Positions 1 to 64,000 of a DNA stretch of 64,000 nucleotides are shown one piece after another. The translations under genes and the position numbers were made by a program. Each line of letters opens with the position of its first letter. The first letter of the stretch is position 1. The stretch is from the NCBI GenBank assembly GCA_963792415.1, contig CAWBVY010000004.1, positions 544,001 to 608,000 of the forward strand, given 5' to 3'. Below the pieces are notes generated by a model. That model was not told the origin of the DNA, ran no database searches, and saw only the letters and a program-made list of their open reading frames with translations. Source of the DNA: Candidatus Deferrimicrobiaceae bacterium. GTDB taxonomy: Bacteria > Desulfobacterota > Deferrimicrobia > Deferrimicrobiales > Deferrimicrobiaceae.

Positions 1-49
1 CCCCGCCTGCACCGGATTCTCTTGGAAGCGGCGGGCCGGGCCTGAATCT

Positions 50-1940
50 TTGTGCGGCATCGCGGGATTCTGGAGGACGGAGGGAAGGGTCGGAGACGAC
101 CCGGCGGCAAACGCCGTCCGGATGGCGGAGGCGATGCGACTCCGAGGGCCGGACGATCAAGGCGTCTGGCTGTCAAATGATCGACGCATGGTCCTTTCCC
201 ACCGGAGACTGTCCATCCTGGACACCTCTTCCCGCGGTCATCAGCCGATGCTGTCCGCCGACGGCAGGCAGGTGATCGTATACAACGGTGAGATCTACAA
301 CTTCCTCGAACTACGGGCCGATCTCCAACGGGAGGGAGACCGGTTCATCACCGGGTCCGACACCGAGGTCATCCTCGCGGCGTACCGGCGATACGGGGTC
401 GATTGCCTGTGCCGCTTCAACGGGATGTTCGCCTTCGCGATCTGGGACGAGGAGGATCGAAGCCTTTTCCTCGCCCGCGACCGGTTCGGCGTCAAACCGC
501 TTCTTTACCATTGGCAGGGGGGATTATTCCTGTTCGCGTCGGAAATGAAGGCGATCAGGGCCTTCGACGGGCTGCCGACGCTGACCCTCAACGCTGCCGC
601 CATCCGGCGTTATTTCTACCTGACCTACCTGATGCCGCGGGACACGGTGTACAAGGAGATCTGTCAACTGGATGCGGGGAACTTTCTCGTAGTAAAGGAT
701 GGGAACTGCCGATGCGAGCGCTGGTACGATCTCGCTCCCTGCTTCTCGGTAAAAATGGATTCACAATTGGCGGGGATACAGTCGCTTCGGGAAACGATGG
801 AGGGAGCGGTTCGGGACCGGCTTGTGTCCGACGTCCCTTTGGGCGCTTTTCTGAGCGGTGGGGTCGATTCGAGCATCGTCGTCGGGTTGATGGCGAAAAA
901 CAGCCGCAAGCAGGTCAAGACCTTCACAGTGGGGTACAACGACGCACCTCTTTACGATGAATCCGGTTTTGCCCGGGAGGTGGCCCGCCATTTCGGGACG
1001 GAGCATTCGGAAATCCGCCTCTCTCTTCGTGATGCGCTCGCGGTCATCCCCGATGCGCTGGATTATCTCGATCAGCCGTTCGGGGATTCCTCCTGCATCC
1101 CGACGTACCTCATCTCCCGCGAAACCCGGAATGAAGTCACGGTGGCGCTGTCGGGGGATGGCGGCGACGAGGTGTTCGCCGGGTATTCGAAATACCAGGC
1201 GGAGGCCTACGTCCCAGTACTTCAGGATGGTTCCTGGCGTGGTATGGTCCTTTGTCCGCAAACTTCTTGCGAATGTCCCCGAAGGGCGACAATCGGGGCT
1301 CCATGAATATGTCCGGATCCTGAAAAAGTTCCTCCGTGCTGCCACAGTGGACCAGGTTTCGAGACACTGCTCCTTGATGTTCCCCTTGGAAGAACGGGAG
1401 GTTGCCTGCCTTGCAGGGGAGGCTGCCGCAAGGGAAATCCGTGGTTACGTAGCAGCCTTGATGGACAGGATCGAGACGGGGAACATAGACCGGGCTCTTT
1501 ATGCGGACATCAACCTTTGTCTTAAAGAGGACATGCTGAGGAAAGTGGATCTCATGGGGATGGCGAATTCCCTCGAAATCCGGAATCCGTACCTGGATTA
1601 CCGTGTCGTCGAACTGGCCGCACGCATGCCGGGCGAATGGAAGTTGAAGGGAACGGAACGGAAGCACATCTTGAAATCAGCATTCCGGGATTTTCTCCCA
1701 TCCGCAGTGCTCAATAGGAAGAAGTACGGATTCGGCATCCCCGTGGGGGAATGGCTCCGGCGCGACCTCAAAGGATTGTTTGAGGAGGTGGTGTCCAGGA
1801 AAAACGTGGAGCGGGTCGGCCTCCTAAAATACGACGTTGTTCGGGATGTGTACCAGCAACACCTCTCGGGACACCGGGACGCGACCCCGCTGCTATGGAG
1901 TGTCTTTGCCTTCCAATGGTGGGCGAACCGGTACCTGTGA
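50..1940 (+). pseudogene. asnB: Asparagine synthase (glutamine-hydrolyzing)-like amidotransferase, frameshifted near 1213 (may be an intact CDS with an assembly indel)
   Basis: MCGIAG N-terminus, RGPDDQG, LSHRRLSILD, FLSGGVDSS, LSGDGGDEVFAGY in ORF 50-1306. C-terminal half (LRKVDLMGMANSLEIRNPYLD, KKYGFGIP) continues in the frame ending 1940. Confidence 0.9.
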
Positions 1941-3100
1941 GCGTCGATCTCGTTTCCACTCCCTTCCCGCCGTCCGCCAAGGGACGGCGGATTCTCGTCC
2001 TCGCGGGGTTTGCCGAATCTCTGATCAACTTCCGGAAACCGCTTCTGGAGGCGTTCCGGGGAAAAGGTTTTGACGTATTCGCCCTCGCTCCGCCGGCCGA
2101 TCCCGAAATAGTGGAAGCATTGAACTGCATCGGGGTCGATTTTCGGCCGGTAAATTTTTCCCGGTCCGGAACGAGTCCCTTCGAGGACGCAAGATATTAC
2201 CTCGAATTGCGGAGCCGGATCCTGGAGATAAAACCGGACACGGTGTTCAGCTATACCATCAAGCCCGTGATCTACGGTTCCCTTGCCGCCCGTGCCTGCG
2301 GTGTGAAGCAGGTCGTTTCGATGATCACCGGGACTGGGTACGCCTTCCAGAAAGCCACGTGGAAGGGAAAGGCCGTCCATGCGATTGTTCGCCCCATGTA
2401 TCGGAAGGCCCTAACGTCCAACGACGTCGTGTTTTTCCAGAATCGGGACAATCTTGCTCTGTTCCGTGAAGAGGGGGTTCTCGGCGACCCCCGGAAAGCG
2501 ACGTTGATTCCAGGAACCGGCGTGGATCTGGCCCATTATGCTGCCGTTGCACCCTGGATCCGGCCCGTGACGTTCCTCCTGATCGCTCGCCTCCTGTACG
2601 ATAAGGGGATCCGCGAGTACGTCGAGGCGGCCCGATCGCTCAAGGAGGGGTACCACGAAGCGAGGTTCCGCCTCCTGGGTCCTCTTGATCCCAATCCGAT
2701 GGGAGTCCCGCGACGCCTCGTGGAAGAGTGGCAGCGGGAAGGGGTGATCGAATACCTTCCCGAGACCCGGGATGTGCGCCCGTTCCTTGCGGAAACCAGC
2801 GTCTATGTCCTTCCCTCCTACCACGAGGGGATCCCACGAACGGTGATGGAGGCGATGTCCATGGGGCGGCCCATCGTCACCACCGATGCCCCGGGATGTC
2901 GGGAGACGGTGGTCGAAGACAGGAACGGATATATTATTCCCGTCAAGGATTCGAGGGCTCTTTCTCAGGCGATGGAAAGATTTCTGATCGATCCGTCGTT
3001 GATCCCCGCGATGGGGCACCAGAGCCGGCGGCTCGCGGAAGAGCGCTTCGATGTGCGAAAGGTCAATACAGAAATTTTATCCCGCTTGGGGATTCTCTGA
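1937..3100 (+). CDS. Glycosyltransferase family 4 (PglA/CapM-like)
   Basis: GTG start overlaps asnB stop (GTGA). Motifs YTIKPVIYG, IARLLYDKGIREY, VLPSYHEGIPRTVMEAM, TTDAPGCRE. Confidence 0.9.
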   Translation: MSVDLVSTPFPPSAKGRRILVLAGFAESLINFRKPLLEAFRGKGFDVFALAPPADPEIVEALNCIGVDFRPVNFSRSGTSPFEDARYYLELRSRILEIKPDTVFSYTIKPVIYGSLAARACGVKQVVSMITGTGYAFQKATWKGKAVHAIVRPMYRKALTSNDVVFFQNRDNLALFREEGVLGDPRKATLIPGTGVDLAHYAAVAPWIRPVTFLLIARLLYDKGIREYVEAARSLKEGYHEARFRLLGPLDPNPMGVPRRLVEEWQREGVIEYLPETRDVRPFLAETSVYVLPSYHEGIPRTVMEAMSMGRPIVTTDAPGCRETVVEDRNGYIIPVKDSRALSQAMERFLIDPSLIPAMGHQSRRLAEERFDVRKVNTEILSRLGIL

Positions 3101-3123
3101 CGGTCGATGCTGGACAAGCGGAT

Positions 3124-3753
3124 ATGTATCCGTTCCTGAAACGGCTCCTGGATGTCCTGTTTTCGGGAGTCTTGATTCTCCTGTTGCTTCCCATCGGGAT
3201 CGTATTGACCCTTCTTGTCCGGTGGAGGATGGGGTCCCCCATTCTGTTCTTTCAGGACCGTCCCGGTTTGAAAGGGCATCTCTTCCGGTTGTACAAGTTT
3301 AGGACAATGCGCGATGTGGCAGGTGCCGAGGGGAAACCCTTGGAGGATGCGGAACGGCTGACGTCGTTGGGTCGCTGGATGAGAAAGTGGAGCCTGGACG
3401 AACTTCCGGAGTTGTACAACGTCCTGATCGGGGATATGAGTCTTGTCGGGCCCCGTCCGCTCCTTCCCCAATATCTGGGTCGCTACACTGCGGAGCAGGC
3501 CCGTCGCCACGAGGTGAAACCGGGCCTGACCGGTTGGGCGCAGGTCAACGGGCGGAACGCGATCACTTGGGAGGAAAAATTCGTCCTGGACGTCTGGTAC
3601 GTAGACAATCGATCTTTCTGGCTGGATCTGAAAATTCTGGCCATGACTGCATTGAAGGTACTGCGGCGGGAAGGGATCAGCGCCGAGGGGGAGGCGACGA
3701 TGCCGGAGTTCATGGGAACTGTCTCCACTAGCGGAAAATCCGAAAATGCCTGA
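3124..3753 (+). CDS. Priming phosphoglycosyl transferase (PglC/EpsL-like sugar transferase)
   Basis: KRLLD...YKFRTM...SLDELPEL...GDMSLVGPRP...KPGLTGWAQVNGRN motifs; ATG at 3124. Confidence 0.92.
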   Translation: MYPFLKRLLDVLFSGVLILLLLPIGIVLTLLVRWRMGSPILFFQDRPGLKGHLFRLYKFRTMRDVAGAEGKPLEDAERLTSLGRWMRKWSLDELPELYNVLIGDMSLVGPRPLLPQYLGRYTAEQARRHEVKPGLTGWAQVNGRNAITWEEKFVLDVWYVDNRSFWLDLKILAMTALKVLRREGISAEGEATMPEFMGTVSTSGKSENA

Positions 3754-4397
3754 ACGATTCGCGGTCGTTGGCGCAGGTGGCCACGCCAAGGTGGTGCTGG
3801 ATGCGTTGCTTGCTTCTGGGCATGAAGTACTGGGGGTCTACGACGACAATCCGGCATTGCTGGGGGTGGAACCGATACCGGGCGTGAAAGTACTGGGTGA
3901 CGCGAAGGATTCGCTGAAAGTATTGGAGAAGGGGGAAGGCTTGGTGATCCTCGCGATCGGCGAGAACCGTGTACGCTAGCCGGTTGTCGCGACGGTTTTC
4001 CGTTCCGTATGGTGTTGCGTGTGCTCCCTCCACGGTGCTCGGTCGCGGCGTCCGGATCGGGAAAGGAAGCATGATCCTTCCGTCTGTGACGGTGAACATC
4101 GATACCGTTATCGGGGAGCATGTGATCCTGAACACGTCCTGTTCCGTTGACCATGACTGTGTTATCGGCGATTTCGTCCACATTGCTCCCGGAGCCCATC
4201 TTGGAGGGGGAGTGGCTGTAGGGGAGGGTACTTTCCTCGGGCTTGGGTCGAGCGTGATTCCGGGAATCCGCATCGGCCGGTGGTCCGTGATCGGCGCCGG
4301 CGCCGTCGTCACGAAGGACCTTCCCGATAACTGCACGGCCGTCGGTGTCCCGGCCAAGGTCATCAAGACCCGGGAGGAAGGTTGGCACCTGGCATGA
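3746..4397 (+). pseudogene. PglD/NeuD-family sugar acetyltransferase, frameshifted near 3977
   Basis: GAGGHAKVV N-terminus (3746-3979). Hexapeptide repeats VDHDCVIGDFVHIAPG and GVPAK continue in the next frame to 4397. Confidence 0.88.
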
Positions 4398-5540
4398 CGC
4401 GTCCGCCGCCTGCCGAAGCGGATCTACCTATCCCCCCCCCACATGGGGGCAACTGAGCGGGAACTACTGCTCGACGCCTTCGACTCGAACTGGATCGCCC
4501 CGATCGGGCCCCACGTGGACGCCTTCGAGCGGGAGTTCTGCGAAACCGTCGGGGTATCCTGCGCCGTGGCCCTTTCCAGCGGGACGGCGGCTCTCCACCT
4601 GGCGCTGCTGTTGCTAAGCGTCGGCCCAGGGGACGAGGTCATCGTCTCCACTTTCACGTTCGCGACGACGGCGAACGCCGTCATGTACATGGGGGCAACA
4701 CCGGTCTTCATCGACAGCGATCCGATCAACTGGAACATGGACCCCGGCCTGCTGAGGGAGGAACTTGAATCTGCCGCGAAGCGGAGAAAGCTTCCCAAAG
4801 CGGTGATCGTGGTCGACCTGTACGGCCAGTGCGCGGATTACGGCCCGATCATTGAGGTGTGCGAGAGGTATGGGGTGCCGGTGGTGGAGGACGCTGCCGA
4901 GGCGCTCGGGTCTACCTACAAGGGGAGGCCCGCAGGATCCTTCGGCGCGGTGGCCACCTTCTCGTTCAATGGGAACAAGATCATTACGACTTCGGGTGGA
5001 GGAATGCTCGTTTCAATGGATGCGGGAATGGTCGAGCGGGCCCGGCACCTGGCGACGCAGGCGAAGGATCCCGCTCCGCACTATCAACATTCCAAAATCG
5101 GGTACAACTACCGTTTAAGCAATCTTCTGGCAGCCGTGGGCCGTGGACAGTTGCGGGTTCTGAAGGACAGGGTGTCGAGAAAGCGGGAAATCTTCCAGTT
5201 CTATCAGCGTGCTTTCGCTGATCTTCCCGGCGTCTCCTTCATGCCGATCGCAGGTTACGGGGAGCCGAATTATTGGCTGACATGCATCCTGGTCGATCCG
5301 GTCGGGTTCGGAGCGACGAGGGAAGACATCCGGCAGGCACTGGAAAAGGAGAACATCGAGTCCCGACCTCTCTGGAAGCCAATGCACCTGCAACCTGTTT
5401 ACAAGGATTGCAGAGTGAGAAGCGGATCGGTTTCCGAAGGGATCTTCCGGGATGGCCTGTGTCTTCCCAGCGGGACGGCGCTGACGGATGGGGAACTTCG
5501 GCGGATTGCAGGGATTATTCGGGCCGCCTGCAGGGGATAG
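4394..5540 (+). CDS. DegT/DnrJ/EryC1/StrS aminotransferase (PglE/EpsN-like); start uncertain (ATG 4394 with an indel, CTG 4410 or ATG 4443)
   Basis: KRIYLSPPHMG, SSGTAALHLAL, EDAAEALGS, SFNGNKIITTSGGG, GYNYRLSN motifs. Confidence 0.9.
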
Positions 5541-5625
5541 ATTGATTTAATATTGTGTCTTGTCCTTCCGATCATCCTCGAACAGGATGAATCCTTGATA
5601 ATGCCGAAAGTCGCATAGGAGCCTC

Positions 5626-7644
5626 ATGGACCTTCGCGAAAAAATTGCCAGGTGGTCGTCCCCGCTTCTGGGTGCCTTGCTCCGGAGCAGGACCACGGTG
5701 AAGTTTTTCCTGACCCTCGGGATCTTCATCTCCGCCCACTACCTTGCCTACCTGATCCGGTTCGAATTCGACGTGCCGCCGGAGACGGTCGTCGTGATGT
5801 GGCGGACGATCCCGGTCCTGGTGCTCGCGAAGGCGTTCGGGTTCCTTGTCTTCGGGCAGTTCAGCGGCTGGTGGCGGTACGTGTCGATCAAGGACGTGCT
5901 GCCGATCGCGGCCGGTTCCGCGCTCGGGTCGGTTCTCTTCGCGGCGGGCGTCTGGTGGTTGTGGGGACCGTCCCATGTGCCGAGGTCGATCTACGTGCTG
6001 GATTGGGTGAACGCGATGTTGCTGGTCCTCGGGATCCGGTACCTCATCCGCATGGGAAGGGAAGGGCTGGGAAGAAGAAGACATGTGACGGAGCGGCGCG
6101 TCCTGATCGTCGGGGCGGGCGCGGCCGGTCAGATAATCGCGAGGGAGATCGCCGAGAACGTATCCCTGGAGATGGAGCAGGTGGGGTTCATCGACGACGA
6201 CCCCGCCAAGATCGGCACGCGGATCCACGGGGTGAAAGTGCTGGGGGGCCACGGGGTGATCGCCGACATCTGCCGGAAATACGACGTCAACGAGATCATC
6301 ATCGCGATCCCGTCCTCTCCGGCGGCGGTGATTCGTCACATCGTGGAGCATTGCCGCGACGTGACCGCCACGGTCCAGATCCTTCCCCGCATCGGCGACC
6401 TGATCGGCGGCAAGGTGAGCGTCGATGCGCTGCGGAAAGTGGACCTCGAGGACCTGCTGGGTCGCGACCCGGTGGAGCTCGACACGGCGCTTCTGAGCCG
6501 CCGCATCACGGGACACACGGTGATGGTGACCGGTGCGGCGGGGTCCATCGGGTCGGAGCTGTGCCGGCAGATCGCCCGCCTTTCGCCCTCCCGGCTGGTG
6601 ATGTTCGAGATCGCGGAAAGTCCCTTGTTCGACTTCGAGATGGAGATGCGGGAAACGTTCCCGACGGTGAACGTGGTCGCCGTGATCGGCGACGTGAGGG
6701 ACCGCGCGCGGGTCGAAGAGACCGTCCGGATGTATCGGCCGTCCGTCGTGTACCATGCGGCGGCGTACAAGCACGTGCCCATGATGGAGATGCACCCCGT
6801 GGAAGCCGTGAAGACGAACGTGTTGGGAACGCGGATCGTCGCCGAGGCGGCGGCGAAGTTCGGGGTGGAGCGGTTCGTCCTCGTTTCGACCGACAAGGCG
6901 GTGCGCCCGACGAACGTGATGGGGGCGACGAAGCGTCTGGCCGAGCTGGTCATCCACAACATGAACGGGACGGCCCGCAAGACCGTGTTCGTCGCGGTTC
7001 GGTTCGGCAACGTCCTTGGGAGCGCCGGGAGCGTGATCCCGATCTTCCGGAGGCAGCTGGAGACCACGGGGAAGCTGACCGTGACCCACCCCGAGGCATC
7101 CCGCTACTTCATGCTGGTTTCCGAGGCGGCGGGGCTGATCCTGCAGGCGGGGGCGATGGGGGAGGGCGGCGAGGTGTTCGTCCTCGAGATGGGCAAACCA
7201 TTGAAGATCGTCGACCTGGCGGAAAACCTGATCCGCCTCTCCGGGAAAGAGCTGGGCGTGGACGCCGAGATCGTGTTCATCGGCCTGCGCCCCGGCGAGA
7301 AACTGCACGAGGAGCTGATCGTGGAGGGAGAGGATGTCACGCGCACGAGCCACCCCAAGGTGTTGAAGCTGATCGGCAACGAGAGGATGCCCCCCTTCTG
7401 GGCGAAGCAGCTGGAGGAGTTGATCCTGTGCGCCATCGCCGGGGGCCATTCCGGCGTCGTCGAGCGGCTGGACGCCCTGGTGAAAGGGTACCGCCCGGAT
7501 TACGAATTTCACGGCGCCGTCGTCCCCCCGGGCGCCGCCGTCGCCAACGTCGCAAATGCCTCTGTCAGCGCACCTTCCCCCGTACCTCCCCCCGAAGGCG
7601 ACCTCCCGCCGGACTCCGTCTCCCCCTCCAAGTCCATCCACTAA
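5626..7644 (+). CDS. Membrane-bound UDP-GlcNAc 4,6-dehydratase (PglF/CapD/WbpM family)
   Basis: N-terminal TM helices; GAGAAG, VTGAAGSIGSELCRQ, HAAAYKHVP, STDKAVRPTNVMGATKR, RFGNVLGS, GLRPGEKLHEEL. Confidence 0.95.
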   Translation: MDLREKIARWSSPLLGALLRSRTTVKFFLTLGIFISAHYLAYLIRFEFDVPPETVVVMWRTIPVLVLAKAFGFLVFGQFSGWWRYVSIKDVLPIAAGSALGSVLFAAGVWWLWGPSHVPRSIYVLDWVNAMLLVLGIRYLIRMGREGLGRRRHVTERRVLIVGAGAAGQIIAREIAENVSLEMEQVGFIDDDPAKIGTRIHGVKVLGGHGVIADICRKYDVNEIIIAIPSSPAAVIRHIVEHCRDVTATVQILPRIGDLIGGKVSVDALRKVDLEDLLGRDPVELDTALLSRRITGHTVMVTGAAGSIGSELCRQIARLSPSRLVMFEIAESPLFDFEMEMRETFPTVNVVAVIGDVRDRARVEETVRMYRPSVVYHAAAYKHVPMMEMHPVEAVKTNVLGTRIVAEAAAKFGVERFVLVSTDKAVRPTNVMGATKRLAELVIHNMNGTARKTVFVAVRFGNVLGSAGSVIPIFRRQLETTGKLTVTHPEASRYFMLVSEAAGLILQAGAMGEGGEVFVLEMGKPLKIVDLAENLIRLSGKELGVDAEIVFIGLRPGEKLHEELIVEGEDVTRTSHPKVLKLIGNERMPPFWAKQLEELILCAIAGGHSGVVERLDALVKGYRPDYEFHGAVVPPGAAVANVANASVSAPSPVPPPEGDLPPDSVSPSKSIH

Positions 7645-7695
7645 GCCCCTTCCATAACCCCGGACAGAGTCTTAAGAGGACCCCCAGTTCCGGGG

Positions 7696-8260
7696 TCAGC
7701 GGGGCCAGAACGTCTCGACCAGCCCCACCTTCCAACCGCTGTCTTCAAGGAACATTTTCAGCGTCGCCGGGTGGTCCGCGCCACGGTAGGTGAGGAGGAT
7801 CTCCGCGCGGTCCTTTTCCACGGAGCCGATCTCCCAGCGGCTATGCTCCAGGGCGATGTCCGGGTCGAAGCGGCGGAGGAAGGCGTCCCAGTAATCGCGC
7901 GCGATCGGCCCGCCCGCGATGAAATCGGAGCGGACCGCCTCGGGGCCGGGTGGGGGATCCTTCGCGGGGACGGTCGGGGCATCGACCGCGGTCGGCTCCC
8001 CCGGGCCCGCCTGCTTTCCCGCCGCGGCAAGGGCGGATGTCGTCTCCAGGACGATCGTCTCCCGGGATTTCGCGCTGAGCGCGGCGAAGATCGCCGGGTA
8101 GTCGCGAACTTTCATCGACTGGAAGAGGGATTCCGCGCGGTCGAGGATCGCGGGGACGGCGGGATGGTCTTCGGGGGAGGCGGCGGACGCGGGATGAGAA
8201 TGGAACATCAATACGGCAAAGAGAAAACCAATAGACTAGCGGAACCGGTATGCGGTTCAA
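7696..8260 (-). CDS. Hypothetical secreted protein; probable TTG start at 8260 with an indel near 8235, otherwise starts at 8211
   Basis: ORF 7696-8211 follows the 113-aa gene in the same orientation. A signal-peptide-like segment (IGFLFAVLMFHSHPASA) is split across frames. Confidence 0.6.
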
Positions 8261-8282
8261 TCGATCGGCGAGCGGCCTGCGG

Positions 8283-8624
8283 TCAGGGGTGGGATGGGGT
8301 CGACGACCCGCTGTCTCCGCCTCCACCACCGCCGGCGGCGACCGCGACCCCGATGACCACGGCCGTCCCGGCGGCGATCCACCCGATCGTTCCCGCGGAC
8401 ATCCCGGCGTAGGTCTTCGTGCCTGCGGCATCCCCCGCCTGGGCCGCTCCGTCCGGGGCCGGCGTCGGCTCCACGCCGGGCTCGGTCGGCTTTTTCGGCC
8501 ACGTTTCCCACGTGTCGGCCGCCACCGCGCTGGAAACGGTCCCGATGCCCACGAAGAGGAAACAGGCGGCGCAAAGGATCGCGACGGCGGATTTCACTTT
8601 CGACCGGAGACGGGTTCCGCGCAT
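8283..8624 (-). CDS. Small secreted protein with C-terminal hydrophobic helix and Gly/Ser tail (YjbE/GfcA-like)
   Basis: Signal peptide, Pro/Ala linker, GWIAAGTAVVIGVAVAAGGGGGGDSGSST tail; G-rich RBS; immediately downstream of the yjbH-like gene. Confidence 0.7.
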   Translation of the reverse strand: MRGTRLRSKVKSAVAILCAACFLFVGIGTVSSAVAADTWETWPKKPTEPGVEPTPAPDGAAQAGDAAGTKTYAGMSAGTIGWIAAGTAVVIGVAVAAGGGGGGDSGSSTPSHP

Positions 8625-8650
8625 GCCTACCCCCTATTGGAAACGCCGTG

Positions 8651-11060
8651 TCATCTCGCGCCACGATACGTCGATCCCTGGTCCCTGTCAAGGAGCACGC
8701 CGGCGTTGCGGCCGATCCAGTCGAAGAGCGGCAGGTACCGGTTGATGTCCTGCGCGACGTCGCGCGTCCACGGAACCAGGCTGAAGCGGTACGCCGTCTC
8801 CGAGTCGCGCCCGGCGAAGAGGCGGATGGGGATGGTCACGGAGATCCCCTTGTCGTGGTACCCCTGGTTGTACGGATCCGAGAAGACGTCGGTGTCGGTG
8901 GCGCTGTACCAGGCGGACAGGGTGACGCCGCGGATGAATTTCGATACCTCCACCCGCACCCCGGTGTCGCCGGCGAGGAACCGCCCCCACTTGACGTCGA
9001 TCGCCGTGTCGATCTCCGGCACGTTCAGCCGCCCCAGGAGCAGCGCCGTGTGGTAGTTCCCGGTGTCGAGGAACCCGAACGGGTCGTCGGGCGCCCGCTT
9101 CCGGACGAGACTTCCCGACGCCCCCGCGAGGATCCTGCCGTTCCACAACGGAAGCGCGGCCTCGGCGTCGACGCCGCCGAACATCGTCTCCAGCATCCCC
9201 GCCTCCGCGCGGAAGTAGGCCGGCTCCCGCGTCCCGACGATCTGGTCGAAGAGCAGGCGGGAGAGGGATGCCTTCTCTCCCATATACTCCGCCAGGTCGC
9301 TGCGGATGGGGATGGAAAGCGGCGCGTTCGAGGTGGAGATGTTGTTCAGGGGGTACCCCTCGACGCCGAGGAGCGCGGTCCCGCCGCGCCACGGGAACGC
9401 GCTGACCGAGCCGGCCACCCCGACGCGGTACTTGACGGAAGCCGGAAGGGTCGTTGAGGAACACATCGAACGACGGCTCGAGGCTGTAGTCGAACCACCG
9501 GCGGTGCGTTGTGGGGCGGAGCGGCGCGTCGAAGTTCGCCGAGCGGAAACCGGCGGCGGCGCGGATCCGTTCTGTGAGAAGGAAGCCGCTGCCCGCCTCG
9601 GAGAGCACGGAGGCCGTTACGGCGGCCTCGGCCACCGGGATCCCGTTCTCCTTCAGTTGCACCCGGACGTACTCGACGTTCGGCGGGACGAACGGGGCGA
9701 TGGTGGCGAGGAGCACCTCGACGGCGCGGGGCGCGAAGAAGTACCGGTCGTTCTCCGCGTCGACCCGCAAGGTGAACCCGTCGTCCGAAACGGCGATGTC
9801 GCTGAAGCCGACGTCCGCGAGGGCGAAGGCGATCCGGTCCTGGAGCGGCGAGCGGGACGCCTCGACGGTCTCCCGGTACGGTTCGTCGCGGATCGGGACC
9901 ATCGGGCGGCCGATGTCGAAGGCGACCGAGGCGCTGACGCCGAGCTCTTCCCCCCGCTGCCAGCTCGCGTCGATTTCCAGCCATTTCAGCGGTTTCAGGC
10001 GGGCGCCGAAATTGAACGGGGAGCGGACGGCGGTCTGGAAATATTTCGGCTGGGCCGGGTCGTTCGTCTGGCGCTCGTAGCGGATCGGGCTGTACTCCGC
10101 GAGGAGCGAGAGCCACGGCGTCGGGGCGTACTGGATGCCGCCGAACGGGAGGGCCTCGGCCGCCCACTTCGCCGGGTCGGTGAACATCTCGACCTTGAAC
10201 CCTTCCCCCTGCGCGGGGAGTGGCGCGGTGCCGAGGCGGCCGTTGCCGAAGCCGAGCGAGAGGTCGACGTCCAGCGAGGGGATCCGCTTGCTCGCGACGA
10301 TCGACTGGGAGGCGTAGATGCGCGTCCCGTGCGGGTCGGAGATCACGATGGCGACGGCGGGCAAGGTCTTCCCTTCCTTCAGGAGGAGGAACTTCGCGTC
10401 GAACGCCTTGTCCTTGAAGTTGCCGTAGGAGTCGTTGTTGTCGTTGAAGCCGGGCACCCCGATCACCTCGGTGACCCGCCCGTTCACCTCGATCCGGTCG
10501 AACAGGCCGACGGTGCCGTAGTAGTACCGGTACGGGTGGACCTGCGTGGCGCCGAGGCGGTACCGGTTCTCCGGCATCAGCCGCGCCGTGGGGGTTTCGA
10601 AGAGGCCGGTCACGCCGAAGTTGTTCGGACGGGTGAACGGCTCGTAGCCGGCGGAGCCGGGGCGCTTCCTGGGCGGGGCCCCCGGCGTCCGCGCCGGGAT
10701 CCGGAGCACGTCGCCGTCCGCAAGAGGCAGGTCCTCGGGGCTTCCCTTCAGCAGCCGCGGATGGGAGAGCGGGGCGGCCACGGGATTCGCGGATTCCCGC
10801 GTCAGGGTCGCAGCGGCGAGGTCCGCGTTGTCGGTATATCCGCCGGCGGCGACGACCAGGGTGGAGAGCGTCGCATTGCGGGGGAGCGTGTAGCTGCCGG
10901 GGCGCCGGACGGCTCCCTCCACGGCGACTGTGACCGGAGGCGGCCCCCCGATCGCGAGGACGGTCCCCGGAAGAATCGCCGTCCATGCGGCTCCCAGGAG
11001 GACACAGGAGGCGATCCACGCACAACGGCGACGGGGGACGCTTCGGAGGGTGCAGGGCAT
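8651..11060 (-). pseudogene. SLBB domain + YjbH/GfcD-family outer membrane polysaccharide export protein, frameshifted near 9440
   Basis: Signal peptide, SLBB (VAVEGAVRRPGSY...AGG), YjbH motifs (GVTGLFETPTARLM, KDKAFDAK, AGMLETMFGG, GRFLAGDTG, YHDKGISVTIP, PWTRDVAQ) split over two frames. Confidence 0.85.
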
Positions 11061-11186
11061 CCTCGAAGTATACCCCGGTGTCCGCCGGTTTCGTTTCCGG
11101 ACTTCCCGCACGCTGAAGTTTAAGGTATTCTCAGCCGATTAGCATACTTGGAATCATCAGACACTTGAAATGACGGGGGTTGGGGG

Positions 11187-12536
11187 ATGAACGTCGCGAT
11201 CATCGGAACGGGGTACGTGGGTCTGGTCACCGGGGTGTGCCTCGCCGAGCGGGGCAACACCGTGCACTGCGTCGACACGAACCCGGTGGTGGTCGAGAAA
11301 TTGAACGCGGGACAGGTGACGATCTACGAGCCCGGGCTCGACGACATCTTCCTGCGCAACCTGAAGAAGGGGCGGATCTCGTTCTCGGGGGATCTCGAGA
11401 AGGCGGTCCTCCCCGCCGAGATCATCTTCCTGTGCCTCCCCACGCCCCCCGGGGAGGACGGCTCCGCGGACCTGAAGTACATCCTCCAGGTGGCGGACGA
11501 CCTCGGAAAGATCTTCTCACGCAACCCGGGCGCGGGGTACAAGGTGGTGGTCGACAAATCCACCGTGCCGGTGGGGACGAGCGACAAGGTGCTGGCGGCG
11601 ATCCGCAAGAATGCGGGCCCGGCGTTCGGATTCAGCGTCGTGTCGAACCCGGAGTTCCTGCGCGAGGGGTTCGCGGTCGAGGATTTCCTGCGGCCGGAGC
11701 GCGTGGTGATCGGCTCGACCGAGGAGCGGGCGATCGTGCCCCTCAGGGACCTTTACGAGCCGTTCATGCAGACCGGCAGCAAGGTCATCGTGATGGACGA
11801 AAAGAGCGCCGAGGTGACCAAGTACGCCGCGAACGCCTTCCTCGCCCTCAAGATCTCCTACATGAACGACCTGGCGACCTTCTGCGACGCCGTGGGGGCC
11901 GACATCGACAGGATCCGCGAGGGGATCGGGTCGGACTCGCGCATCGGCCACAAGTTTCTCCACCCGGGACTGGGGTACGGCGGGTCGTGTCTGCCGAAAG
12001 ACGTGAAGGCGCTGCTGAAAAGCGCGTCGGACGCGGGGACCCCGCTCTCGGTCCTGCAGGCGGTCGAGGATATCAACCAGGAGCAGCGGAAGCGTTTCTT
12101 CCGGAGGATGGAGCGGCATTTCGACGGCAAGCTCGAGGGGCTGAGGTTCGCCATCTGGGGAATCGCGTTCAAGCCGAACACGGACGACACGCGGGAGGCG
12201 CCGGTTTTTTATCTGATCGACAGCATGCTGAACGCCAAGGCGTCGGTGGTGGTCTTCGACCCGGAGGCGATGGAGGGCGCGCGGACGCGGTACGGGGACA
12301 GAATCGAGTACGCGGAGTCGTCGTACGGCGCGCTGCAGGGGGCGGACGTCCTGGTGATCGCCACGGAGTGGTTCGAGTTCCGCAAGCCCGATTTCGGGCT
12401 GATGAAGAGCCTGATGCGGCAGCCGGTCATCTTCGACGGCCGCAACATCTACGACCCGCGGAAGATGCGGGAGCGCGGCTTCCTCTACCACTCGATCGGC
12501 CGCAAGGCGTACGAGGGGCACGGAAAGAAGGGGTGA
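11187..12536 (+). CDS. ugd: UDP-glucose 6-dehydrogenase
   Basis: IGTGYVGL, KSTVPVGT, SNPEFLREG, GYGGSCLPKD, AFKPNTDDTREAP, FDGRN. Confidence 0.95.
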   Translation: MNVAIIGTGYVGLVTGVCLAERGNTVHCVDTNPVVVEKLNAGQVTIYEPGLDDIFLRNLKKGRISFSGDLEKAVLPAEIIFLCLPTPPGEDGSADLKYILQVADDLGKIFSRNPGAGYKVVVDKSTVPVGTSDKVLAAIRKNAGPAFGFSVVSNPEFLREGFAVEDFLRPERVVIGSTEERAIVPLRDLYEPFMQTGSKVIVMDEKSAEVTKYAANAFLALKISYMNDLATFCDAVGADIDRIREGIGSDSRIGHKFLHPGLGYGGSCLPKDVKALLKSASDAGTPLSVLQAVEDINQEQRKRFFRRMERHFDGKLEGLRFAIWGIAFKPNTDDTREAPVFYLIDSMLNAKASVVVFDPEAMEGARTRYGDRIEYAESSYGALQGADVLVIATEWFEFRKPDFGLMKSLMRQPVIFDGRNIYDPRKMRERGFLYHSIGRKAYEGHGKKG

Positions 12537-12539
12537 GAG

Positions 12540-12995
12540 ATGATCGACGGCGTGATGGTGAAGCAGCTGAAGGTGTTCCCGGACGAACGCGGGCGGCTGA
12601 TGGAGATCCTGCGCGAGGACGACGAGATCTACATGCGGTTCGGACAGGTGTATCTGACCACCGGGTACCCGGGCGTCGTCAAGGCGTGGCACTACCACAA
12701 GGGCCAGTTCGACCACTTCTGCGTGGTCAAGGGGATGATGAAGGTGGTGCTGTACGATTCCCGGGACGGCTCCCCGACGAAGGGGGAGGTGAACGAATTC
12801 TTCCTCGGCGAGCACCGGCCGATCGTCCTGCGGATCCCGCCGCTCGTCTACCACGGGTTCAAGACGATCAGCGGGGAAGAGGCGTTCCTGATCAACGTCT
12901 GCACGCAGACCTACAAGTACGACGCGCCGGACGAGTTCCGCGTCCCGCCGCACGACAACGACATCCCCTACGACTGGGCGAGGAAGGACGGGTGA
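12540..12995 (+). CDS. rfbC: dTDP-4-dehydrorhamnose 3,5-epimerase family (cupin)
   Basis: DERGRLMEI, PGVVKAWHYH, IPPLVYHGF; adjacent to rfbD and rfbB. Confidence 0.88.
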   Translation: MIDGVMVKQLKVFPDERGRLMEILREDDEIYMRFGQVYLTTGYPGVVKAWHYHKGQFDHFCVVKGMMKVVLYDSRDGSPTKGEVNEFFLGEHRPIVLRIPPLVYHGFKTISGEEAFLINVCTQTYKYDAPDEFRVPPHDNDIPYDWARKDG

Positions 12996-13026
12996 CCGTC
13001 GCGGACCGGGCGCCCGGACCCGCCGC

Positions 13027-13887
13027 GTGAGGCTGCTGATCACCGGAGGGCTCGGCCTGCTCGGGAAGGAGATCGCCCGGGTCTTCGACGGTTCCGCCGG
13101 GATCCGCACGACCGACCGGGACGAGTGGGACGTGACGGACCCCGCGGCGTGCCGGCGGGAGGTCGACGGGTTCCGCCCGGACGTGGTGATCCATTGCGCG
13201 GCCTGGACGGCCGTGGACCGCGCGGAGAGCGAGGCGGAGGCGGCGCGCCTCCTGAACGTCGAGGGGACGCGGAACGTCGCGCGCGCCTGCAGGGAGCGCG
13301 GGGTCCTGATGGTCACGTTCGGCACCGACTACATCTTCGACGGCGCCTCCCCGCGTCCGTATCGGGAAGACGATCCGGCGAACCCCCTCTCCGTGTACGG
13401 AAAGACGAAGTGGGAGGCCGAGCAGGCCCTCCGGGAGGAGGGGGGAGACCACCTGCTGGTCCGCACCCAGTGGCTTTTCGGCCCCGCGGGGAGGAATTTC
13501 ATCGGCACGGTCCTCGAGAAGGCGCGGCGGGGGGAGACGCTTCGCGTCGCGTCGGATCAGGTCGGGTGTCCCACGCTTTCGGGGGACCTGGCCGGCGCCG
13601 TCCGGAAACTGCTGGAGGCGGGCGCGCGCGGGACGGTGCACTTCTCGAGCGAGGGGGAGACGAGCTGGTTCGGGCTCGCCCGGCACGTGCTGGGGCGATG
13701 CGGGTTGCCTGCCGCCCTGCTGTCCCCGGCGCGGACGCGGGACCTGCCGTACCCGGCGCCAAGGCCGGCGTACGGCGTGCTGAGCAAGGAGAGGTATCGC
13801 GCGCTCACCGGATCCTCCCCGAGGCCGTGGGAGGAAGCGGTGGGGGAATACCTTGAAAGGATCGATTCGGAAGGGGGGACGCGCTGA
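13027..13887 (+). CDS. rfbD: dTDP-4-dehydrorhamnose reductase
   Basis: ITGGLGLLG, HCAAWTAVDRAESE, TDYIFDG, YGKTK, DQVGCPT, PRPAY. Confidence 0.93.
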   Translation: MRLLITGGLGLLGKEIARVFDGSAGIRTTDRDEWDVTDPAACRREVDGFRPDVVIHCAAWTAVDRAESEAEAARLLNVEGTRNVARACRERGVLMVTFGTDYIFDGASPRPYREDDPANPLSVYGKTKWEAEQALREEGGDHLLVRTQWLFGPAGRNFIGTVLEKARRGETLRVASDQVGCPTLSGDLAGAVRKLLEAGARGTVHFSSEGETSWFGLARHVLGRCGLPAALLSPARTRDLPYPAPRPAYGVLSKERYRALTGSSPRPWEEAVGEYLERIDSEGGTR

Positions 13888-14906
13888 TGCGGGTTCTCGT
13901 CGCGGGGGGGGCCGGATTCATCGGCTCGAACTTCATCCGGTACATCCTCGGGGCCCACGGCGATTGGTCCGTCGTGAACGTGGACAAGCTGACCTACGCG
14001 GGGAACCTCGCGAATCTGGCGGACATGGTGGGGGAGCCGCGGTACCGCTTCCACCGGGCCGACATCTGCGACGCGGCCGGGATCGCGCGGATCTTCGCGG
14101 AGGAGACGCCGGAGGCGGTCGTGAACTTCGCCGCCGAGACGCACGTGGACCGCAGCATCGACGACCCCGCGCTCTTCCTGCGGACGAACATCCTCGGCAC
14201 CCAGGTGCTGCTCGACGCCGCCCGCAAGGCGAAGGTCGCCCGGTATCTGCAGATCTCGACCGACGAGGTGTACGGCTCGCTGGGGGCGACGGGGCACTTC
14301 TCCGAGGATTCGCCTCTGAAGCCCAACTCCCCCTACGCCGCCAGCAAGACGTCGGCGGACCTGCTGGTGCGGGCCTACGGGAAGACGTTCGGCCTGCCGG
14401 TGCTGGTCACCCGCTGCTCGAACAATTACGGTCCGTACCAGTTTCCCGAGAAGCTGATCCCGTTCTTCGTCACGCTGCTGCACGAGGGGAAGCCGGTGCC
14501 GGTGTACGGCGACGGGATGAACGTGCGCGACTGGATCCACGTGGAGGACCATTCGCGGGCCGTGGAGGCGGTGCTGCAGCGCGGGCGCCCCGGCGAGATC
14601 TACAACGTGGGCGGGGGAAACGAGCGCACGAACATCGAGATCACGAAGCTGCTGATCGCCGCGATGGGGAAGGACGAGCGGGCGATGAAGTTCGTCCCCG
14701 ACCGGCCGGGCCACGACCGCCGGTACGCGATCGACGACGCCAAGATCCGGGCGGAGCTGGGCGTCGTCCCGCAGGTCGCGTTCGAGGAGGGGCTGCGCGC
14801 CACGGTGCGCTGGTACATCGACAACGAACCGTGGTGGCGGGCGGTCCAGTCCGGCGAATACCAGTCGTTCTACGATCGCTGGTACGTCCGCAAGGACCGC
14901 GCCTGA
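13887..14906 (+). CDS. rfbB: dTDP-glucose 4,6-dehydratase
   Basis: GGAGFIGSN, DKLTYAGN, AAETHVDRSI, ISTDEVYG, CSNNYGPYQFPEKLIP, DRPGHDRRYA. Confidence 0.96.
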   Translation: MRVLVAGGAGFIGSNFIRYILGAHGDWSVVNVDKLTYAGNLANLADMVGEPRYRFHRADICDAAGIARIFAEETPEAVVNFAAETHVDRSIDDPALFLRTNILGTQVLLDAARKAKVARYLQISTDEVYGSLGATGHFSEDSPLKPNSPYAASKTSADLLVRAYGKTFGLPVLVTRCSNNYGPYQFPEKLIPFFVTLLHEGKPVPVYGDGMNVRDWIHVEDHSRAVEAVLQRGRPGEIYNVGGGNERTNIEITKLLIAAMGKDERAMKFVPDRPGHDRRYAIDDAKIRAELGVVPQVAFEEGLRATVRWYIDNEPWWRAVQSGEYQSFYDRWYVRKDRA

Positions 14907-15325
14907 CCCCCTGGTCGCCGCGTGGGCGGCTGTATCTTGCGGCGCTGGCGGGGTGGGTTGCGTTCACCCTCACGCTGACGTCGATCCCGAACCCGGACTT
15001 CGGCCCCTTCTTCCCGGGGGAGGACAAGATCGCCCACTTCGGCTTCTACGGCGTCGCGGGGTTCCTGTTCGTCCTGTGGCGGAGGGAGAACGGCACGGGA
15101 ACGGCGGCGGCGATGGTTTGGGCGGCGATCTTCGCGGCTCTCCTGGGCGCCTTCGACGAGTTTCACCAGCAGTGGATCCCGGGCCGGTCGATGGAGCTCC
15201 TCGACTGGGCGGCCGACTTCGCGGGCGGGACGGCGGGGGGGATCTGCTCGGCGGCCGCGGTTTTGATGTTCCCGTTTCTCCTCACGCCGAACGATCCGCC
15301 CTCTTCCCGCGCCGTCAAGTATTGA
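14903..15325 (+). CDS. VanZ family membrane protein (probable CTG start overlapping the rfbB stop)
   Basis: DKIAHFGFYG...DEFHQQWIPGRS...DWAAD VanZ signature in the 3' part of frame 13853-15325. Confidence 0.82.
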   Translation: MTPWSPRGRLYLAALAGWVAFTLTLTSIPNPDFGPFFPGEDKIAHFGFYGVAGFLFVLWRRENGTGTAAAMVWAAIFAALLGAFDEFHQQWIPGRSMELLDWAADFAGGTAGGICSAAAVLMFPFLLTPNDPPSSRAVKY

Positions 15326-15406
15326 ACCACCGTTCATTCTTGCTTTTGATTTGCTTTTCCGATATGTTATGGCGTTCGAAGCGTTGAAACCCCTGGGAGG
15401 TGCGAC

Positions 15407-16159
15407 GTGAAGATCCTGGTCCCCATCAAGCCGGTCCCCAACCCCGACGAGAAGGTCAAGATCAAGAGGGACGGAAGCGGGATCGTCCTGGACAACATCA
15501 AGATGGTCGTGAACCCGTTCTGCGAGATCGCGGTCGAGGAGGCGCTCCGGATCCGGGAGAAGCTGACCGGCGAAGTCGTCATCGTGACCGTCGGCCCGAA
15601 GGAGAGCGAGCAGCAGGTGCGCACGGCGCTGGCGATGGGCGCGGACCGGGCGGTGCTGGTCGAGGCGGGGACGGACCTCGACTCCCTGGCGGTGGCGAAG
15701 GTGCTGGCGAAGGTGGTCGCCGACGAACAGGCCGGGATCGTGCTGATGGGGAAGCAGTCGGTCGACGACGACAACAACCAGGTGGGGCAGATCCTCGCCG
15801 CGGTGCTCGGGTGGCCGCAGGCGACCTTCGCGTCGAAGATCGAGTTCGCCGCGGACAATAAGAAAGCGAACGTGACCCGCGAGGTCGACGGCGGGCTGGA
15901 GACGATCGAGGTGACGCTCCCGGCGGTCGTGACCGTGGACCTGCGGCTGAACGAGCCGCGGTACGCGTCGCTCCCCGGCATCATGAAGGCGAAGAAGAAG
16001 GAAATGAAGGTCGTCCCGCTCGCGTCGCTGGGCGTGGACACGGCCCCGAGGGTGAAGGTCCTCTCGTACGCCGCACCGAAGCTGCGCGCGGGAGGCGGCC
16101 GGGTGGCGGATGTCGCGGAGCTGGTGTCCAAGCTGAAAAACGAGGCGAAGGTCCTTTAG
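15407..16159 (+). CDS. etfB: Electron transfer flavoprotein beta subunit
   Basis: NPFCEIAVEEAL, ALAMGADRA, GKQSVDDD, REVDGG, LRLNEPRY; GGAGG RBS. Confidence 0.96.
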   Translation: MKILVPIKPVPNPDEKVKIKRDGSGIVLDNIKMVVNPFCEIAVEEALRIREKLTGEVVIVTVGPKESEQQVRTALAMGADRAVLVEAGTDLDSLAVAKVLAKVVADEQAGIVLMGKQSVDDDNNQVGQILAAVLGWPQATFASKIEFAADNKKANVTREVDGGLETIEVTLPAVVTVDLRLNEPRYASLPGIMKAKKKEMKVVPLASLGVDTAPRVKVLSYAAPKLRAGGGRVADVAELVSKLKNEAKVL

Positions 16160-16169
16160 GAGGATTCCG

Positions 16170-17144
16170 ATGGCGGACATACTGGTTGTCGTCGAGCATC
16201 AGGAAGGGGTCTTCAAGAAGAACACGCTCTCGGTCGTCTCCGCGGCGAAGGCCCTGGCGGGAGTGGCCGGGGGCGAGGTGGACGCGCTCGTTCTGGGCGA
16301 CGGCGTCGCTGCGGTGGCCGACGTGGCGGCCGGCACGGGCGTGCGGAAGGTCCTCCTGGGCGAAGGGGCGGCGTTCGGGAAATACCTCGCGGCGACGACC
16401 GCGGGCGCGGTGGCGCAGGTGGTGAAGGCGGGGGGGTACGGCGCGGTGTTCGCACCGGCCTCCACGTTCGGGAAGGATTTCATGCCTCGGCTGTCCGGGC
16501 TGCTCGACGCCCCCCTGGCGAGCGACATCGTCGGGCTCGAAAAGGATGGGGACGCGCTGCGGGTCAAGCGTCCGATGTACGCGGGGAACGCCATCGGGAC
16601 GGTGGAGCTGGTCGGCGCCCCGCTCCTGTTCACGGTGCGGCAGACGGCGTACGACGCGGCGGCGATTGGGGGACCGAAAGCCCCCGTGGAGAAGGTCGCG
16701 GTCACGGCCGAGGCGGGGGGAACGGCGTTTGTTTCGATGCAGGAGACGAAATCGGAGCGGCCGGAGCTGACCGAGGCGCGGGTGATCGTCTCCGCGGGGC
16801 GGGGCATCAAGTCGCAGGAGAACTTCAAGCTGGTGGAAGATCTCGCGGACCAGCTGAACGCGGCGATCGGCGCGTCGCGCGCGTCGGTGGACGCGGGGTG
16901 GGCTCCCAACGACTGGCAGGTGGGGCAGACCGGCAAGATCGTCGCGCCGGAGCTCTACATCGCGCTCGGGATCAGCGGGGCGATCCAGCACCTGGCGGGG
17001 ATGAAGGACAGCAAGGTGATCGTGGCGATCAACAAGGACGAGGAGGCCCCCATCTTCCAGGTGGCGGATTACGGGCTGGTGGCCGACCTCTTCAAGGCGG
17101 TGCCGGAGCTGATCGCGGAGCTGAAGAAGCTGAAGTCGGCCTGA
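16170..17144 (+). CDS. etfA: Electron transfer flavoprotein alpha subunit
   Basis: [50 protein letters not shown]. Confidence 0.96.
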
Positions 17145-17258
17145 TATTTTTCCGGTCCCGTTCCGATAAGGGTACGAAGGGACGCGCGGCCGGGGACACG
17201 GCGCGCGAATGCGATCGTATTCATGAATTGAAGCATCAAGGGAGGGGTCGCAAGAGAC

Positions 17259-18584
17259 ATGGCAGGCACCCGGAAAGAGAAGGATCTGCTCTCCCGCATC
17301 AAGCGGAAGAACTTCACGGCGGCGATCGTGGGCCTGGGGTATGTCGGGCTTCCGTTGGCGATGGAGTACGCCGACGCGGGGATCTCCGTCGTCGGCATCG
17401 ACATCGACGGCTCCAAGGTTCGCGCGCTGCGGGCCGGGAAGTCGTACGTCGGGGACGTCCCGTCCGAATCGGTGAAAAGGGCGGTCGACGCGAGGCTGTT
17501 CACGGCGACCACCGACTACTCGGCGGTCGGGATGGCGGACACGGTCAACATCTGCGTCCCCACCCCGCTGCGCAAGACGAAGGATCCGGACCTCTCCTAC
17601 ATCGTCGGCGCGATGGAGCACCTGCTGGAGTATCTCCACAAGGACATGCTCATCGTCCTCGAGAGCACCACGTACCCCGGAACGACGCAGGAGGTCCTCG
17701 GCCCGATGGTGGAGGAGAAGGGGTTCAAGGTGGGAAAGGACATCTTCCTCGCCTTCTCGCCCGAGCGGGTCGATCCCGGGAACGCGAAGTTCACGACGAA
17801 AAACATCCCGAAAGTGGTCGGCGGCGTGACCCCCGCGTGCACGAAGGTGGCGGTGGCGCTCTACAGCGGCGTGCTCGAAAACGTCCACCCGGTGTCGACC
17901 GCGGCGGTGGCCGAGATGGTGAAACTGCTCGAGAACACGTTCCGGTCGGTGAACATCGCCCTGGTGAACGAGATCGCGCTCATGGCGAACCGGATGGGGA
18001 TCGACGTGTGGGAGGTGATCGACGCGGCCGCGACGAAGCCGTTCGGCTTCATGCCCTTCTACCCGGGGCCGGGAATCGGCGGGCACTGCATCCCGCTGGA
18101 TCCGTTCTACCTGTCGTGGAAGGCGAAGCAGTTCGGGTTCGAGTCGCGCTTCATCGAGCTGGCGGGGGTGGTGAACGGGCAGATGCCGCACTACACCGTG
18201 GAGAAGGTGGCCGAGGCGCTCAACCGGAGCCGGAAGGCGGTCAACGGGGCGAAGGTGCTGGTGCTGGGCGTGGCGTACAAGAAGGACATCAGCGACGTGC
18301 GCGAGTCGCCGGCGCTCGACATCCTGCAGCTCCTGACGAAAAAGGGAGCGCACCTGTCGTACTGCGACCCGTACGTGCCCGAGGTGCGGGAGGCCGGGAT
18401 GACGCTCGTCGCGTCGCCGTTTTCCTCCGCGACGCTCCGGAAGGCCGACTGCGTGGTGATCGTGACGAACCACGCCGCGTTCGACTATAAAATGGTCGCC
18501 CGCGAGGCGAAGATGATCGTCGACACCCGCAACGCGCTGAAGGGGCGGAACGGCCGGAACGGCCGAAAGATCGTCAAGCTCTGA
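17259..18584 (+). CDS. UDP-N-acetylhexosamine 6-dehydrogenase (WbpA/WecC-like)
   Basis: GLGYVGLPLA, ESTTYPGTT, SPERVDPGN, KLLENTFR, GPGIGGHCIP, RESPA. Confidence 0.93.
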   Translation: MAGTRKEKDLLSRIKRKNFTAAIVGLGYVGLPLAMEYADAGISVVGIDIDGSKVRALRAGKSYVGDVPSESVKRAVDARLFTATTDYSAVGMADTVNICVPTPLRKTKDPDLSYIVGAMEHLLEYLHKDMLIVLESTTYPGTTQEVLGPMVEEKGFKVGKDIFLAFSPERVDPGNAKFTTKNIPKVVGGVTPACTKVAVALYSGVLENVHPVSTAAVAEMVKLLENTFRSVNIALVNEIALMANRMGIDVWEVIDAAATKPFGFMPFYPGPGIGGHCIPLDPFYLSWKAKQFGFESRFIELAGVVNGQMPHYTVEKVAEALNRSRKAVNGAKVLVLGVAYKKDISDVRESPALDILQLLTKKGAHLSYCDPYVPEVREAGMTLVASPFSSATLRKADCVVIVTNHAAFDYKMVAREAKMIVDTRNALKGRNGRNGRKIVKL

Positions 18585-18604
18585 CGGCTGGAAAGGTGGG
18601 CGGG

Positions 18605-19558
18605 ATGAAGTATCTGGTGACGGGCGGGGCGGGGTTCATCGGGTCGAACCTGACGCGCGAGCTCCTCGCCTCCGGGGAGAGCGTGCGGGTCCTCGACAAC
18701 TTCCTCACCGGAAAACGGGAAAACCTCGCCGGGCTGGCGGAAGCCCACGGCGACGCCTTCGAGCTGTTGGAGGGCGACCTGCGGGACCTCGAAACGGTCC
18801 GCAAGGCGACGGCGGGCATCGGGTTCGTCCTCCACCAGGGTGCGCTCCCTTCGGTTCCGCGCTCCGTGGCCGACCCGATCCTCTCGAACGGGATCAACGT
18901 GGAGGGGACGGTGAACCTGCTCGTCGCCGCGCGCGACGCCGGCGTCCGCCGCGTGGTCTTCGCCGCATCCTCCTCCGCCTACGGCGACACCCCCCAGCTC
19001 CCGAAGCGGGAGTCGATGACCCCCACCCCGAAGTCCCCCTATGCGGCGCAGAAGCTGATGGGGGAATATTACCTGCGCATCTTCCACGAGATCTACGGGC
19101 TCGAGACCGTCTCCCTGCGCTACTTCAACGTGTTCGGCCCGCGGCAGGACCCGCAGTCGACGTACGCCGCCGTCATCCCCCGGTTCATCACCTCGGTGCT
19201 TCGAGGGGTCCCCCCCACGATCTACGGCGACGGCCTCCAGACGCGCGACTTCACCTACATCGACAACGTGATCCAGGCCAATCTCGCGGCCTGCCTCGCC
19301 CCGAAGGCCGCGTGCGGAAAGGTCGTCAACATCGCCTGCGGGGAACGGGTGTCCCTGCTCGACATCCTCGAGATCGTGTATACGCTGGCGGGGAAGCGCG
19401 TGCCGCCGGAATTCGAACCGGGCCGCGCGGGGGACGTGCGCGACTCGCTGGCCGACATCTCCCTCGCCCGGGACCTCATCGGCTTCGACCCGAAGATCCC
19501 CTTCTCCGAGGGGCTCGCGAAAACGTTCGACTGGTTCCGGGAGCGCGCGGGATCCTGA
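18605..19558 (+). CDS. NAD-dependent epimerase (WbpP/TviC-like UDP-GlcNAc 4-epimerase)
   Basis: VTGGAGFIGS, HQGALPSVPRS, SPYAAQK, LRYFNVFGPRQ, GDGLQTRDF. Confidence 0.92.
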   Translation: MKYLVTGGAGFIGSNLTRELLASGESVRVLDNFLTGKRENLAGLAEAHGDAFELLEGDLRDLETVRKATAGIGFVLHQGALPSVPRSVADPILSNGINVEGTVNLLVAARDAGVRRVVFAASSSAYGDTPQLPKRESMTPTPKSPYAAQKLMGEYYLRIFHEIYGLETVSLRYFNVFGPRQDPQSTYAAVIPRFITSVLRGVPPTIYGDGLQTRDFTYIDNVIQANLAACLAPKAACGKVVNIACGERVSLLDILEIVYTLAGKRVPPEFEPGRAGDVRDSLADISLARDLIGFDPKIPFSEGLAKTFDWFRERAGS

Positions 19559-19577
19559 CGCCGTCCCCGCGAGGGGT

Positions 19578-20378
19578 TCAGGTGGTGATCTTCCGCGTCA
19601 CCACCAGGAAGGCGGAGTGGGAGAACATCCACTGGACGGGGCGGACGGAGTTCCCCTTCACGTGCCAGGGGCGCAGGATCACCTCGAACGTCTCCGGCTC
19701 CGCGAAGCCGCCCTCCTCCGCGAACCGGTCGCACAGCTGCTTCACCTGGATCGTGGAGGGGAGGTAGGAAAGCACGATTCCCCCGGGGGCGAGCGCCCCC
19801 CGCGCGTGGGGGACGGCCTGCCACGGCTCCGGCAGGTCGAGGACGATCCGGTCCACCTCCCGCTCGTCGATCCCGAGGTAGATGTCCCGCAGCTTCACCT
19901 CGTGGTTCCCGCACGCGCCGAGGTAGCGCCGGACGGTGCCCGCGCCGCTCTCCGCGAAATCCTCCCGGATCTCGTACGAGACGACCTTGCCCGTCGGGCC
20001 GACCGCCTCGAGCAGCTTGATGGTGAGGGCCCCCCACCCGATCCCCGCCTCGATCACCGTGGCTCCCGGGAAGACGTCCGCCCACATCAGGATCGTCCCC
20101 GTGTCCTTCGGGTAGATGATCTGCGCGTGCCGCTTCTGGTTCATGATGAACTGCATGTAGGTGGGGCGGAAGGCGCGGTACTCGCTCCCCATCGCGGTCC
20201 ACGCGCGGCCGCCGTCCTCCTTGCCGATCAGGTCGTCGTGCGGCAGGTTCCCCTTGTGCGTGCCGAACACCTTTCCCGGGGCGAGCGTGACGAGGTGCTC
20301 CTCCCCCTTGGGGGAGATCAGCAGGATGTCCTCCCCCTCCCGGAACGGCCCCCTGCGAACGCGCTTCCCCTCCGTCAT
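19578..20378 (-). CDS. trmI: tRNA (adenine58-N1)-methyltransferase
   Basis: AQIIYPKD, VIEAGIGWGALT, VVSYEIREDFA, LDLPEPW, RPVQWMFSHSAFL (GCD14/TrmI motifs). Confidence 0.9.
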   Translation of the reverse strand: MTEGKRVRRGPFREGEDILLISPKGEEHLVTLAPGKVFGTHKGNLPHDDLIGKEDGGRAWTAMGSEYRAFRPTYMQFIMNQKRHAQIIYPKDTGTILMWADVFPGATVIEAGIGWGALTIKLLEAVGPTGKVVSYEIREDFAESGAGTVRRYLGACGNHEVKLRDIYLGIDEREVDRIVLDLPEPWQAVPHARGALAPGGIVLSYLPSTIQVKQLCDRFAEEGGFAEPETFEVILRPWHVKGNSVRPVQWMFSHSAFLVVTRKITT

Positions 20379-21394
20379 CGGGAACCCCCCGCGGCGCGCA
20401 GCGAACGCGCCTTCCGGACGCGCTCCTTCAACCGGCAGAAGGAGCATGTCTCCGCGTACGTCGGGGCGCCGCACGACGCGCACGCACGCGGCGTTCCCGC
20501 GCCCTCTTCCGCGTCGGCTTCCGTCGCGCGCGCCGTGTCCGCCGCCGGCGCGTCTTCCGGCGTCGGGACGGCATCGGCCGGGGCCGCGGCCTCCGCCCCT
20601 TTCCGCAGGGGGTTCGACGGGTCGAGGAACCCCTGGTAGAAGACGATCCGCGTCCCCGGCATCCGGTCCTCGATGCGCGACAGCGCCTCCTTGTAGACGA
20701 GGGACGTCGCGTCCTCGCTCATCGGGCACTCCTCGGTCACGTAGTCGATCCCCTTCAGGAACCCGTACGCCGCGGTTTCGACCTCGCTCACGCGCCACAG
20801 CGGCTTCACCTTGCGCACGAGTCCCCCGTCCGCCCCGGGCAGCAATGGATGCTGCCGCGCAAGATGGTCGCGCTGCCAGTGGAGCAGGTTCCCCAGCAGC
20901 CGGGCCGTCTCGTCATCGAGATTGTGTCCCGTCGCCACCACGGTGAACTTTCCTTCGGCGGCGACGCGGTTGAAGAAGTACCGTTTCACCGTGCCGCAGA
21001 TGGAGCACTCCTGCATCCGCGCGCAGCGGGCGGCCTCGGGGATCGGGATCCCCTCCTTCGCGAGCTCGACGACGATCGGCGTCTTCCCGCGGGACGCCGC
21101 GTAGGCGAGGACCTTCTCCTTCGACCGGTCGGAGTACCCGTCGATCCCGAGGTCGACGTACAGACCCTCCGTCTCGTATCCCTCGTCGATCAGGACGTCC
21201 CAGAGGACCAGGCTGTCCTTGCCGCCCGACACGCAGACGAGGACGCGGTCCTCCGGGGCGAGGAGCCGCAGCTTGCGGATCCCCTCCGTCGCCTGGCGCC
21301 GGAAGAAGACGAAGAAGCAGTCGGGGCAGAAGGCGGCGTGGTGGCTCGGCAGCTCGACCGCGGCCTCGGCCCGCCGGCAGCGCTTGCATTTCAT
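20375..21394 (-). CDS. ttuA: tRNA 2-thiouridine synthase TtuA/Ncs6 family (PP-loop with two Zn fingers)
   Basis: N-terminal CxxC..CxxC, SGGKDS PP-loop, CSICG, ATGHNLDDE, ECP, C-terminal CxxC..CxxC. Confidence 0.9.
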   Translation of the reverse strand: MKCKRCRRAEAAVELPSHHAAFCPDCFFVFFRRQATEGIRKLRLLAPEDRVLVCVSGGKDSLVLWDVLIDEGYETEGLYVDLGIDGYSDRSKEKVLAYAASRGKTPIVVELAKEGIPIPEAARCARMQECSICGTVKRYFFNRVAAEGKFTVVATGHNLDDETARLLGNLLHWQRDHLARQHPLLPGADGGLVRKVKPLWRVSEVETAAYGFLKGIDYVTEECPMSEDATSLVYKEALSRIEDRMPGTRIVFYQGFLDPSNPLRKGAEAAAPADAVPTPEDAPAADTARATEADAEEGAGTPRACASCGAPTYAETCSFCRLKERVRKARSLRAAGGSR

Positions 21395-21403
21395 GAGGGC
21401 ACT

Positions 21404-21601
21404 TCAGCCCCCGGAGACGACGGAGATGACGTCGATCGTCGCCCCGTCCTCGACCCGGTGGTCCTTCGTGAGGAGCTTCTTCCCCTGGGTGACGATCACC
21501 GTGGTGGGGCGCACCCCCGCATCGGCGAGCAGGTCCATCACCCGCCGGGGGCCGGGGAGTGCGAGCTCCTTCTTCTTCTGGGGAAGGCGTACGGTGATCA
21601 T
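21404..21601 (-). CDS. ttuB: Ubiquitin-like sulfur carrier (TtuB/ThiS/MoaD family), 65 aa
   Basis: MITVRLP...DVISVVSGG with C-terminal Gly-Gly; directly upstream of ttuA. Confidence 0.88.
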   Translation of the reverse strand: MITVRLPQKKKELALPGPRRVMDLLADAGVRPTTVIVTQGKKLLTKDHRVEDGATIDVISVVSGG

Positions 21602-21698
21602 CGGAGCATTATACATGGTGTCTCCACGGAACAGTTGAGTCTCCCCCGGGCGCGGAGTAAGATGATCGCAAATCGCTCGCCTGAGGAGGAATTCCGAA

Positions 21699-22028
21699 AT
21701 GCGCGTTCGCTCCGTGGTCCCGGGTCTCCTGTCCGCGATGCTTCTCGTCTTCGCCATCGGCTGCGCCAAGCAGGAACCCCCCAAGCCCGCGGCTCCGGCG
21801 GCTCCCGCGGCGGAGGCCCCGGCGGCTTCCGTGGCGGACGGCAAGACCCTCTTCAACGCCAAGTGCGGCGTCTGCCACGGTCTCGACCGGGCGACCGCCC
21901 GCACCGAGACGAAGGCGCAGTGGGCCAGCTTCGTCAAGGAGATGCAGGAGAAGAAGGTTGACTGGATCTCGGACGCCGAGGCGTCGAAGATCGTCGACTA
22001 CCTCACCGCGGAGCACGGCAAGAAGTAA
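21699..22028 (+). CDS. Monoheme c-type cytochrome lipoprotein
   Basis: GAGGAG RBS, lipobox AIGC, Pro/Ala linker, CGVCH heme motif, distal Met. Confidence 0.85.
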   Translation: MRVRSVVPGLLSAMLLVFAIGCAKQEPPKPAAPAAPAAEAPAASVADGKTLFNAKCGVCHGLDRATARTETKAQWASFVKEMQEKKVDWISDAEASKIVDYLTAEHGKK

Positions 22029-22080
22029 ACCGATCGGCGTGGGACGGGCGGCTCGGACCTCCCTCCCCGCGTAGCAAGGA

Positions 22081-22118
22081 CGGGCGGTCTCAGGCGCAGG
22101 AGACCGCCCGATTTTTCT
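22081..22118 (+). terminator. Intrinsic terminator
   Basis: 11-bp stem cgggcggtctc/gagaccgcccg followed by attttt. Confidence 0.7.
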
Positions 22119-22141
22119 CGGGAGGTCGCCCCGCCCCACCT

Positions 22142-22222
22142 CGAGCTTCGCGCCGGTGGGGTACCCCCGGTGGGATCAAGCCGGGGGGGCAGTACGAGCT
22201 TCGCGCTGCTGGGGTACCCCCG
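22142..22222. repeat. Two 28-bp direct repeats (26/28 identical) with a ggggtacccc palindrome; 25-bp spacer
   Basis: cgagcttcgcgc(c/t)g(g/c)tggggtacccccg at 22142-22169 and 22195-22222. Confidence 0.8.
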
Positions 22223-22246
22223 CCGTAGGGAGAATGGGGGGCACAA

Positions 22247-23188
22247 CTGGATATCCTGCAGGCGGTCATCCCGGTTTTCCTCGTGGTGGCGGTGGGGATC
22301 GTCCTGCGCCGCTACCGGTTCCTCGACGAGGGGTTCATCGACAAGGCGAACTCCCTCGTCTACTACATCCTGCTCCCGGTCCTCCTCTTCCACGAGATCG
22401 GCGGGACCGATTTCCGGCAGGCGTTCAGCGGACCCCTCGTGGTCGGAGGGTACGCCGCCACGATCGCGATCTTCCTGCTCGCCTTCCTCGTGGCCCGCGG
22501 CCTCGGGCTCGGGCCCTCGGAAACGGGGGTCTTCGTCCAGGGGTCGTTGCGCGCCAACCTGGCGTATGTCGGGCTGCCGATCGTCTTCAACGCGGTGGGG
22601 CCCGCGGGGCTGCGGAAGGCGGGGATCTTCCTCGGCATGATCGTACCGCTGCTGAACGGCCTGTCGATCGTGGCGTTGACGGCGCCCCACGGCGCGGGGA
22701 GGGGCGAGGGGATCGGGACCACGGCGTCGCGCATCACTCGCCAGATCGCGATGAACCCCATCATCCTCGCCTGCCTCGCTGGGATCGCTTGGAGCATGCT
22801 GAAACTTTCCCTCCCCGGGATGGTCGACCGGACCTTCCGGATCCTCACGCCGGCCACCTTGCCGCTGGCGCTGCTGTCCCTCGGGGGATCCTTCTCGTTC
22901 GAGCGCGCCCGGAAAGGGTTCGCGGTCGCCTCCCTCGCGGCGTTCATGAAGGGGGTGGTGGTGACGGGGATCGGGATCGCCCTTTACCGGTGGATGGGAG
23001 TGTCGGGGGAGGACCTGCGGATCGGGGCGATCATGCTCGGGTGCCCCGCCGCGGTGGTCACCTACGTGATGGCGGCGCGCCTTCGGGGCGACACGGACCT
23101 CGCCGGGACGATCATCATCGTCTCGACCGTCACCTCCGCCGCCACAATCACCGGATGGTTGCTCCTGATCCGGTTCATGGGGTGGTGA
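22247..23188 (+). CDS. AEC (auxin efflux carrier) family transporter; probable CTG start
   Basis: (M)DILQAVIPVFLVV, YILLPVLLF, RANLAYVGLP, NPIILA, PLALLSLG, PAAV...AGTIIIVST. Confidence 0.88.
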   Translation: MDILQAVIPVFLVVAVGIVLRRYRFLDEGFIDKANSLVYYILLPVLLFHEIGGTDFRQAFSGPLVVGGYAATIAIFLLAFLVARGLGLGPSETGVFVQGSLRANLAYVGLPIVFNAVGPAGLRKAGIFLGMIVPLLNGLSIVALTAPHGAGRGEGIGTTASRITRQIAMNPIILACLAGIAWSMLKLSLPGMVDRTFRILTPATLPLALLSLGGSFSFERARKGFAVASLAAFMKGVVVTGIGIALYRWMGVSGEDLRIGAIMLGCPAAVVTYVMAARLRGDTDLAGTIIIVSTVTSAATITGWLLLIRFMGW

Positions 23189-23224
23189 TCCCCCCCGAAA
23201 CGTCATCCCGCGGGAGATGTCGTC

Positions 23225-23857
23225 CTACCCGAGCAGCAGCGCGATCGCCTTCCTCGGCCCGTGGGCGCCGACGGTGAGGGTCTGCTCGATGTCGCCGGTC
23301 CTGCTCGGGCCGGAGAGGAAGGAGATGTTCCGGGGCGGATCGGCGGTGACGGCCGCCAGCGCCTCCTCCATCCGGGCGACCAACGAGGCGGCGGGCACGA
23401 TCGAAACGTGGACGTCCGCCATCAGGCCCGGGAGGAGCGTCCTCCCGAACGCGCTGGTCTCGACGATCGTCCCCGTTTCGGCGATCGCGGCCTCCGCTGT
23501 CCGAAAACCGGCCGTGGCCGCCGCGCCCCCGTCGCGAACCTCCGCCCCCGTCGTGAGGTTGAACGGCCCGAACGGGACGAGCGCCTCCGCGATCTCCCGC
23601 GCCGCCGCGTCTTCTTCCGGGAAGAAGAGGGCGGTCACGCCCTCCGCGCGCAGGTGTTCCCCGAGGTCGGACAACGCCTTTTCCACCGTTCCGCGGAGGA
23701 GCACCCCGCCGGCGGCGGCGAACGTTTTCGCGAACAGCGCGACGCGGTCGGATTCCGGCGCCACGGTCGCTTCCCCCGGAAGCGGCCTCCCGGCCGGGGA
23801 GCCGTGACCCCCGCATGCCGCGGAAAGGCGTTGGAACAGCGACTCCCGCTCGTTCAC
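23225..23857 (-). CDS. lutC: Lactate utilization protein C (LUD domain)
   Basis: AAIAETGT, SGPSRTGDIEQTLTVGAHGP. Confidence 0.9.
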   Translation of the reverse strand: MNERESLFQRLSAACGGHGSPAGRPLPGEATVAPESDRVALFAKTFAAAGGVLLRGTVEKALSDLGEHLRAEGVTALFFPEEDAAAREIAEALVPFGPFNLTTGAEVRDGGAAATAGFRTAEAAIAETGTIVETSAFGRTLLPGLMADVHVSIVPAASLVARMEEALAAVTADPPRNISFLSGPSRTGDIEQTLTVGAHGPRKAIALLLG

Positions 23858-23861
23858 CGCG

Positions 23862-25274
23862 TTACCCCCTTGCTCCCCGCTTGATCTTCCACTGCTTGCG
23901 GAACGGCCGCGCGGCCGGCGCGGGGAAGTCGCGGCGCTCCGTCCACCCCGAGAAGGGGTACGGCAGCCCGCCGATCCCCTTCCCCTTCGAGAAGAACTGC
24001 CCCAGCACCCCGGCGATCCGCTCGATCGCTTCGAGCAGCCCGGCCCGCCGCATCACCCCCGCGTACCCCTTCATCGCGGCGATCTCGCCGGGGGTCTTCA
24101 ACCCCTGTTCCCGCGCGTCGGACCGAAGCTCGAGCAGGAAATCCGGCAGGGGGATCTTCACCGGGCACACGTCCGCGCACGCGCCGCACAGCGTGCTCGC
24201 GTCGGGCAGCGCGGCCGCCTCGGGGAGGCCGACCAGCAGCGGGGTCAGGACCGCGCCGATCGGACCGGAGTAGACCCACCCGTAGGCGTGCCCCCCCACG
24301 CTCTGGTAGACGGGACAGGTGTTCAGGCATGCGCCGCAGCGGAGGCATTTGAGGACTTCCCGGTACTTCCCCTCGAGGATCGCGCTGCGGCCGCAATCGA
24401 GCAGGAGGATGTGCATCCGGTCCGGCCCCTCGGGGTCGACCGCCCGCCGCGTGCCCGTCACGATCGACACGTACGACGAGATCGCCTGGCCGGTGGCGCT
24501 CCGCGGCAGGAGGCGAAGGAAGGTCGGCAGGTCCGCCATGCGCGGGATGACCTTCTCGATCCCGACGACGGCGAGGTGGACGCGCGGCAGGACCGTCCCC
24601 ATCCGCCCGTTTCCCTCGTTGGTGACGAGCACGACGGATCCGGTGTCGGCCACCAGGAAGTTCCCGCCGGAGACGCCCATCCCCGCGGAGAGGAACTTCC
24701 CCCGCAGGTGCTTTCGGGCCATCCCGACCAGTTCGGGGATGCTGTCGGTCCGCGGCTCCCCGAGGTGGCGCTCGAAGAGGCGCGAGATCTCCTCGCGCGT
24801 CTTGTGGACGGCGGGGGCGATGATGTGGGAAGGTGTCTCCCCCGCGAGCTGGACGATGTATTCCCCGAGGTCGGACTCGACGACCGTGACGCCCGCCCCC
24901 TGCAGCGCCTCGTTCAGGGAAATCTCCTCGGACGCCATCGACTTCGACTTCACGGCGAGGGTGACCCCTTCGTCCCGCGCGATCCGCGCGGCGATCTCCC
25001 GCGCCTGGGCCGCGTTCCGGGCCACATGGACGATCGCGCCCCGTTTTTCCGCCTCCTCGATGAAGCGCGCGAGGTACGTGTCCAGGTGGTCGAGGACGTC
25101 CCGCTTGATCCGCGACGCGCGCTCCCGGGTCGCCTCGAACTCGGGAAATTCGGCGATCGCCGCGTCGCGGTGGGTCTGGAACCGCTCCGTGGCCCGCCCC
25201 AGCGCTCCCTGCAGCTTCTTGTCGAGGAGCGCCTTCCGGGCGTTTCGCCCGAACGCGTTGGCGTTGAGCTCCAT
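23862..25274 (-). CDS. lutB: Lactate utilization Fe-S protein B
   Basis: KSKSM, ESDLGEYIVQL, PSHIIAPAVH, NEGN, RSATGQ, CLRCGACLNTCPVY, CGACADVCPVKIP. Confidence 0.95.
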   Translation of the reverse strand: MELNANAFGRNARKALLDKKLQGALGRATERFQTHRDAAIAEFPEFEATRERASRIKRDVLDHLDTYLARFIEEAEKRGAIVHVARNAAQAREIAARIARDEGVTLAVKSKSMASEEISLNEALQGAGVTVVESDLGEYIVQLAGETPSHIIAPAVHKTREEISRLFERHLGEPRTDSIPELVGMARKHLRGKFLSAGMGVSGGNFLVADTGSVVLVTNEGNGRMGTVLPRVHLAVVGIEKVIPRMADLPTFLRLLPRSATGQAISSYVSIVTGTRRAVDPEGPDRMHILLLDCGRSAILEGKYREVLKCLRCGACLNTCPVYQSVGGHAYGWVYSGPIGAVLTPLLVGLPEAAALPDASTLCGACADVCPVKIPLPDFLLELRSDAREQGLKTPGEIAAMKGYAGVMRRAGLLEAIERIAGVLGQFFSKGKGIGGLPYPFSGWTERRDFPAPAARPFRKQWKIKRGARG

Positions 25275-26095
25275 TAGCGGCCACCCGTTCTTCGGACGGT
25301 CACGGGTGGACGCGTATCCTTCGAAGCGGCATCCGCCGCGAAGGAGGACAGCCCTCCGGCGCTCCCGGCGAGGATTTCGGCGAGATGGATCGGTTTCACC
25401 GGGTATCCGATCCGCGAGATCAACCCGCCGATGTTCAGCAGGCACCCGAGATCCCCGGAGGTGACGTACGACGCGCCGGTCGCGAGAATCCGCTCGAGCT
25501 TGCGCTCCGTCATCCTGCAGGAGATCTGCGGATGTTTCACGGAGAAGACGCCGCCGAAGCCGCAGCACCGGTCGCTCTCCTCCATCTCGACGAACTCGAC
25601 CCCGGGGACGGCGCGCAGCAGCTTCCGCGGGGCCTCGACCACCCCGAGCCCCCGACGAAGGTGGCACGAATCGTGGTACGTCACCTTTCCCGAAAAGTTC
25701 GATTTCGGGTCGGTCACGCCGAGCACGTCGACCAGGAACTGGGAGAGTTCGAAGATGCGATCGCCGACCGCCCGCGCCCGGTCGAGCATCCGGGGCTCGT
25801 CCCGGAACAGGACGGGGTAGCCGTGCTTCACCATCGCCGCGCACGACCCCGACGGGGTGACGATGGGGCCGTCGTCGGCGAAGGAGAGGAGGAACTTCCG
25901 CGCCATCGCCCGGGCCTCCTTCCGGTTGCCCGAGTTGAAGGCGGGCTGGCCGCAGCACGTCTGGGAGAGCGGGACGCGCACCGTCGCCCCGAACCGCTCG
26001 AGCACCTCGACGGTCGCGCTGCAGACCCCGGGGGAGAAGGCGTCGGCGAGGCAGGTGAAGAAAAGGGAAACGGGGATGGGCCCCTCAGCCCGCAT
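25274..26095 (-). CDS. lutA: Lactate utilization protein A (CCG domains)
   Basis: FFTCLAD, QTCCGQPAFNSG, SGSCAAM, YHDSCH, CCGFGGVFS, DLGCLLNI. Confidence 0.93.
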   Translation of the reverse strand: MRAEGPIPVSLFFTCLADAFSPGVCSATVEVLERFGATVRVPLSQTCCGQPAFNSGNRKEARAMARKFLLSFADDGPIVTPSGSCAAMVKHGYPVLFRDEPRMLDRARAVGDRIFELSQFLVDVLGVTDPKSNFSGKVTYHDSCHLRRGLGVVEAPRKLLRAVPGVEFVEMEESDRCCGFGGVFSVKHPQISCRMTERKLERILATGASYVTSGDLGCLLNIGGLISRIGYPVKPIHLAEILAGSAGGLSSFAADAASKDTRPPVTVRRTGGR

Positions 26096-26266
26096 ATCTC
26101 ACCAGCCTTCTGCTACGGCGGCGGATACGGGCATGTCTACTGCGTTCCGCTCGGTCGGGCTCCTCAGCGTAGTTTCAACTACGCCTCCGGGGCCCTCCGG
26201 TCGCGCGCCTTGTATCCACGCCCGTCTCCACCCCCTCGCGACGAATCCTGGTGAGATATGCGGGCT
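26087..26266. mobile_element. 180-bp MITE-like element with perfect 19-bp terminal inverted repeats
   Basis: agcccgcatatctcaccag (26087-26105) / ctggtgagatatgcgggct (26248-26266); internal hairpin gcgtagtt-tc-aactacgc. No transposase and no clear target-site duplication. Confidence 0.75.
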
Positions 26267-26399
26267 TGGATCCATCCCCGTAGTATACGGCATTCGCATC
26301 CCCCCTCGAGGGAACGATCCTTCCGGGGGATAACCCCGGCGCGGAAGGAGGGGGCTCTTGTCGCGCCGCTCCCCCCGGAAGGACATCAGGATCGGGGGG

Positions 26400-26744
<345 letters not shown>

Positions 26745-28250
26745 TTATCTCCTCTCGACGAGCTGGAAGTTGGGATAGGCCGAGTTGCCGTGCTCGGTGT
26801 AATCCAGGCCTTCCACCTCTTCCTCTTCGCTCACGCGGATCCCGCCGCAGAGCATCTTCGTGACGAACCAGAAGGCCAGGGAGAGGCCGAACACGGCCAC
26901 GGCGACCACGCCGACGCCGATGAGCTGCGGGCCGAGTTGCTCCATGCCGCCCCCAAGGAGGAGTCCCTTCTTCGCCGCGGCCGCGGCCGGGCAGACGGTG
27001 GGATCGGCGAAGAGGCCCAGTGCGATGGTTCCGAACACCCCGTTGGCCAGGTGAACCGCCGTGGCGCCCACCGGGTCGTCGATCCGGATCCGGTCGAAGA
27101 AAAATACCGCCAGGACCACGATGACGCCTGCAATGATGCCGATGATGAGCGAACTGGGGACGCTGACAAATGCGCAGGGAGCCGTGATCGCCACCAGGCC
27201 CGCGAGGCAGCCGTTCAACGTCATCCCGAAGTCGGGTTTCCCCAGGAGGATCCATGCGGTGAGCATCGAGGAGAGGGTGGCCGCCGCCGCCGCGATGTTG
27301 GTGGTGGTGGCCACGTGGGCGATGGAGGGTCCGTCCGCGGCCATGGTGGAGCCCGGGTTGAACCCGAACCACCCGAACCAGAGGATGAACACCCCGATGG
27401 CGGCCGAGGTCATGCTGTGGCCGGGAATGGCGAACACCTTGCCATCCTTGCCGTACTTTCCGAGCCGGGGCCCGAGAACGATGATCCCGGCCAGGGCGGC
27501 CCAGCCGCCGATGGAATGGACGACCGTGGAACCGGCGAAGTCGAGGAAGCCCTTGCTCGCGAGCCAGCCGCCGCCCCAGATCAGGTGGCCGCCGATGGGG
27601 TAGATGACCCCCACCATGAAGAGCGTGAAGATGACGAACGCCTTGAACTTGATCCGCTCGGCCACCGCCCCCGACACGATGGTGGCCGCGGTCCCGGCGA
27701 AGACGAGCTGGAAGAAGAACTTGGCCCAGAGCGGCACGCCCGTCCAGTTGAGCGCGCTGTACACCCCCTGGTAGGCGGCGCCCAGGGCCGGGCTGTTGTC
27801 TGCCCCCGTGACGAAGAGGAGTCCTTTGAGACCGAGGAGCGGATTCCCGTCCCCGAACATGAGCCCGAACCCCAGGACCAGGAACGCGATCGAGGAGACC
27901 GCGAACACCACGAAGTTCTTGAAGAGGATGTTGACGCAGTTCTTGGCGCGGCAGAACCCGGACTCCACCAGGCCGAAGCCCAGGTTCATGAAGAAGACCA
28001 GGAATGCGGCGATCAGCACCCAGATGGTGTCGATGGCGACCTTCTGGCCGGCGATGGATTCGGCCATCTCCTTGGTGAAGGTCGGCGCCGGGGCCGCCGG
28101 TGCGGTGGCCGGTGCGGGGGCGGCGACGGCCGGTGCCGCTTCGGGCTTCACCTCGTCCGCCGCCATCGCGGGGAGGAGCGTGCCGGCTGCCAGCAGGAGC
28201 GCCGCCACGCACAGGAACAGGCTCGTCCACTTCCGAAAATATCTTTTCAT
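26745..28250 (-). CDS. amtB: Ammonium transporter
   Basis: Signal peptide; FFFQLVFA, SGAVAER, DFAGSTVVHSIGG, WFGWFGFNPGS, DDPVGATAVH, EEEVEGLD..EHG. Confidence 0.96.
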   Translation of the reverse strand: MKRYFRKWTSLFLCVAALLLAAGTLLPAMAADEVKPEAAPAVAAPAPATAPAAPAPTFTKEMAESIAGQKVAIDTIWVLIAAFLVFFMNLGFGLVESGFCRAKNCVNILFKNFVVFAVSSIAFLVLGFGLMFGDGNPLLGLKGLLFVTGADNSPALGAAYQGVYSALNWTGVPLWAKFFFQLVFAGTAATIVSGAVAERIKFKAFVIFTLFMVGVIYPIGGHLIWGGGWLASKGFLDFAGSTVVHSIGGWAALAGIIVLGPRLGKYGKDGKVFAIPGHSMTSAAIGVFILWFGWFGFNPGSTMAADGPSIAHVATTTNIAAAAATLSSMLTAWILLGKPDFGMTLNGCLAGLVAITAPCAFVSVPSSLIIGIIAGVIVVLAVFFFDRIRIDDPVGATAVHLANGVFGTIALGLFADPTVCPAAAAAKKGLLLGGGMEQLGPQLIGVGVVAVAVFGLSLAFWFVTKMLCGGIRVSEEEEVEGLDYTEHGNSAYPNFQLVERR

Positions 28251-28319
28251 CGCGTTCTCCTTTTCTGATCCGGCCGCTCCGTCAGGGGCGGTCGGTGTCG
28301 CGACCAGCTCGTCCGCGGG

Positions 28320-29102
28320 TTACGGGAAGTTGATGTCGAGCTGCAGCGTGACGGTGTTCTCTCCGCCGGTCGCCTTCTTGTTGTAGATGTCGTAGCCGAG
28401 GAGAACGCTCACGTTCTTCGCGAACGCCCAGGAGGCGCCGAAGCTCAGAGCGCCCATGAAGGAATTCGAACCCTGGTAGTCGACCGCCATCCACAGCTTG
28501 TCGGAGATCTCGGTCATCGTCCGGTCCCAGGAAAGGAGCACGCCCTTCTCGTCGGAGCTCCCGTTCTCGTCGATCAGGACCTTCTTGTTCCCGGAGAAGT
28601 ATCCGGCGGACAGACGGCCGATCACCGGGAAGGACTTGGCGACCAGCGCGTAGGCGATGTCCTGATTGGTGGCGAGTTCGCCGTTGCGGGCGTCCCCGCT
28701 CTTGGTACCGATGTTGTACATGCCGACCGCGACCGCCGGGATCCAGGTGTTGTCCTCGGGCATCCCGAGCTTGAAGTGTCCGTAGAGCGGATACTTGTCC
28801 AGATCGCCCCCTTGGGAGATCACGTCGAAGCCGACCTCGGCCTGGATCTTCTCGTACGGAAGAACCCCGAAGGTGGGTCCGATCACGACGACCGGCGGCG
28901 TGCGGGAGCCGTCGTCGTTGGTGTTGGCGCGGAGGTACGTGTCGAAGTTCAGGTGCACGGTCTTGTACGGCTGGATGTCCGTCGAGGGAATCCAAACCTG
29001 CGTGGACGGCGTGGCCGCGGCGATCGACGCCGTCAAGCCGCAGAGCGCGAGCGCCGCGAGTGAGATTCCCATCCGATGGATGATTCTGCCGCTCTTCTTC
29101 AT
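28320..29102 (-). CDS. Secreted protein, putative outer membrane beta-barrel/porin
   Basis: Signal peptide, alternating hydrophobic strands, C-terminus VTLQLDINFP; first gene upstream of amtB-glnK. Confidence 0.7.
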   Translation of the reverse strand: MKKSGRIIHRMGISLAALALCGLTASIAAATPSTQVWIPSTDIQPYKTVHLNFDTYLRANTNDDGSRTPPVVVIGPTFGVLPYEKIQAEVGFDVISQGGDLDKYPLYGHFKLGMPEDNTWIPAVAVGMYNIGTKSGDARNGELATNQDIAYALVAKSFPVIGRLSAGYFSGNKKVLIDENGSSDEKGVLLSWDRTMTEISDKLWMAVDYQGSNSFMGALSFGASWAFAKNVSVLLGYDIYNKKATGGENTVTLQLDINFP

Positions 29103-29207
29103 GGTGCCCCCCGTTTTTCCTGCAGAGGGGGTACCCCAGGGAGCGTATTTCGCCCGGGAGTGGGGTGCCCTCTTAGGAAGAGATGATGTCGCTTCGACCC
29201 GTGGGAG

Positions 29208-29224
29208 AGCATCGGCCGTGCCAA
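29208..29224 (-). promoter_or_regulatory. Sigma54 (-24/-12) promoter for porin-amtB-glnK
   Basis: Minus strand TTGGCACGGCCGATGCT (GG-N10-GC). Confidence 0.8.
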
Positions 29225-29334
29225 CGGGGGGCAGGCGGAACGCGCGACGAGACAACGGGTTGAAAGGAAACGGGAAAGCGTGACGATGCGCGGCAGGGGG
29301 GCGGGAGAGGGGGTGCGCGGTGATGCTACAAAAA

Positions 29335-29350
29335 TGTCCGGTTTCCTACA
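29335..29350. promoter_or_regulatory. NifA-type upstream activator sequence TGT-N10-ACA
   Basis: tgt-ccggtttcct-aca, about 110 bp upstream of the sigma54 promoter and next to the NifA-like gene. Confidence 0.65.
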
Positions 29351-29362
29351 TCGATGGTGGGA

Positions 29363-30985
29363 TCACTTCTTCCACGGGGAGGAGAGCCCGTGCTTCTTCA
29401 TCTTGTACGCCACCTGCCGGGGCGTCCACCCGAGGATCTTGGCGGCCCGCGCGATCACCCAGCCGGCGGACGCCAGCGCCGTCTGCAGCTCCTCGCGCTC
29501 CATCGCCTTGAGGAACTCGACCCGGGGCCGCCCTTCGCGCGGCGCCGCCGGGTGGACCGGTTCCGCCGCGGAGGCGCCGCCGGACGCCTGCGGCGGCGGG
29601 GTTTGCCCATACGACCCGGTAGCGGGGAGGGACGCGGCGACCCGGATCGCCCGGGGGAGGTCCTGCGCCCGCACGACCGGCGCCTTGGCCATCACCACCG
29701 CGCGCTCGACGAGGTTCTCGAGCTCCCGCACGTTTCCGGTCCACCGGTACTCGAGGAGCAGGTCGAGGGCGTCCTTCGCGAAGGCGATGCTTTTCCCGTG
29801 CTCCCGGTTGAACCGCTCGAGGAAATGCTCCGTCAGCGGGAGGATGTCCTCCCTCCGGTCCCGCAAGGGGGGGAGGAAGACGGGGATCACGTTGAGCCGG
29901 TAGTAGAGGTCCTCCCGGAACGTGCCCCCCGCCACCATCTTTTCGAGGTCGGCGTTCGTCGCGGCGATGATCCGGACGTCCACGGGAACGGGCCGGTTCT
30001 CGCCGAGGCGCTCGAACGTGCGCTCCTGCAGGACGCGCAGCAGCTTCACCTGCGTGGGGAGCGGGATGTCGCCCACCTCGTCGAGGAAGATCGTGCCGCC
30101 GGACGCCTCCTCGAACCGGCCTTTCCGCTCCTCGACGGCGCCGGTGAAGGCGCCCCGCTTGTGGCCGAACAGCTCCGACTCGAGCAGCGTCTCGGGGAGG
30201 GCGGCGCAGTTGACGGCGACGAAGGGGCGGTCCGCGCGGCCTCCCCCCTGGTGGATCGCGCGGGCGATCATCTCCTTCCCCGTCCCGCTCTCGCCGCGCA
30301 GGAGCACCGTGGCGCGCGACGGCGCGACGCTGGTCACCGCGGCGAAGACCTCCTGCATCCGCTTGCTCTGCCCGACGATGTTCTCGATCCGGTACGTCTT
30401 CCGGATCGTCTTCTCGAATTCCTTCCGTTGCCGCTTGAACTCGTCCTGCAGCCGCTCGATCGCCTTGTGCAGCTTGAGCGCCTGCCCGATGAGGCATCCG
30501 ATCACGGTGAGGGTCCGCGCGTCCGCTTCGAGCGCCCGGGTTCCCTCGCGGCCGATCCGCTCCGCGCTCAGCACCCCCAGCGTCTCGGCGCCGATCTTGA
30601 TGGGGACGCAGATCCAGGAAAGGGGGCCTTCCCCGGACGACTTCCCGTGCGCGCGCGTCTTGTCCAGGAACGACGGCTCTTTCCGGACGTCGGGGAGGGC
30701 GATCGGGCTGCCCGTCTTCATCGTCTTCCCGACGATCCCCTCGCCCCAGACGTATCGCCCCCGCTCCCTCTGCTCGGCGGTGTAGCCGGCGCCGACCTCC
30801 ATCCGGATCTCGCGGGTCGTCTCGTCGGGGCGGAAGATCGCGGCGCGGTCGAATCCGAGGAAGCTCTGGAGCGTGCGAAGGGCGGTCCCCAGCGCGCGGT
30901 CGAGGTTCTGCGTCGAGGTGAGGATCTTGGCCACCTCGTGGATGGCCGCGATCTCGGCCTTCTCGGGGGATCGGGAGTCGGTCAC
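29363..30985 (-). CDS. NifA-like sigma54-dependent activator (GAF-AAA+-HTH)
   Basis: GAF domain (GEGIVG, SWICVPI), [46 protein letters not shown]. Confidence 0.92.
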
Positions 30986-31051
30986 GCCCCGATTATAGCG
31001 CAGCGGAGGCGATTCCGACGAGTCGGCTCCGGAGGGCCCGGGTGGCCCGGT

Positions 31052-32041
31052 TCAGAGCCGTTTGTAGGTCAGCGCCGCCGTCCCGGGGACCTCGAGGAAC
31101 TCGAGGACCGTGTCCGTCGCGCGCTGGATCTTCCCGCCCTTGAGGCCGCCCCGGAACACGGTGTCGGAAAGAAGGCGGGAGAGGTTGATCCCGACCCCGT
31201 AATAGATGCGCCGGTGGGGGTCGTTCATCGTGCCGTCAATGTACTCGTAGCCGCGCGTGTTGTACCCGACCAGGATCTCCAGGTACCGTACCAGGGGAAC
31301 GTCCCTGAGCCCGGGCACGCCGTCCGCCTTGAACGCCAGCAGGTACGTCTGCCCCGAGTAATCGCCGACGACGTTGGACTTGTCGAGGGTCTTGGCGGCA
31401 TCGGATTGCCGGTACAGGAGCCGGAAGTCCACCAGAGCGTCGAACGATGGGTAGATCTCCTGCAGGAGGGCGAAGCCCACGCCGACGGCGTTGAACACCA
31501 CGTCCTCGTAGCTGAAGCGCCACTTGGACGAGAAGCTGTCCACCATCTCGACACCCGTGAGGATCCCGAAGGAGGTCCAGGCGGCGAGACGAAGGGAGTG
31601 CGCAGGGTTGTTCCCCAGGCCCTCGAACGCGCCCGCGAGAAGTCGGGTCCCCGAGTATGTTGTGAACGCGTGGCCTAGCTTGTCCGCTCCGCCCGCGTAC
31701 GTGTCCTGTCCGAACCATCCTTCGCTCTTGGCCTGGGCCGAAGAGGTCATCCCTTCGCTCCACCAGTTATTCATCCCGTACGCCCCGACGGCCAGCGTGA
31801 TCCCGCCGATGACCGCGGCGTTCTTCCAGCGCAGATTCCGGTCGCCGGGTTCCGGGAGGGCGGTATTGTCGGAAAGAGGCCCCGTTCCCGAAGGCGGAGC
31901 GGCCGGGGGGCCTCCTGAAACGGGTGGAGAGCCCGGTACGGGGGCTTCCGTCGGGAACGCTTGCGCATCGCCCGCGGCGCAAAGCGCGGGAGCGCACAAC
32001 AGCGCGACGACGATTGCGGCTCCGTAAACCGAGGGACGCAG
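31052..32041 (-). CDS. DUF2279/YfiM-like exported protein; probable CTG start at 32041
   Basis: ADKLGHAF, EMVDSFS..FSYEDVVFNAVG, DYSGQTY. GGAGG precedes an in-frame CTG that gives a complete signal peptide. Confidence 0.75.
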   Translation of the reverse strand: MRPSVYGAAIVVALLCAPALCAAGDAQAFPTEAPVPGSPPVSGGPPAAPPSGTGPLSDNTALPEPGDRNLRWKNAAVIGGITLAVGAYGMNNWWSEGMTSSAQAKSEGWFGQDTYAGGADKLGHAFTTYSGTRLLAGAFEGLGNNPAHSLRLAAWTSFGILTGVEMVDSFSSKWRFSYEDVVFNAVGVGFALLQEIYPSFDALVDFRLLYRQSDAAKTLDKSNVVGDYSGQTYLLAFKADGVPGLRDVPLVRYLEILVGYNTRGYEYIDGTMNDPHRRIYYGVGINLSRLLSDTVFRGGLKGGKIQRATDTVLEFLEVPGTAALTYKRL

Positions 32042-32205
32042 AGTACCTCCGGGCCGGAAGGGAAGTATTCCTCTTTTTCTGAAATCGAATTATACCTTGG
32101 CGGGATTCCGGGGGAAGTATAATGCCACCAATATTTTCGGGTTTGGAGATCGCCCCGTGACGATGGGGCCGGCGAAAGAAGAGGAACCCGGGAGGGAAGC
32201 GGCGG

Positions 32206-33342
32206 ATGGCGAAAAGATCGCGGTACCTGTCCGGCGCCCGGATCCTTCCCCCGCCCGTGGGGAAGAGGATGCCGGCGTCGGAGTTGATCGAGAGGACGTT
32301 CCTCGCCTACAACGCGGGGAGGCTGCGGGAGGGGGCGCGGCTCCTGTCCGAACGGATGCTGAAACCCGACGTCACGGTGGGGCTCTCGCTGACGGGCGCG
32401 CTCACCCCCGCGGGGCTCGGCGTGTCGTGCGTCGTGCCGCTGCTCAAGGCGGGGTTCGTCGACTGGATCGTCTCGACGGGGGCGAACCTCTATCATGACG
32501 CCCACTTCGGGCTCGGGCTTCCGATGCACGCCGGCTCGCCGTTCCTCGACGACCGCGTCCTTCGGGAAGAGGGGGTCGTGCGGATCTACGACGTCCTGTT
32601 CGACTACGGGGTGCTCCTCGACACCGACGCCTTCTTCCGCCAGGTGCTGGACCTTCCGGAGTTCCAGGCGGAGATGGGGACGGCGGAGTTCCACTACCGG
32701 CTCGGGCGGTACATGGCCGAGCGGGAGAAGGCCCTCGGCCAGGGGGAGGTGAGCGTGCTGGCGGCGGCGTGGCGGTACGGGGTCCCCGTCTACACGTCGT
32801 CCCCGGGAGATTCCTCCATCGGGATGAACGTCGCCGCGATGCGCCTCGGCGGGCGCGGGGTGACGTTCGACGTCTCCCTCGATGTGAACGAGACGGCGGC
32901 GATCGTCTACGACGCGAAACGGCGTGGAGGGAAAAGCGCGGTCTGGATCCTCGGCGGCGGGTCGCCGAAGAACTTCATGCTCCAGACCGAGCCGCAGATC
33001 CAGGAGGTTCTCGGGCTCGACGAAAAGGGGCACGACTACTTCCTCCAGGTCACCGACGCCCGGCCCGACACGGGCGGGCTGTCCGGCGCGACGCCGTCGG
33101 AGGCGGTCTCCTGGGGGAAGGTCGACCCGGACAGGCTCCCCGACACGGTGGTCTGCTACCTCGACTCCACCGTGGCGCTGCCGCTCCTTTGCGCCTTCGC
33201 GTTCGACCGGGTGGGGAAGCGGGCACGAAGGCGCCTCTACGACCGCCGGGCGGAGATGCTGGCGGTCCTTGGAAAGGCGTACCGCAAGGCGGTGAACGCC
33301 GCCGTGGTGACGAAGAAGCGGAAGGTCGCGCGGAAGAAGTAG
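32206..33342 (+). CDS. Deoxyhypusine synthase-like protein (putative homospermidine synthase)
   Basis: [45 protein letters not shown] (catalytic Lys present). Confidence 0.92.
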
Positions 33343-33348
33343 GAAGGT

Positions 33349-33882
33349 CTATCGTTCTTCGTGCAGGTGGAGGAGGAGTTTCCCCGCGGCCCACGCGTCG
33401 GCTTCCGCCCGGTGGAAGGTGGTGCCGATGCCGAGCTCCCTGCAGAGGTTCGGGAGGGAGTGGGAGCGGAAGCGCCCGGTCCGGCGGGCCAGCGGAAGCG
33501 TGTCGATCACCCGGTTCCCCGGCCACGATCCCCCCGCGATCCGGGCCTCGCTCCGGAGGAACGACAGGTCGAACGGCGCGTTGTGGAAGACGAGCGGGTC
33601 GTCGGCGAGAAAGTCGAGGATCCGCGGAAGAAGGTCGGCGAAGGTGGGGGCCCCGGCCACCATCGCGTCGGTGATCCCGTTCACCGCCGACGCTCCTGGG
33701 TCGATGGGGCGCAGCGGATTCACCAGCGAAACGAAGGAGTCGATCACCGTCCCCCGCAGGAAGCGGAGCAGGGCGAACTCGCAGACCCGGTGGCCGTCGG
33801 CCGCGGAAAGTCCCGTGGTCTCCACGTCCGCAGCGACGTAAGGGATCTCGAGGATGCGGCCGCCGTGGGTCGGGTTCCTCAA
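33349..33882 (-). CDS. DEDDh 3'-5' exonuclease (DnaQ-like)
   Basis: [31 protein letters not shown]. Confidence 0.9.
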
Positions 33883-33934
33883 TATTTCCCCCTGTTGTAG
33901 AATACGGCCAACATCATCGCACAGGAGCCCACCG

Positions 33935-34042
33935 ATGAAAAAGTGGAAGTGCACCGTCTGCGGCTACATCCACCAGGGGGAAGAGCCCCCTGCCAACTGC
34001 CCCGTCTGCGGGGCGTCCCGCGAGAAGTTCGTACAGCTTTGA
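33935..34042 (+). CDS. Short rubredoxin-like protein (35 aa)
   Basis: AGGAG RBS; [32 protein letters not shown]. Confidence 0.85.
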
Positions 34043-34758
34043 TGGCGGGTGCCGGGAGGAAGGTTGCGCTGGTCACCGGCGGGAGCCGGCGGATCGGCGC
34101 GACGATCTCCCGCGCCCTCGCGAAGGCCGGCTACGAGGTCATCCTGACGTACCGCGCCTCCGCCGCCGAGGGAAAGGCGCTGGCGGCGCGGATCGGCGGG
34201 AGCGCCGTTCCTCTCGACCTGTCCCGGCCGTCGACGTTCGGGCGGTTCGCGGACCGGCTGGGCCGGAAGTTCGGGCGCCTGGACCTGCTGGTCCACAATG
34301 CCGCCGTCTTTCCCCGGACGCCGGCCGGCGAAGTCCCCTCCGCCGACTGGGACGCCGTCTTCGCCGTCAATCTCCGCGGTCCGTTCCTGCTGACCCAGGC
34401 GCTGTTGCCGCTGCTGCGGAAGGGGCGGGGAGGCGCGGGGGTCCTGTTCCTCGGGGACGCCAACGCCTTCGAACTGTGGCCCGGGTACCTGCCGTACTGC
34501 CTCTCGAAGCTAACCCTCCTGCCTCTGGCCGCCGGTTTGCGGAAAGCCCTCCCGCCCGACGTTCGCGTCGGGGTCGTTCGACCGGGGCTGGTCCTCCCGC
34601 CCGACCGGTTTCCGGCGAAGCGGTGGGCGCGCCTCCGCGCTTCGATGGCGGGGCGGCGCGGGATCCGGACACCGGAAGGCGTCGCGAGAGCCGTCTTGCA
34701 ATTCGCGCGGGCGGGGATTTATAATGGCCGGACCAATCAACAAGGGGGTGTCCAATGA
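34042..34758 (+). CDS. SDR oxidoreductase (pteridine reductase/FolM-like)
   Basis: [29 protein letters not shown]; TGATG coupling. Confidence 0.88.
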
Positions 34759-34916
34759 AGAAATGGAGATGCAACGTGTGCGGCTACATCTACGACCCGG
34801 CCATCGGCGACCCCGCCAACGGCGTGCCTCCCGGCACCCCCTTCGAGAAGATCCCGGACGACTGGGTATGCCCCCTCTGCGGCGTGGGCAAGGAAGATTT
34901 CGAAGCGGCCGACTGA
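34755..34916 (+). CDS. Rubredoxin (53 aa)
   Basis: [49 protein letters not shown]; not in the ORF track. Confidence 0.95.
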
Positions 34917-34949
34917 CCGGACCCTGAAAACCAGCGAGGTGCCATCCAG

Positions 34950-36155
34950 ATGCCCAACGTGACGCTTGCGCCCGACGTCTATTGCGTCGGGGTCAACGAC
35001 CCGGGGTTGACCGTTTTCGACATCGTCATCCCGACGGAGTACGGAACGACGTACAACTCCTACCTCGTCAAAGGTAAGGAGAAAACCGCACTCATCGACT
35101 GCGTGAAGCGTCCCTTCGTCGCCGAATTTTTCCGCAAGATCGAAGAGGTCCTTCCGCTCGAGAAGATCGACTATGTGGTCATCAACCATTCCGAGCCCGA
35201 CCACGCGGGCGGGATCGTCGACCTGCTGCAGCGGCATCCGAACGTCCAGGTCTACCTCTCCCGGCCCGCCAAGTCGTTCATCGACAACCTCGTCAACGGG
35301 GAGTACAAGTTCCACCTCGTGAACGACAACGAGGAGCTCCCCCTCGGCGGCAAGACGCTGCGCTTCATCAACGCGCCGTTCCTCCACTGGCCCGACACGA
35401 TCTTCACGTACCTGGTGGAGGACAAGATCCTCTTCCCCTGCGACTTCCTCGGCTCCCATTATTCGTCGCCCCACACCTTCAACGACGAGCTCGACCATCC
35501 CGAAAAGGCCCGCGCCGCCTTCGAGTTCTACTACAGCACGATCATGCGCCCGTACAAGGAGCCTGTTCTCAAGGCGTGCGAACGCCTGAAGGACCTGCCG
35601 ATCTCGATGATCGCCCCGTCCCACGGGCCGGTGCTCCGGAAGAACCCGCTGGAGTATCTGGCGTGGTACAAGCACCGGGCGGACATCATGGCGAGGGTGA
35701 AGGAAAAGAAGGTGCCGATCGTCTACGTTTCCGCCTACGGGAACACGGCCGCCATGGCGAAGAAGGTGGCGGAAGGGGTGGCCGCGGGAGGGCTCACGCC
35801 GGTGCTGTTGAACGGCGTCGAGGTCCCGATGGACAAGATCGTCGACGAGCTCGACGAATCCGTCGGCTTTCTGATCGGAACGCCGACCCTGAACAGCAAC
35901 CTGCCGCACCCGATCCTGAGCATGATCGGGCACCTGGTGGTGCTGAACCTCCGGGGGAAAACCGCTTCCGCGTTCGGTTCCTTCGGCTGGAGCGGCGAGG
36001 CGATCAAGATGGTGGCGGACATCCTGACGGCGATGCGGATCAAGGTGTCGCCCGAACCGATCAAGTTCAAGATGACGCCTTCCGCGCAGGACCTCGATTC
36101 CTGCTTCGCGTTCGGCAAGAAGTTCGCGGAGGACCTGGGGGGGAAGGCCGCTTAG
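34950..36155 (+). CDS. fprA: Flavodiiron protein (FprA family)
   Basis: GTTYNSYL, NHSEPDHAG, LHWPDT, CDFLGSH, APSHG, flavodoxin domain SAYGNT and FGSFGWSGEA. Confidence 0.95.
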   Translation: MPNVTLAPDVYCVGVNDPGLTVFDIVIPTEYGTTYNSYLVKGKEKTALIDCVKRPFVAEFFRKIEEVLPLEKIDYVVINHSEPDHAGGIVDLLQRHPNVQVYLSRPAKSFIDNLVNGEYKFHLVNDNEELPLGGKTLRFINAPFLHWPDTIFTYLVEDKILFPCDFLGSHYSSPHTFNDELDHPEKARAAFEFYYSTIMRPYKEPVLKACERLKDLPISMIAPSHGPVLRKNPLEYLAWYKHRADIMARVKEKKVPIVYVSAYGNTAAMAKKVAEGVAAGGLTPVLLNGVEVPMDKIVDELDESVGFLIGTPTLNSNLPHPILSMIGHLVVLNLRGKTASAFGSFGWSGEAIKMVADILTAMRIKVSPEPIKFKMTPSAQDLDSCFAFGKKFAEDLGGKAA

Positions 36156-36162
36156 CAGCTGC

Positions 36163-36256
36163 GTCGCCTCGGAGGGCGGGGCTCCGTTCGTGGCTCGCCG
36201 TGCGGTGAACCCGCACGGCTGCGCTTTACCTCACTGCGCCCCCCTCCTACGGCGAC
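36163..36256. repeat. Long imperfect palindromic (REP-like) element between convergent genes
   Basis: Outer arms gtcgcc/ggcgac and ggaggg/ccctcc; inner 9-bp stem gccgtgcgg-tgaac-ccgcacggc. Confidence 0.6.
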
Positions 36257-36273
36257 TTCGCCGGATCCTCCCG

Positions 36274-36453
36274 TTAGCTGCCATGCTTCTTCACGATTTC
36301 CAGTCCTTCTTTATGGAGGGAACGGTCCGATTCCTTCTTGATCTGATGCTGCTTCTCCAGGGCCTCGCCGCGGATGAGCGCCTTGCAAGGGTCGCAGATC
36401 CCGCCCTCGAACACCCCTTCCTTCGCGCAGGCCATGCAGCGTTTCTTGTCCAT
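36274..36453 (-). CDS. Small hypothetical Zn-binding protein (59 aa)
   Basis: MDKKRCMACAKEGVFEGGICDPCKALIRGE...KKHGS*; CxxC-x10-CxxC; extended -10-like element 6 nt upstream; not in the ORF track. Confidence 0.7.
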   Translation of the reverse strand: MDKKRCMACAKEGVFEGGICDPCKALIRGEALEKQHQIKKESDRSLHKEGLEIVKKHGS

Positions 36454-36555
36454 ACGGACAGTATCCCACAGGGGAACCCGGATGAATATTCCTCCTTGGG
36501 AATCGGTTCCGTCCCGGCGTCATCCCAGGAAGAGAGACATTGAAGGGAGAGAGCG

Positions 36556-37125
36556 ATGGAACCTCGAAAGGCGCCCGAACGGATCCCGGAAAAACCGCGC
36601 CGGGGGCTCGTTCTTGTGATCACCGGCGACGGGAAGGGGAAGACGACCTCGTGTCTCGGGATGTCGGTGCGGGCCGTCGGATACGGGATGAAGGTCCTGA
36701 TGGTGCAGTTCATCAAGGGTTCGCTCCATTACGGCGAGCTCGACGGGGCGAAGCGGCTGGCGCCCGAGTTCGAACTTCTGCCGATGGGGAAGGGGTTCGT
36801 GGGGATCCGCGGCGACTCGCTTCCGATGGAAGAGCACGTGGCGGCGGCGCGGGAGGCGCTGGCCCTGGCCCGCGACCGGATGCTGTCCGGGAAGTACGAC
36901 GTGATCATCCTCGACGAGGTGAACGTGGCGGTCCGCCTCGGGCTGATCGACGTGAAGGAGGTTCTCGCGCTGATCGCGGAGAAGCCGGAAAACGTCCACC
37001 TCATCCTGTCGGGGCGGAACGCGCACGAAGAGGTGGTCCGGGTCGCCCACCTGGTGAGCGAGGTCCGCAGCGTCAAGCACCCCTACGACCAGGGGATCGA
37101 GGCGGAGAAGGGGATCGACTACTGA
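36556..37125 (+). CDS. cobO: Cob(I)alamin adenosyltransferase (CobO/BtuR)
   Basis: TGDGKGKTT, QFIKG, ILDEVN, LSGR, KHPYDQG..AEKGIDY. Confidence 0.93.
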   Translation: MEPRKAPERIPEKPRRGLVLVITGDGKGKTTSCLGMSVRAVGYGMKVLMVQFIKGSLHYGELDGAKRLAPEFELLPMGKGFVGIRGDSLPMEEHVAAAREALALARDRMLSGKYDVIILDEVNVAVRLGLIDVKEVLALIAEKPENVHLILSGRNAHEEVVRVAHLVSEVRSVKHPYDQGIEAEKGIDY

Positions 37126-37154
37126 CCCGCCCGGGGCGGACGGAGGAGATGCGG

Positions 37155-37370
37155 ATGGAATTCGACCGGGTCGACGTGGAGGAGGAACTCTCCTCCTGCC
37201 CGAAATGCAGGGCGGGTGGAGGGTTCCACGTCTCTTTTCGGAGAGTGGAACGGAGGCTCGAGGTCGTGCTGGTGTGCCCCTCGTGCGGGTACCGGTTCGC
37301 CGCCGGGGAGTTCCTCATTCCCGACGGGAGCCCGCGTCCCTTCGATCCCTCGATCGATTCCGGCCCTTGA
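37155..37370 (+). CDS. Small zinc-ribbon protein (71 aa)
   Basis: GGAGGA RBS; CPKC...GFHVSF...CPSCGYRF. Confidence 0.7.
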   Translation: MEFDRVDVEEELSSCPKCRAGGGFHVSFRRVERRLEVVLVCPSCGYRFAAGEFLIPDGSPRPFDPSIDSGP

Positions 37371-37385
37371 GGGGCCGGGGCCCGT

Positions 37386-38393
37386 TCAGGCTTTCGCGCG
37401 CTCGAGGAGCGGCGTCCCGAACAGAAGACCGAAGTAGTCCTCGGCGTTCTTGATGTAGACCTTCCCGCCTCCGGCCATGTTCTCGCCGGCGAGCTCCCCC
37501 TGCTTCATCGCGCTGCGCCACCCGAAGTTGATCCGGCTCCCTCCCCGGTTGATGTCGTACACCTCGGCGCAGTCGCCCGCCGCGTAGACGTTGCTGACGT
37601 TCGTGCGCAGGTACTCGTCGACCAGAACGCCGGCGCCCGCCTTCACGCCGCTCCCCTCGAGGAAGCCGATGTTGGGGAGCCGCTCGGTGGCCACCACGAT
37701 CAGGTGGCACCGGATCGCAGCGCCCCCCGCCGTCACCACGTCGAAGTTCTTCCCGTCGACGTCGACCACGTCGGCGATCTCCGTCCCCTCGTGGACCTTT
37801 ACGCCGCGGGTGCGAAGCTGGTCGGTGACCCGCGCCTCGACCTCCCCGGAGATGGGGTTCCCGAACCGCGGGAGCCCCGGGTTGATCCAGATCACCTGGT
37901 TCCCCAGCTTGCGCATCGCGCGCGCCGCCTCGATGCCGAGGTAGCCGGGACCGTAGACGACCGTCGTGTCGGAGCGCATCGCCCGCTCGCGGACCCGCTG
38001 CGCGTCGCCGAGGGAGTTCAGGAAGAGGAACGAGCCCGGCGCCCCCATCAGCGCGAGGGGGAGGATCGGCCGGCCCCCGGTGGCGACGCACAGGAAGTTG
38101 TACGTCTCCTCGGAGCCGTCGGAAAAGGCGACCCGGTTCTTCGCCGCGTCGACCCGGCGCGCGCGCTTCCCGCCGAGGAGCTTCACCCCGGATTGGGCCA
38201 GGTCCTTTCCTTGCGGATCGGCGACGCCGGAGAGCTCCCGGTCGCCGGAGACGAGGTCGGGGAGCAGGGGGCGAAGGTACGGCGCGGCGTGCTCCTCGGT
38301 GGCGATGACGACCTCCGCGTCCTTGTCCTGCTTCCTTGCCGCCTTCGCAGCGGCGATTCCCGCCGGGCCGCTTCCGAGGATCAGGTATCTCAT
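37386..38393 (-). CDS. FAD/NAD(P)-dependent oxidoreductase (NADH:rubredoxin oxidoreductase-like)
   Basis: ILGSGPAG, ATGGRP, VDEYLRT..NVYAAGDCAE, QGELAGENMAG. Confidence 0.88.
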   Translation of the reverse strand: MRYLILGSGPAGIAAAKAARKQDKDAEVVIATEEHAAPYLRPLLPDLVSGDRELSGVADPQGKDLAQSGVKLLGGKRARRVDAAKNRVAFSDGSEETYNFLCVATGGRPILPLALMGAPGSFLFLNSLGDAQRVRERAMRSDTTVVYGPGYLGIEAARAMRKLGNQVIWINPGLPRFGNPISGEVEARVTDQLRTRGVKVHEGTEIADVVDVDGKNFDVVTAGGAAIRCHLIVVATERLPNIGFLEGSGVKAGAGVLVDEYLRTNVSNVYAAGDCAEVYDINRGGSRINFGWRSAMKQGELAGENMAGGGKVYIKNAEDYFGLLFGTPLLERAKA

Positions 38394-38468
38394 GGGGTTC
38401 CTCCGTGGTCGGATGTCGCTACCGAATCTACCATCTACGGGTTGGAGGGGCAAAAAGAAAAGAGGGTT

Positions 38469-39314
38469 TCAGGGACGGAACTCCGTTCCGAAGACCCCCG
38501 CAAGCGAATCGGGCGGTCCGGCGATCTCGTGGAATTCCCGGAACCTCTCCTCCCGGAGCCGCCGGAATGCGGTCTCCAGTACGCTTTCCGTCGCCACGCC
38601 GAGGATGTCCCTGCGAAAGTCGCGTGCCTCGGCCAGGATCACGTCGAAGTCGTGGATCGTCCCCAGGAGGGTCTGGAAGGCGTGGAGGCGGTTCGCCGTT
38701 TCTTCCGTCGCCTTCGGGAAGAGCGGGAGGAGGATCTCCGCGGCGTAGCGGTAATTCTTGAAAGCGAGCCGCATCCGGTGCAGCGCTTCCGGGTGCGCCG
38801 GGTCGAGGGCCGCATCCCGGTGCTTCGAGACCTCGCGCTCCAGCCTTCCGAGAAGGCCCGGGGCGAGGATCGCCGCCTCGAGCCGGTCCCCGAGACCCCC
38901 GGCCCTCTTGGGGAAAGGTACCCGAAGGCGGCGGGCGGACCGCGTCCCGAGGCACGTTCGCACCCGGGACTCCCATCGGAGGACGTCGCTCGCCACCAGG
39001 ACGGCATACAGGCGGGAGGGTTCGTCCCCTTCCGGGACGAATTGAAGGATCCAGTCCCTCTTCACGTGGGCATCGCGCAGCTTTCCCAGCGGGATCATGA
39101 GCGTTTTCAGGGACGACCGGGCCGCGCGCAGCCCCGGATCGGGCCCCAGAATCGTGTCGCTCACGGCGATCCAGGCGAGGACCCTCCGGATCGCCACCCG
39201 CAGGTCGTGGACGGCCTCGTCGGAGGTCGGGTCGGCGGAAGTCCGCTTCAGCCGCGCCCGGAACCGGGCTGCCCGCGTCCGCCCCGACTCCTCGAGGAAG
39301 GCGGTCGCTTCCAA
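38469..39314 (-). CDS. CHAD domain protein (polyphosphate-binding)
   Basis: EAVHDLRVAIRR, LGKLRDAHV, LHRMRLAFKNYRYAAE, QTLLGTIHD. Confidence 0.9.
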   Translation of the reverse strand: MEATAFLEESGRTRAARFRARLKRTSADPTSDEAVHDLRVAIRRVLAWIAVSDTILGPDPGLRAARSSLKTLMIPLGKLRDAHVKRDWILQFVPEGDEPSRLYAVLVASDVLRWESRVRTCLGTRSARRLRVPFPKRAGGLGDRLEAAILAPGLLGRLEREVSKHRDAALDPAHPEALHRMRLAFKNYRYAAEILLPLFPKATEETANRLHAFQTLLGTIHDFDVILAEARDFRRDILGVATESVLETAFRRLREERFREFHEIAGPPDSLAGVFGTEFRP

Positions 39315-39323
39315 CGGGCTCCC

Positions 39324-39707
39324 CTAGCCCCCCATCTCCTTGCGGAGGGAGGCGGCGGCCTTCCCGATGCGCTCCAGGTCCTTTCGCCGCCCCTTCCGCG
39401 GCTTCACGGAGAGGTCGTGCAGGACCCCCAGCATCCTCTCGACCCGGGCGGCGGGGAGCGATTTTCCCTCGACGGCCTCGACCGCGGCCGCGATCTCCGC
39501 CTCCGTATTGGCGACGTACCGCTCCGCGATCTCGGTGAACATCGCCCGCAGGCGGCGCAGCTCGAGGACGAGCATATCCTGCGCCGTCTTCCGGGAAGGC
39601 TTGCGCGCGAGCGCCGCGGCGATGCTCTTTTTTTCCGGCGGGGGGGCGGCCCCCGGTTTCGCCGAGGCCGTCTTCCCCCTGGTCTGTTTCCCTTTGGTGG
39701 TGGCCAT
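39324..39707 (-). CDS. Basic hypothetical protein (127 aa)
   Basis: Closely spaced between the TMK-like and CHAD genes; AAGGGG RBS; Lys/Arg-rich ends (KPRKGRRKDL). Confidence 0.75.
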   Translation of the reverse strand: MATTKGKQTRGKTASAKPGAAPPPEKKSIAAALARKPSRKTAQDMLVLELRRLRAMFTEIAERYVANTEAEIAAAVEAVEGKSLPAARVERMLGVLHDLSVKPRKGRRKDLERIGKAAASLRKEMGG

Positions 39708-39718
39708 TCGATGTCCCC

Positions 39719-40417
39719 TTATCCGTTCGGCGAGATGACGGCCTCGATCCGGGTCTGCAGGTCCCGCGTGATGGCGCGGGGAACCCGCATCCCGTTGATG
39801 GTTGCGAATCCGTAGATGGCCTGCAGCTTGTTGAAGGTCCGGTGGAGCTCGGACTGGTAGCGGATGAACGAGTCGTACCAGGACCGGTTGTACCCGATGT
39901 CCATTCCCGACTCCCAGTAGTCGAGCTCCCGCCCGCGGTAGATGTACCGCTCCATGAGCTTCTGGGGAGCCACGCGAAGGTACAGCACCAGGTCGGGGAC
40001 GAGGGCGATGCTGTACACCGATTGCAGCCAGGCGAGGTCGGCTCCCCGCACGATGTCACGCGCCATCAGGGTATAGATGTACCGGTCGGCGAGGACGATG
40101 AACCCCGCCCGCAGGGCCGGGAGGATCCGGTGCTCCAGCTGGTCCGCGAAATCGGTGGCGTAGAAGAGGGACAAGGTGCGCGGGGAGAGGACGTTCCCCT
40201 CCTTCGCCTCCGCCAGTTCATTCGCCACGAGGGTGGAGCGCTTCAGCCCCACGTGCTCGACCGCGTGCCCGCGCCGCTCCAGCCACTCGGTGAGAAAGGC
40301 GATCTGCGTGCTCCGCCCGGACCCGTCCGGCCCTTCGAGCACGACGAGCTTCCCCTTGAGGTCTCCGGTGGCGACCCCCGGAATCCCCTTGCCGTAGAAC
40401 GTTCTTGGCCGGTTCAT
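39719..40417 (-). CDS. Thymidylate kinase-like protein, copy 2 (Walker A Lys replaced by Arg)
   Basis: LVVLEGPDGSGRSTQ, IVLADRY, PDLVLYL; ATGA overlap with copy 1. Confidence 0.85.
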   Translation of the reverse strand: MNRPRTFYGKGIPGVATGDLKGKLVVLEGPDGSGRSTQIAFLTEWLERRGHAVEHVGLKRSTLVANELAEAKEGNVLSPRTLSLFYATDFADQLEHRILPALRAGFIVLADRYIYTLMARDIVRGADLAWLQSVYSIALVPDLVLYLRVAPQKLMERYIYRGRELDYWESGMDIGYNRSWYDSFIRYQSELHRTFNKLQAIYGFATINGMRVPRAITRDLQTRIEAVISPNG

Positions 40418-41115
40418 ACCCGCCACCCCCTCGGGACCGTCACCTTGTATCGCGCGAGGTCGATCCGGTCGCGCAGGATCGCCCGGACCTCCTCCTGGAT
40501 CGCCTCCACGGGACGATCCGAGTTGATCCGGGTGAACCGGTGCCGGCGCGCGAGGGTTTCGTACGCCTTGTGGATCCTCCCCTGGAAGATCTTGAAGCTC
40601 TCCACAGGGTCCGGGGAGAGGCCGAGGTCCATTCCCGCCTCGTGGTATTTGAGCGCCGGGCGACCGACGAGGATCCGGTCCAGCGCCGTCCGGAGCGGGA
40701 GGGAGAAGTAGAAGGTGATGTCCGGCTGGAAGGCGAAGCTGTAGAGCTGCTCGACCCACTCCTGCGGGCACCCCCGGACGGTGTCGCGGGCGAGGGCGGT
40801 GAACTTGTACCGGTCCGCGAGGACGATGAACCCCGCCTTGAGCATCGGAAGGATGTTCCGTTCGTACCGGTCGGCGAAATCGGTGCAGTGGATGAGGGAG
40901 AAGGTGGTCGGTGTAAGGAGGTTCTGCTTCTTCCCCCGCCGGGTGGCGCTCCGGACGATCTCGGAGGAGTTCCACTCGGTGAAGAAGACTTTGTACCCGG
41001 ACAGCTCCAGCCAACGCTTGAGGAGGTACACCTGGGTCGACTTCCCCGATCCGTCGAGTCCCTCGACGGCGATCAGCTTTCCGGGGGTGGCGTTCGGGTT
41101 GGATATTTCCGGCAT
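40414..41115 (-). CDS. Thymidylate kinase-like protein, copy 1
   Basis: LIAVEGLDGSGKSTQ, IVLADRY, PDITFYF. Confidence 0.88.
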   Translation of the reverse strand: MPEISNPNATPGKLIAVEGLDGSGKSTQVYLLKRWLELSGYKVFFTEWNSSEIVRSATRRGKKQNLLTPTTFSLIHCTDFADRYERNILPMLKAGFIVLADRYKFTALARDTVRGCPQEWVEQLYSFAFQPDITFYFSLPLRTALDRILVGRPALKYHEAGMDLGLSPDPVESFKIFQGRIHKAYETLARRHRFTRINSDRPVEAIQEEVRAILRDRIDLARYKVTVPRGWRV

Positions 41116-41119
41116 CCGG

Positions 41120-42658
41120 TCACTCCTCCCGGTCGATGGTCAGCTGCACGTCCACGCCGAAATGGTCGCGGAACATCGCGGCGTTGACGGTGACGCCCAG
41201 CGCCTCCAGGCGGCACGACTTCCGGCTCACCGCCCGCAGGAACAGCGACCCGTTCTGCAGGCGGCACGCGACGCTCCGGACGGCGGAGTTGTGCTCCTTG
41301 TCCAGCGCGTCGGCGATCCGGAGGATGGCGGCGAGGGAGGACACGGTGGCACGGTCCTTCTTGGGAAGCGCCTCGTACTCGGTGTGGGCCGTGTCCGGCG
41401 TGGCCTTCCGGTGATAGCGCGAAATCCCGGCGACGATGAGCCGCTCCGCCTGGGTAAGCCCGACGATTTCGGAGTTGGCGATGATGTAGTGGCTGTGCTT
41501 GTGGTGCTTCTGCATGCTGATGAAGTAGCCGACGTCGTGCAGGAACGCCGCCGCCTCGAGGTAGATCCGCTCCTGCTTCCCCAGCCCGTGCAGGGAATCC
41601 GTCTGGTCGAAGAGGCTCAGGGCGAGGTCCGCGACCTTCTCCGCGTGCTTCGGGTCCAGCTTGTACCGCGCGACCATCTCGCGGCACGACACGCCCACCT
41701 GCTCCCGGAGGTCCAGGAGGTGCTCGGCCCCCTTCGCCTGCTCGAGGATCTCCTGGATTACGCCGTCCTTCAGGCTCACCCGCGGGACGAGGATCTCCTC
41801 GGAGCCGTTCAGCTCCGCGATGCGGTGGTAGACGAAGCAGGCGGGCAGGATGACGTCGGCCCGGTCCTCCCGCAGCCCGAACCGCTCCATCCGGGTCTTC
41901 AGCGACATTCCGGAGAGCTCCTCCATCAGCCGCCGGAGGTTCCCCGCCTTGAGGCGCACGGTGTCCGGGTAGTCGGGGTGGGGCTCCGCGCGCACGTCGG
42001 GGATGGCGGCGATCGCCTCGATGTTCCCCCCCGTGGCGATGAACAGGGCCGCCTTCTTCCCGTTCCCCCGCCGGGACAGCTTCCGGCCCACCAGCTCCAT
42101 ATACTCGCCGAGCAGCTGGCCGGCGCCCCGCAGATCATCCTCCGCGGAGGAGAGCATGTCCAGCAGCCGCACGGCGCCGAAATTGTGGGAGTCCGCCAGG
42201 GTGATCCGGCCGTTCTCGACGAAGGTGATCTCCACCGACCCGCCGCCGAGGTCGACGATGAGGGCGCTCTTCTTCCCGAGGGGGATCCGCTTCCCGACGG
42301 CGACGGCGATCAGCCGCGCCTCCTCGTCGCCGTCGATCACCTCCACCCGGATGCCGGAGGCGCGCTCGAGACGGCTGAGCAGGAGATCTGCGTTGGAGGC
42401 CTCCCGGGTGGCGCAGGTGGCGACGGCCCGGACGGTCTGCACCCCGTGGGCCTTCAGCAACTGGCGGAAGCGCCGGAAGGCGGCCTCGGCCTTCCGGATG
42501 TTCTCCTCCCGGATGGTCCCCTTCAGGAAGACGTCCCCCCCCAGCCGGATCGGCTCCCGGAGGTTCTCCAGGACCCGGTACGGGGAGTCCCCCGCGGTCT
42601 CCACCACGTAGAACCGGATCGCGTTCGATCCCATGTCGATGGCGGCGATGCGGGCCAT
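41120..42658 (-). CDS. ppx: Exopolyphosphatase Ppx/GppA with C-terminal HD domain
   Basis: AAIDMGSN, IDGDEEARL, VDLGGGSVE, RADVI, LHDVG..HHKHS, LRIADALD. Confidence 0.94.
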   Translation of the reverse strand: MARIAAIDMGSNAIRFYVVETAGDSPYRVLENLREPIRLGGDVFLKGTIREENIRKAEAAFRRFRQLLKAHGVQTVRAVATCATREASNADLLLSRLERASGIRVEVIDGDEEARLIAVAVGKRIPLGKKSALIVDLGGGSVEITFVENGRITLADSHNFGAVRLLDMLSSAEDDLRGAGQLLGEYMELVGRKLSRRGNGKKAALFIATGGNIEAIAAIPDVRAEPHPDYPDTVRLKAGNLRRLMEELSGMSLKTRMERFGLREDRADVILPACFVYHRIAELNGSEEILVPRVSLKDGVIQEILEQAKGAEHLLDLREQVGVSCREMVARYKLDPKHAEKVADLALSLFDQTDSLHGLGKQERIYLEAAAFLHDVGYFISMQKHHKHSHYIIANSEIVGLTQAERLIVAGISRYHRKATPDTAHTEYEALPKKDRATVSSLAAILRIADALDKEHNSAVRSVACRLQNGSLFLRAVSRKSCRLEALGVTVNAAMFRDHFGVDVQLTIDREE

Positions 42659-42834
42659 TCGGGATATCCCCCCTCCGGGATCATTGTAACGGGAACGGGC
42701 GCTCCTGCCCATGCCTTGTCGTGGAAAGGATTGTTGGATGCGCGCCGGGGCCGGAACGATCCCGGCGCGCATCCCGTTTCCGGAACAGGGCATCTTATTA
42801 TGGATTTGGTCGAGCCTGGCATATAGGGGGGGAG

Positions 42835-43749
42835 ATGGACAAGGAAAAGCGGGAGATCATGAAGAATATCGGGAAGTTCGTCGACCCTTATCGCATCACG
42901 AAAGGGAAGAGGTTCCGCCTCAAGGACATCGACCCGGGCGATACGGGCGACTACGGGTCGGAGCAGAAGCCGAGGGCCAAGGACCTGCTGGCGAAAGGCG
43001 TGCAGTGGATGGCGGAGGAGCAGGACAAGTTCTACGCCGCCGATCGCAACTCGATGCTGCTGGTGTTCCAGGCGATGGACGCGGCCGGAAAGGACGGCAC
43101 CATCCGCCACGTCATGTCGGGCGTGAACCCGCAGGGTTGCCAGGTGTACTCCTTCAAGCAGCCCTCCATGGAAGAGCTCGACCACGACTTCCTGTGGCGC
43201 TACCACAGGTGCCTCCCGGAACGGGGCCGCATCGGGATCTTCAACCGCTCGTACTACGAGGAGGTGCTCGTGGTCCGGGTGCACGAGGAACTGCTCGAGC
43301 GCCAGAGGATGCCGCGGGACCTGGTGACCAGGAGCATCTGGGAGGAGCGCCTGGAGGACATCGCGGGGTTCGAGCGCTACCTGGCGCGGCAGGGCACCAT
43401 CGTGCTGAAGTTCTTCCTGCACGTCTCCCGGAAGGAGCAGAAGCGGCGGTTCCTGGAGCGCCTGGAAATGCCGGAGAAGAACTGGAAATTTTCCACGTCC
43501 GACGTGACGGAGCGCGGTTACTGGGGGAAGTACATGGCGGCGTACGAGGATGCCATCCGGCGGACGGCCTCCAGGGAGGCGCCGTGGTACGTGATCCCGG
43601 CCGACAACAAGTGGTTCACCCGCCTCGTGGTCGCGGCGGTGATCGCCGAGGCGTTCTGGAAGCTGAAGCTCGCCTACCCGCAGGTCGACGACGCGAAGAA
43701 AAGGGAACTCGCCGCGGCGCGCAAGGCATTGATGGGCGAAAAGAAATAG
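42835..43749 (+). CDS. ppk2: Polyphosphate kinase 2 (class III-like)
   Basis: FQAMDAAGKDG, GVNPQG, HDFLWR, IFNRSYYE, KNWKFS, PWYVIPADNKW. Confidence 0.95.
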   Translation: MDKEKREIMKNIGKFVDPYRITKGKRFRLKDIDPGDTGDYGSEQKPRAKDLLAKGVQWMAEEQDKFYAADRNSMLLVFQAMDAAGKDGTIRHVMSGVNPQGCQVYSFKQPSMEELDHDFLWRYHRCLPERGRIGIFNRSYYEEVLVVRVHEELLERQRMPRDLVTRSIWEERLEDIAGFERYLARQGTIVLKFFLHVSRKEQKRRFLERLEMPEKNWKFSTSDVTERGYWGKYMAAYEDAIRRTASREAPWYVIPADNKWFTRLVVAAVIAEAFWKLKLAYPQVDDAKKRELAAARKALMGEKK

Positions 43750-43761
43750 GGCGGCTGCCGG

Positions 43762-44268
43762 TCACATGCGGGGAGTTCGGGGAAGTCGGGTCGCCGTCCC
43801 CTTGCCGTCCTCGATCCAGAGGAACTTCGCCGTTCCTTTCGGCACCCCTTTGTCCGTTTCCAGGGCCACCACGGCTCCCTTTCGGAGAGGGAAACCTCCC
43901 GGGACGGAGATCAGGGCCGCGGCGATGCCGCCCAGGTCCGGCTCGTGGCCCACGAAGGCCGCTTCCGCGGGGTTTCCCGCACGTGCCAGCAGGGCGCGGA
44001 GGGCCCGAAGGTCGAAGCCGGGAGAGAGTTCCCTGGCGACCACGACCTCGCCCTTGTGTTTCAGGCGCTCCGCGAGGATCTCGGCGGTCTGGACGGCGCG
44101 CAGCAGGGGGCTCGTGAAGATGACGTCCGGGGCGGCGCCCGTCTTGCGGGCCCGCCGGGCGATCTTCCGGAAGGAGAGCCGGCCCGTCGTCGTCAGGTAG
44201 CGGGAACCGTCCGGAATCGTCGCCGCTCGCTCGATCGCCTCCGCGTGGCGGACGAGGTACACTTTCAC
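43762..44268 (-). CDS. sixA: Phosphohistidine phosphatase SixA
   Basis: YLVRHAEA, TSPLLRAVQTAE, VGHEP, KGAV. Confidence 0.9.
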   Translation of the reverse strand: MKVYLVRHAEAIERAATIPDGSRYLTTTGRLSFRKIARRARKTGAAPDVIFTSPLLRAVQTAEILAERLKHKGEVVVARELSPGFDLRALRALLARAGNPAEAAFVGHEPDLGGIAAALISVPGGFPLRKGAVVALETDKGVPKGTAKFLWIEDGKGTATRLPRTPRM

Positions 44269-44271
44269 GGG

Positions 44272-44511
44272 CTACCCCGTACCCTTCTTCTTCTTCTTCC
44301 CTTTTCCCTTCTTCCCTTTCTTTTTCTTCTTCTTCTTCCCCTTCTTATCCTTCTTCTTGTCCTTCTTCCCCCGCTCCGGACGGGCCGCTTCACCCTCCGC
44401 CGGCGGCGGGAGGCCCGCGGTCTTCGACGTCTTCCTCGTTCCGGCCGCTTCCTCCATCGCGTGCCGCAGCCCTTCCCACTTCTCCTCCGGGATCAGCGTC
44501 TTCTTACCCAT
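44272..44511 (-). CDS. Poly-lysine-tailed microprotein (79 aa)
   Basis: Overlaps the parA stop and ends 3 nt before the sixA start; 22 Lys in the last 31 residues; GGAGG RBS. Confidence 0.8.
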   Translation of the reverse strand: MGKKTLIPEEKWEGLRHAMEEAAGTRKTSKTAGLPPPAEGEAARPERGKKDKKKDKKGKKKKKKKGKKGKGKKKKKGTG

Positions 44512-45253
44512 GCTGCAACACCTCCTGCGCCAGCGCGCGGTAATCCTCGGCCCCCCGTCCCCCCGGCTGGTAGGAGAGGACGTCCTTCGAGCGGGCGGGC
44601 GCCTCGGCGAGGGAGATGCTCTGCCGGATGACCGTCCGGAACACCTTGTGGCGCAACGTTTCCCGGAGGTGCTCCTCGACCTGGCGGGAGAGGGAAGTCC
44701 GGACGTCGTACATGCAGGGGAGGATGCCCAGAATCTCCATCGGAAATCCGGCCTCGCGGATGGTCTTCACCATGCCGAGGATCTTTTCCAGTCCGTTCAG
44801 GGCCATGTACTGGGTCTGGAGCGGGATCAGCAGGGAACCGGAATACACCATCCCCATCAGGGAAAGGGCGCCCAGCGACGGGGGGCAATCCACGATGACG
44901 AAATCGAACCCCCGCATTCCGGCCAGGGCGTCCTTCAACGCCAGTGGGTACTCCGACGGCCGCTCGCGGAGGATCCGCTTCTCCGTTTCGGCCAGGACCG
45001 GGGTGGAGGGGAGGACGGTGAGGTGGGGGAGGGCGTGAAACGCCTCGCGGGGTTCCGCCTCGCCCGTGAGCACTTCCGCGACGGTCGGGCCGCCGGACGT
45101 CTCCACCCCGAGCGACTCCGTGAGCCCGGCCTGGGGGTCCAGGTCCACCAGGAGGACTTCCCGGCCCACTTCCGAGAGCGCCGCGCCGAGGTTGACGGCG
45201 GTCGTGGTCTTCCCGGTGCCGCCCTTCTGGTTGATGACCGTGATCTTCCGCAT
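44504..45253 (-). CDS. Orphan ParA/Soj-family ATPase
   Basis: Deviant Walker A NQKGGTGKTTT, DLDPQ, DCPPSLG, LAEAP; no parB nearby. Confidence 0.93.
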   Translation of the reverse strand: MRKITVINQKGGTGKTTTAVNLGAALSEVGREVLLVDLDPQAGLTESLGVETSGGPTVAEVLTGEAEPREAFHALPHLTVLPSTPVLAETEKRILRERPSEYPLALKDALAGMRGFDFVIVDCPPSLGALSLMGMVYSGSLLIPLQTQYMALNGLEKILGMVKTIREAGFPMEILGILPCMYDVRTSLSRQVEEHLRETLRHKVFRTVIRQSISLAEAPARSKDVLSYQPGGRGAEDYRALAQEVLQHG

Positions 45254-45434
45254 GGCGCCACCCCCTGAATCCTCGCTCTCCCGGAGATTTCCGATTATAA
45301 GTCAGGCCCGCGGGTTCCGCCGGGGAAATCCGTATGGAAATCCTTGCGGGTCGGGTACACTGAAAGGGAGGTTTCCGGGCATCCGGCGACACGTTCTGCG
45401 ACGGAAGAAAATTTCCCTCTGGAGGTCGAACGCC

Positions 45435-45917
45435 GTGCTCTCCGCGCGCCTGATCGAACTGATCCAGACCAACGCCGAACACCTGACCCGCGACGTGCTG
45501 AAGGATTATGCCACCAACCCGCGGACGCGCCACTGGAACGTCGTGCCCGTCGCCGAGCTGGAACAGCGCGTGATCAGCACCTACAGGAACCTGGGAAACT
45601 GGATCGGCGACCCCAGGGAGGACGCGGTGCAGGCGGAGTACGAGGAGTGGGGCCGCAAGCGGTACCGGAACGGGATCCCGCTGAGCGAGGTCGTGTTCGC
45701 CGTGATCCTGCTGAAGCAGCACCTGAGGAGATACATCCGCGAGCACGGGCTCGTTGAGCACGTCCGGGACCGCAACGCCTCGCAGGAATTCCTCCCGGTT
45801 CACCTGTACGGGATCCAGGAACTGAATTCCCTGGTGGGGGATTTCTTCGACAAGGCGCTCTACCACCTGGCGCGGGGCTACGAGATGGAGGCCCGGGCGG
45901 CCCAGGGCACCCGGTAG
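45435..45917 (+). CDS. Hypothetical all-helical protein (RsbRD_N/globin-like sensor fold suspected)
   Basis: GGAGG RBS and GTG start; GRKRYRNGIPLSEVV..L, FFDKALY..ARGY pattern. Confidence 0.72.
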   Translation: MLSARLIELIQTNAEHLTRDVLKDYATNPRTRHWNVVPVAELEQRVISTYRNLGNWIGDPREDAVQAEYEEWGRKRYRNGIPLSEVVFAVILLKQHLRRYIREHGLVEHVRDRNASQEFLPVHLYGIQELNSLVGDFFDKALYHLARGYEMEARAAQGTR

Positions 45918-46013
45918 CAACGGACCGCGTCGGACCCCATGTCGCGATGGGGGCGGTGCGTGCCGTTCGCGGTTCCCGGGCCCCGGATGCAACCGTATTT
46001 TTGAAACGCAGCG

Positions 46014-46676
46014 CTACGCCAGCGGCCCCTGGTGCCGGACGTCCTTCCCCTTGACCATGAAGATCACGTCCTCGCAGATGTTGGTGGCGTGGTCGGCGAT
46101 CCGCTCGATGTGGCGCGAGACGAGGATCAGGTCCATGGCGCGGGGGATGGTGGTCGGGTCGGACATCATGAAGGTCAGCAGCTCCCGGAACACCTGGTCC
46201 TTCAGCTGGTCGACCTCGTCGTCCTTCAGGATCGTCCGGTACGCCAGTTCGTCGTCCCCGTTGACGTAGGCGTCCAGGGAGGCCTTCAGCATCTCCTGCG
46301 CGATGTCGGCCATCCGCGGGATGTCGATCAGCGGCTTGAGAGGCGGAACGGCGAGCAGCGACTCCCCCCGCTCCACGATGTTGATCGCCTGGTCCCCGAT
46401 CCGCTCCATGTCCACGATGATCTTCATCGCCGCCGTGATGAACCGCAGGTCGGCGGCCGCCGGCTGGCGCAGGGCGATGAGCTCCAGGCACGCCTCGTCG
46501 ATCTCGACGTGGAGCTGGTTGACCTGGGACTCCATCCCCCGGACCTCGGCGAGGATGCCCGCGTCGCGCTGCACGAGCGCATGGATGACCCGGCGGGTCA
46601 TCTGCTCCGCCAGCCCCCCCATCCGCAGGACCATTTCCCGGACATCCGCCAATTGACCCGTGTAATGCTTCTTCAT
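46014..46676 (-). CDS. phoU: Phosphate signaling protein PhoU
   Basis: QPAAADLR, DMERIGD, DDEVD, IERIADHATNICE. Confidence 0.96.
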   Translation of the reverse strand: MKKHYTGQLADVREMVLRMGGLAEQMTRRVIHALVQRDAGILAEVRGMESQVNQLHVEIDEACLELIALRQPAAADLRFITAAMKIIVDMERIGDQAINIVERGESLLAVPPLKPLIDIPRMADIAQEMLKASLDAYVNGDDELAYRTILKDDEVDQLKDQVFRELLTFMMSDPTTIPRAMDLILVSRHIERIADHATNICEDVIFMVKGKDVRHQGPLA

Positions 46677-46702
46677 CTCCGTTCACCGCCTTCCGGTATG
46701 TG

Positions 46703-47464
46703 TCAACCAAACCGCCCGGTGATGTACTGCTCCGTCCGCTTGTCCGACGGATTGGTGAAGATCTTTCCGCTCTTGTCCATCTCGATCAGTTCGCCCATGA
46801 GGAAGAATGCGACCTGGTCGGAGATGCGCGCCGCCTGCTGCATGTTGTGCGTCACCACGGCGATGGTGTACTTCTCGCTCAGGTCCTCGATCAGCTCCTC
46901 GATCTTCGCGGTGGATGCCGGGTCCAGCGCCGAACACGGCTCGTCCATCAGGAGCACTTCCGGCTCGACGGCGAGGGCCCTCGCGATGCAGAGCCGCTGC
47001 TGCTGGCCGCCGGAGAGGGAGATCCCCGGCTGGGAGAGGTGATCCTTCACCTCGTTCCAGAGCGCGGCCATGACGAGCGACCGTTCGACCCTCTCCGCGA
47101 TGTCCCCTCGAGAGAGTGCCTTCCCGTTCAGCTTGAGCCCGACGGCGACGTTCTCGAACACCGACATGCGGGGGAACGGGTTCGGCTGCTGGAAGACCAT
47201 CCCGACCCGCCGCCGCAGGTATACCGGGTCGACCCGCTCGGAGTGGATGTCGACGCCGTCCAGCAGGATCCGCCCGCTGATCCGGAAACCGGGGGTCATG
47301 TCGTGCATCCGGTTGAGGCACCGGATGAAGGTGCTCTTACCGCACCCGGAGGGACCCATCACCGAGGTGACGGAATTTCGAGCGATGTCCATCCGGATCT
47401 TCTTCAGCACCTGGTTCTCCCCGAACCAGTTGCTCAGGTCGTGGATCTCGAAGATGTTCGCCAT
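46703..47464 (-). CDS. pstB: Phosphate ABC transporter ATPase
   Basis: [47 protein letters not shown]. Confidence 0.97.
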
Positions 47465-47479
47465 CTCGCTTCCTTCCTT

Positions 47480-48319
47480 CTACCGCTTCTCCCGGGTGAG
47501 AACCCGGGCGGCGATGTTGATCAGCAGTACCATCGTGATCAGCACGAGGGCCCCCGCCCACGCCTTGTCGTGCCAGTCCGCGTAGGGCGAGATCGCGTAT
47601 GTGAACACCTGGAGCGGCACCGCCGCCATCGGCTGGTCGAGCTTCGTCTGCCAGAACTGGTTTCCGAGCGCCGTGAAGAGAAGAGGCGCCGTCTCTCCTA
47701 TGATGCGCGACATGGCGAGGAGGATACCCGTGAGGATCCCCGGCCACGCCGTCCGCACCGTGATGCGCAGCGTGGCTTTCCACCGCGCGATCCCCAGCGC
47801 CAGGGCGGCTTCCCGCACCGTCGTCGGCACGGTCCGAAGCATGTCCTCCGTCGTCCGGACGACGACGGGGATGAAGATCATGGAGAGCGCCGCCGCGCCG
47901 GCCCAGGCGGAGAACCGCTTCATCGGAAGGACCAGGAGAACGTAGGCGAAGATCCCCATGATGATCGAGGGGACGCCGGTCAGCGTGTCGACGGCGAACC
48001 GGACGGCGGAGGCGAACTTTCCCCTGCCGTACTCGGCGAGGTAGATGCCGGACATGACCGCCACCGGCACCGACCACGTCATCGTGAGGAGGGTGATGAC
48101 GACGGTGCCGAGGATCCCGTTTGCAATCCCGCCCCCGGGTTCCCCGACCGGGTGGGGAAGGTCGACGAGCAGGGTCCACCGGAGTTCCTTCGCGCCCTTG
48201 ATCACCAGGTCGAAGAAGATCAGGAACAGCGGCAGGACAACGAGCAGCGCGCAGAGGTAGAAGACCCACTTCATGGCGCGGTCGGCGGCCTTGCGGCGGA
48301 AGGTGATCGTCCCCGTCAT
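47480..48319 (-). CDS. pstA: Phosphate ABC transporter permease
   Basis: IYLAEY, GVPSIIMGIF, REAALALG, RIIGETAPL. Confidence 0.96.
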   Translation of the reverse strand: MTGTITFRRKAADRAMKWVFYLCALLVVLPLFLIFFDLVIKGAKELRWTLLVDLPHPVGEPGGGIANGILGTVVITLLTMTWSVPVAVMSGIYLAEYGRGKFASAVRFAVDTLTGVPSIIMGIFAYVLLVLPMKRFSAWAGAAALSMIFIPVVVRTTEDMLRTVPTTVREAALALGIARWKATLRITVRTAWPGILTGILLAMSRIIGETAPLLFTALGNQFWQTKLDQPMAAVPLQVFTYAISPYADWHDKAWAGALVLITMVLLINIAARVLTREKR

Positions 48320-48320
48320 G

Positions 48321-49250
48321 TCAGATCCCCCGCGAGGCGCGCGCGACCATCTTCGAAAGCATCCCCTTGGCCGCGAAGTTGACGATGAGTGTCAACAGCA
48401 TCAGGAGAAGGCCGATCAGGATGAGCGACGAAAGCTGGAGGCCGCCGGCCTCCGCGAATTCGTTGGCGATCACCGCCGCCATGGAGTACCCCTGCTGGAA
48501 CAGGGAGGCGAAGATCTCGGGCCGGTTCCCGATGACCATCGTGACCGCCATCGTCTCGCCCAGCGCCCGCCCCAGGCCGAGGATGGTGGCGCCGAAGATC
48601 CCCGGGAGGCAGTGCTGCCCGATCACGATGCGGATCATCTCCCAGCGGGTCCCCCCGAGCGAAAGGACCGCCTCCTTCTGCCGCTGCGGGACGGTGGCCA
48701 GCACCTCCCGGGTGACCGACAGGATGAACGGGATGATCATGATCGCGAGGAGCACCCCCGCCGCGAGCATGCTCGGGCCGTACACCGGCCCCTTGAAGAG
48801 GGGGATCCAGCCGAGGTATCTGGTCACCGGCTTCATGAACACGTCCCGGAGGATCGGCACCAGGACGAAGATCCCCCACAGGCCGTAGATGACGCTGGGG
48901 ATGGCGGCGAGGAGTTCCGCCAGCAGCGAGACGGGGGCCTTCAGCCACGGCGGTGCGAATTCGTTGATGAAGATCGCCGCCCCGACGCTGAGCGGGACGG
49001 CGATCAGCAAGGCGAGGAAGGAGGAGACCAGGGTTCCGAAGAGGAAAGGGAGCACCCCGAACTGCTCGAGTACCGGGTCCCATGTGCTGGTGACGAGGAA
49101 CGAGGCCCCGAACTTCCGCAGGGCGGGGAGCGATTCGCGCAGCAGCACCGCGGACAGAAGGACCGCGAGGAAAAGGACGACGGAGGCGAAGAAGGCGGAC
49201 GCCTTTTCGAACACGAGGTCTTTCGATATTTTTCCGGTTCGCGCCGCCAT
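48321..49250 (-). CDS. pstC: Phosphate ABC transporter permease
   Basis: ELLAAIPSVIYGLWG, GRALGETMAVTMVIGN, IANEFAEA. Confidence 0.96.
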   Translation of the reverse strand: MAARTGKISKDLVFEKASAFFASVVLFLAVLLSAVLLRESLPALRKFGASFLVTSTWDPVLEQFGVLPFLFGTLVSSFLALLIAVPLSVGAAIFINEFAPPWLKAPVSLLAELLAAIPSVIYGLWGIFVLVPILRDVFMKPVTRYLGWIPLFKGPVYGPSMLAAGVLLAIMIIPFILSVTREVLATVPQRQKEAVLSLGGTRWEMIRIVIGQHCLPGIFGATILGLGRALGETMAVTMVIGNRPEIFASLFQQGYSMAAVIANEFAEAGGLQLSSLILIGLLLMLLTLIVNFAAKGMLSKMVARASRGI

Positions 49251-49281
49251 GCGAAATCAGGGTCCTCGTTTTACAGAGACA

Positions 49282-49307
49282 GGAAGGGGGGGATGGTCCC
49301 CCCTTCC
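49282..49307. other. GC-rich stem-loop between pstS and pstC (attenuator or mRNA stabilizer)
   Basis: ggaagggggg-gatggt-ccccccttcc 10-bp stem. Confidence 0.55.
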
Positions 49308-49353
49308 CGATCCATATTGATGAACGGCAGTCCGCGGAGGCGGACCGCCGGGT

Positions 49354-50400
49354 CTAGTACAGCGATTTTCCCTTGAAGGAGATCTGCTTCAGCGTCTGGT
49401 CGACCTTCTCCACCACGTCTTTCGGCAGCGGCGCGTAGTCGAGCGCGGCCTCCATCTTCTGGCCGTCGCGGATCGCCCACTTGAGGAACTGTACAACGGC
49501 CTTCCCCCTGGCCTCGTCCTTCTGGTCCTTGTACACGAGGATCCAGGTGAGCCCGGAGATGGGCCATGACTCCTTCCCGGGAGCGTCGACGAGCGAGACG
49601 CGGAAATCGGCGGGCATCGACTTCGCCACTCCCGCGGCGGCGGCGGAGGTCGCCTCCAGTGTTGGTGTTACGAATTGTCCGTCCTTGTTCCGCAGCGACG
49701 CCACCGTCATCTTGTTCTGCTTGGCGTACGCGAGCTCGACGTATCCGATGGCCCCCGGCGTCTGTTTCACCACGCCGGCCACCCCCTCGTTCCCCTTGCC
49801 GCCGATCCCCAGCGGCCAGTTGACCGCCTTGCCGTGTCCGACCTTGGCCCGCCACTCGGTGTTCACCGTGGCCAGGTAGTTCGTGAAGATGTCCGTGGTA
49901 CCCGACCCGTCGGAGCGGTGGGCGACCACGATGTCCGCGTTCGGCATCGTGACGGTCTTGTTCAACTCCGCGATCCTCGGATCGTTCCAGCGGGTGATCT
50001 TCCCGAGGAAGATCCCGGCGAGGAGGTCGGGAGTCAGTTTCAGGCCGGACCCGACCTTGTCGAGGTTGTACACGACCACGACGGCGCCCATCGCGGTGGG
50101 GATGTGCAGGATCGCGCCCGGAAGCTTCGCCATCTCCTCCGCGGACATGGGGGCGTCCGTCGCGCCGAAATCGACGGTCCCCGCGGTGATCTGCTTGATC
50201 CCCCCCCCGGAGCCGATCGACTGGTAGTTGAACCTCACGCCCGGATTGGCGTTCGAATATTCGTAGAACCATTTCGAATAGAGCGGGTAAGGGAACGTCG
50301 CCCCCGCCCCGTTGATCATCAGTGGATCCGCCGCGAACGCGAATGACACGACGGCGAGCGTTGCCAGGACCCCTGCAAGAACTCCGTAGATCTTTTTCAT
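49354..50400 (-). CDS. pstS: Phosphate ABC transporter substrate-binding protein
   Basis: Signal peptide; GAGATFPYP, YQSIGSGGG, RSDGSGTT, GKGNEGV, IGYVE. Confidence 0.97.
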   Translation of the reverse strand: MKKIYGVLAGVLATLAVVSFAFAADPLMINGAGATFPYPLYSKWFYEYSNANPGVRFNYQSIGSGGGIKQITAGTVDFGATDAPMSAEEMAKLPGAILHIPTAMGAVVVVYNLDKVGSGLKLTPDLLAGIFLGKITRWNDPRIAELNKTVTMPNADIVVAHRSDGSGTTDIFTNYLATVNTEWRAKVGHGKAVNWPLGIGGKGNEGVAGVVKQTPGAIGYVELAYAKQNKMTVASLRNKDGQFVTPTLEATSAAAAGVAKSMPADFRVSLVDAPGKESWPISGLTWILVYKDQKDEARGKAVVQFLKWAIRDGQKMEAALDYAPLPKDVVEKVDQTLKQISFKGKSLY

Positions 50401-50479
50401 GCTGTCGACCCCCTGAGAGATGGATTCGCCTTGGCGGCTTGAGGGTACCCTACGTTGTGTACATCAAGTGGGGGTGTGC

Positions 50480-50501
50480 CGTGTGTGAAGTTCGTGTTAA
50501 G
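50480..50501 (-). promoter_or_regulatory. Putative PHO box upstream of pstS
   Basis: Minus strand 11-nt-period repeats CTTAACACGAA/CTTCACACACG (TTHACA-N5 type). Confidence 0.55.
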
Positions 50502-50583
50502 AAACCCCGCCCCGCGAGATTCCTGTTGATAATCGATGAGCGCGAATTTATGATCTCCGGAACAACACTCCAGGAGGTATGCG

Positions 50584-50919
50584 ATGAGGAAAGTGGCGTT
50601 CTTGACAGCGTTGATCGCAGCGGTGGTCTTCGCAGCGGGTCCGGGATTCGCCGCCGCTCCGGACAAGCCCCTCGTCCTGAAGGCCGAGAAGTCGAAGGGG
50701 CCGGTCACCTTCGACCACGCGAAGCACGGCAAGGATTGCGCCGCATGCCACCACAAGGACAAGGCCGGGGCCGAGCAGAAGTGCGGGAAGTGCCACGGCG
50801 ACAAGACCGAGGGGAAGAAGCTCTCCGCGAAGGAAGCGTTCCACACCCAGTGCAAGGATTGCCACAAGAAGTCGAACAAGGGTCCCTACAAGAAGTGCGA
50901 CGACTGCCACAAGAAGTAG
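50584..50919 (+). CDS. Periplasmic tetraheme cytochrome c3-family protein
   Basis: GGAGG RBS, signal peptide, VTFDHAKH, four CxxCH motifs (CAACH, CGKCH, CKDCH, CDDCH). Confidence 0.92.
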   Translation: MRKVAFLTALIAAVVFAAGPGFAAAPDKPLVLKAEKSKGPVTFDHAKHGKDCAACHHKDKAGAEQKCGKCHGDKTEGKKLSAKEAFHTQCKDCHKKSNKGPYKKCDDCHKK

Positions 50920-50970
50920 TCGCGTCAACCGCCCGGGACTGACCGACCCCGCCGTCGCGTCGGCGGGGGG

Positions 50971-51004
50971 AGGGGCGGGGGGATCCCCCGCCCCTTTCCT
51001 TTTC
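50971..51004 (+). terminator. Intrinsic terminator
   Basis: aggggcggggg/cccccgcccct stem followed by ttccttttc. Confidence 0.7.
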
Positions 51005-51011
51005 GGGGGAA

Positions 51012-52793
51012 TTACCCGGGGATCCGGATCGTGAAGCGGGTGCCGACGCCTATGCGGCTTTCCACCCGGATCGTCCCCCCGTGCGATTCGACGATGTGTT
51101 TCCCGATGGAGAGACCCAGGCCCGTCCCCCCCAGATCCCTCGACCGGCCCTTGTCGACGCGGTAGAACCGCTCGAAGATCCGGGAAAGGTGGTCCTGGGA
51201 GATCCCCGGTCCGTCGTCCGCCACCTCGAGGAGGCATGCGTCCCCCTCCATCCGGCCGGAGAGGGTGACGCGTCCCCCCGCCTTCCCGTACTTCAGGGCG
51301 TTGTCCACCAGGTTCGAGACGGCGAGGGCCAGCTTCCGGACGTCGGCGCGCAAGGTTCCCTCGCTCGCCGTCACGTCGATAACCTTTCCCATCCGGCCCG
51401 CCGCGGGACGATGCGGGTCGGCCACCCGAAAGAGGAAGACGGAGAGGGGGATCTCCTCCTTACCCAGCGGCACGGAGCCGGACTCGGCGCGGGAAAGCTC
51501 GAGGAGATCGTCGAGCAATCGTTCCATCCGGAGGGCGTTCCCGAGCGCCACGTCGACGAAGGACGGTTCCGGCGCGGCCCCTTCCCGGATCGAATCCTGG
51601 ATCGCCTCGAGGTACCCCCGGATGTTCGTCAGCGGCGTGCGCAGTTCGTGGGAGGCGTTCGACACGAAGTCGCTCTTGATCTGCGCCAGCCGCCGCTCCT
51701 CGGTGACGTCCCGAAGGGTGAGGAGGACGTCCACGTCCGATTCCCCGAGGTACCGGACCGTCGTCCCGGAACATCGGATCGTCCGGCTTCCCCGGCGCGT
51801 CATGATGGAAACGTCCCGCGATTTCGGCTGCTCGCCCTTCATCCATCCGTCGATGAAGGCGAGGGCCTGGGGATGACGGATCACTTCCGGGTACGGGCGT
51901 CCCGCGCCCATCGTCTCCGAGGCGTCGAAGATCTTCCCGGCTTCACGGTTCATCATCCGCACCGACCGGTCCGCCGCGATGACGATGACCCCGTCGTCGA
52001 GGTTGGCGAGCAGCGTCTCCAGGCGGGCTTTCCCCGCGTCCAGCTGTCCGATCGTGGCGGCAAGGTGCGACGCCATCCGGTTCATCGCGTTCGCCATGGC
52101 TTCTAGCTCATCGCCCGTCCGGATCTGGGCGCGCCGCGCGAGGTTGCCGGCCCCCATCTCCTTCGCCGCCGCCCGCATCTCCGCCAGGGGGCCGGTGACC
52201 TTCCGCGCCATGAAGGCGGCTCCCCCGAGGATGAGGAGGAGCGCGGCGAATCCCGTTCCCCAGATGATCGCGGTGATCTGCCAGAGGCGGCGGGTGAGGA
52301 CCGCGACGGGGACCGAGGCGCGGGCCGCTCCGACGATCGCGCCCTCGATCGAGATCGGGATGGCCGCGTACCGCTGTTCCTCGCGGACGGTGATGCTTCG
52401 CCGGAGGGATACCCCCGTCGTCCCCGACAGTGCGTCGCGGATCTCGGGGTGGTGCGCGTGGTTCTCCATGCCCGAAACGCCGGCCGCCCCCACGGCGGAA
52501 TCGGCGACCACGGTTCCGTCGGGCAGGACGACGGTGATGCGCGCTCCGATCTCCTTCCCGAGGCGGTCCCCTTCCCGGGAGATTCGCTCCCTGTCCTGGA
52601 CGGGGTCCGCGAGCAACGGCCGGAACGTTTCGGCGACGATGTGGGCCCGGGCGAGCAGGTTCTCGTCCGCGTCCGCCATCACGAGACTTCGCACGAGGAA
52701 GAAGCCGACGGCGCCGGCGATCAAAAGCGCGATCCCGGCGATCACGAGGTGCGTGAGGAAGAATTTCGCGGCGATGGAGAGGCGGCGGGCCAA
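51012..52793 (-). CDS. phoR: PhoR-like sensor histidine kinase (HAMP, PAS, HisKA, HATPase)
   Basis: ENHAHHPEI, DFVSNASHELRTPLT, NLVDNALKY, IFERFYRVDKGRSR..GGTGLGL. Confidence 0.92.
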   Translation of the reverse strand: MARRLSIAAKFFLTHLVIAGIALLIAGAVGFFLVRSLVMADADENLLARAHIVAETFRPLLADPVQDRERISREGDRLGKEIGARITVVLPDGTVVADSAVGAAGVSGMENHAHHPEIRDALSGTTGVSLRRSITVREEQRYAAIPISIEGAIVGAARASVPVAVLTRRLWQITAIIWGTGFAALLLILGGAAFMARKVTGPLAEMRAAAKEMGAGNLARRAQIRTGDELEAMANAMNRMASHLAATIGQLDAGKARLETLLANLDDGVIVIAADRSVRMMNREAGKIFDASETMGAGRPYPEVIRHPQALAFIDGWMKGEQPKSRDVSIMTRRGSRTIRCSGTTVRYLGESDVDVLLTLRDVTEERRLAQIKSDFVSNASHELRTPLTNIRGYLEAIQDSIREGAAPEPSFVDVALGNALRMERLLDDLLELSRAESGSVPLGKEEIPLSVFLFRVADPHRPAAGRMGKVIDVTASEGTLRADVRKLALAVSNLVDNALKYGKAGGRVTLSGRMEGDACLLEVADDGPGISQDHLSRIFERFYRVDKGRSRDLGGTGLGLSIGKHIVESHGGTIRVESRIGVGTRFTIRIPG

Positions 52794-52799
52794 GCGGCG

Positions 52800-53522
52800 T
52801 CAGCTTTCCCGAAGTTTGTAGCCGACGTCCTTGACCGTCTCGATCGCCTTGGCCAGGAAGGGGATCTTCTGGCGAAGCTTCGCGATGTGGACGTCGACCG
52901 TGCGGTCGATCACGTGCGTGTCCTCCCCCCAGACCTTCGTAAGGATCGCCTCGCGGGAGAGGACCCGCCCCGAAGAGGAGAGGAGCGTCTGAAGGATGCG
53001 AAATTCCTTGGAGGTGAGGGAGACCGGCTTCCCCTGGCACCGGACCTCGTGGCGGGCCACGTCCATCCGCAGCTCCCGGTAGGCCAACGTTGCCGGCTCG
53101 GGTTCCTGGGACCCGGGGCGACTCCGGCGCAGGATCGCCTTGATCCGGGCCACGACCTCCCTCGGGCTGAACGGCTTCGGTATGTAGTCGTCCGCGCCCA
53201 GCTCCAGCCCGACGATCCGGTCCGTCTCGTCCCCCTTCGCGGTGAGCATCACCACCGGCGTCCTGCCGATCGCATCGTCCGACCGGATCGCCCGCAGCAC
53301 TTCCAGCCCGTCGGCCTTCGGGAGAAGGATGTCGAGGAGAACCAGGTCGGGCTTCTCCTTCCTCGCCTTGAGAATCGCCGTTTCTCCGTCCGGCGCGAGA
53401 AGCGCGGAGAACCCCTCCTTGCGCAGGTAGTGGGCGAGCAGGTCCCGGATCTCTTTTTCGTCTTCGACGACGAGGATCGAGCGCGGCAAGGCGGTCTCCG
53501 GGGTTTCCGATGCGAGACCCAT
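52800..53522 (-). CDS. phoB: PhoB/PhoP-like OmpR-family response regulator
   Basis: ILVVEDE, LTAKG, GLELGADDYIPKPF, RTVDVHIAKLRQK; next to phoR and the pst operon. Confidence 0.9.
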   Translation of the reverse strand: MGLASETPETALPRSILVVEDEKEIRDLLAHYLRKEGFSALLAPDGETAILKARKEKPDLVLLDILLPKADGLEVLRAIRSDDAIGRTPVVMLTAKGDETDRIVGLELGADDYIPKPFSPREVVARIKAILRRSRPGSQEPEPATLAYRELRMDVARHEVRCQGKPVSLTSKEFRILQTLLSSSGRVLSREAILTKVWGEDTHVIDRTVDVHIAKLRQKIPFLAKAIETVKDVGYKLRES

Positions 53523-54871
53523 TATAGGGGGTTTCGGGGGGCCGGTACACCTTCACAGAAGAGGCGAATCCGGTTTTCCAACTCACGGTAGGTGGAACGA
53601 AAGGCATTCCTCCTCGCGAGTTCATCCCCTTCCGCCGCCGCCGGATCGGGCACTCCCCAGTGGGCCGTCACCGGGGATCCGGGCCAGACCGGGCACACCT
53701 CTCCCGCCGCGTCGTCGCAGACGGTGAAGACGAAATCGAGTTCGGGGGACCCGGGGCGGGCGAACTCCTCCCAGCTCTTGCTGCGGCAACCTTCCGTCGG
53801 GTACCCGAGCGATTGGAGGAGCTCCAGGGCAAGAGGGTGCACGGCCCCCTTCGGGTGACTTCCGGCGCTGTATCCCCGGAACCGTCCTTCGCCGAGTCGT
53901 GTGATCAGGGCTTCGGCGAGGATGCTGCGCGCGGAATTCCCCGTGCAGAGGAACAGAACGTTGCAGACCTTCGGATTCTTCGTGAGCGGAACGTCCGGAG
54001 AGGGGAACTCCTTCGGGACCACGACCTGAAGGAGGGCGTCCGTCACCGTGAACCGGACCGGGAGCGGCCCCAGGTACTCCCCGTCGACCTGGCAGGCGGA
54101 CGGGATCGGGCAGCGGACGAAGAGGGAAGGGCTCTCCCGGACCAGGACGTGGCGGGAGGCGACGTGCTTCCCCCGCAGGGCGTCGAGGGCGAACTTCGCG
54201 ATCGACCAGCGCCCTTTCCGGAGGAGGGCGATCACCTGGAACGTCTCCCCGGCGATGTCCCCACCGGGTGCGATCGTCACGTTCCCGCCGTATTTTTTCC
54301 CCCGCGCGACGATGACGGCCTGCGCCTCGATCCGCTGGCGGTCCGGGAATTCGAGCCAGAGGGTCGGCTGGGAGCGGAGGAGGTGCCGCGCGCCGCACAG
54401 GACGTAGGCGGCGATGCCGAGGAGGTTCTTCTGGCGGGAGTTCATCCGCTCCACCACCTCGGCGTCGAACCCCGCGGAGGCGAGCAGGACGAAGCGCCGG
54501 TCGTTCGCCTTCGCCATCCGGACGGAGATCGTCTTCCCGGAGGAGAGAAGGTCCAGGCACCCTTCCACCGATTCGGGGAGGGAGAACTCGCGGGCGAAGA
54601 CGTTCCCGGTACCGTGGGGGACGAAGGCCAGGCGGGTGGCGCTGCCCGCCAGCCCGTCCGCGACCTCGTTCATCGTGCCGTCCCCGCCGACGGCGACGAC
54701 GGCGTCGGCCCCTGCCAACGCCGCTTCGCGCGCCATCACGATGGCGTCCCCGGGGGCGGACGTCTCCCGGATCCGGAACGGGAGGCCGCGCGCCGAGAGG
54801 TACGCGCGGACCCGGCCGATCCGCTTCACGACCTTGGGGCCGGCGACGGGGTTATGGATCACGTCGATCAT
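53522..54871 (-). CDS. Fusion of diacylglycerol kinase family (YegS/BmrU) and thioredoxin-type arsenate reductase ArsC (LMW-PTP fold)
   Basis: NPVAG, GGDGT, PHGTGNVFA, GFDA, QVDGE, then LFLCTGNSARS, TVCDDAAGEVCPVWPG, HWGVPDP in one frame. Confidence 0.85.
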   Translation of the reverse strand: MIDVIHNPVAGPKVVKRIGRVRAYLSARGLPFRIRETSAPGDAIVMAREAALAGADAVVAVGGDGTMNEVADGLAGSATRLAFVPHGTGNVFAREFSLPESVEGCLDLLSSGKTISVRMAKANDRRFVLLASAGFDAEVVERMNSRQKNLLGIAAYVLCGARHLLRSQPTLWLEFPDRQRIEAQAVIVARGKKYGGNVTIAPGGDIAGETFQVIALLRKGRWSIAKFALDALRGKHVASRHVLVRESPSLFVRCPIPSACQVDGEYLGPLPVRFTVTDALLQVVVPKEFPSPDVPLTKNPKVCNVLFLCTGNSARSILAEALITRLGEGRFRGYSAGSHPKGAVHPLALELLQSLGYPTEGCRSKSWEEFARPGSPELDFVFTVCDDAAGEVCPVWPGSPVTAHWGVPDPAAAEGDELARRNAFRSTYRELENRIRLFCEGVPAPRNPL

Positions 54872-54899
54872 TCGAAGCGATTATAGGATACTTTACGGT

Positions 54900-55757
54900 A
54901 TGCGTCCCTTTTTCCCAGGCAGGGAGCGGGGGCGGCCGGTCTTCGTCGCCCACCGCGGCGCGTCCGACCGCGCGCTCGAGAACTCCCCGGCCGCGTTCGC
55001 CCTGGCGGTCGCGGCTGGCGCCGACATGATCGAGTTCGACGTGCGGCTGTCGTCCGACGGCGTCCCGGTCGTTTTCCACGACGACCGCACGGGGAGGACG
55101 GCGAGGGAGAACCTGGCCGTCGCGCGCACGCCGGCGGCGCGTCTCCGGTCGGTCCGGCTGAAGAACGGGGAGAAGCTCCCGTTTCTCGCCGACGTGCTCG
55201 AGATCGTCGGGGGGAAGGTCCCGGTCAACATCGAGTCGAAAGCGCCCGGCGGGATCGCCGCCGCCGCGAAGGCGCTGTGGAGGGCGGGCTGCGGCGGGGA
55301 ACTTCTCCTGTCGTCGGGGCTGCGCGACGAGTGCCTCGCCGCGCGGGACCTGCTTCCCGGGATCCCCTGCGGACTGGTCACCCGCCGCCCGTCGGCGTCC
55401 GACCTCGCCTTCTGCCACCGCCACGGGATCTCCTCGATCCACCCCGCCCGCCGGCTTCTCACCGTGCTGCGGCTTCGGAAGCTGGCGGCATCGGGGATCC
55501 CGTTCCTGCCGTACACGGTCGACGACCCGGCGGAGGCGTTCGCGCTGATCGCCGCCGGCGCCGCCGGCGTCTTCTCCGACCGCGCCCTGACCCTCCGCGA
55601 GGAGTGGACGGCAGGCGCTCAGCGATCCGCCTACCGCCCCAGCTCGGCGCCGAGGATGTACTCCTTCGCGCTGTTGACGGCGGTGGCCGCCTCGCCGGAC
55701 CCCGCGGTGATGAGGAGGATCTTGCCGGGGTACGTGACGATGTCCCCCGCCGCGTAG
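54900..55757 (+). CDS. Glycerophosphodiester phosphodiesterase (GlpQ/UgpQ family)
   Basis: VAHRGAS..ENS, IEFDVRLSSDG..VVFHD, NIESK, YTVDD, GVFSD. Confidence 0.9.
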   Translation: MRPFFPGRERGRPVFVAHRGASDRALENSPAAFALAVAAGADMIEFDVRLSSDGVPVVFHDDRTGRTARENLAVARTPAARLRSVRLKNGEKLPFLADVLEIVGGKVPVNIESKAPGGIAAAAKALWRAGCGGELLLSSGLRDECLAARDLLPGIPCGLVTRRPSASDLAFCHRHGISSIHPARRLLTVLRLRKLAASGIPFLPYTVDDPAEAFALIAAGAAGVFSDRALTLREEWTAGAQRSAYRPSSAPRMYSFALLTAVAASPDPAVMRRILPGYVTMSPAA

Positions 55758-56599
55758 ACGCCGGGGAGGTTGGTGGACATGTCGGGTGCGACGGCGATCC
55801 CGCTGCCGACGATGTTCAGCCCCCAGTCCCGGAACGGCTCGATGTTCGTGAGCATCCCGATCGACAGGACGATCGCGTCCACCGCGATCGTCTCCTCGAG
55901 CCCGCTCCGCTCGTTCCAGATCACCGCCCCGGTCACCTTCTCCTCGCCCATCACCTCCTTCAGCGTGAAGTACGGGTACTTCACGCGCACGTTGGAGGAG
56001 AGGAGGCGGTGGACCATCGCCTCGTGGGCGTGCCACTTGTACATCCGGTGGCAAAGGGTGACCTCGGAGGCGATCCCGTCGAGGGAGAGCGCCCAGTCCA
56101 CCGCGCTGTTCCCCCCGCCGACGATCAGGACCTTTTTCCCCCGGAGCGGTTCGAACGAGGGGAGAAAGTAGAAGATCCCGTGCCCCTCGAAATCGATCAG
56201 GTTCGGGATGTCCAGCTTCCTGGGGACGAACGCGCCGCAGCCGGCGGCGAGGATCACGGTCTGGGTGTAGTGGATCCCCGCCGGCGTCGTCAGCTCGATG
56301 ACGCGCTCGCCGAGGATCCGCAGCCCGGTGACCCGCTGGTTGAGGACGACGGTCGGTTCGTACTGCATCGCCTGGGCGGTCAGCTCGCGGATGAGTTCCG
56401 CGGCGACGATATTGCGGTGGCCCGCGACGTCGAAGATCTCCTTTTCCGGGTACATGGAGATCAGCCGCCCGCCGACCTGTGGGTACGTCTCGATCAGCTT
56501 GGTGCGGCACTCCCGCAGCCCCGCGTAATACGCCGCGTAGAGCCCCACGGGCCCGGCGCCGACGACCGTTATGTCGAACATCTCGTCCGCCTTGACCAT
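55631..56599 (-). CDS. Thioredoxin reductase-type ferredoxin-NADP+ reductase (YumC-like)
   Basis: GAGPVGL, YPEKEIFDVAG, GGGNSAVDWA, YAAGDIVTYPGK; no CxxC. Confidence 0.88.
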   Translation of the reverse strand: MVKADEMFDITVVGAGPVGLYAAYYAGLRECRTKLIETYPQVGGRLISMYPEKEIFDVAGHRNIVAAELIRELTAQAMQYEPTVVLNQRVTGLRILGERVIELTTPAGIHYTQTVILAAGCGAFVPRKLDIPNLIDFEGHGIFYFLPSFEPLRGKKVLIVGGGNSAVDWALSLDGIASEVTLCHRMYKWHAHEAMVHRLLSSNVRVKYPYFTLKEVMGEEKVTGAVIWNERSGLEETIAVDAIVLSIGMLTNIEPFRDWGLNIVGSGIAVAPDMSTNLPGVYAAGDIVTYPGKILLITAGSGEAATAVNSAKEYILGAELGR

Positions 56600-56715
56600 T
56601 TTCGCACTATAGCAGAATCCCCCGGGCCGCCCACCCTCCGAATGGGGTGTGTTTCCGCCCCATGTCTGGTATATATTGTCTGTTTGCCATCCTGGTTTTC
56701 CCCGGAGCGAATCCG

Positions 56716-57741
56716 ATGGAGTTGCAGCAGTTGAAGCACCTGCCGCGCGCTTGGAAACGCGGGACCGACTTCCTCGGGACCCGGTACGCGATCATGTGCG
56801 GGGCGATGACCTGGGTCTCCGAGGCCAATCTCGTCTCGGCCATCTCGAACGAGGGCGGGTTCGGCGTGCTCGCGGGCGGGAACATGCCGCCGGAGATCCT
56901 GGCGAAGGAGATCGCGAAGACCCGCGGGATGACGAAAAACCCCTTCGGCGTGAACCTCATCACGGTGGCGCCGGCGTTCCGGCAGCACATCGAGGTAGTG
57001 ATCCGGGAAAAGTGCCCGTTCGTCTTCTTCGCGGGGAGCATCCCGGCGGGCCGGGACATCGCTGCAGTGAAGGACGCCGGACTGAAGGTGATCTGCTTCG
57101 CCCCCGTTCTGTCGCTGGCCAAGCGGATGATCAAGCAGGGGATCGACGCCCTCGTGATCGAGGGGAACGAGGCCGGGGGGCACATCGGCCCCGTGTCCAC
57201 CTCCGTCCTGGCGCAGGAGTTCCTCCTGAGCGTCACGGAGGTCCCCGTGTTCGTCGCGGGCGGGATCGGGACCGGGGAGATCATCGCCCACTACCTTTCG
57301 CTGGGGGCCGCCGGAGTCCAGCTCGGGACGCGGTTCGTCGCCGCCGAGGAGTGCGTCGCGCACCCCCGGTTCAAGGAGGCGTTCGTGCGGGCCTCGGCCC
57401 GCGACGCAATGCCCACCACGCAGTTCGACCCGTCGCTGCCAACGATCCCCGTGCGGGCGATCATCAACGAGGGGACGAAGGACTTCAACCGGCTCCAGCT
57501 CGACCTGCTGACCAAGGTGAAGGCGGGCGAGCTTCCGCGCGAGGAGGCCCAGGTCAAGCTCGAGGAGTTCTGGGTCGGGGCGCTGCGGAGCGCCGTGATC
57601 GACGGGGACGTCGAGCACGGGTCGCTCATGGCGGGCCAGAGCGTGGCGTTCGTGAAGAAGATCCAGCCGGTGCGGGAGATCCTCGACGACCTGGTGACGG
57701 GCGCCGAGGCGGCGCTCGCGCGCATGGCGGGGGAGGGGTGA
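56716..57741 (+). CDS. Nitronate monooxygenase / FabK-like flavoprotein
   Basis: PFGVNL, EGNEAGGHIG, AGGIG, GVQLGTRF, LMAGQS. Confidence 0.88.
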   Translation: MELQQLKHLPRAWKRGTDFLGTRYAIMCGAMTWVSEANLVSAISNEGGFGVLAGGNMPPEILAKEIAKTRGMTKNPFGVNLITVAPAFRQHIEVVIREKCPFVFFAGSIPAGRDIAAVKDAGLKVICFAPVLSLAKRMIKQGIDALVIEGNEAGGHIGPVSTSVLAQEFLLSVTEVPVFVAGGIGTGEIIAHYLSLGAAGVQLGTRFVAAEECVAHPRFKEAFVRASARDAMPTTQFDPSLPTIPVRAIINEGTKDFNRLQLDLLTKVKAGELPREEAQVKLEEFWVGALRSAVIDGDVEHGSLMAGQSVAFVKKIQPVREILDDLVTGAEAALARMAGEG

Positions 57742-58364
57742 TGTTCCGGATCATTCCGCGGGACCAGGAGTTCTTCGTTCTCTTCCAGAAGGCGTCGGAG
57801 AACATCATCGAGGGGGCGGAGCGGCTCAAGGCTCTCCTCGAGGATTTCAACGACGTGCGGGGGCGGGTACAGGCGATCGAGGAGGTGGAGCACAAGGGCG
57901 ATTCCCTCACCCACGAGATCATCAAGAGGCTGAACACCTCCTTCGTCACCCCGATCGACCGGGAGGACATCCTCGCGCTGGCGTCGTCCCTCGACGACGT
58001 GATCGACCTGATCTACGGGGCGGCCACCCGCCTCATGCTCTACAAGGTGACCGAGACCACCGCGTACGCGAAGGAGCTCGGGTTCCTCATCCTCAAGTCC
58101 GCCCAGGAGCTGCACAAGGGCGTCCTCCACCTTCCGTTGTCCAAGGGGCGGGACCGCGTCTACGAGCATTGCGTCGAGGTGAACTCCCTCGAGAACGAGG
58201 CGGACCGGGTCTGCCGGGACGCGATCGCGCACCTCTTCGAGCACGAGAAGGATCCCGTCGCGATCCTCAAGTGGAAAGAGATCTACGAGACGCTCGAGAC
58301 GGCGACCGACAGGTGCGAGGACGTCGCGAACGTCCTCGAGGGCGTGGCGCTCAAGAATGCCTGA
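57741..58364 (+). CDS. DUF47 (PhoU-like) Pit accessory protein
   Basis: EHKGD, FVTPIDREDI, LDDVID, ENEAD, LETATDRCEDVAN. Confidence 0.92.
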   Translation: MFRIIPRDQEFFVLFQKASENIIEGAERLKALLEDFNDVRGRVQAIEEVEHKGDSLTHEIIKRLNTSFVTPIDREDILALASSLDDVIDLIYGAATRLMLYKVTETTAYAKELGFLILKSAQELHKGVLHLPLSKGRDRVYEHCVEVNSLENEADRVCRDAIAHLFEHEKDPVAILKWKEIYETLETATDRCEDVANVLEGVALKNA

Positions 58365-59361
58365 CGCGCCGCTGGTCCTGCTCGGGCTCGTGATCGTCGC
58401 GGCCCTCGCGTTCGACTTCATCAACGGCTTCCACGACACGGCGAACGCCATCGCGACGTGCATCTCCACGCGGGCGCTGTCGATCCGGAACGCCATCCTG
58501 ATGGCGGCGGGGCTCAACTTCCTGGGCGCCTTCATCTCCACCCACGTGGCGACGACGATCGGCAAGGGAATCGTCGACCCCTCGGACGTCACCCAGATCG
58601 TGGTCCTGTCGGCCCTGGCCGGGGCGATCTTCTGGGACCTGCTCACCTGGCATTACGGCATCCCGGCCTCGTCGTCCCACGCGATCATCGGGGGGCTGAT
58701 CGGGGCGGTGGTCGCCTCTCGGGGCTTCCACCCGCTCCAGTGGAGCGGGATCTCGAAGATCCTGGTCGCCATCGTCGTCTCCCCCGTCGTGGGGACGCTC
58801 TTCGCGTTCCTCATGATGGTCGTCATCTACTGGGTCTTCCGGAGACATCACCCCTCTCCGCTCAACCGCGCCTTCCGGAAGCTGCAGATCTTCTCGGCCG
58901 CCTTCATGGCCTTCTCCCACGGGTCGAACGACGCCCAGAAATCGATGGGGGTGATCACGCTCGCCCTCTTCTCCTACGGGGCGATGCCGGTCTTCCACAT
59001 CCCGCTGTGGGTGATCGTTTCCTGCGCCACGGCGATGGCGCTCGGGACCGCGATGGGGGGGTGGCGCATCATCAAGACGGTGGGAAGCGACTTCGTGGAG
59101 CTGCAGCCGGTCCACGGCTTCTGCGCGGAGACGTCGTCGTCGGCCGTCATCCTCACCGCGACCGCGATGGGAATCCCGATCAGCACCACCCACGTCATCA
59201 CCTCGGCGATCCTCGGGGTGGGGCTTTCCCAGGGGCGGAAGAAGGTGAACTGGAAGGTGGGGATCCGGATCGTCTGGGCCTGGATCCTGACGATCCCGGC
59301 CTCCGCCGCCGCGGGGTATTTCGCCTTCCGTATCCTCTCCCCCTTCCTCGTCAAACTGTAA
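58357..59361 (+). CDS. pit: PiT-family inorganic phosphate transporter
   Basis: NGFHDTANAIAT, SSSHAIIGG, HGSNDAQKSMG, PISTTH. Confidence 0.95.
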   Translation: MPDAPLVLLGLVIVAALAFDFINGFHDTANAIATCISTRALSIRNAILMAAGLNFLGAFISTHVATTIGKGIVDPSDVTQIVVLSALAGAIFWDLLTWHYGIPASSSHAIIGGLIGAVVASRGFHPLQWSGISKILVAIVVSPVVGTLFAFLMMVVIYWVFRRHHPSPLNRAFRKLQIFSAAFMAFSHGSNDAQKSMGVITLALFSYGAMPVFHIPLWVIVSCATAMALGTAMGGWRIIKTVGSDFVELQPVHGFCAETSSSAVILTATAMGIPISTTHVITSAILGVGLSQGRKKVNWKVGIRIVWAWILTIPASAAAGYFAFRILSPFLVKL

Positions 59362-59384
59362 ACCGCACGAACGGGAGGTCCCTC

Positions 59385-59798
59385 ATGATCCGCAGGATCC
59401 AGCACATCGGCATTGCCGTCCGCAGCCTCGGGGAGGCGATCCCCTTCTACCGGGACGTCCTCGGGCTGGAGCTGGTCGGGACCGAGGAGGTGGCGGACCA
59501 GAGGATCCGCGCCGCCGTCTTCCGCGTGGGGGAAAGCACGATCGAGGTGATCGAGTCGACCGCCCCCGACGGCCCGGTCGGGAAGTTCCTCGAGAAGAAC
59601 GGCGAGGGGATCCACCACCTCTGCTTCGAGGTGGAGGACGCCGCCGCCGCCCTCTCCCACGCGAAGGGGAAGGGGGTCCGGCTCATCGACGAGATCCCCC
59701 GGCCGGGGGTCCACGGGATGCGGATCGGCTTCCTCCACCCGAAGTCGACCTTCGGCGTGCTGACGGAGTTCGCGCAGACAAGGGACGAGGGACATTGA
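59385..59798 (+). CDS. mce: Methylmalonyl-CoA epimerase (VOC family)
   Basis: HIGIAV, GEGIHHLCF, FLHPKSTFGVLTE; GGAGG RBS. Confidence 0.9.
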   Translation: MIRRIQHIGIAVRSLGEAIPFYRDVLGLELVGTEEVADQRIRAAVFRVGESTIEVIESTAPDGPVGKFLEKNGEGIHHLCFEVEDAAAALSHAKGKGVRLIDEIPRPGVHGMRIGFLHPKSTFGVLTEFAQTRDEGH

Positions 59799-61930
59799 GC
59801 AGACCTGGCCCCGCGCCGTCCCGGCGCACTCTCCTCCTGTGCCTCCACAACCACCAGCCGGTGGGGAACTTCGACTCCGTGATCGGGGACGCGGCGCGCG
59901 ACGCGTACCTGCCGTTCCTCGAGACCCTCGCCGATTTCCCGTCGGTCAAGGTCACGATCCACTTCTCCGGCTTCCTGCTCCGGTGGCTGGCCGAACGGTC
60001 TCCCGGGACGTTTTCGCTCCTGAAGCTCCTGTCCGACCGGGGGCAGGCGGAAATGATGGGCGGGGGGATGTACGAGCCGATCCTCGCGCTGCTGCCGGAA
60101 CGGGACCGCCTGGGACAGATCGAGGCGCTCGCGGCCGAGGTGACGCGGCTCTTCGGGAAGGCGCCGGAGGGGGTCTGGCTCGCCGAGCGCGTGTGGGAGC
60201 CGGACCTGCCCGCCACGCTCGCGGCGGCGGGGGCGAAATACCTTCCACTGGACGATTACCACTTCGTGCGGGCGGGTCTTTCGCCCGGGGAACTGGACGG
60301 TGTCTACCTCACCGAATACAACGGCGCCTCCGTGCGCGTCTTCCCCGGGAGCGAGCGTCTCCGGTACATGATTCCGTTCTGGGACGTGGGGGAAACGCTG
60401 CGGGAGATCGAGCGGCTGACCTCCCGCGCGGTGCCGTACCCGGCGGCGATCTTCGCCGACGACGGCGAGAAATTCGGCGTCTGGCCCGGGACGCACCGCA
60501 GCGTCTACGGGGAAGGGTGGCTTCGCCGCTTTTTCGGGGGGGTCGCGGAGCGCGCGGATTGGCTCACGACGATGACGTTCGGGGAGTACGTTTCCCTGGC
60601 GCCCGCGCGGGGAACGGTCTACCTGCCCACCTGCTCCTACGCCGAGATGGGCGAGTGGGCCCTGCCGCCGCGCGCCGCCGCGCGGTTCGGCGACCTGCTT
60701 CATGACCTCCGCGAGGGCAGGATGGCCGAGATGAAGCCGTTCCTCCAGGGCGGATATTTCCGGAATTTCCTGCGCAAGTACGACGAGTCGAACCAGCTCC
60801 ACAAGCGGATGCTGTGGGTGAGCGATCGCGTCGCGGCGTCGCGGCGGTTGCGGCCGGCCCGCGGGCGCGCGGGATGCGACTTCCTCTACCGGGCACAGAG
60901 CAACGACGTCTACTGGCACGGCGTCTTCGGAGGGCTCTACCTCAACCACCTGCGCGAGGCGGCGTACGCGAACCTCCTCCGTGCCGAGGCGGCGTCCGAC
61001 GCGGTCCTGCACGAAGGGGAGGCACATTGGACCGAGGCGGCGCGCGGGGACATCGACCGGGACGGCGGGGAGGAACTGCTGCTGAAGACGGCGGGGCTGA
61101 CCCTCCTCGCCCACGCCCATGACGGCGGCGCGGTGACGGAGATCTCCCTCCCCCGGCGGGCGGTGGCGCTCGGGCACGTGCTGACGCGGCGGGAGGAGGG
61201 ATACCACGAGAAGTTCCGCCGGGCGGTCGGGTCGTTCGACGGCTCCACGAGCATCCACGACGCCATGGTCTTGAAAGACCCCTCGGTTCTGTCCGCCCTC
61301 GGTGTCGACCCGTGGCAGCGGGCCTCCTTCCGGGAGGCGTATTACGGCGACGGGGATCTCCCCGAGGCGATCCTTGAAGGTGCGGCCGCCCCCCGTGGTT
61401 TCACCGCGGGTCGGGAGGCGTCCGTCACGGTCCTGCGGCGGGGCGGCCGCCTGGCCGCGGAGTTCTCGGTGCCCCTCGGGGAGGAAGGAGTCGATCTCCA
61501 CCTGGTGAAGACACTGGTTCTGCCCGGGAGCGGGGAGCGGTTCGAGGCGCGTTTTCTGCTCGAAAACCGGGGCGCCGGGACGGTGTCCGGGACATTCTGT
61601 TCGGAGTGGAACCTGAACCTGCTGTCGGGGAGCGGGCCGGACCGGTATTACGAGGGGATGGGCGAAGCGCGCGACCTTTCCTCTTCCGGGGTCGCGAAGG
61701 GGGTGCGCGCTTTCCGCGTCGTGGACGCATGGCGGAACGTGGCCGCCGAAGCGGCCCTCGACCGGGAGTGCGTCGTGCTGCGGGAGCCGGTGGAAACGGC
61801 ATCCCTTTCCGAGTCGGGGGCGGAGAAGATCCACCAGGGGGTCTGCCTGCGGATTCTCTTCCCCGTCCGGCTGGAGCCGCGACACCGGGAACGGTGCTCG
61901 ATCCACTGGTCGTTCAAATCCGTTGATTGA
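59795..61930 (+). CDS. GH57 alpha-amylase/4-alpha-glucanotransferase (DUF1925/DUF1926-type C-terminus)
   Basis: HNHQPVGNF, GGMYEP, WLAERVWEP, DDGEKFGVWP, YWHGVFGGLY. Confidence 0.93.
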   Translation: MSRPGPAPSRRTLLLCLHNHQPVGNFDSVIGDAARDAYLPFLETLADFPSVKVTIHFSGFLLRWLAERSPGTFSLLKLLSDRGQAEMMGGGMYEPILALLPERDRLGQIEALAAEVTRLFGKAPEGVWLAERVWEPDLPATLAAAGAKYLPLDDYHFVRAGLSPGELDGVYLTEYNGASVRVFPGSERLRYMIPFWDVGETLREIERLTSRAVPYPAAIFADDGEKFGVWPGTHRSVYGEGWLRRFFGGVAERADWLTTMTFGEYVSLAPARGTVYLPTCSYAEMGEWALPPRAAARFGDLLHDLREGRMAEMKPFLQGGYFRNFLRKYDESNQLHKRMLWVSDRVAASRRLRPARGRAGCDFLYRAQSNDVYWHGVFGGLYLNHLREAAYANLLRAEAASDAVLHEGEAHWTEAARGDIDRDGGEELLLKTAGLTLLAHAHDGGAVTEISLPRRAVALGHVLTRREEGYHEKFRRAVGSFDGSTSIHDAMVLKDPSVLSALGVDPWQRASFREAYYGDGDLPEAILEGAAAPRGFTAGREASVTVLRRGGRLAAEFSVPLGEEGVDLHLVKTLVLPGSGERFEARFLLENRGAGTVSGTFCSEWNLNLLSGSGPDRYYEGMGEARDLSSSGVAKGVRAFRVVDAWRNVAAEAALDRECVVLREPVETASLSESGAEKIHQGVCLRILFPVRLEPRHRERCSIHWSFKSVD

Positions 61931-62003
61931 CAAATCATAAAACGGTATGTTGTGTCCAAACGTAGTTCACTGGGGGCGGGCCACACCCGCAAGGAGGGGG
62001 CGA

Positions 62004-63300
62004 ATGAGGGGATGGAGGATGGTAGCGGTGGTTCTGGTCCTGCTGTTCACGGCGTCGACGTCGTTCGCTGGCGGGTTCCGGCTCCCGGAGCAAGGCGCCA
62101 AGGCGATGGGAATGGGGTTCGCGTTCACGGCGCAGGCGGACGATCCGTCCGCGATCTACTTCAACCCCGCGGGGCTCACGCAGCTCAAGGGGAACAACGT
62201 CATGGTCGGCGCGTCGTACGTGCGGTTGAACGGCGGGGAGTTCACCGGGACGACTCCGGTGGACGACTTCACCACCGGATTCACCACCGTAAAAAATGAG
62301 ACCCAGAAGACCCTACACTTATTCATCCCCAACGCGTATTACACGAAGACCACCTCTGACGGGTATTTCGCCTACGGCGTCGGGGTCTTTGCCCCGTTCG
62401 GCCTGGGGCAGGAGTACGAAAACAACCACTCGAGCATCTTCCGGAACCAGGTCACGAAGATCGACCTTCAGACGGTCGTCGTAAACCCGACGATCGCGTT
62501 CAAGGTGAACGAGGTCCTGTCCATCGGCCTCGGGATCGACTGGATGTACGGGAAGGCGAACCTGAGGAAGACTCCCTGGAATCCCGCACTCATCCCCGCC
62601 GGTCAGAACGGGAACGTCTTCGATCTCGAGCTGGATGGAGACGGGGACGCGTGGGGGTACAACTTCGGGGTCCTCCTGAAGCCCACGGAAAACTTCCGGA
62701 TCGGCGCCAACTACCGCAGCCCGTTCACCCTCAAGATCAAGGAAGGGGACGTGACCGTCTCCAACGTCAGCGCGGGAGCCCCCGCGTATGCCGCGGCGAA
62801 CGGAACGAAAGGGGACACGACCATCGGGATGCCCGCCACCTTCGCCCTCGGGGCTTCGTATACGATGGGCAAGCTGACGGTGAACGCCGACGCGGACTGG
62901 ACCTTCTGGTCCTCCTACAGCAGTCTGCCGATCAATTTCGACGAGCCCGTTTCTGCCGGACACCAATGCGGCCAAGAACTGGAAGGATGTCATCGCGTTC
63001 CGCCTCGGGACGGAGTACCGGGTGACCGCCCCGCTTTCCTTGCGGGCGGGCTTCGTCTACGACCCGAGCCCGGCCCCCGCATCCACGATGGGGCCGGAGC
63101 TTCCGGACGCGGACAAGTTGGACTACATGGTCGGCGTGGGGTACAAGATCGGTGCGTGGACGATCGACGTCGCCGGCATGTACGTCGACAAGAAGGACCG
63201 CACCGTCAACAACCAGAACAACGCGGCATTGACCGGGTTCAACGGGACCTGGACCGGAGACTCCTGGCTGGCGGGGCTGGATATCGCGTACAATTTCTAG
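62004..63300 (+). pseudogene. OmpP1/FadL-family outer membrane transporter, frameshifted near 62945
   Basis: Signal peptide, ADDPSAIYFNPAG, APFGL. C-terminal part (NWKDVIAFRLG, LRAGFVYDPSP, terminal IAYNF) is in the next frame. Confidence 0.88.
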
Positions 63301-63311
63301 GCGGACGCGCG

Positions 63312-63341
63312 GCGGGGAGGGGCCGGGAGGTCCCTCCCCGC
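63312..63341. terminator. Stem-loop between convergent genes
   Basis: gcggggaggg/ccctccccgc 10-bp stem. Confidence 0.55.
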
Positions 63342-63347
63342 ATGCGG

Positions 63348-63827
63348 TCAGAGCGCGGCGAGTTCCTTCTCGATCAGCTGGACGTGGTTCCGCTCGAACC
63401 CCACGAGGAAGTCGAACACCTTCTTCAGCTCCGGGTCCTTCATCTTCGCCGACGCATCGCTGAAGAGGGTGAACGCCTCCTTCTCCAGCCCCAGCGCCAT
63501 CTCCAGGACCTCGCGCTTCGTCGCGACCCCCCGGATCCGGGAGAGCAGCTCCTTGTGCGTCTCCTGCACGAGCTCGTCGATGTCCGGCAGCCCCTCCTTG
63601 CTCAGGATGTCCTTGTAGGGCGCCCACATCTCGGACCGGACGTTCCGGTCGTAGAGGTCTTCGAGCGACAGGAAGTGCCCCTTCTCGTCGTTGGCCAGCT
63701 TGTGGAGCGTGTCCTGGAGCCCCTTCTCCTTCACGATGGCCCCGGCGTGCTTGTAGAAAACGTACGCCGCGATCTCGGCGCTGATGCCAAGGTTGATGAA
63801 TTTCAGCGCGTCTTCGGTAAATTGCAT
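63348..63827 (-). CDS. Ferritin-like/rubrerythrin family protein
   Basis: E..AY.FY, LANDEKGH, ALGLEKEA, L..FERNH diiron motifs; GGAGGA RBS. Confidence 0.88.
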   Translation of the reverse strand: MQFTEDALKFINLGISAEIAAYVFYKHAGAIVKEKGLQDTLHKLANDEKGHFLSLEDLYDRNVRSEMWAPYKDILSKEGLPDIDELVQETHKELLSRIRGVATKREVLEMALGLEKEAFTLFSDASAKMKDPELKKVFDFLVGFERNHVQLIEKELAAL

Positions 63828-63880
63828 TTTGTGCGTCCTCCGCTGTTGATGGATACCCTTTTCTACCACAAATCCGCTTC

Positions 63881-63899
63881 GGTCGGCCACCGGCCGACC
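63881..63899 (-). promoter_or_regulatory. Putative bacterial SECIS hairpin
   Basis: ggtcggcc-ggt-ggccgacc on the minus strand, starting 11 nt after the in-frame UGA at 63911-63913. Confidence 0.65.
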
Positions 63900-63901
63900 C
63901 G

Positions 63902-64000
63902 TCAGACCCCTCAGCTTCCGCCGTAGCCGACGGTCGCCTTCCCCCCCTCCAGCACGACCGGCACGTCCCGGCGGCCGCCGACGAGCCGCAGCATCTCGGA
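63902..64000 (-). CDS. 3' end of a glutaredoxin-like UXX-star family (seleno)protein, partial
   Basis: ...EMLRLVGGRRDVPVVLEGGKATVGYGGS-UGA-GV-UGA; Grx-like VP motif and U-x-x-stop ending. Confidence 0.75.

Follow-up and report, generated by a model that had tools for sequence, protein, structure and literature searches.

In type Ib partition pairs such as ParF-ParG and delta-omega, a small ParA is followed by a partner of about 70 to 80 amino acids, in which a flexible, basic N-terminal segment activates the ATPase. For the ParA/MinD (A/D) ATPases more broadly, two papers describe partners that touch the ATPase via a positively charged N-terminus, the remainder binding the cargo (PMC10241942, PMC11407121). 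According to one of them, gene neighbourhood has correctly implicated the cargos of A/D ATPases (PMC10241942).

Lys-rich proteins have also been connected with granules. In PhaM, PhaF and PhaH, Lys-rich segments join the PHB granule to the nucleoid (PMC13052382). AlgP of Pseudomonas aeruginosa has a Lys-rich disordered tail, variable in repeat number, that localises to polyphosphate (polyP) granules and governs their spacing (PMC9239181). A 2025 review lists a dedicated ParA for polyP and PHB granules as an open question and asks if granule spacing and inheritance need energy expenditure at all (PMC13052382). A 2026 study observed granule spacing that looks ParA-like, yet is independent of the organism's only ParA-family ATPase, and called the mechanism undefined (PMC13556221). 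An earlier note on the DNA analysed here knew of no described ParA-type system for polyP granules, and none was found in the literature that we examined. The spacing and inheritance of polyP granules in bacteria is the open question that the candidate module described below would address.

The locus and its phosphate-related neighbours

The window (the whole stretch of DNA analysed, 64,000 nucleotides) carries a minus-strand trio of parA, a 79-amino-acid gene and a sixA-like gene, which lies among the following features.

38469..39314, minus strand: CHAD-domain protein, the sole CHAD match in the genome
39324-39707, minus strand: 127-aa gene without assigned function, between ppx and CHAD
about 39719-40400 and 40414-41115, minus strand: two tandem thymidylate-kinase-like genes, between ppx and CHAD
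41120..42793, minus strand: ppx (Ppx-GppA plus domain III/HD), by family match
42721..43749, plus strand: ppk2, convergent with sixA (TIGR03709, 385 bits, cut-off 247)
43762..44268, minus strand: sixA-like histidine phosphatase, 168 aa, GTG start (His_Phos_1, 3.6e-10)
44272..44511, minus strand: 79-aa partner gene with a poly-Lys tail (SD, GC3, relatives, codon comparison and predicted structure)
44504..45253, minus strand: orphan parA, 249 aa (Pfam profile search: AAA_31, 1.3e-41; CbiA, 3e-23), with the deviant Walker A motif KGGTGKTT at residues 10-17
45254..45320, minus strand: parA-proximal leader and promoter, from conservation in alignments of relatives
45435..45917, plus strand: u160, a 160-aa stand-alone RsbRD_N-like protein, divergent from parA (PF14361, 0.0067, weak; Atlas feature score of 0.97 to RsbRD_N clusters)
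46014..50400, minus strand: phoU-pstB-pstA-pstC-pstS (phoU 46014-46676, pstS 49354-50400)
50483..50501, minus strand: direct repeat CTTAACACGAACTTCACAC resembling a Pho box, ahead of pstS; no other such site in the window
51012-52793, minus strand: phoR
52800-53522, minus strand: phoB

An 8-nt overlap (44504-44511) joins parA to the 79-aa gene, and a 3-nt gap (44269-44271) separates the stop of the latter from the start of the sixA-like gene. The earlier note had described this tight coupling, as well as neighbouring ppk2, ppx, CHAD and pstSCAB-phoU genes; all of these were re-found, and phoBR flanks the trio too. The three genes of the ppx-CHAD interval (39324..41115) are also there in most relatives. 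The start codon of ppk2 is uncertain; as listed, its reading frame runs into the 5' end of ppx.

No polyP kinase gene other than this ppk2 was found in the genome, and PPK1 was detected in 0 of the 70 genomes of the order. The genome's sole CHAD gene is also close by, at a distance of 5 kb; CHAD is described as a polyP-binding module (PMC6537752). The families that this PPK2 matches best take their names from the use of polyP (ADP-polyphosphate phosphotransferase, 400 bits, cut-off 450), so polyP synthesis here is an assumption, a point that weighs against a granule cargo.

The SixA-like protein has an RHAEA sequence at residues 7-11 (the N-terminal RH catalytic motif) and scores 70.8 bits on TIGR00249 sixA, for which the cut-off is 74.5. 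In relatives lacking this ParA, the gene order is phoB-phoR-sixA and sixA is the native third gene of the phoBR operon, so its tight coupling to the partner gene is inherited. The earlier note had counted sixA as part of the ParA system, a proposal that these relatives do not bear out; it is probably a Pho-signalling gene beside which the module inserted, not a core component.

A conserved leader of about 65 nt precedes parA and accompanies it in four kinds of neighbourhood. It includes a TATAAT -10 element at 45294-45299 (minus strand) and a G-rich SD before the parA ATG. A consensus sigma-70 scan called no promoter, though the conserved TATAAT is visible in alignments. With up to 4 mismatches allowed, the parA promoter of the window showed no Pho box; Pho-box-like sites do occur before pstS and, in relatives, also in the intergenic stretch that precedes the GNAT-phoB-phoR genes. 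The direct repeat GGAAATCC upstream of parA was considered as an operator or centromere and rejected: it has 7 matches in the window versus 4.35 expected and is only partly conserved across 16 loci. Around the module, the only repeats detected were AAG-type coding repeats of the K tail, with none resembling iterons or a centromere.

The orphan ParA and its Lys-rich partner

Judged by its motifs, all of which are kept, the 249-aa ParA is a member of the ParA/MinD (A/D) ATPase family. Residues K10, G11, G12, K15, T17, D37, D39 and D122 are invariant in a 52-row alignment, Lys10 being the signature lysine. The Arg of the D-x-R-T motif (R185) is likewise invariant in this alignment and may correspond to the Arg with which B. 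subtilis Soj binds DNA. ParA-type positioning ATPases that use the nucleoid as their matrix bind DNA non-specifically as ATP-bound dimers, via a basic C-terminal surface. The closest solved structure is Soj of T. thermophilus (1wcv, 1.9e-47), and the protein shares 42% identity with the Soj encoded in the same genome. It shows no evident membrane-targeting helix, and PADLOC returned marginal P-loop matches only.

The earlier note had seen no parB at this locus, and indeed none lies beside the orphan parA. The sole ParB_N match in the 2.84-Mb genome (C4:210246-210518) adjoins a different parA, about 378 kb from the window. In a 44-row tree, an analysis that the earlier note had proposed as a check, the orphan ParA fell into a clade of its own with 100/100 support, outside the lineage's Soj, which formed a separate clade (100/97 support). 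The stem of the orphan clade is long (1.35 changes per site), and its origin is uncertain, with a weak sistership (85/88) to Bacteroidota-type ParAs. Among the 26 next-best ParAs, read by eye, 20 were followed by an ORF with a ParB-type N-terminal motif and 0 by a K-rich microprotein.

The 79-aa ORF is a real gene, because it has a strong SD (AGGAGGTG, 6-13 nt ahead of the ATG), a GC3 of 0.84, relatives in 117 related clusters and an excess of synonymous differences (2772 versus 1925 non-synonymous over codons 1-27 of 38 distinct sequences). The same codon counts argue that the N-terminus is under purifying selection. In these relatives the N-terminus is conserved and the K-rich tail varies in length; the total length ranges from 51 to 117 aa, and the composition of the tail is kept while its sequence is not.

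The anatomy given in the earlier note, a basic N-terminus, a flexible linker and a Lys-rich tail, was recovered, and a conserved helix can now be added to it. The basic N-terminus reads MGKKT, with K4 nearly invariant. Positions L6, I7, P8, K11, W12, G14, L15, A18, E21 and A22 are invariant or nearly so, K11 strictly. The predicted structure consists of one helix (residues 9-25, pLDDT 72-84) and a low-complexity tail, and the linker has a pLDDT below 50 (disordered). The last 31 residues (49-79) include the 22 Lys counted before; the tail is K/G/D/E-rich and has no KPAA repeats. These features, partly predicted, are consistent with an adaptor. A possible lead is the resemblance of its KKTLIP stretch to the close of the ParB N-terminal motif (...ALIP).

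No family for the partner was found in Pfam, NCBIfam or PADLOC, and neither Pfam nor NCBIfam detected an RHH or other DNA-binding domain. An exhaustive HMMER search with residues 1-47 returned 7 matches, namely, 5 short family members and 2 long repetitive proteins. A search of the Atlas for remote relatives gave no usable feature match, and its structure rows named no family; the failure to find longer, fused forms is weak evidence. A complex prediction, with alignments, of the ParA dimer with ATP, Mg and partner residues 1-47 gave an ipSAE of 0.00 in both runs, an uncontrolled result that counts neither for nor against an interaction.

In four metatranscriptome runs, contigs cover parA (44556-45275) with few differences, and also u160. 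We regard this as a weak hint of parA expression, given a comparison that skipped the K-tail region (44274-44368) as a repeat and RNA libraries that can hold DNA.

Linkage of the module and its possible functions

In metagenome loci with enough upstream flank, parA adjoins the partner gene in 57 of 58 cases, and the 58th has a fragmented parA. Together with the conserved leader, the two genes form an invariant unit. The module occupies at least 5 positions, almost always inside the Pho/polyP island. Its upstream neighbour in 25 loci was u160 (16, a frequent but not constant companion), DAGK (4), phoU (2), phoR (1) or another gene (2). Some relatives have the module immediately downstream of phoR or phoU, or ahead of phoB, and in several it separates phoB-phoR from sixA. 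Since the upstream neighbour varies while the leader stays with parA, the linkage has survived several rearrangements.

The earlier note had asked if the linkage to polyP genes is conserved. In the main clade it is: among 29 metagenome loci of at least 3 kb, ppk2, ppx or CHAD was present in 24, and these or pst/pho genes in 28. It does not extend to the diverged copy in genome G023, whose ParA is 72% identical and whose 52-aa partner is encoded with it in the vicinity of PIN genes and a gene for an XrtH exosortase. The CHAD-ppx-pst island of G023 has ppx directly beside phoU and carries no parA, sixA or ppk2; PPK2 was not found in this genome (91% complete, 490 contigs). Neither the state of this linkage nor the placement of the ParA, two of the three grounds on which the earlier note would have given up its reading, refutes that reading outright.

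The distribution is patchy, with 10 ParA-positive genomes among the 70 of the order. PPK2 occurs in 9 of these 10 versus 22 of the 60 ParA-negative genomes, all of them kin and not independent. Nine ParA-negative genomes have the same ppk2 type, and seven of them have it in a pho/pst context. The module is therefore accessory, as these seven genomes have the same island without it. Both protein families occur only in a single narrow, uncultured lineage, so the conserved context is of limited independent weight.

We tentatively propose, at somewhat less than an even chance, that parA and the 79-aa gene encode a two-protein ParA-type positioning module with the polyP granule as its cargo. The proposal builds on the conserved gene pair and its leader, on the lack of a parB and on the way the pair has stayed within the Pho/polyP island. 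We infer the steps of this model, nucleoid binding and the granules of this lineage included. ATP-bound ParA dimers would coat the nucleoid, and the partner would concentrate on polyP, to which the poly-Lys tail would bind multivalently. The basic N-terminal segment and helix 9-25 would touch ParA and stimulate ATP hydrolysis. A zone depleted of ParA would arise around each granule, and the granules would be spaced along the nucleoid and divided between daughter cells, like carboxysomes by McdAB. The intact ATPase motifs, the adaptor-like anatomy of the partner, the sole polyP kinase gene next door, the co-occurrence with PPK2 and the precedent of AlgP favour this reading. Against it count the G023 copy outside the island, the seven genomes that have the island and not the module, the missing Pho box at the parA promoter, the DNA binding of other Lys-rich tails and the narrow distribution of both families.

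Several alternatives would do without granules. The tail may instead bind DNA non-specifically, the pair acting on the nucleoid (compaction, chromosome organisation in phosphate stress or a diffuse ParA regulator), which we consider unlikely but worth serious attention. The ParA is Soj-like in sequence, as the 1wcv match indicates, and the G023 pair lies away from polyP genes in a genome with no PPK2 found. Moreover, Lys-rich histone-H1-like tails bind DNA, as do AlgP KPAA peptides (PMC9239181). However, the tail here is K/E/G-rich, unlike DNA-binding tails of the AlgP type with their K/A/P composition, and the module's persistence in the island through rearrangements would go unexplained. A partner on the same matrix as ParA would also provide no localised stimulation, the basis of the known systems.

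Domestication or decay of a type Ib plasmid-partition cassette (cf. ParF-ParG) is another conceivable origin of the pair, though one that we consider improbable; the cassette would have come to lie in an island prone to recombination and would have no phosphate role. Such an origin would fit the gene size and order typical of type Ib loci, the module's own promoter and leader at several positions, its patchy occurrence, the long ParA branch with its weakly placed origin and the PIN toxin genes around the G023 copy. It fits poorly with a partner for which Pfam and NCBIfam show neither an RHH nor another DNA-binding domain, and with the lack of iteron- or centromere-like repeats around the module. 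The selected N-terminus and intact ATPase motifs also speak against it, as do, weakly, the RNA-library contigs over parA, and all of the main-clade positions, at least 5, are within the same island. A cargo formed by the Pho-signalling/transport assembly (PstSCAB-PhoU-PhoR) or the membrane, with the tail binding anionic lipids or an acidic protein surface, seems very improbable to us. The placements next to phoR, phoU or phoB and the splitting of phoB-phoR from sixA would suit it, but the ParA has no evident membrane-targeting helix, the module has a leader of its own instead of depending on pho promoters, and the reviews consulted yielded no precedent.

Returning to the granule as cargo, the pieces can be joined into a wider reading, which is possible though on balance doubtful. 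The locus would encode the first ATP-driven ParA-type partition system for polyP granules, in which a poly-Lys adaptor grips an inorganic polymer directly. There would be no protein shell or specific receptor, and therefore tail length would tune the grip. The system would be portable, consisting of two genes under a promoter of their own that were inserted into phoB-phoR-sixA beside the sole polyP kinase gene. A bolder addition is that the SixA-like phosphoramidase might also remove phosphate or polyP adducts from lysines.

Comparison with known systems

If the proposal is true, an inorganic condensate would join the ParA/MinD repertoire as a new cargo class, served by an adaptor pared down to a peptide and a charged tail. 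Its reach would be limited by the confinement of both proteins to a single uncultured lineage. The candidate is compact (249 aa plus 79 aa), so the question can be put to a direct test both in vitro and in a heterologous host.

By sequence, the closest family is Soj/ParA-ParB (ParABS): the best PDB matches are Soj structures, the genome's own Soj is the 42% relative mentioned above, and the ATPase motifs, the deviant Walker A among them, have been kept. The orphan ParA differs in having no ParB and in its separate clade. Type Ib pairs have the same arrangement of a small ParA and then a small partner with a flexible basic N-terminus, but ParG and omega end in an RHH DNA-binding fold and bind operon-near repeats, neither of which was found here. 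PhaM, PhaF and PhaH are single proteins with no known ATPase, whereas this locus has a dedicated ParA.

AlgP resembles the partner in its Lys-rich, disordered, length-variable tail, which is linked to polyP granules and their spacing (PMC9239181). AlgP has 352 aa, KPAA repeats and a helical N-terminal domain, unlike the K/G/D/E-rich partner of 79 aa. It presumably tethers granules to DNA and has no known ATPase, whereas the partner here is paired with a ParA. With McdA-McdB the locus shares an orphan ParA-type ATPase, a small, fast-evolving and partly disordered partner encoded directly downstream, and a position beside cargo genes, and we propose the same nucleoid-gradient logic for it. The similarity to McdA is weak (6noo, 5.5e-19, residues 2-180 only), the partner has no homology to any family detectable in Pfam or NCBIfam, and no carboxysome genes are among the annotated neighbours of the module. 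In contrast to the cargo of McdAB, the one proposed here would be an inorganic polymer that lacks a protein shell and that the adaptor would hold purely by charge.

The parA locus and its small partner gene

The earlier note described a parA-small gene-sixA operon lying beside ppk2, ppx, CHAD and the pst-phoU genes. We recovered all of these neighbours around the trio, in the following arrangement:

38469-39314, CHAD gene, the only one in the genome
39324-41115, two tandem thymidylate-kinase-like genes and u127, a 127-aa gene
41120-42793, ppx
to 43749 (end), ppk2, convergent with sixA
43762-44268, minus strand, histidine-phosphatase gene (sixA-like), 168 aa, GTG start
44272-44511, minus strand, small gene, 79 aa
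44504-45253, minus strand, parA, 249 aa
45435-45917, u160, RsbRD_N-like, 160 aa, divergent from parA
46014-50400, phoU-pstBACS
50483-50501, Pho-box-like direct repeat upstream of pstS
50584-50919, class III (c3-type) cytochrome gene between pstS and phoR
51012-53522, phoR-phoB
53522-54871, fusion of diacylglycerol-kinase-like (DAGK) catalytic and low-molecular-weight phosphotyrosine phosphatase domains

The three co-directional genes are tightly packed, with an 8-nt overlap between parA and the small gene and only 3 nt between the small-gene stop and the GTG start of the histidine-phosphatase gene. The product of the latter matches His_Phos_1 (3.6e-10) and scores 70.8 bits with the SixA model, below its cut-off of 74.5.

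The small ORF is a real gene. AGGAGGTG is positioned 6-13 nt ahead of its ATG, its GC3 of 0.84 is similar to that of neighbouring genes, and codons 1-27 of 38 distinct DNA sequences differ by 2772 synonymous versus 1925 non-synonymous codon differences. The encoded protein begins with MGKKTLIPEEKWEGLRHAMEEAAGTRK, continues into a Pro/Ala/Glu-rich linker and ends in the Lys-rich tail as claimed, with 22 Lys in 31 residues. No match was found in Pfam, NCBIfam or PADLOC. Using residues 1-45 as the query, we obtained 117 related clusters of 51-117 aa, whose linkers and tails differ freely from one another in sequence and in length but keep a K/E/G-rich composition; M1, L6, P8, K11, W12, G14, L15, A18, E21 and A22 are invariant in a 48-row alignment. 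AlphaFold2, run on the alignment, placed a helix at residues 9-25 (block pLDDT 72-84), a linker below 50 and a tail that is helical at low confidence. Aberrant tails, frameshift-like in the AAG-rich tract, occur in 5 of the 117 clusters (P0025, P0030, P0032, P0056 and P0120). In G002, one genome of the order (locus L035, 10390-10681), the reading frame of the tail is shifted by a deletion after codon 14. Owing to the AAG-richness of the tract, the new frame also specifies a strongly basic, Arg-rich sequence; the gene may be a tolerated variant or a pseudogene, or the deletion may be a sequencing error. When residues 1-47 were used as the query of an exhaustive HMMER search, seven matches had E <=0.001, namely five short family members and two long repetitive proteins. 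Longer, fused forms were not found by searching, which is weak evidence.

An orphan ParA restricted to one lineage

The ParA matches AAA_31 (1.3e-41) and also CbiA, and contains the motif KGGTGKTT. Among solved structures it is best matched by Soj proteins (1wcv, 1.9e-47), and McdA is distant (5.5e-19 over residues 2-180). Eight clusters in a 5.8-billion-protein collection are 71-96% identical to it, and the next best among the matches listed reaches at most 49%. We built a 44-row tree from 10 orphan-clade rows, 12 Soj proteins of relatives' loci and 22 others picked across the list of 112 remaining listed matches from the collection. The orphan clade (support 100/100, stem of 1.35 changes per site) is distinct from the Soj clade of the lineage (100/97) and is sister, with weak support (85/88), to a group including Bacteroidota ParAs. 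The absence of a parB partner, asserted in the earlier note, was confirmed: the genome (2.84 Mb, rated 100% complete from its markers, with 72 kb left out) contains a single ParB_N match, which adjoins another parA, about 378 kb away and 42% identical to the orphan. For 20 of the 26 next-best full-length ParAs, all from other genomes, the next ORF opens with a ParB-type motif (read by eye); a K-rich microprotein comes next in none of the 26. Since it forms a separate clade without an adjoining parB, and most of its next-best relatives are paired with ParB-type ORFs, this ParA is a true orphan and not the chromosomal Soj.

The closest genome contigs are labelled as Candidatus Deferrimicrobium, Deferrimicrobiaceae or unclassified Deltaproteobacteria MAGs; Deferrimicrobium has been placed in the literature in the uncultured MBNT15 group. 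Of the order's 70 genomes, 10 carry the orphan ParA. These comprise 8 of the 28 genomes in the window's genus (window included) and both genomes of a second genus; none of the 40 in the other twelve genera has it. Given this narrow distribution and the few matches to the partner, both proteins are a lineage-specific invention.

Conservation of the pair and its genomic context

We collected 76 metagenome loci that encode the N-terminal motif of the partner and mapped the window proteins onto them by tblastn; some metagenome and species loci are probably duplicates, obtained by two routes. Where >300 nt of upstream sequence is available, 57 of 58 loci have parA adjoining the small gene, and in the remaining one (L194) parA is fragmented. 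With >400 nt downstream, sixA comes after the pair in 54 of 58 (exceptions L180, L183, L187 and L188), and a convergent ppk2 lies beyond sixA in 22 of 27 with >1.5 kb downstream. For the 29 loci of >=3 kb, ppk2/ppx/CHAD were found in 24, pst/phoU/phoBR in 15, and either set in 28; L180 has neither. The upstream neighbour of parA changes (divergent u160 in 16 of 25 loci, DAGK in 4, phoU in 2, phoR in 1, other in 2), and is equally varied in species genomes. About 65 nt ahead of the parA ATG, containing CTGGCTTATAAT and a G-rich SD, are conserved across four neighbourhoods. As the leader is conserved while the neighbours change, the invariant unit is leader, parA and small gene, and at least five rearrangements have left it within the Pho/polyP island.

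The stand-alone u160 protein, which resembles a stressosome sensor N-domain, could regulate the module or form another part of it. The c3-type cytochrome gene, an odd but conserved member, adjoins pstS or ppk2 in most mapped islands of relatives. The DAGK-phosphatase fusion gene lies directly upstream of phoB with a 1-nt overlap, and its DAGK part occurs alone in several relatives. In most relatives, including L046, L130, L132, L138, L149, L154, L202 and L203, ppx and CHAD are separated by u127 and the thymidylate-kinase-like genes. The first of the two kinase-like genes passes the dTMP-kinase model (87.2 bits, cut-off 83.25) and shares about 40% identity with the second; a nucleotide-kinase pair fixed in a polyP island may use polyP-derived phosphate.

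The position of sixA has a separate history. We inspected 10 ppk2 regions from 9 ParA-negative genomes of the order with the same ppk2 type. Four (G011, G012, G082 and G084) have phoB-phoR-sixA with convergent ppk2, one (G055) has sixA and ppk2 at a contig start, two (G007 and G010) have phoB-phoR and ppk2 without sixA, and three show other contexts. The order in these relatives indicates that sixA belongs natively to the phoBR operon, in third place. In G002, G005, G018 and L174, phoB-phoR is followed by parA and the small gene, then by sixA wherever the contig continues, an arrangement that looks like insertion of the two genes between phoR and sixA. The close coupling of the trio in the window is inherited from this arrangement and is a poor guide to any shared function.

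The linkage to polyP genes that the earlier note had described largely holds, but G023 is the main counter-example. Its ParA is 72% identical and its 52-aa partner lacks the linker. The pair (L038, 3143-5065) is preceded and overlapped by an XrtH-type exosortase gene (TIGR04177, 126 bits, cut-off 86) and flanked by PIN-domain genes and a two-partner-secretion pair. The island is on another contig (TrxR-CHAD-u127-Tmk-Tmk-ppx-phoU-pstBACS, ppx directly adjoining phoU), and no PPK2 was found in this genome (91% complete, 490 contigs). The explanation may be that the pair does something for which no polyP kinase need lie nearby, that the role of this copy has changed, or that ppk2 is missing from the assembly.

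A candidate polyP-granule positioning system

None of the order's 70 genomes gave a match to PPK1 (PF02503), and PF13090 was not found in the window's genome. If the lineage makes polyP, PPK2-type enzymes would have to supply it. The ppk2 beside sixA passes TIGR03709 (385 bits, cut-off 247) and is the only PPK2 found in its genome. PPK2 was found in 31 of 70 genomes, that is, in 9 of 10 ParA-positive versus 22 of 60 ParA-negative ones, a comparison among kin and not a statistical test. CHAD, described as a specific polyP-binding module (PMC6537752), and Ppx are both present in 5 of 5 ParA-positive genomes examined.

The Pho-box-like repeat upstream of pstS (CTTAACAC, 3 nt, CTTAACAC) is followed by degenerate copies at 11-nt spacing and conserved in six aligned loci. 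The window contains no second site of this kind at <=4 mismatches, and none occurs at the parA promoter. Similar sites precede GNAT-phoB-phoR genes and other operons in relatives. The repeat is lineage-specific and in relatives also precedes a GH1-PHP-GT21 gene set and a 640-aa pyruvate-kinase-barrel gene (L035 sites at 14842-14871, 6024-6042 and 4623-4641). These sites outline a candidate Pho regulon, which may include glycolipid remodelling.

We tentatively favour, at somewhat under even chances, parA and the small gene as a polyP-granule positioning system in which each binding step is predicted: the basic N-terminus would contact ParA, and the Lys-rich tail would bind the granule as cargo by multivalent electrostatics. 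A tail kept in composition and not in sequence suits such binding, and polyP is the obvious polyanionic particle in the neighbourhood. The same basic tail might have a DNA or nucleoid role, which we consider unlikely. It is more doubtful still that the pair is a domesticated partition cassette that plays no phosphate-related part. A Pho or membrane cargo seems very improbable.

Passages of a 2025 organelle-positioning review (PMC13052382) give AlgP alone for polyP granules and state that energy expenditure on PHB and polyP granule localisation is still to be established. A 2026 mBio paper (PMC13556221) describes polyP spacing that resembles ParA-mediated patterns, is independent of McdAB in S. 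elongatus and has an undefined mechanism. The word polyphosphate is absent from a 2024 A/D ATPase review (PMC11407121) and an H. neapolitanus study (PMC10241942). Full-text searching turned up no ParA-type polyP system, in agreement with the earlier note. According to those last two sources, the positively charged N-terminus of A/D ATPase partners contacts the ATPase and the remainder binds cargo, a rule that the anatomy of the small protein appears to match; AlgP is an earlier case of a Lys-rich tail that is found at polyP granules (PMC9239181).
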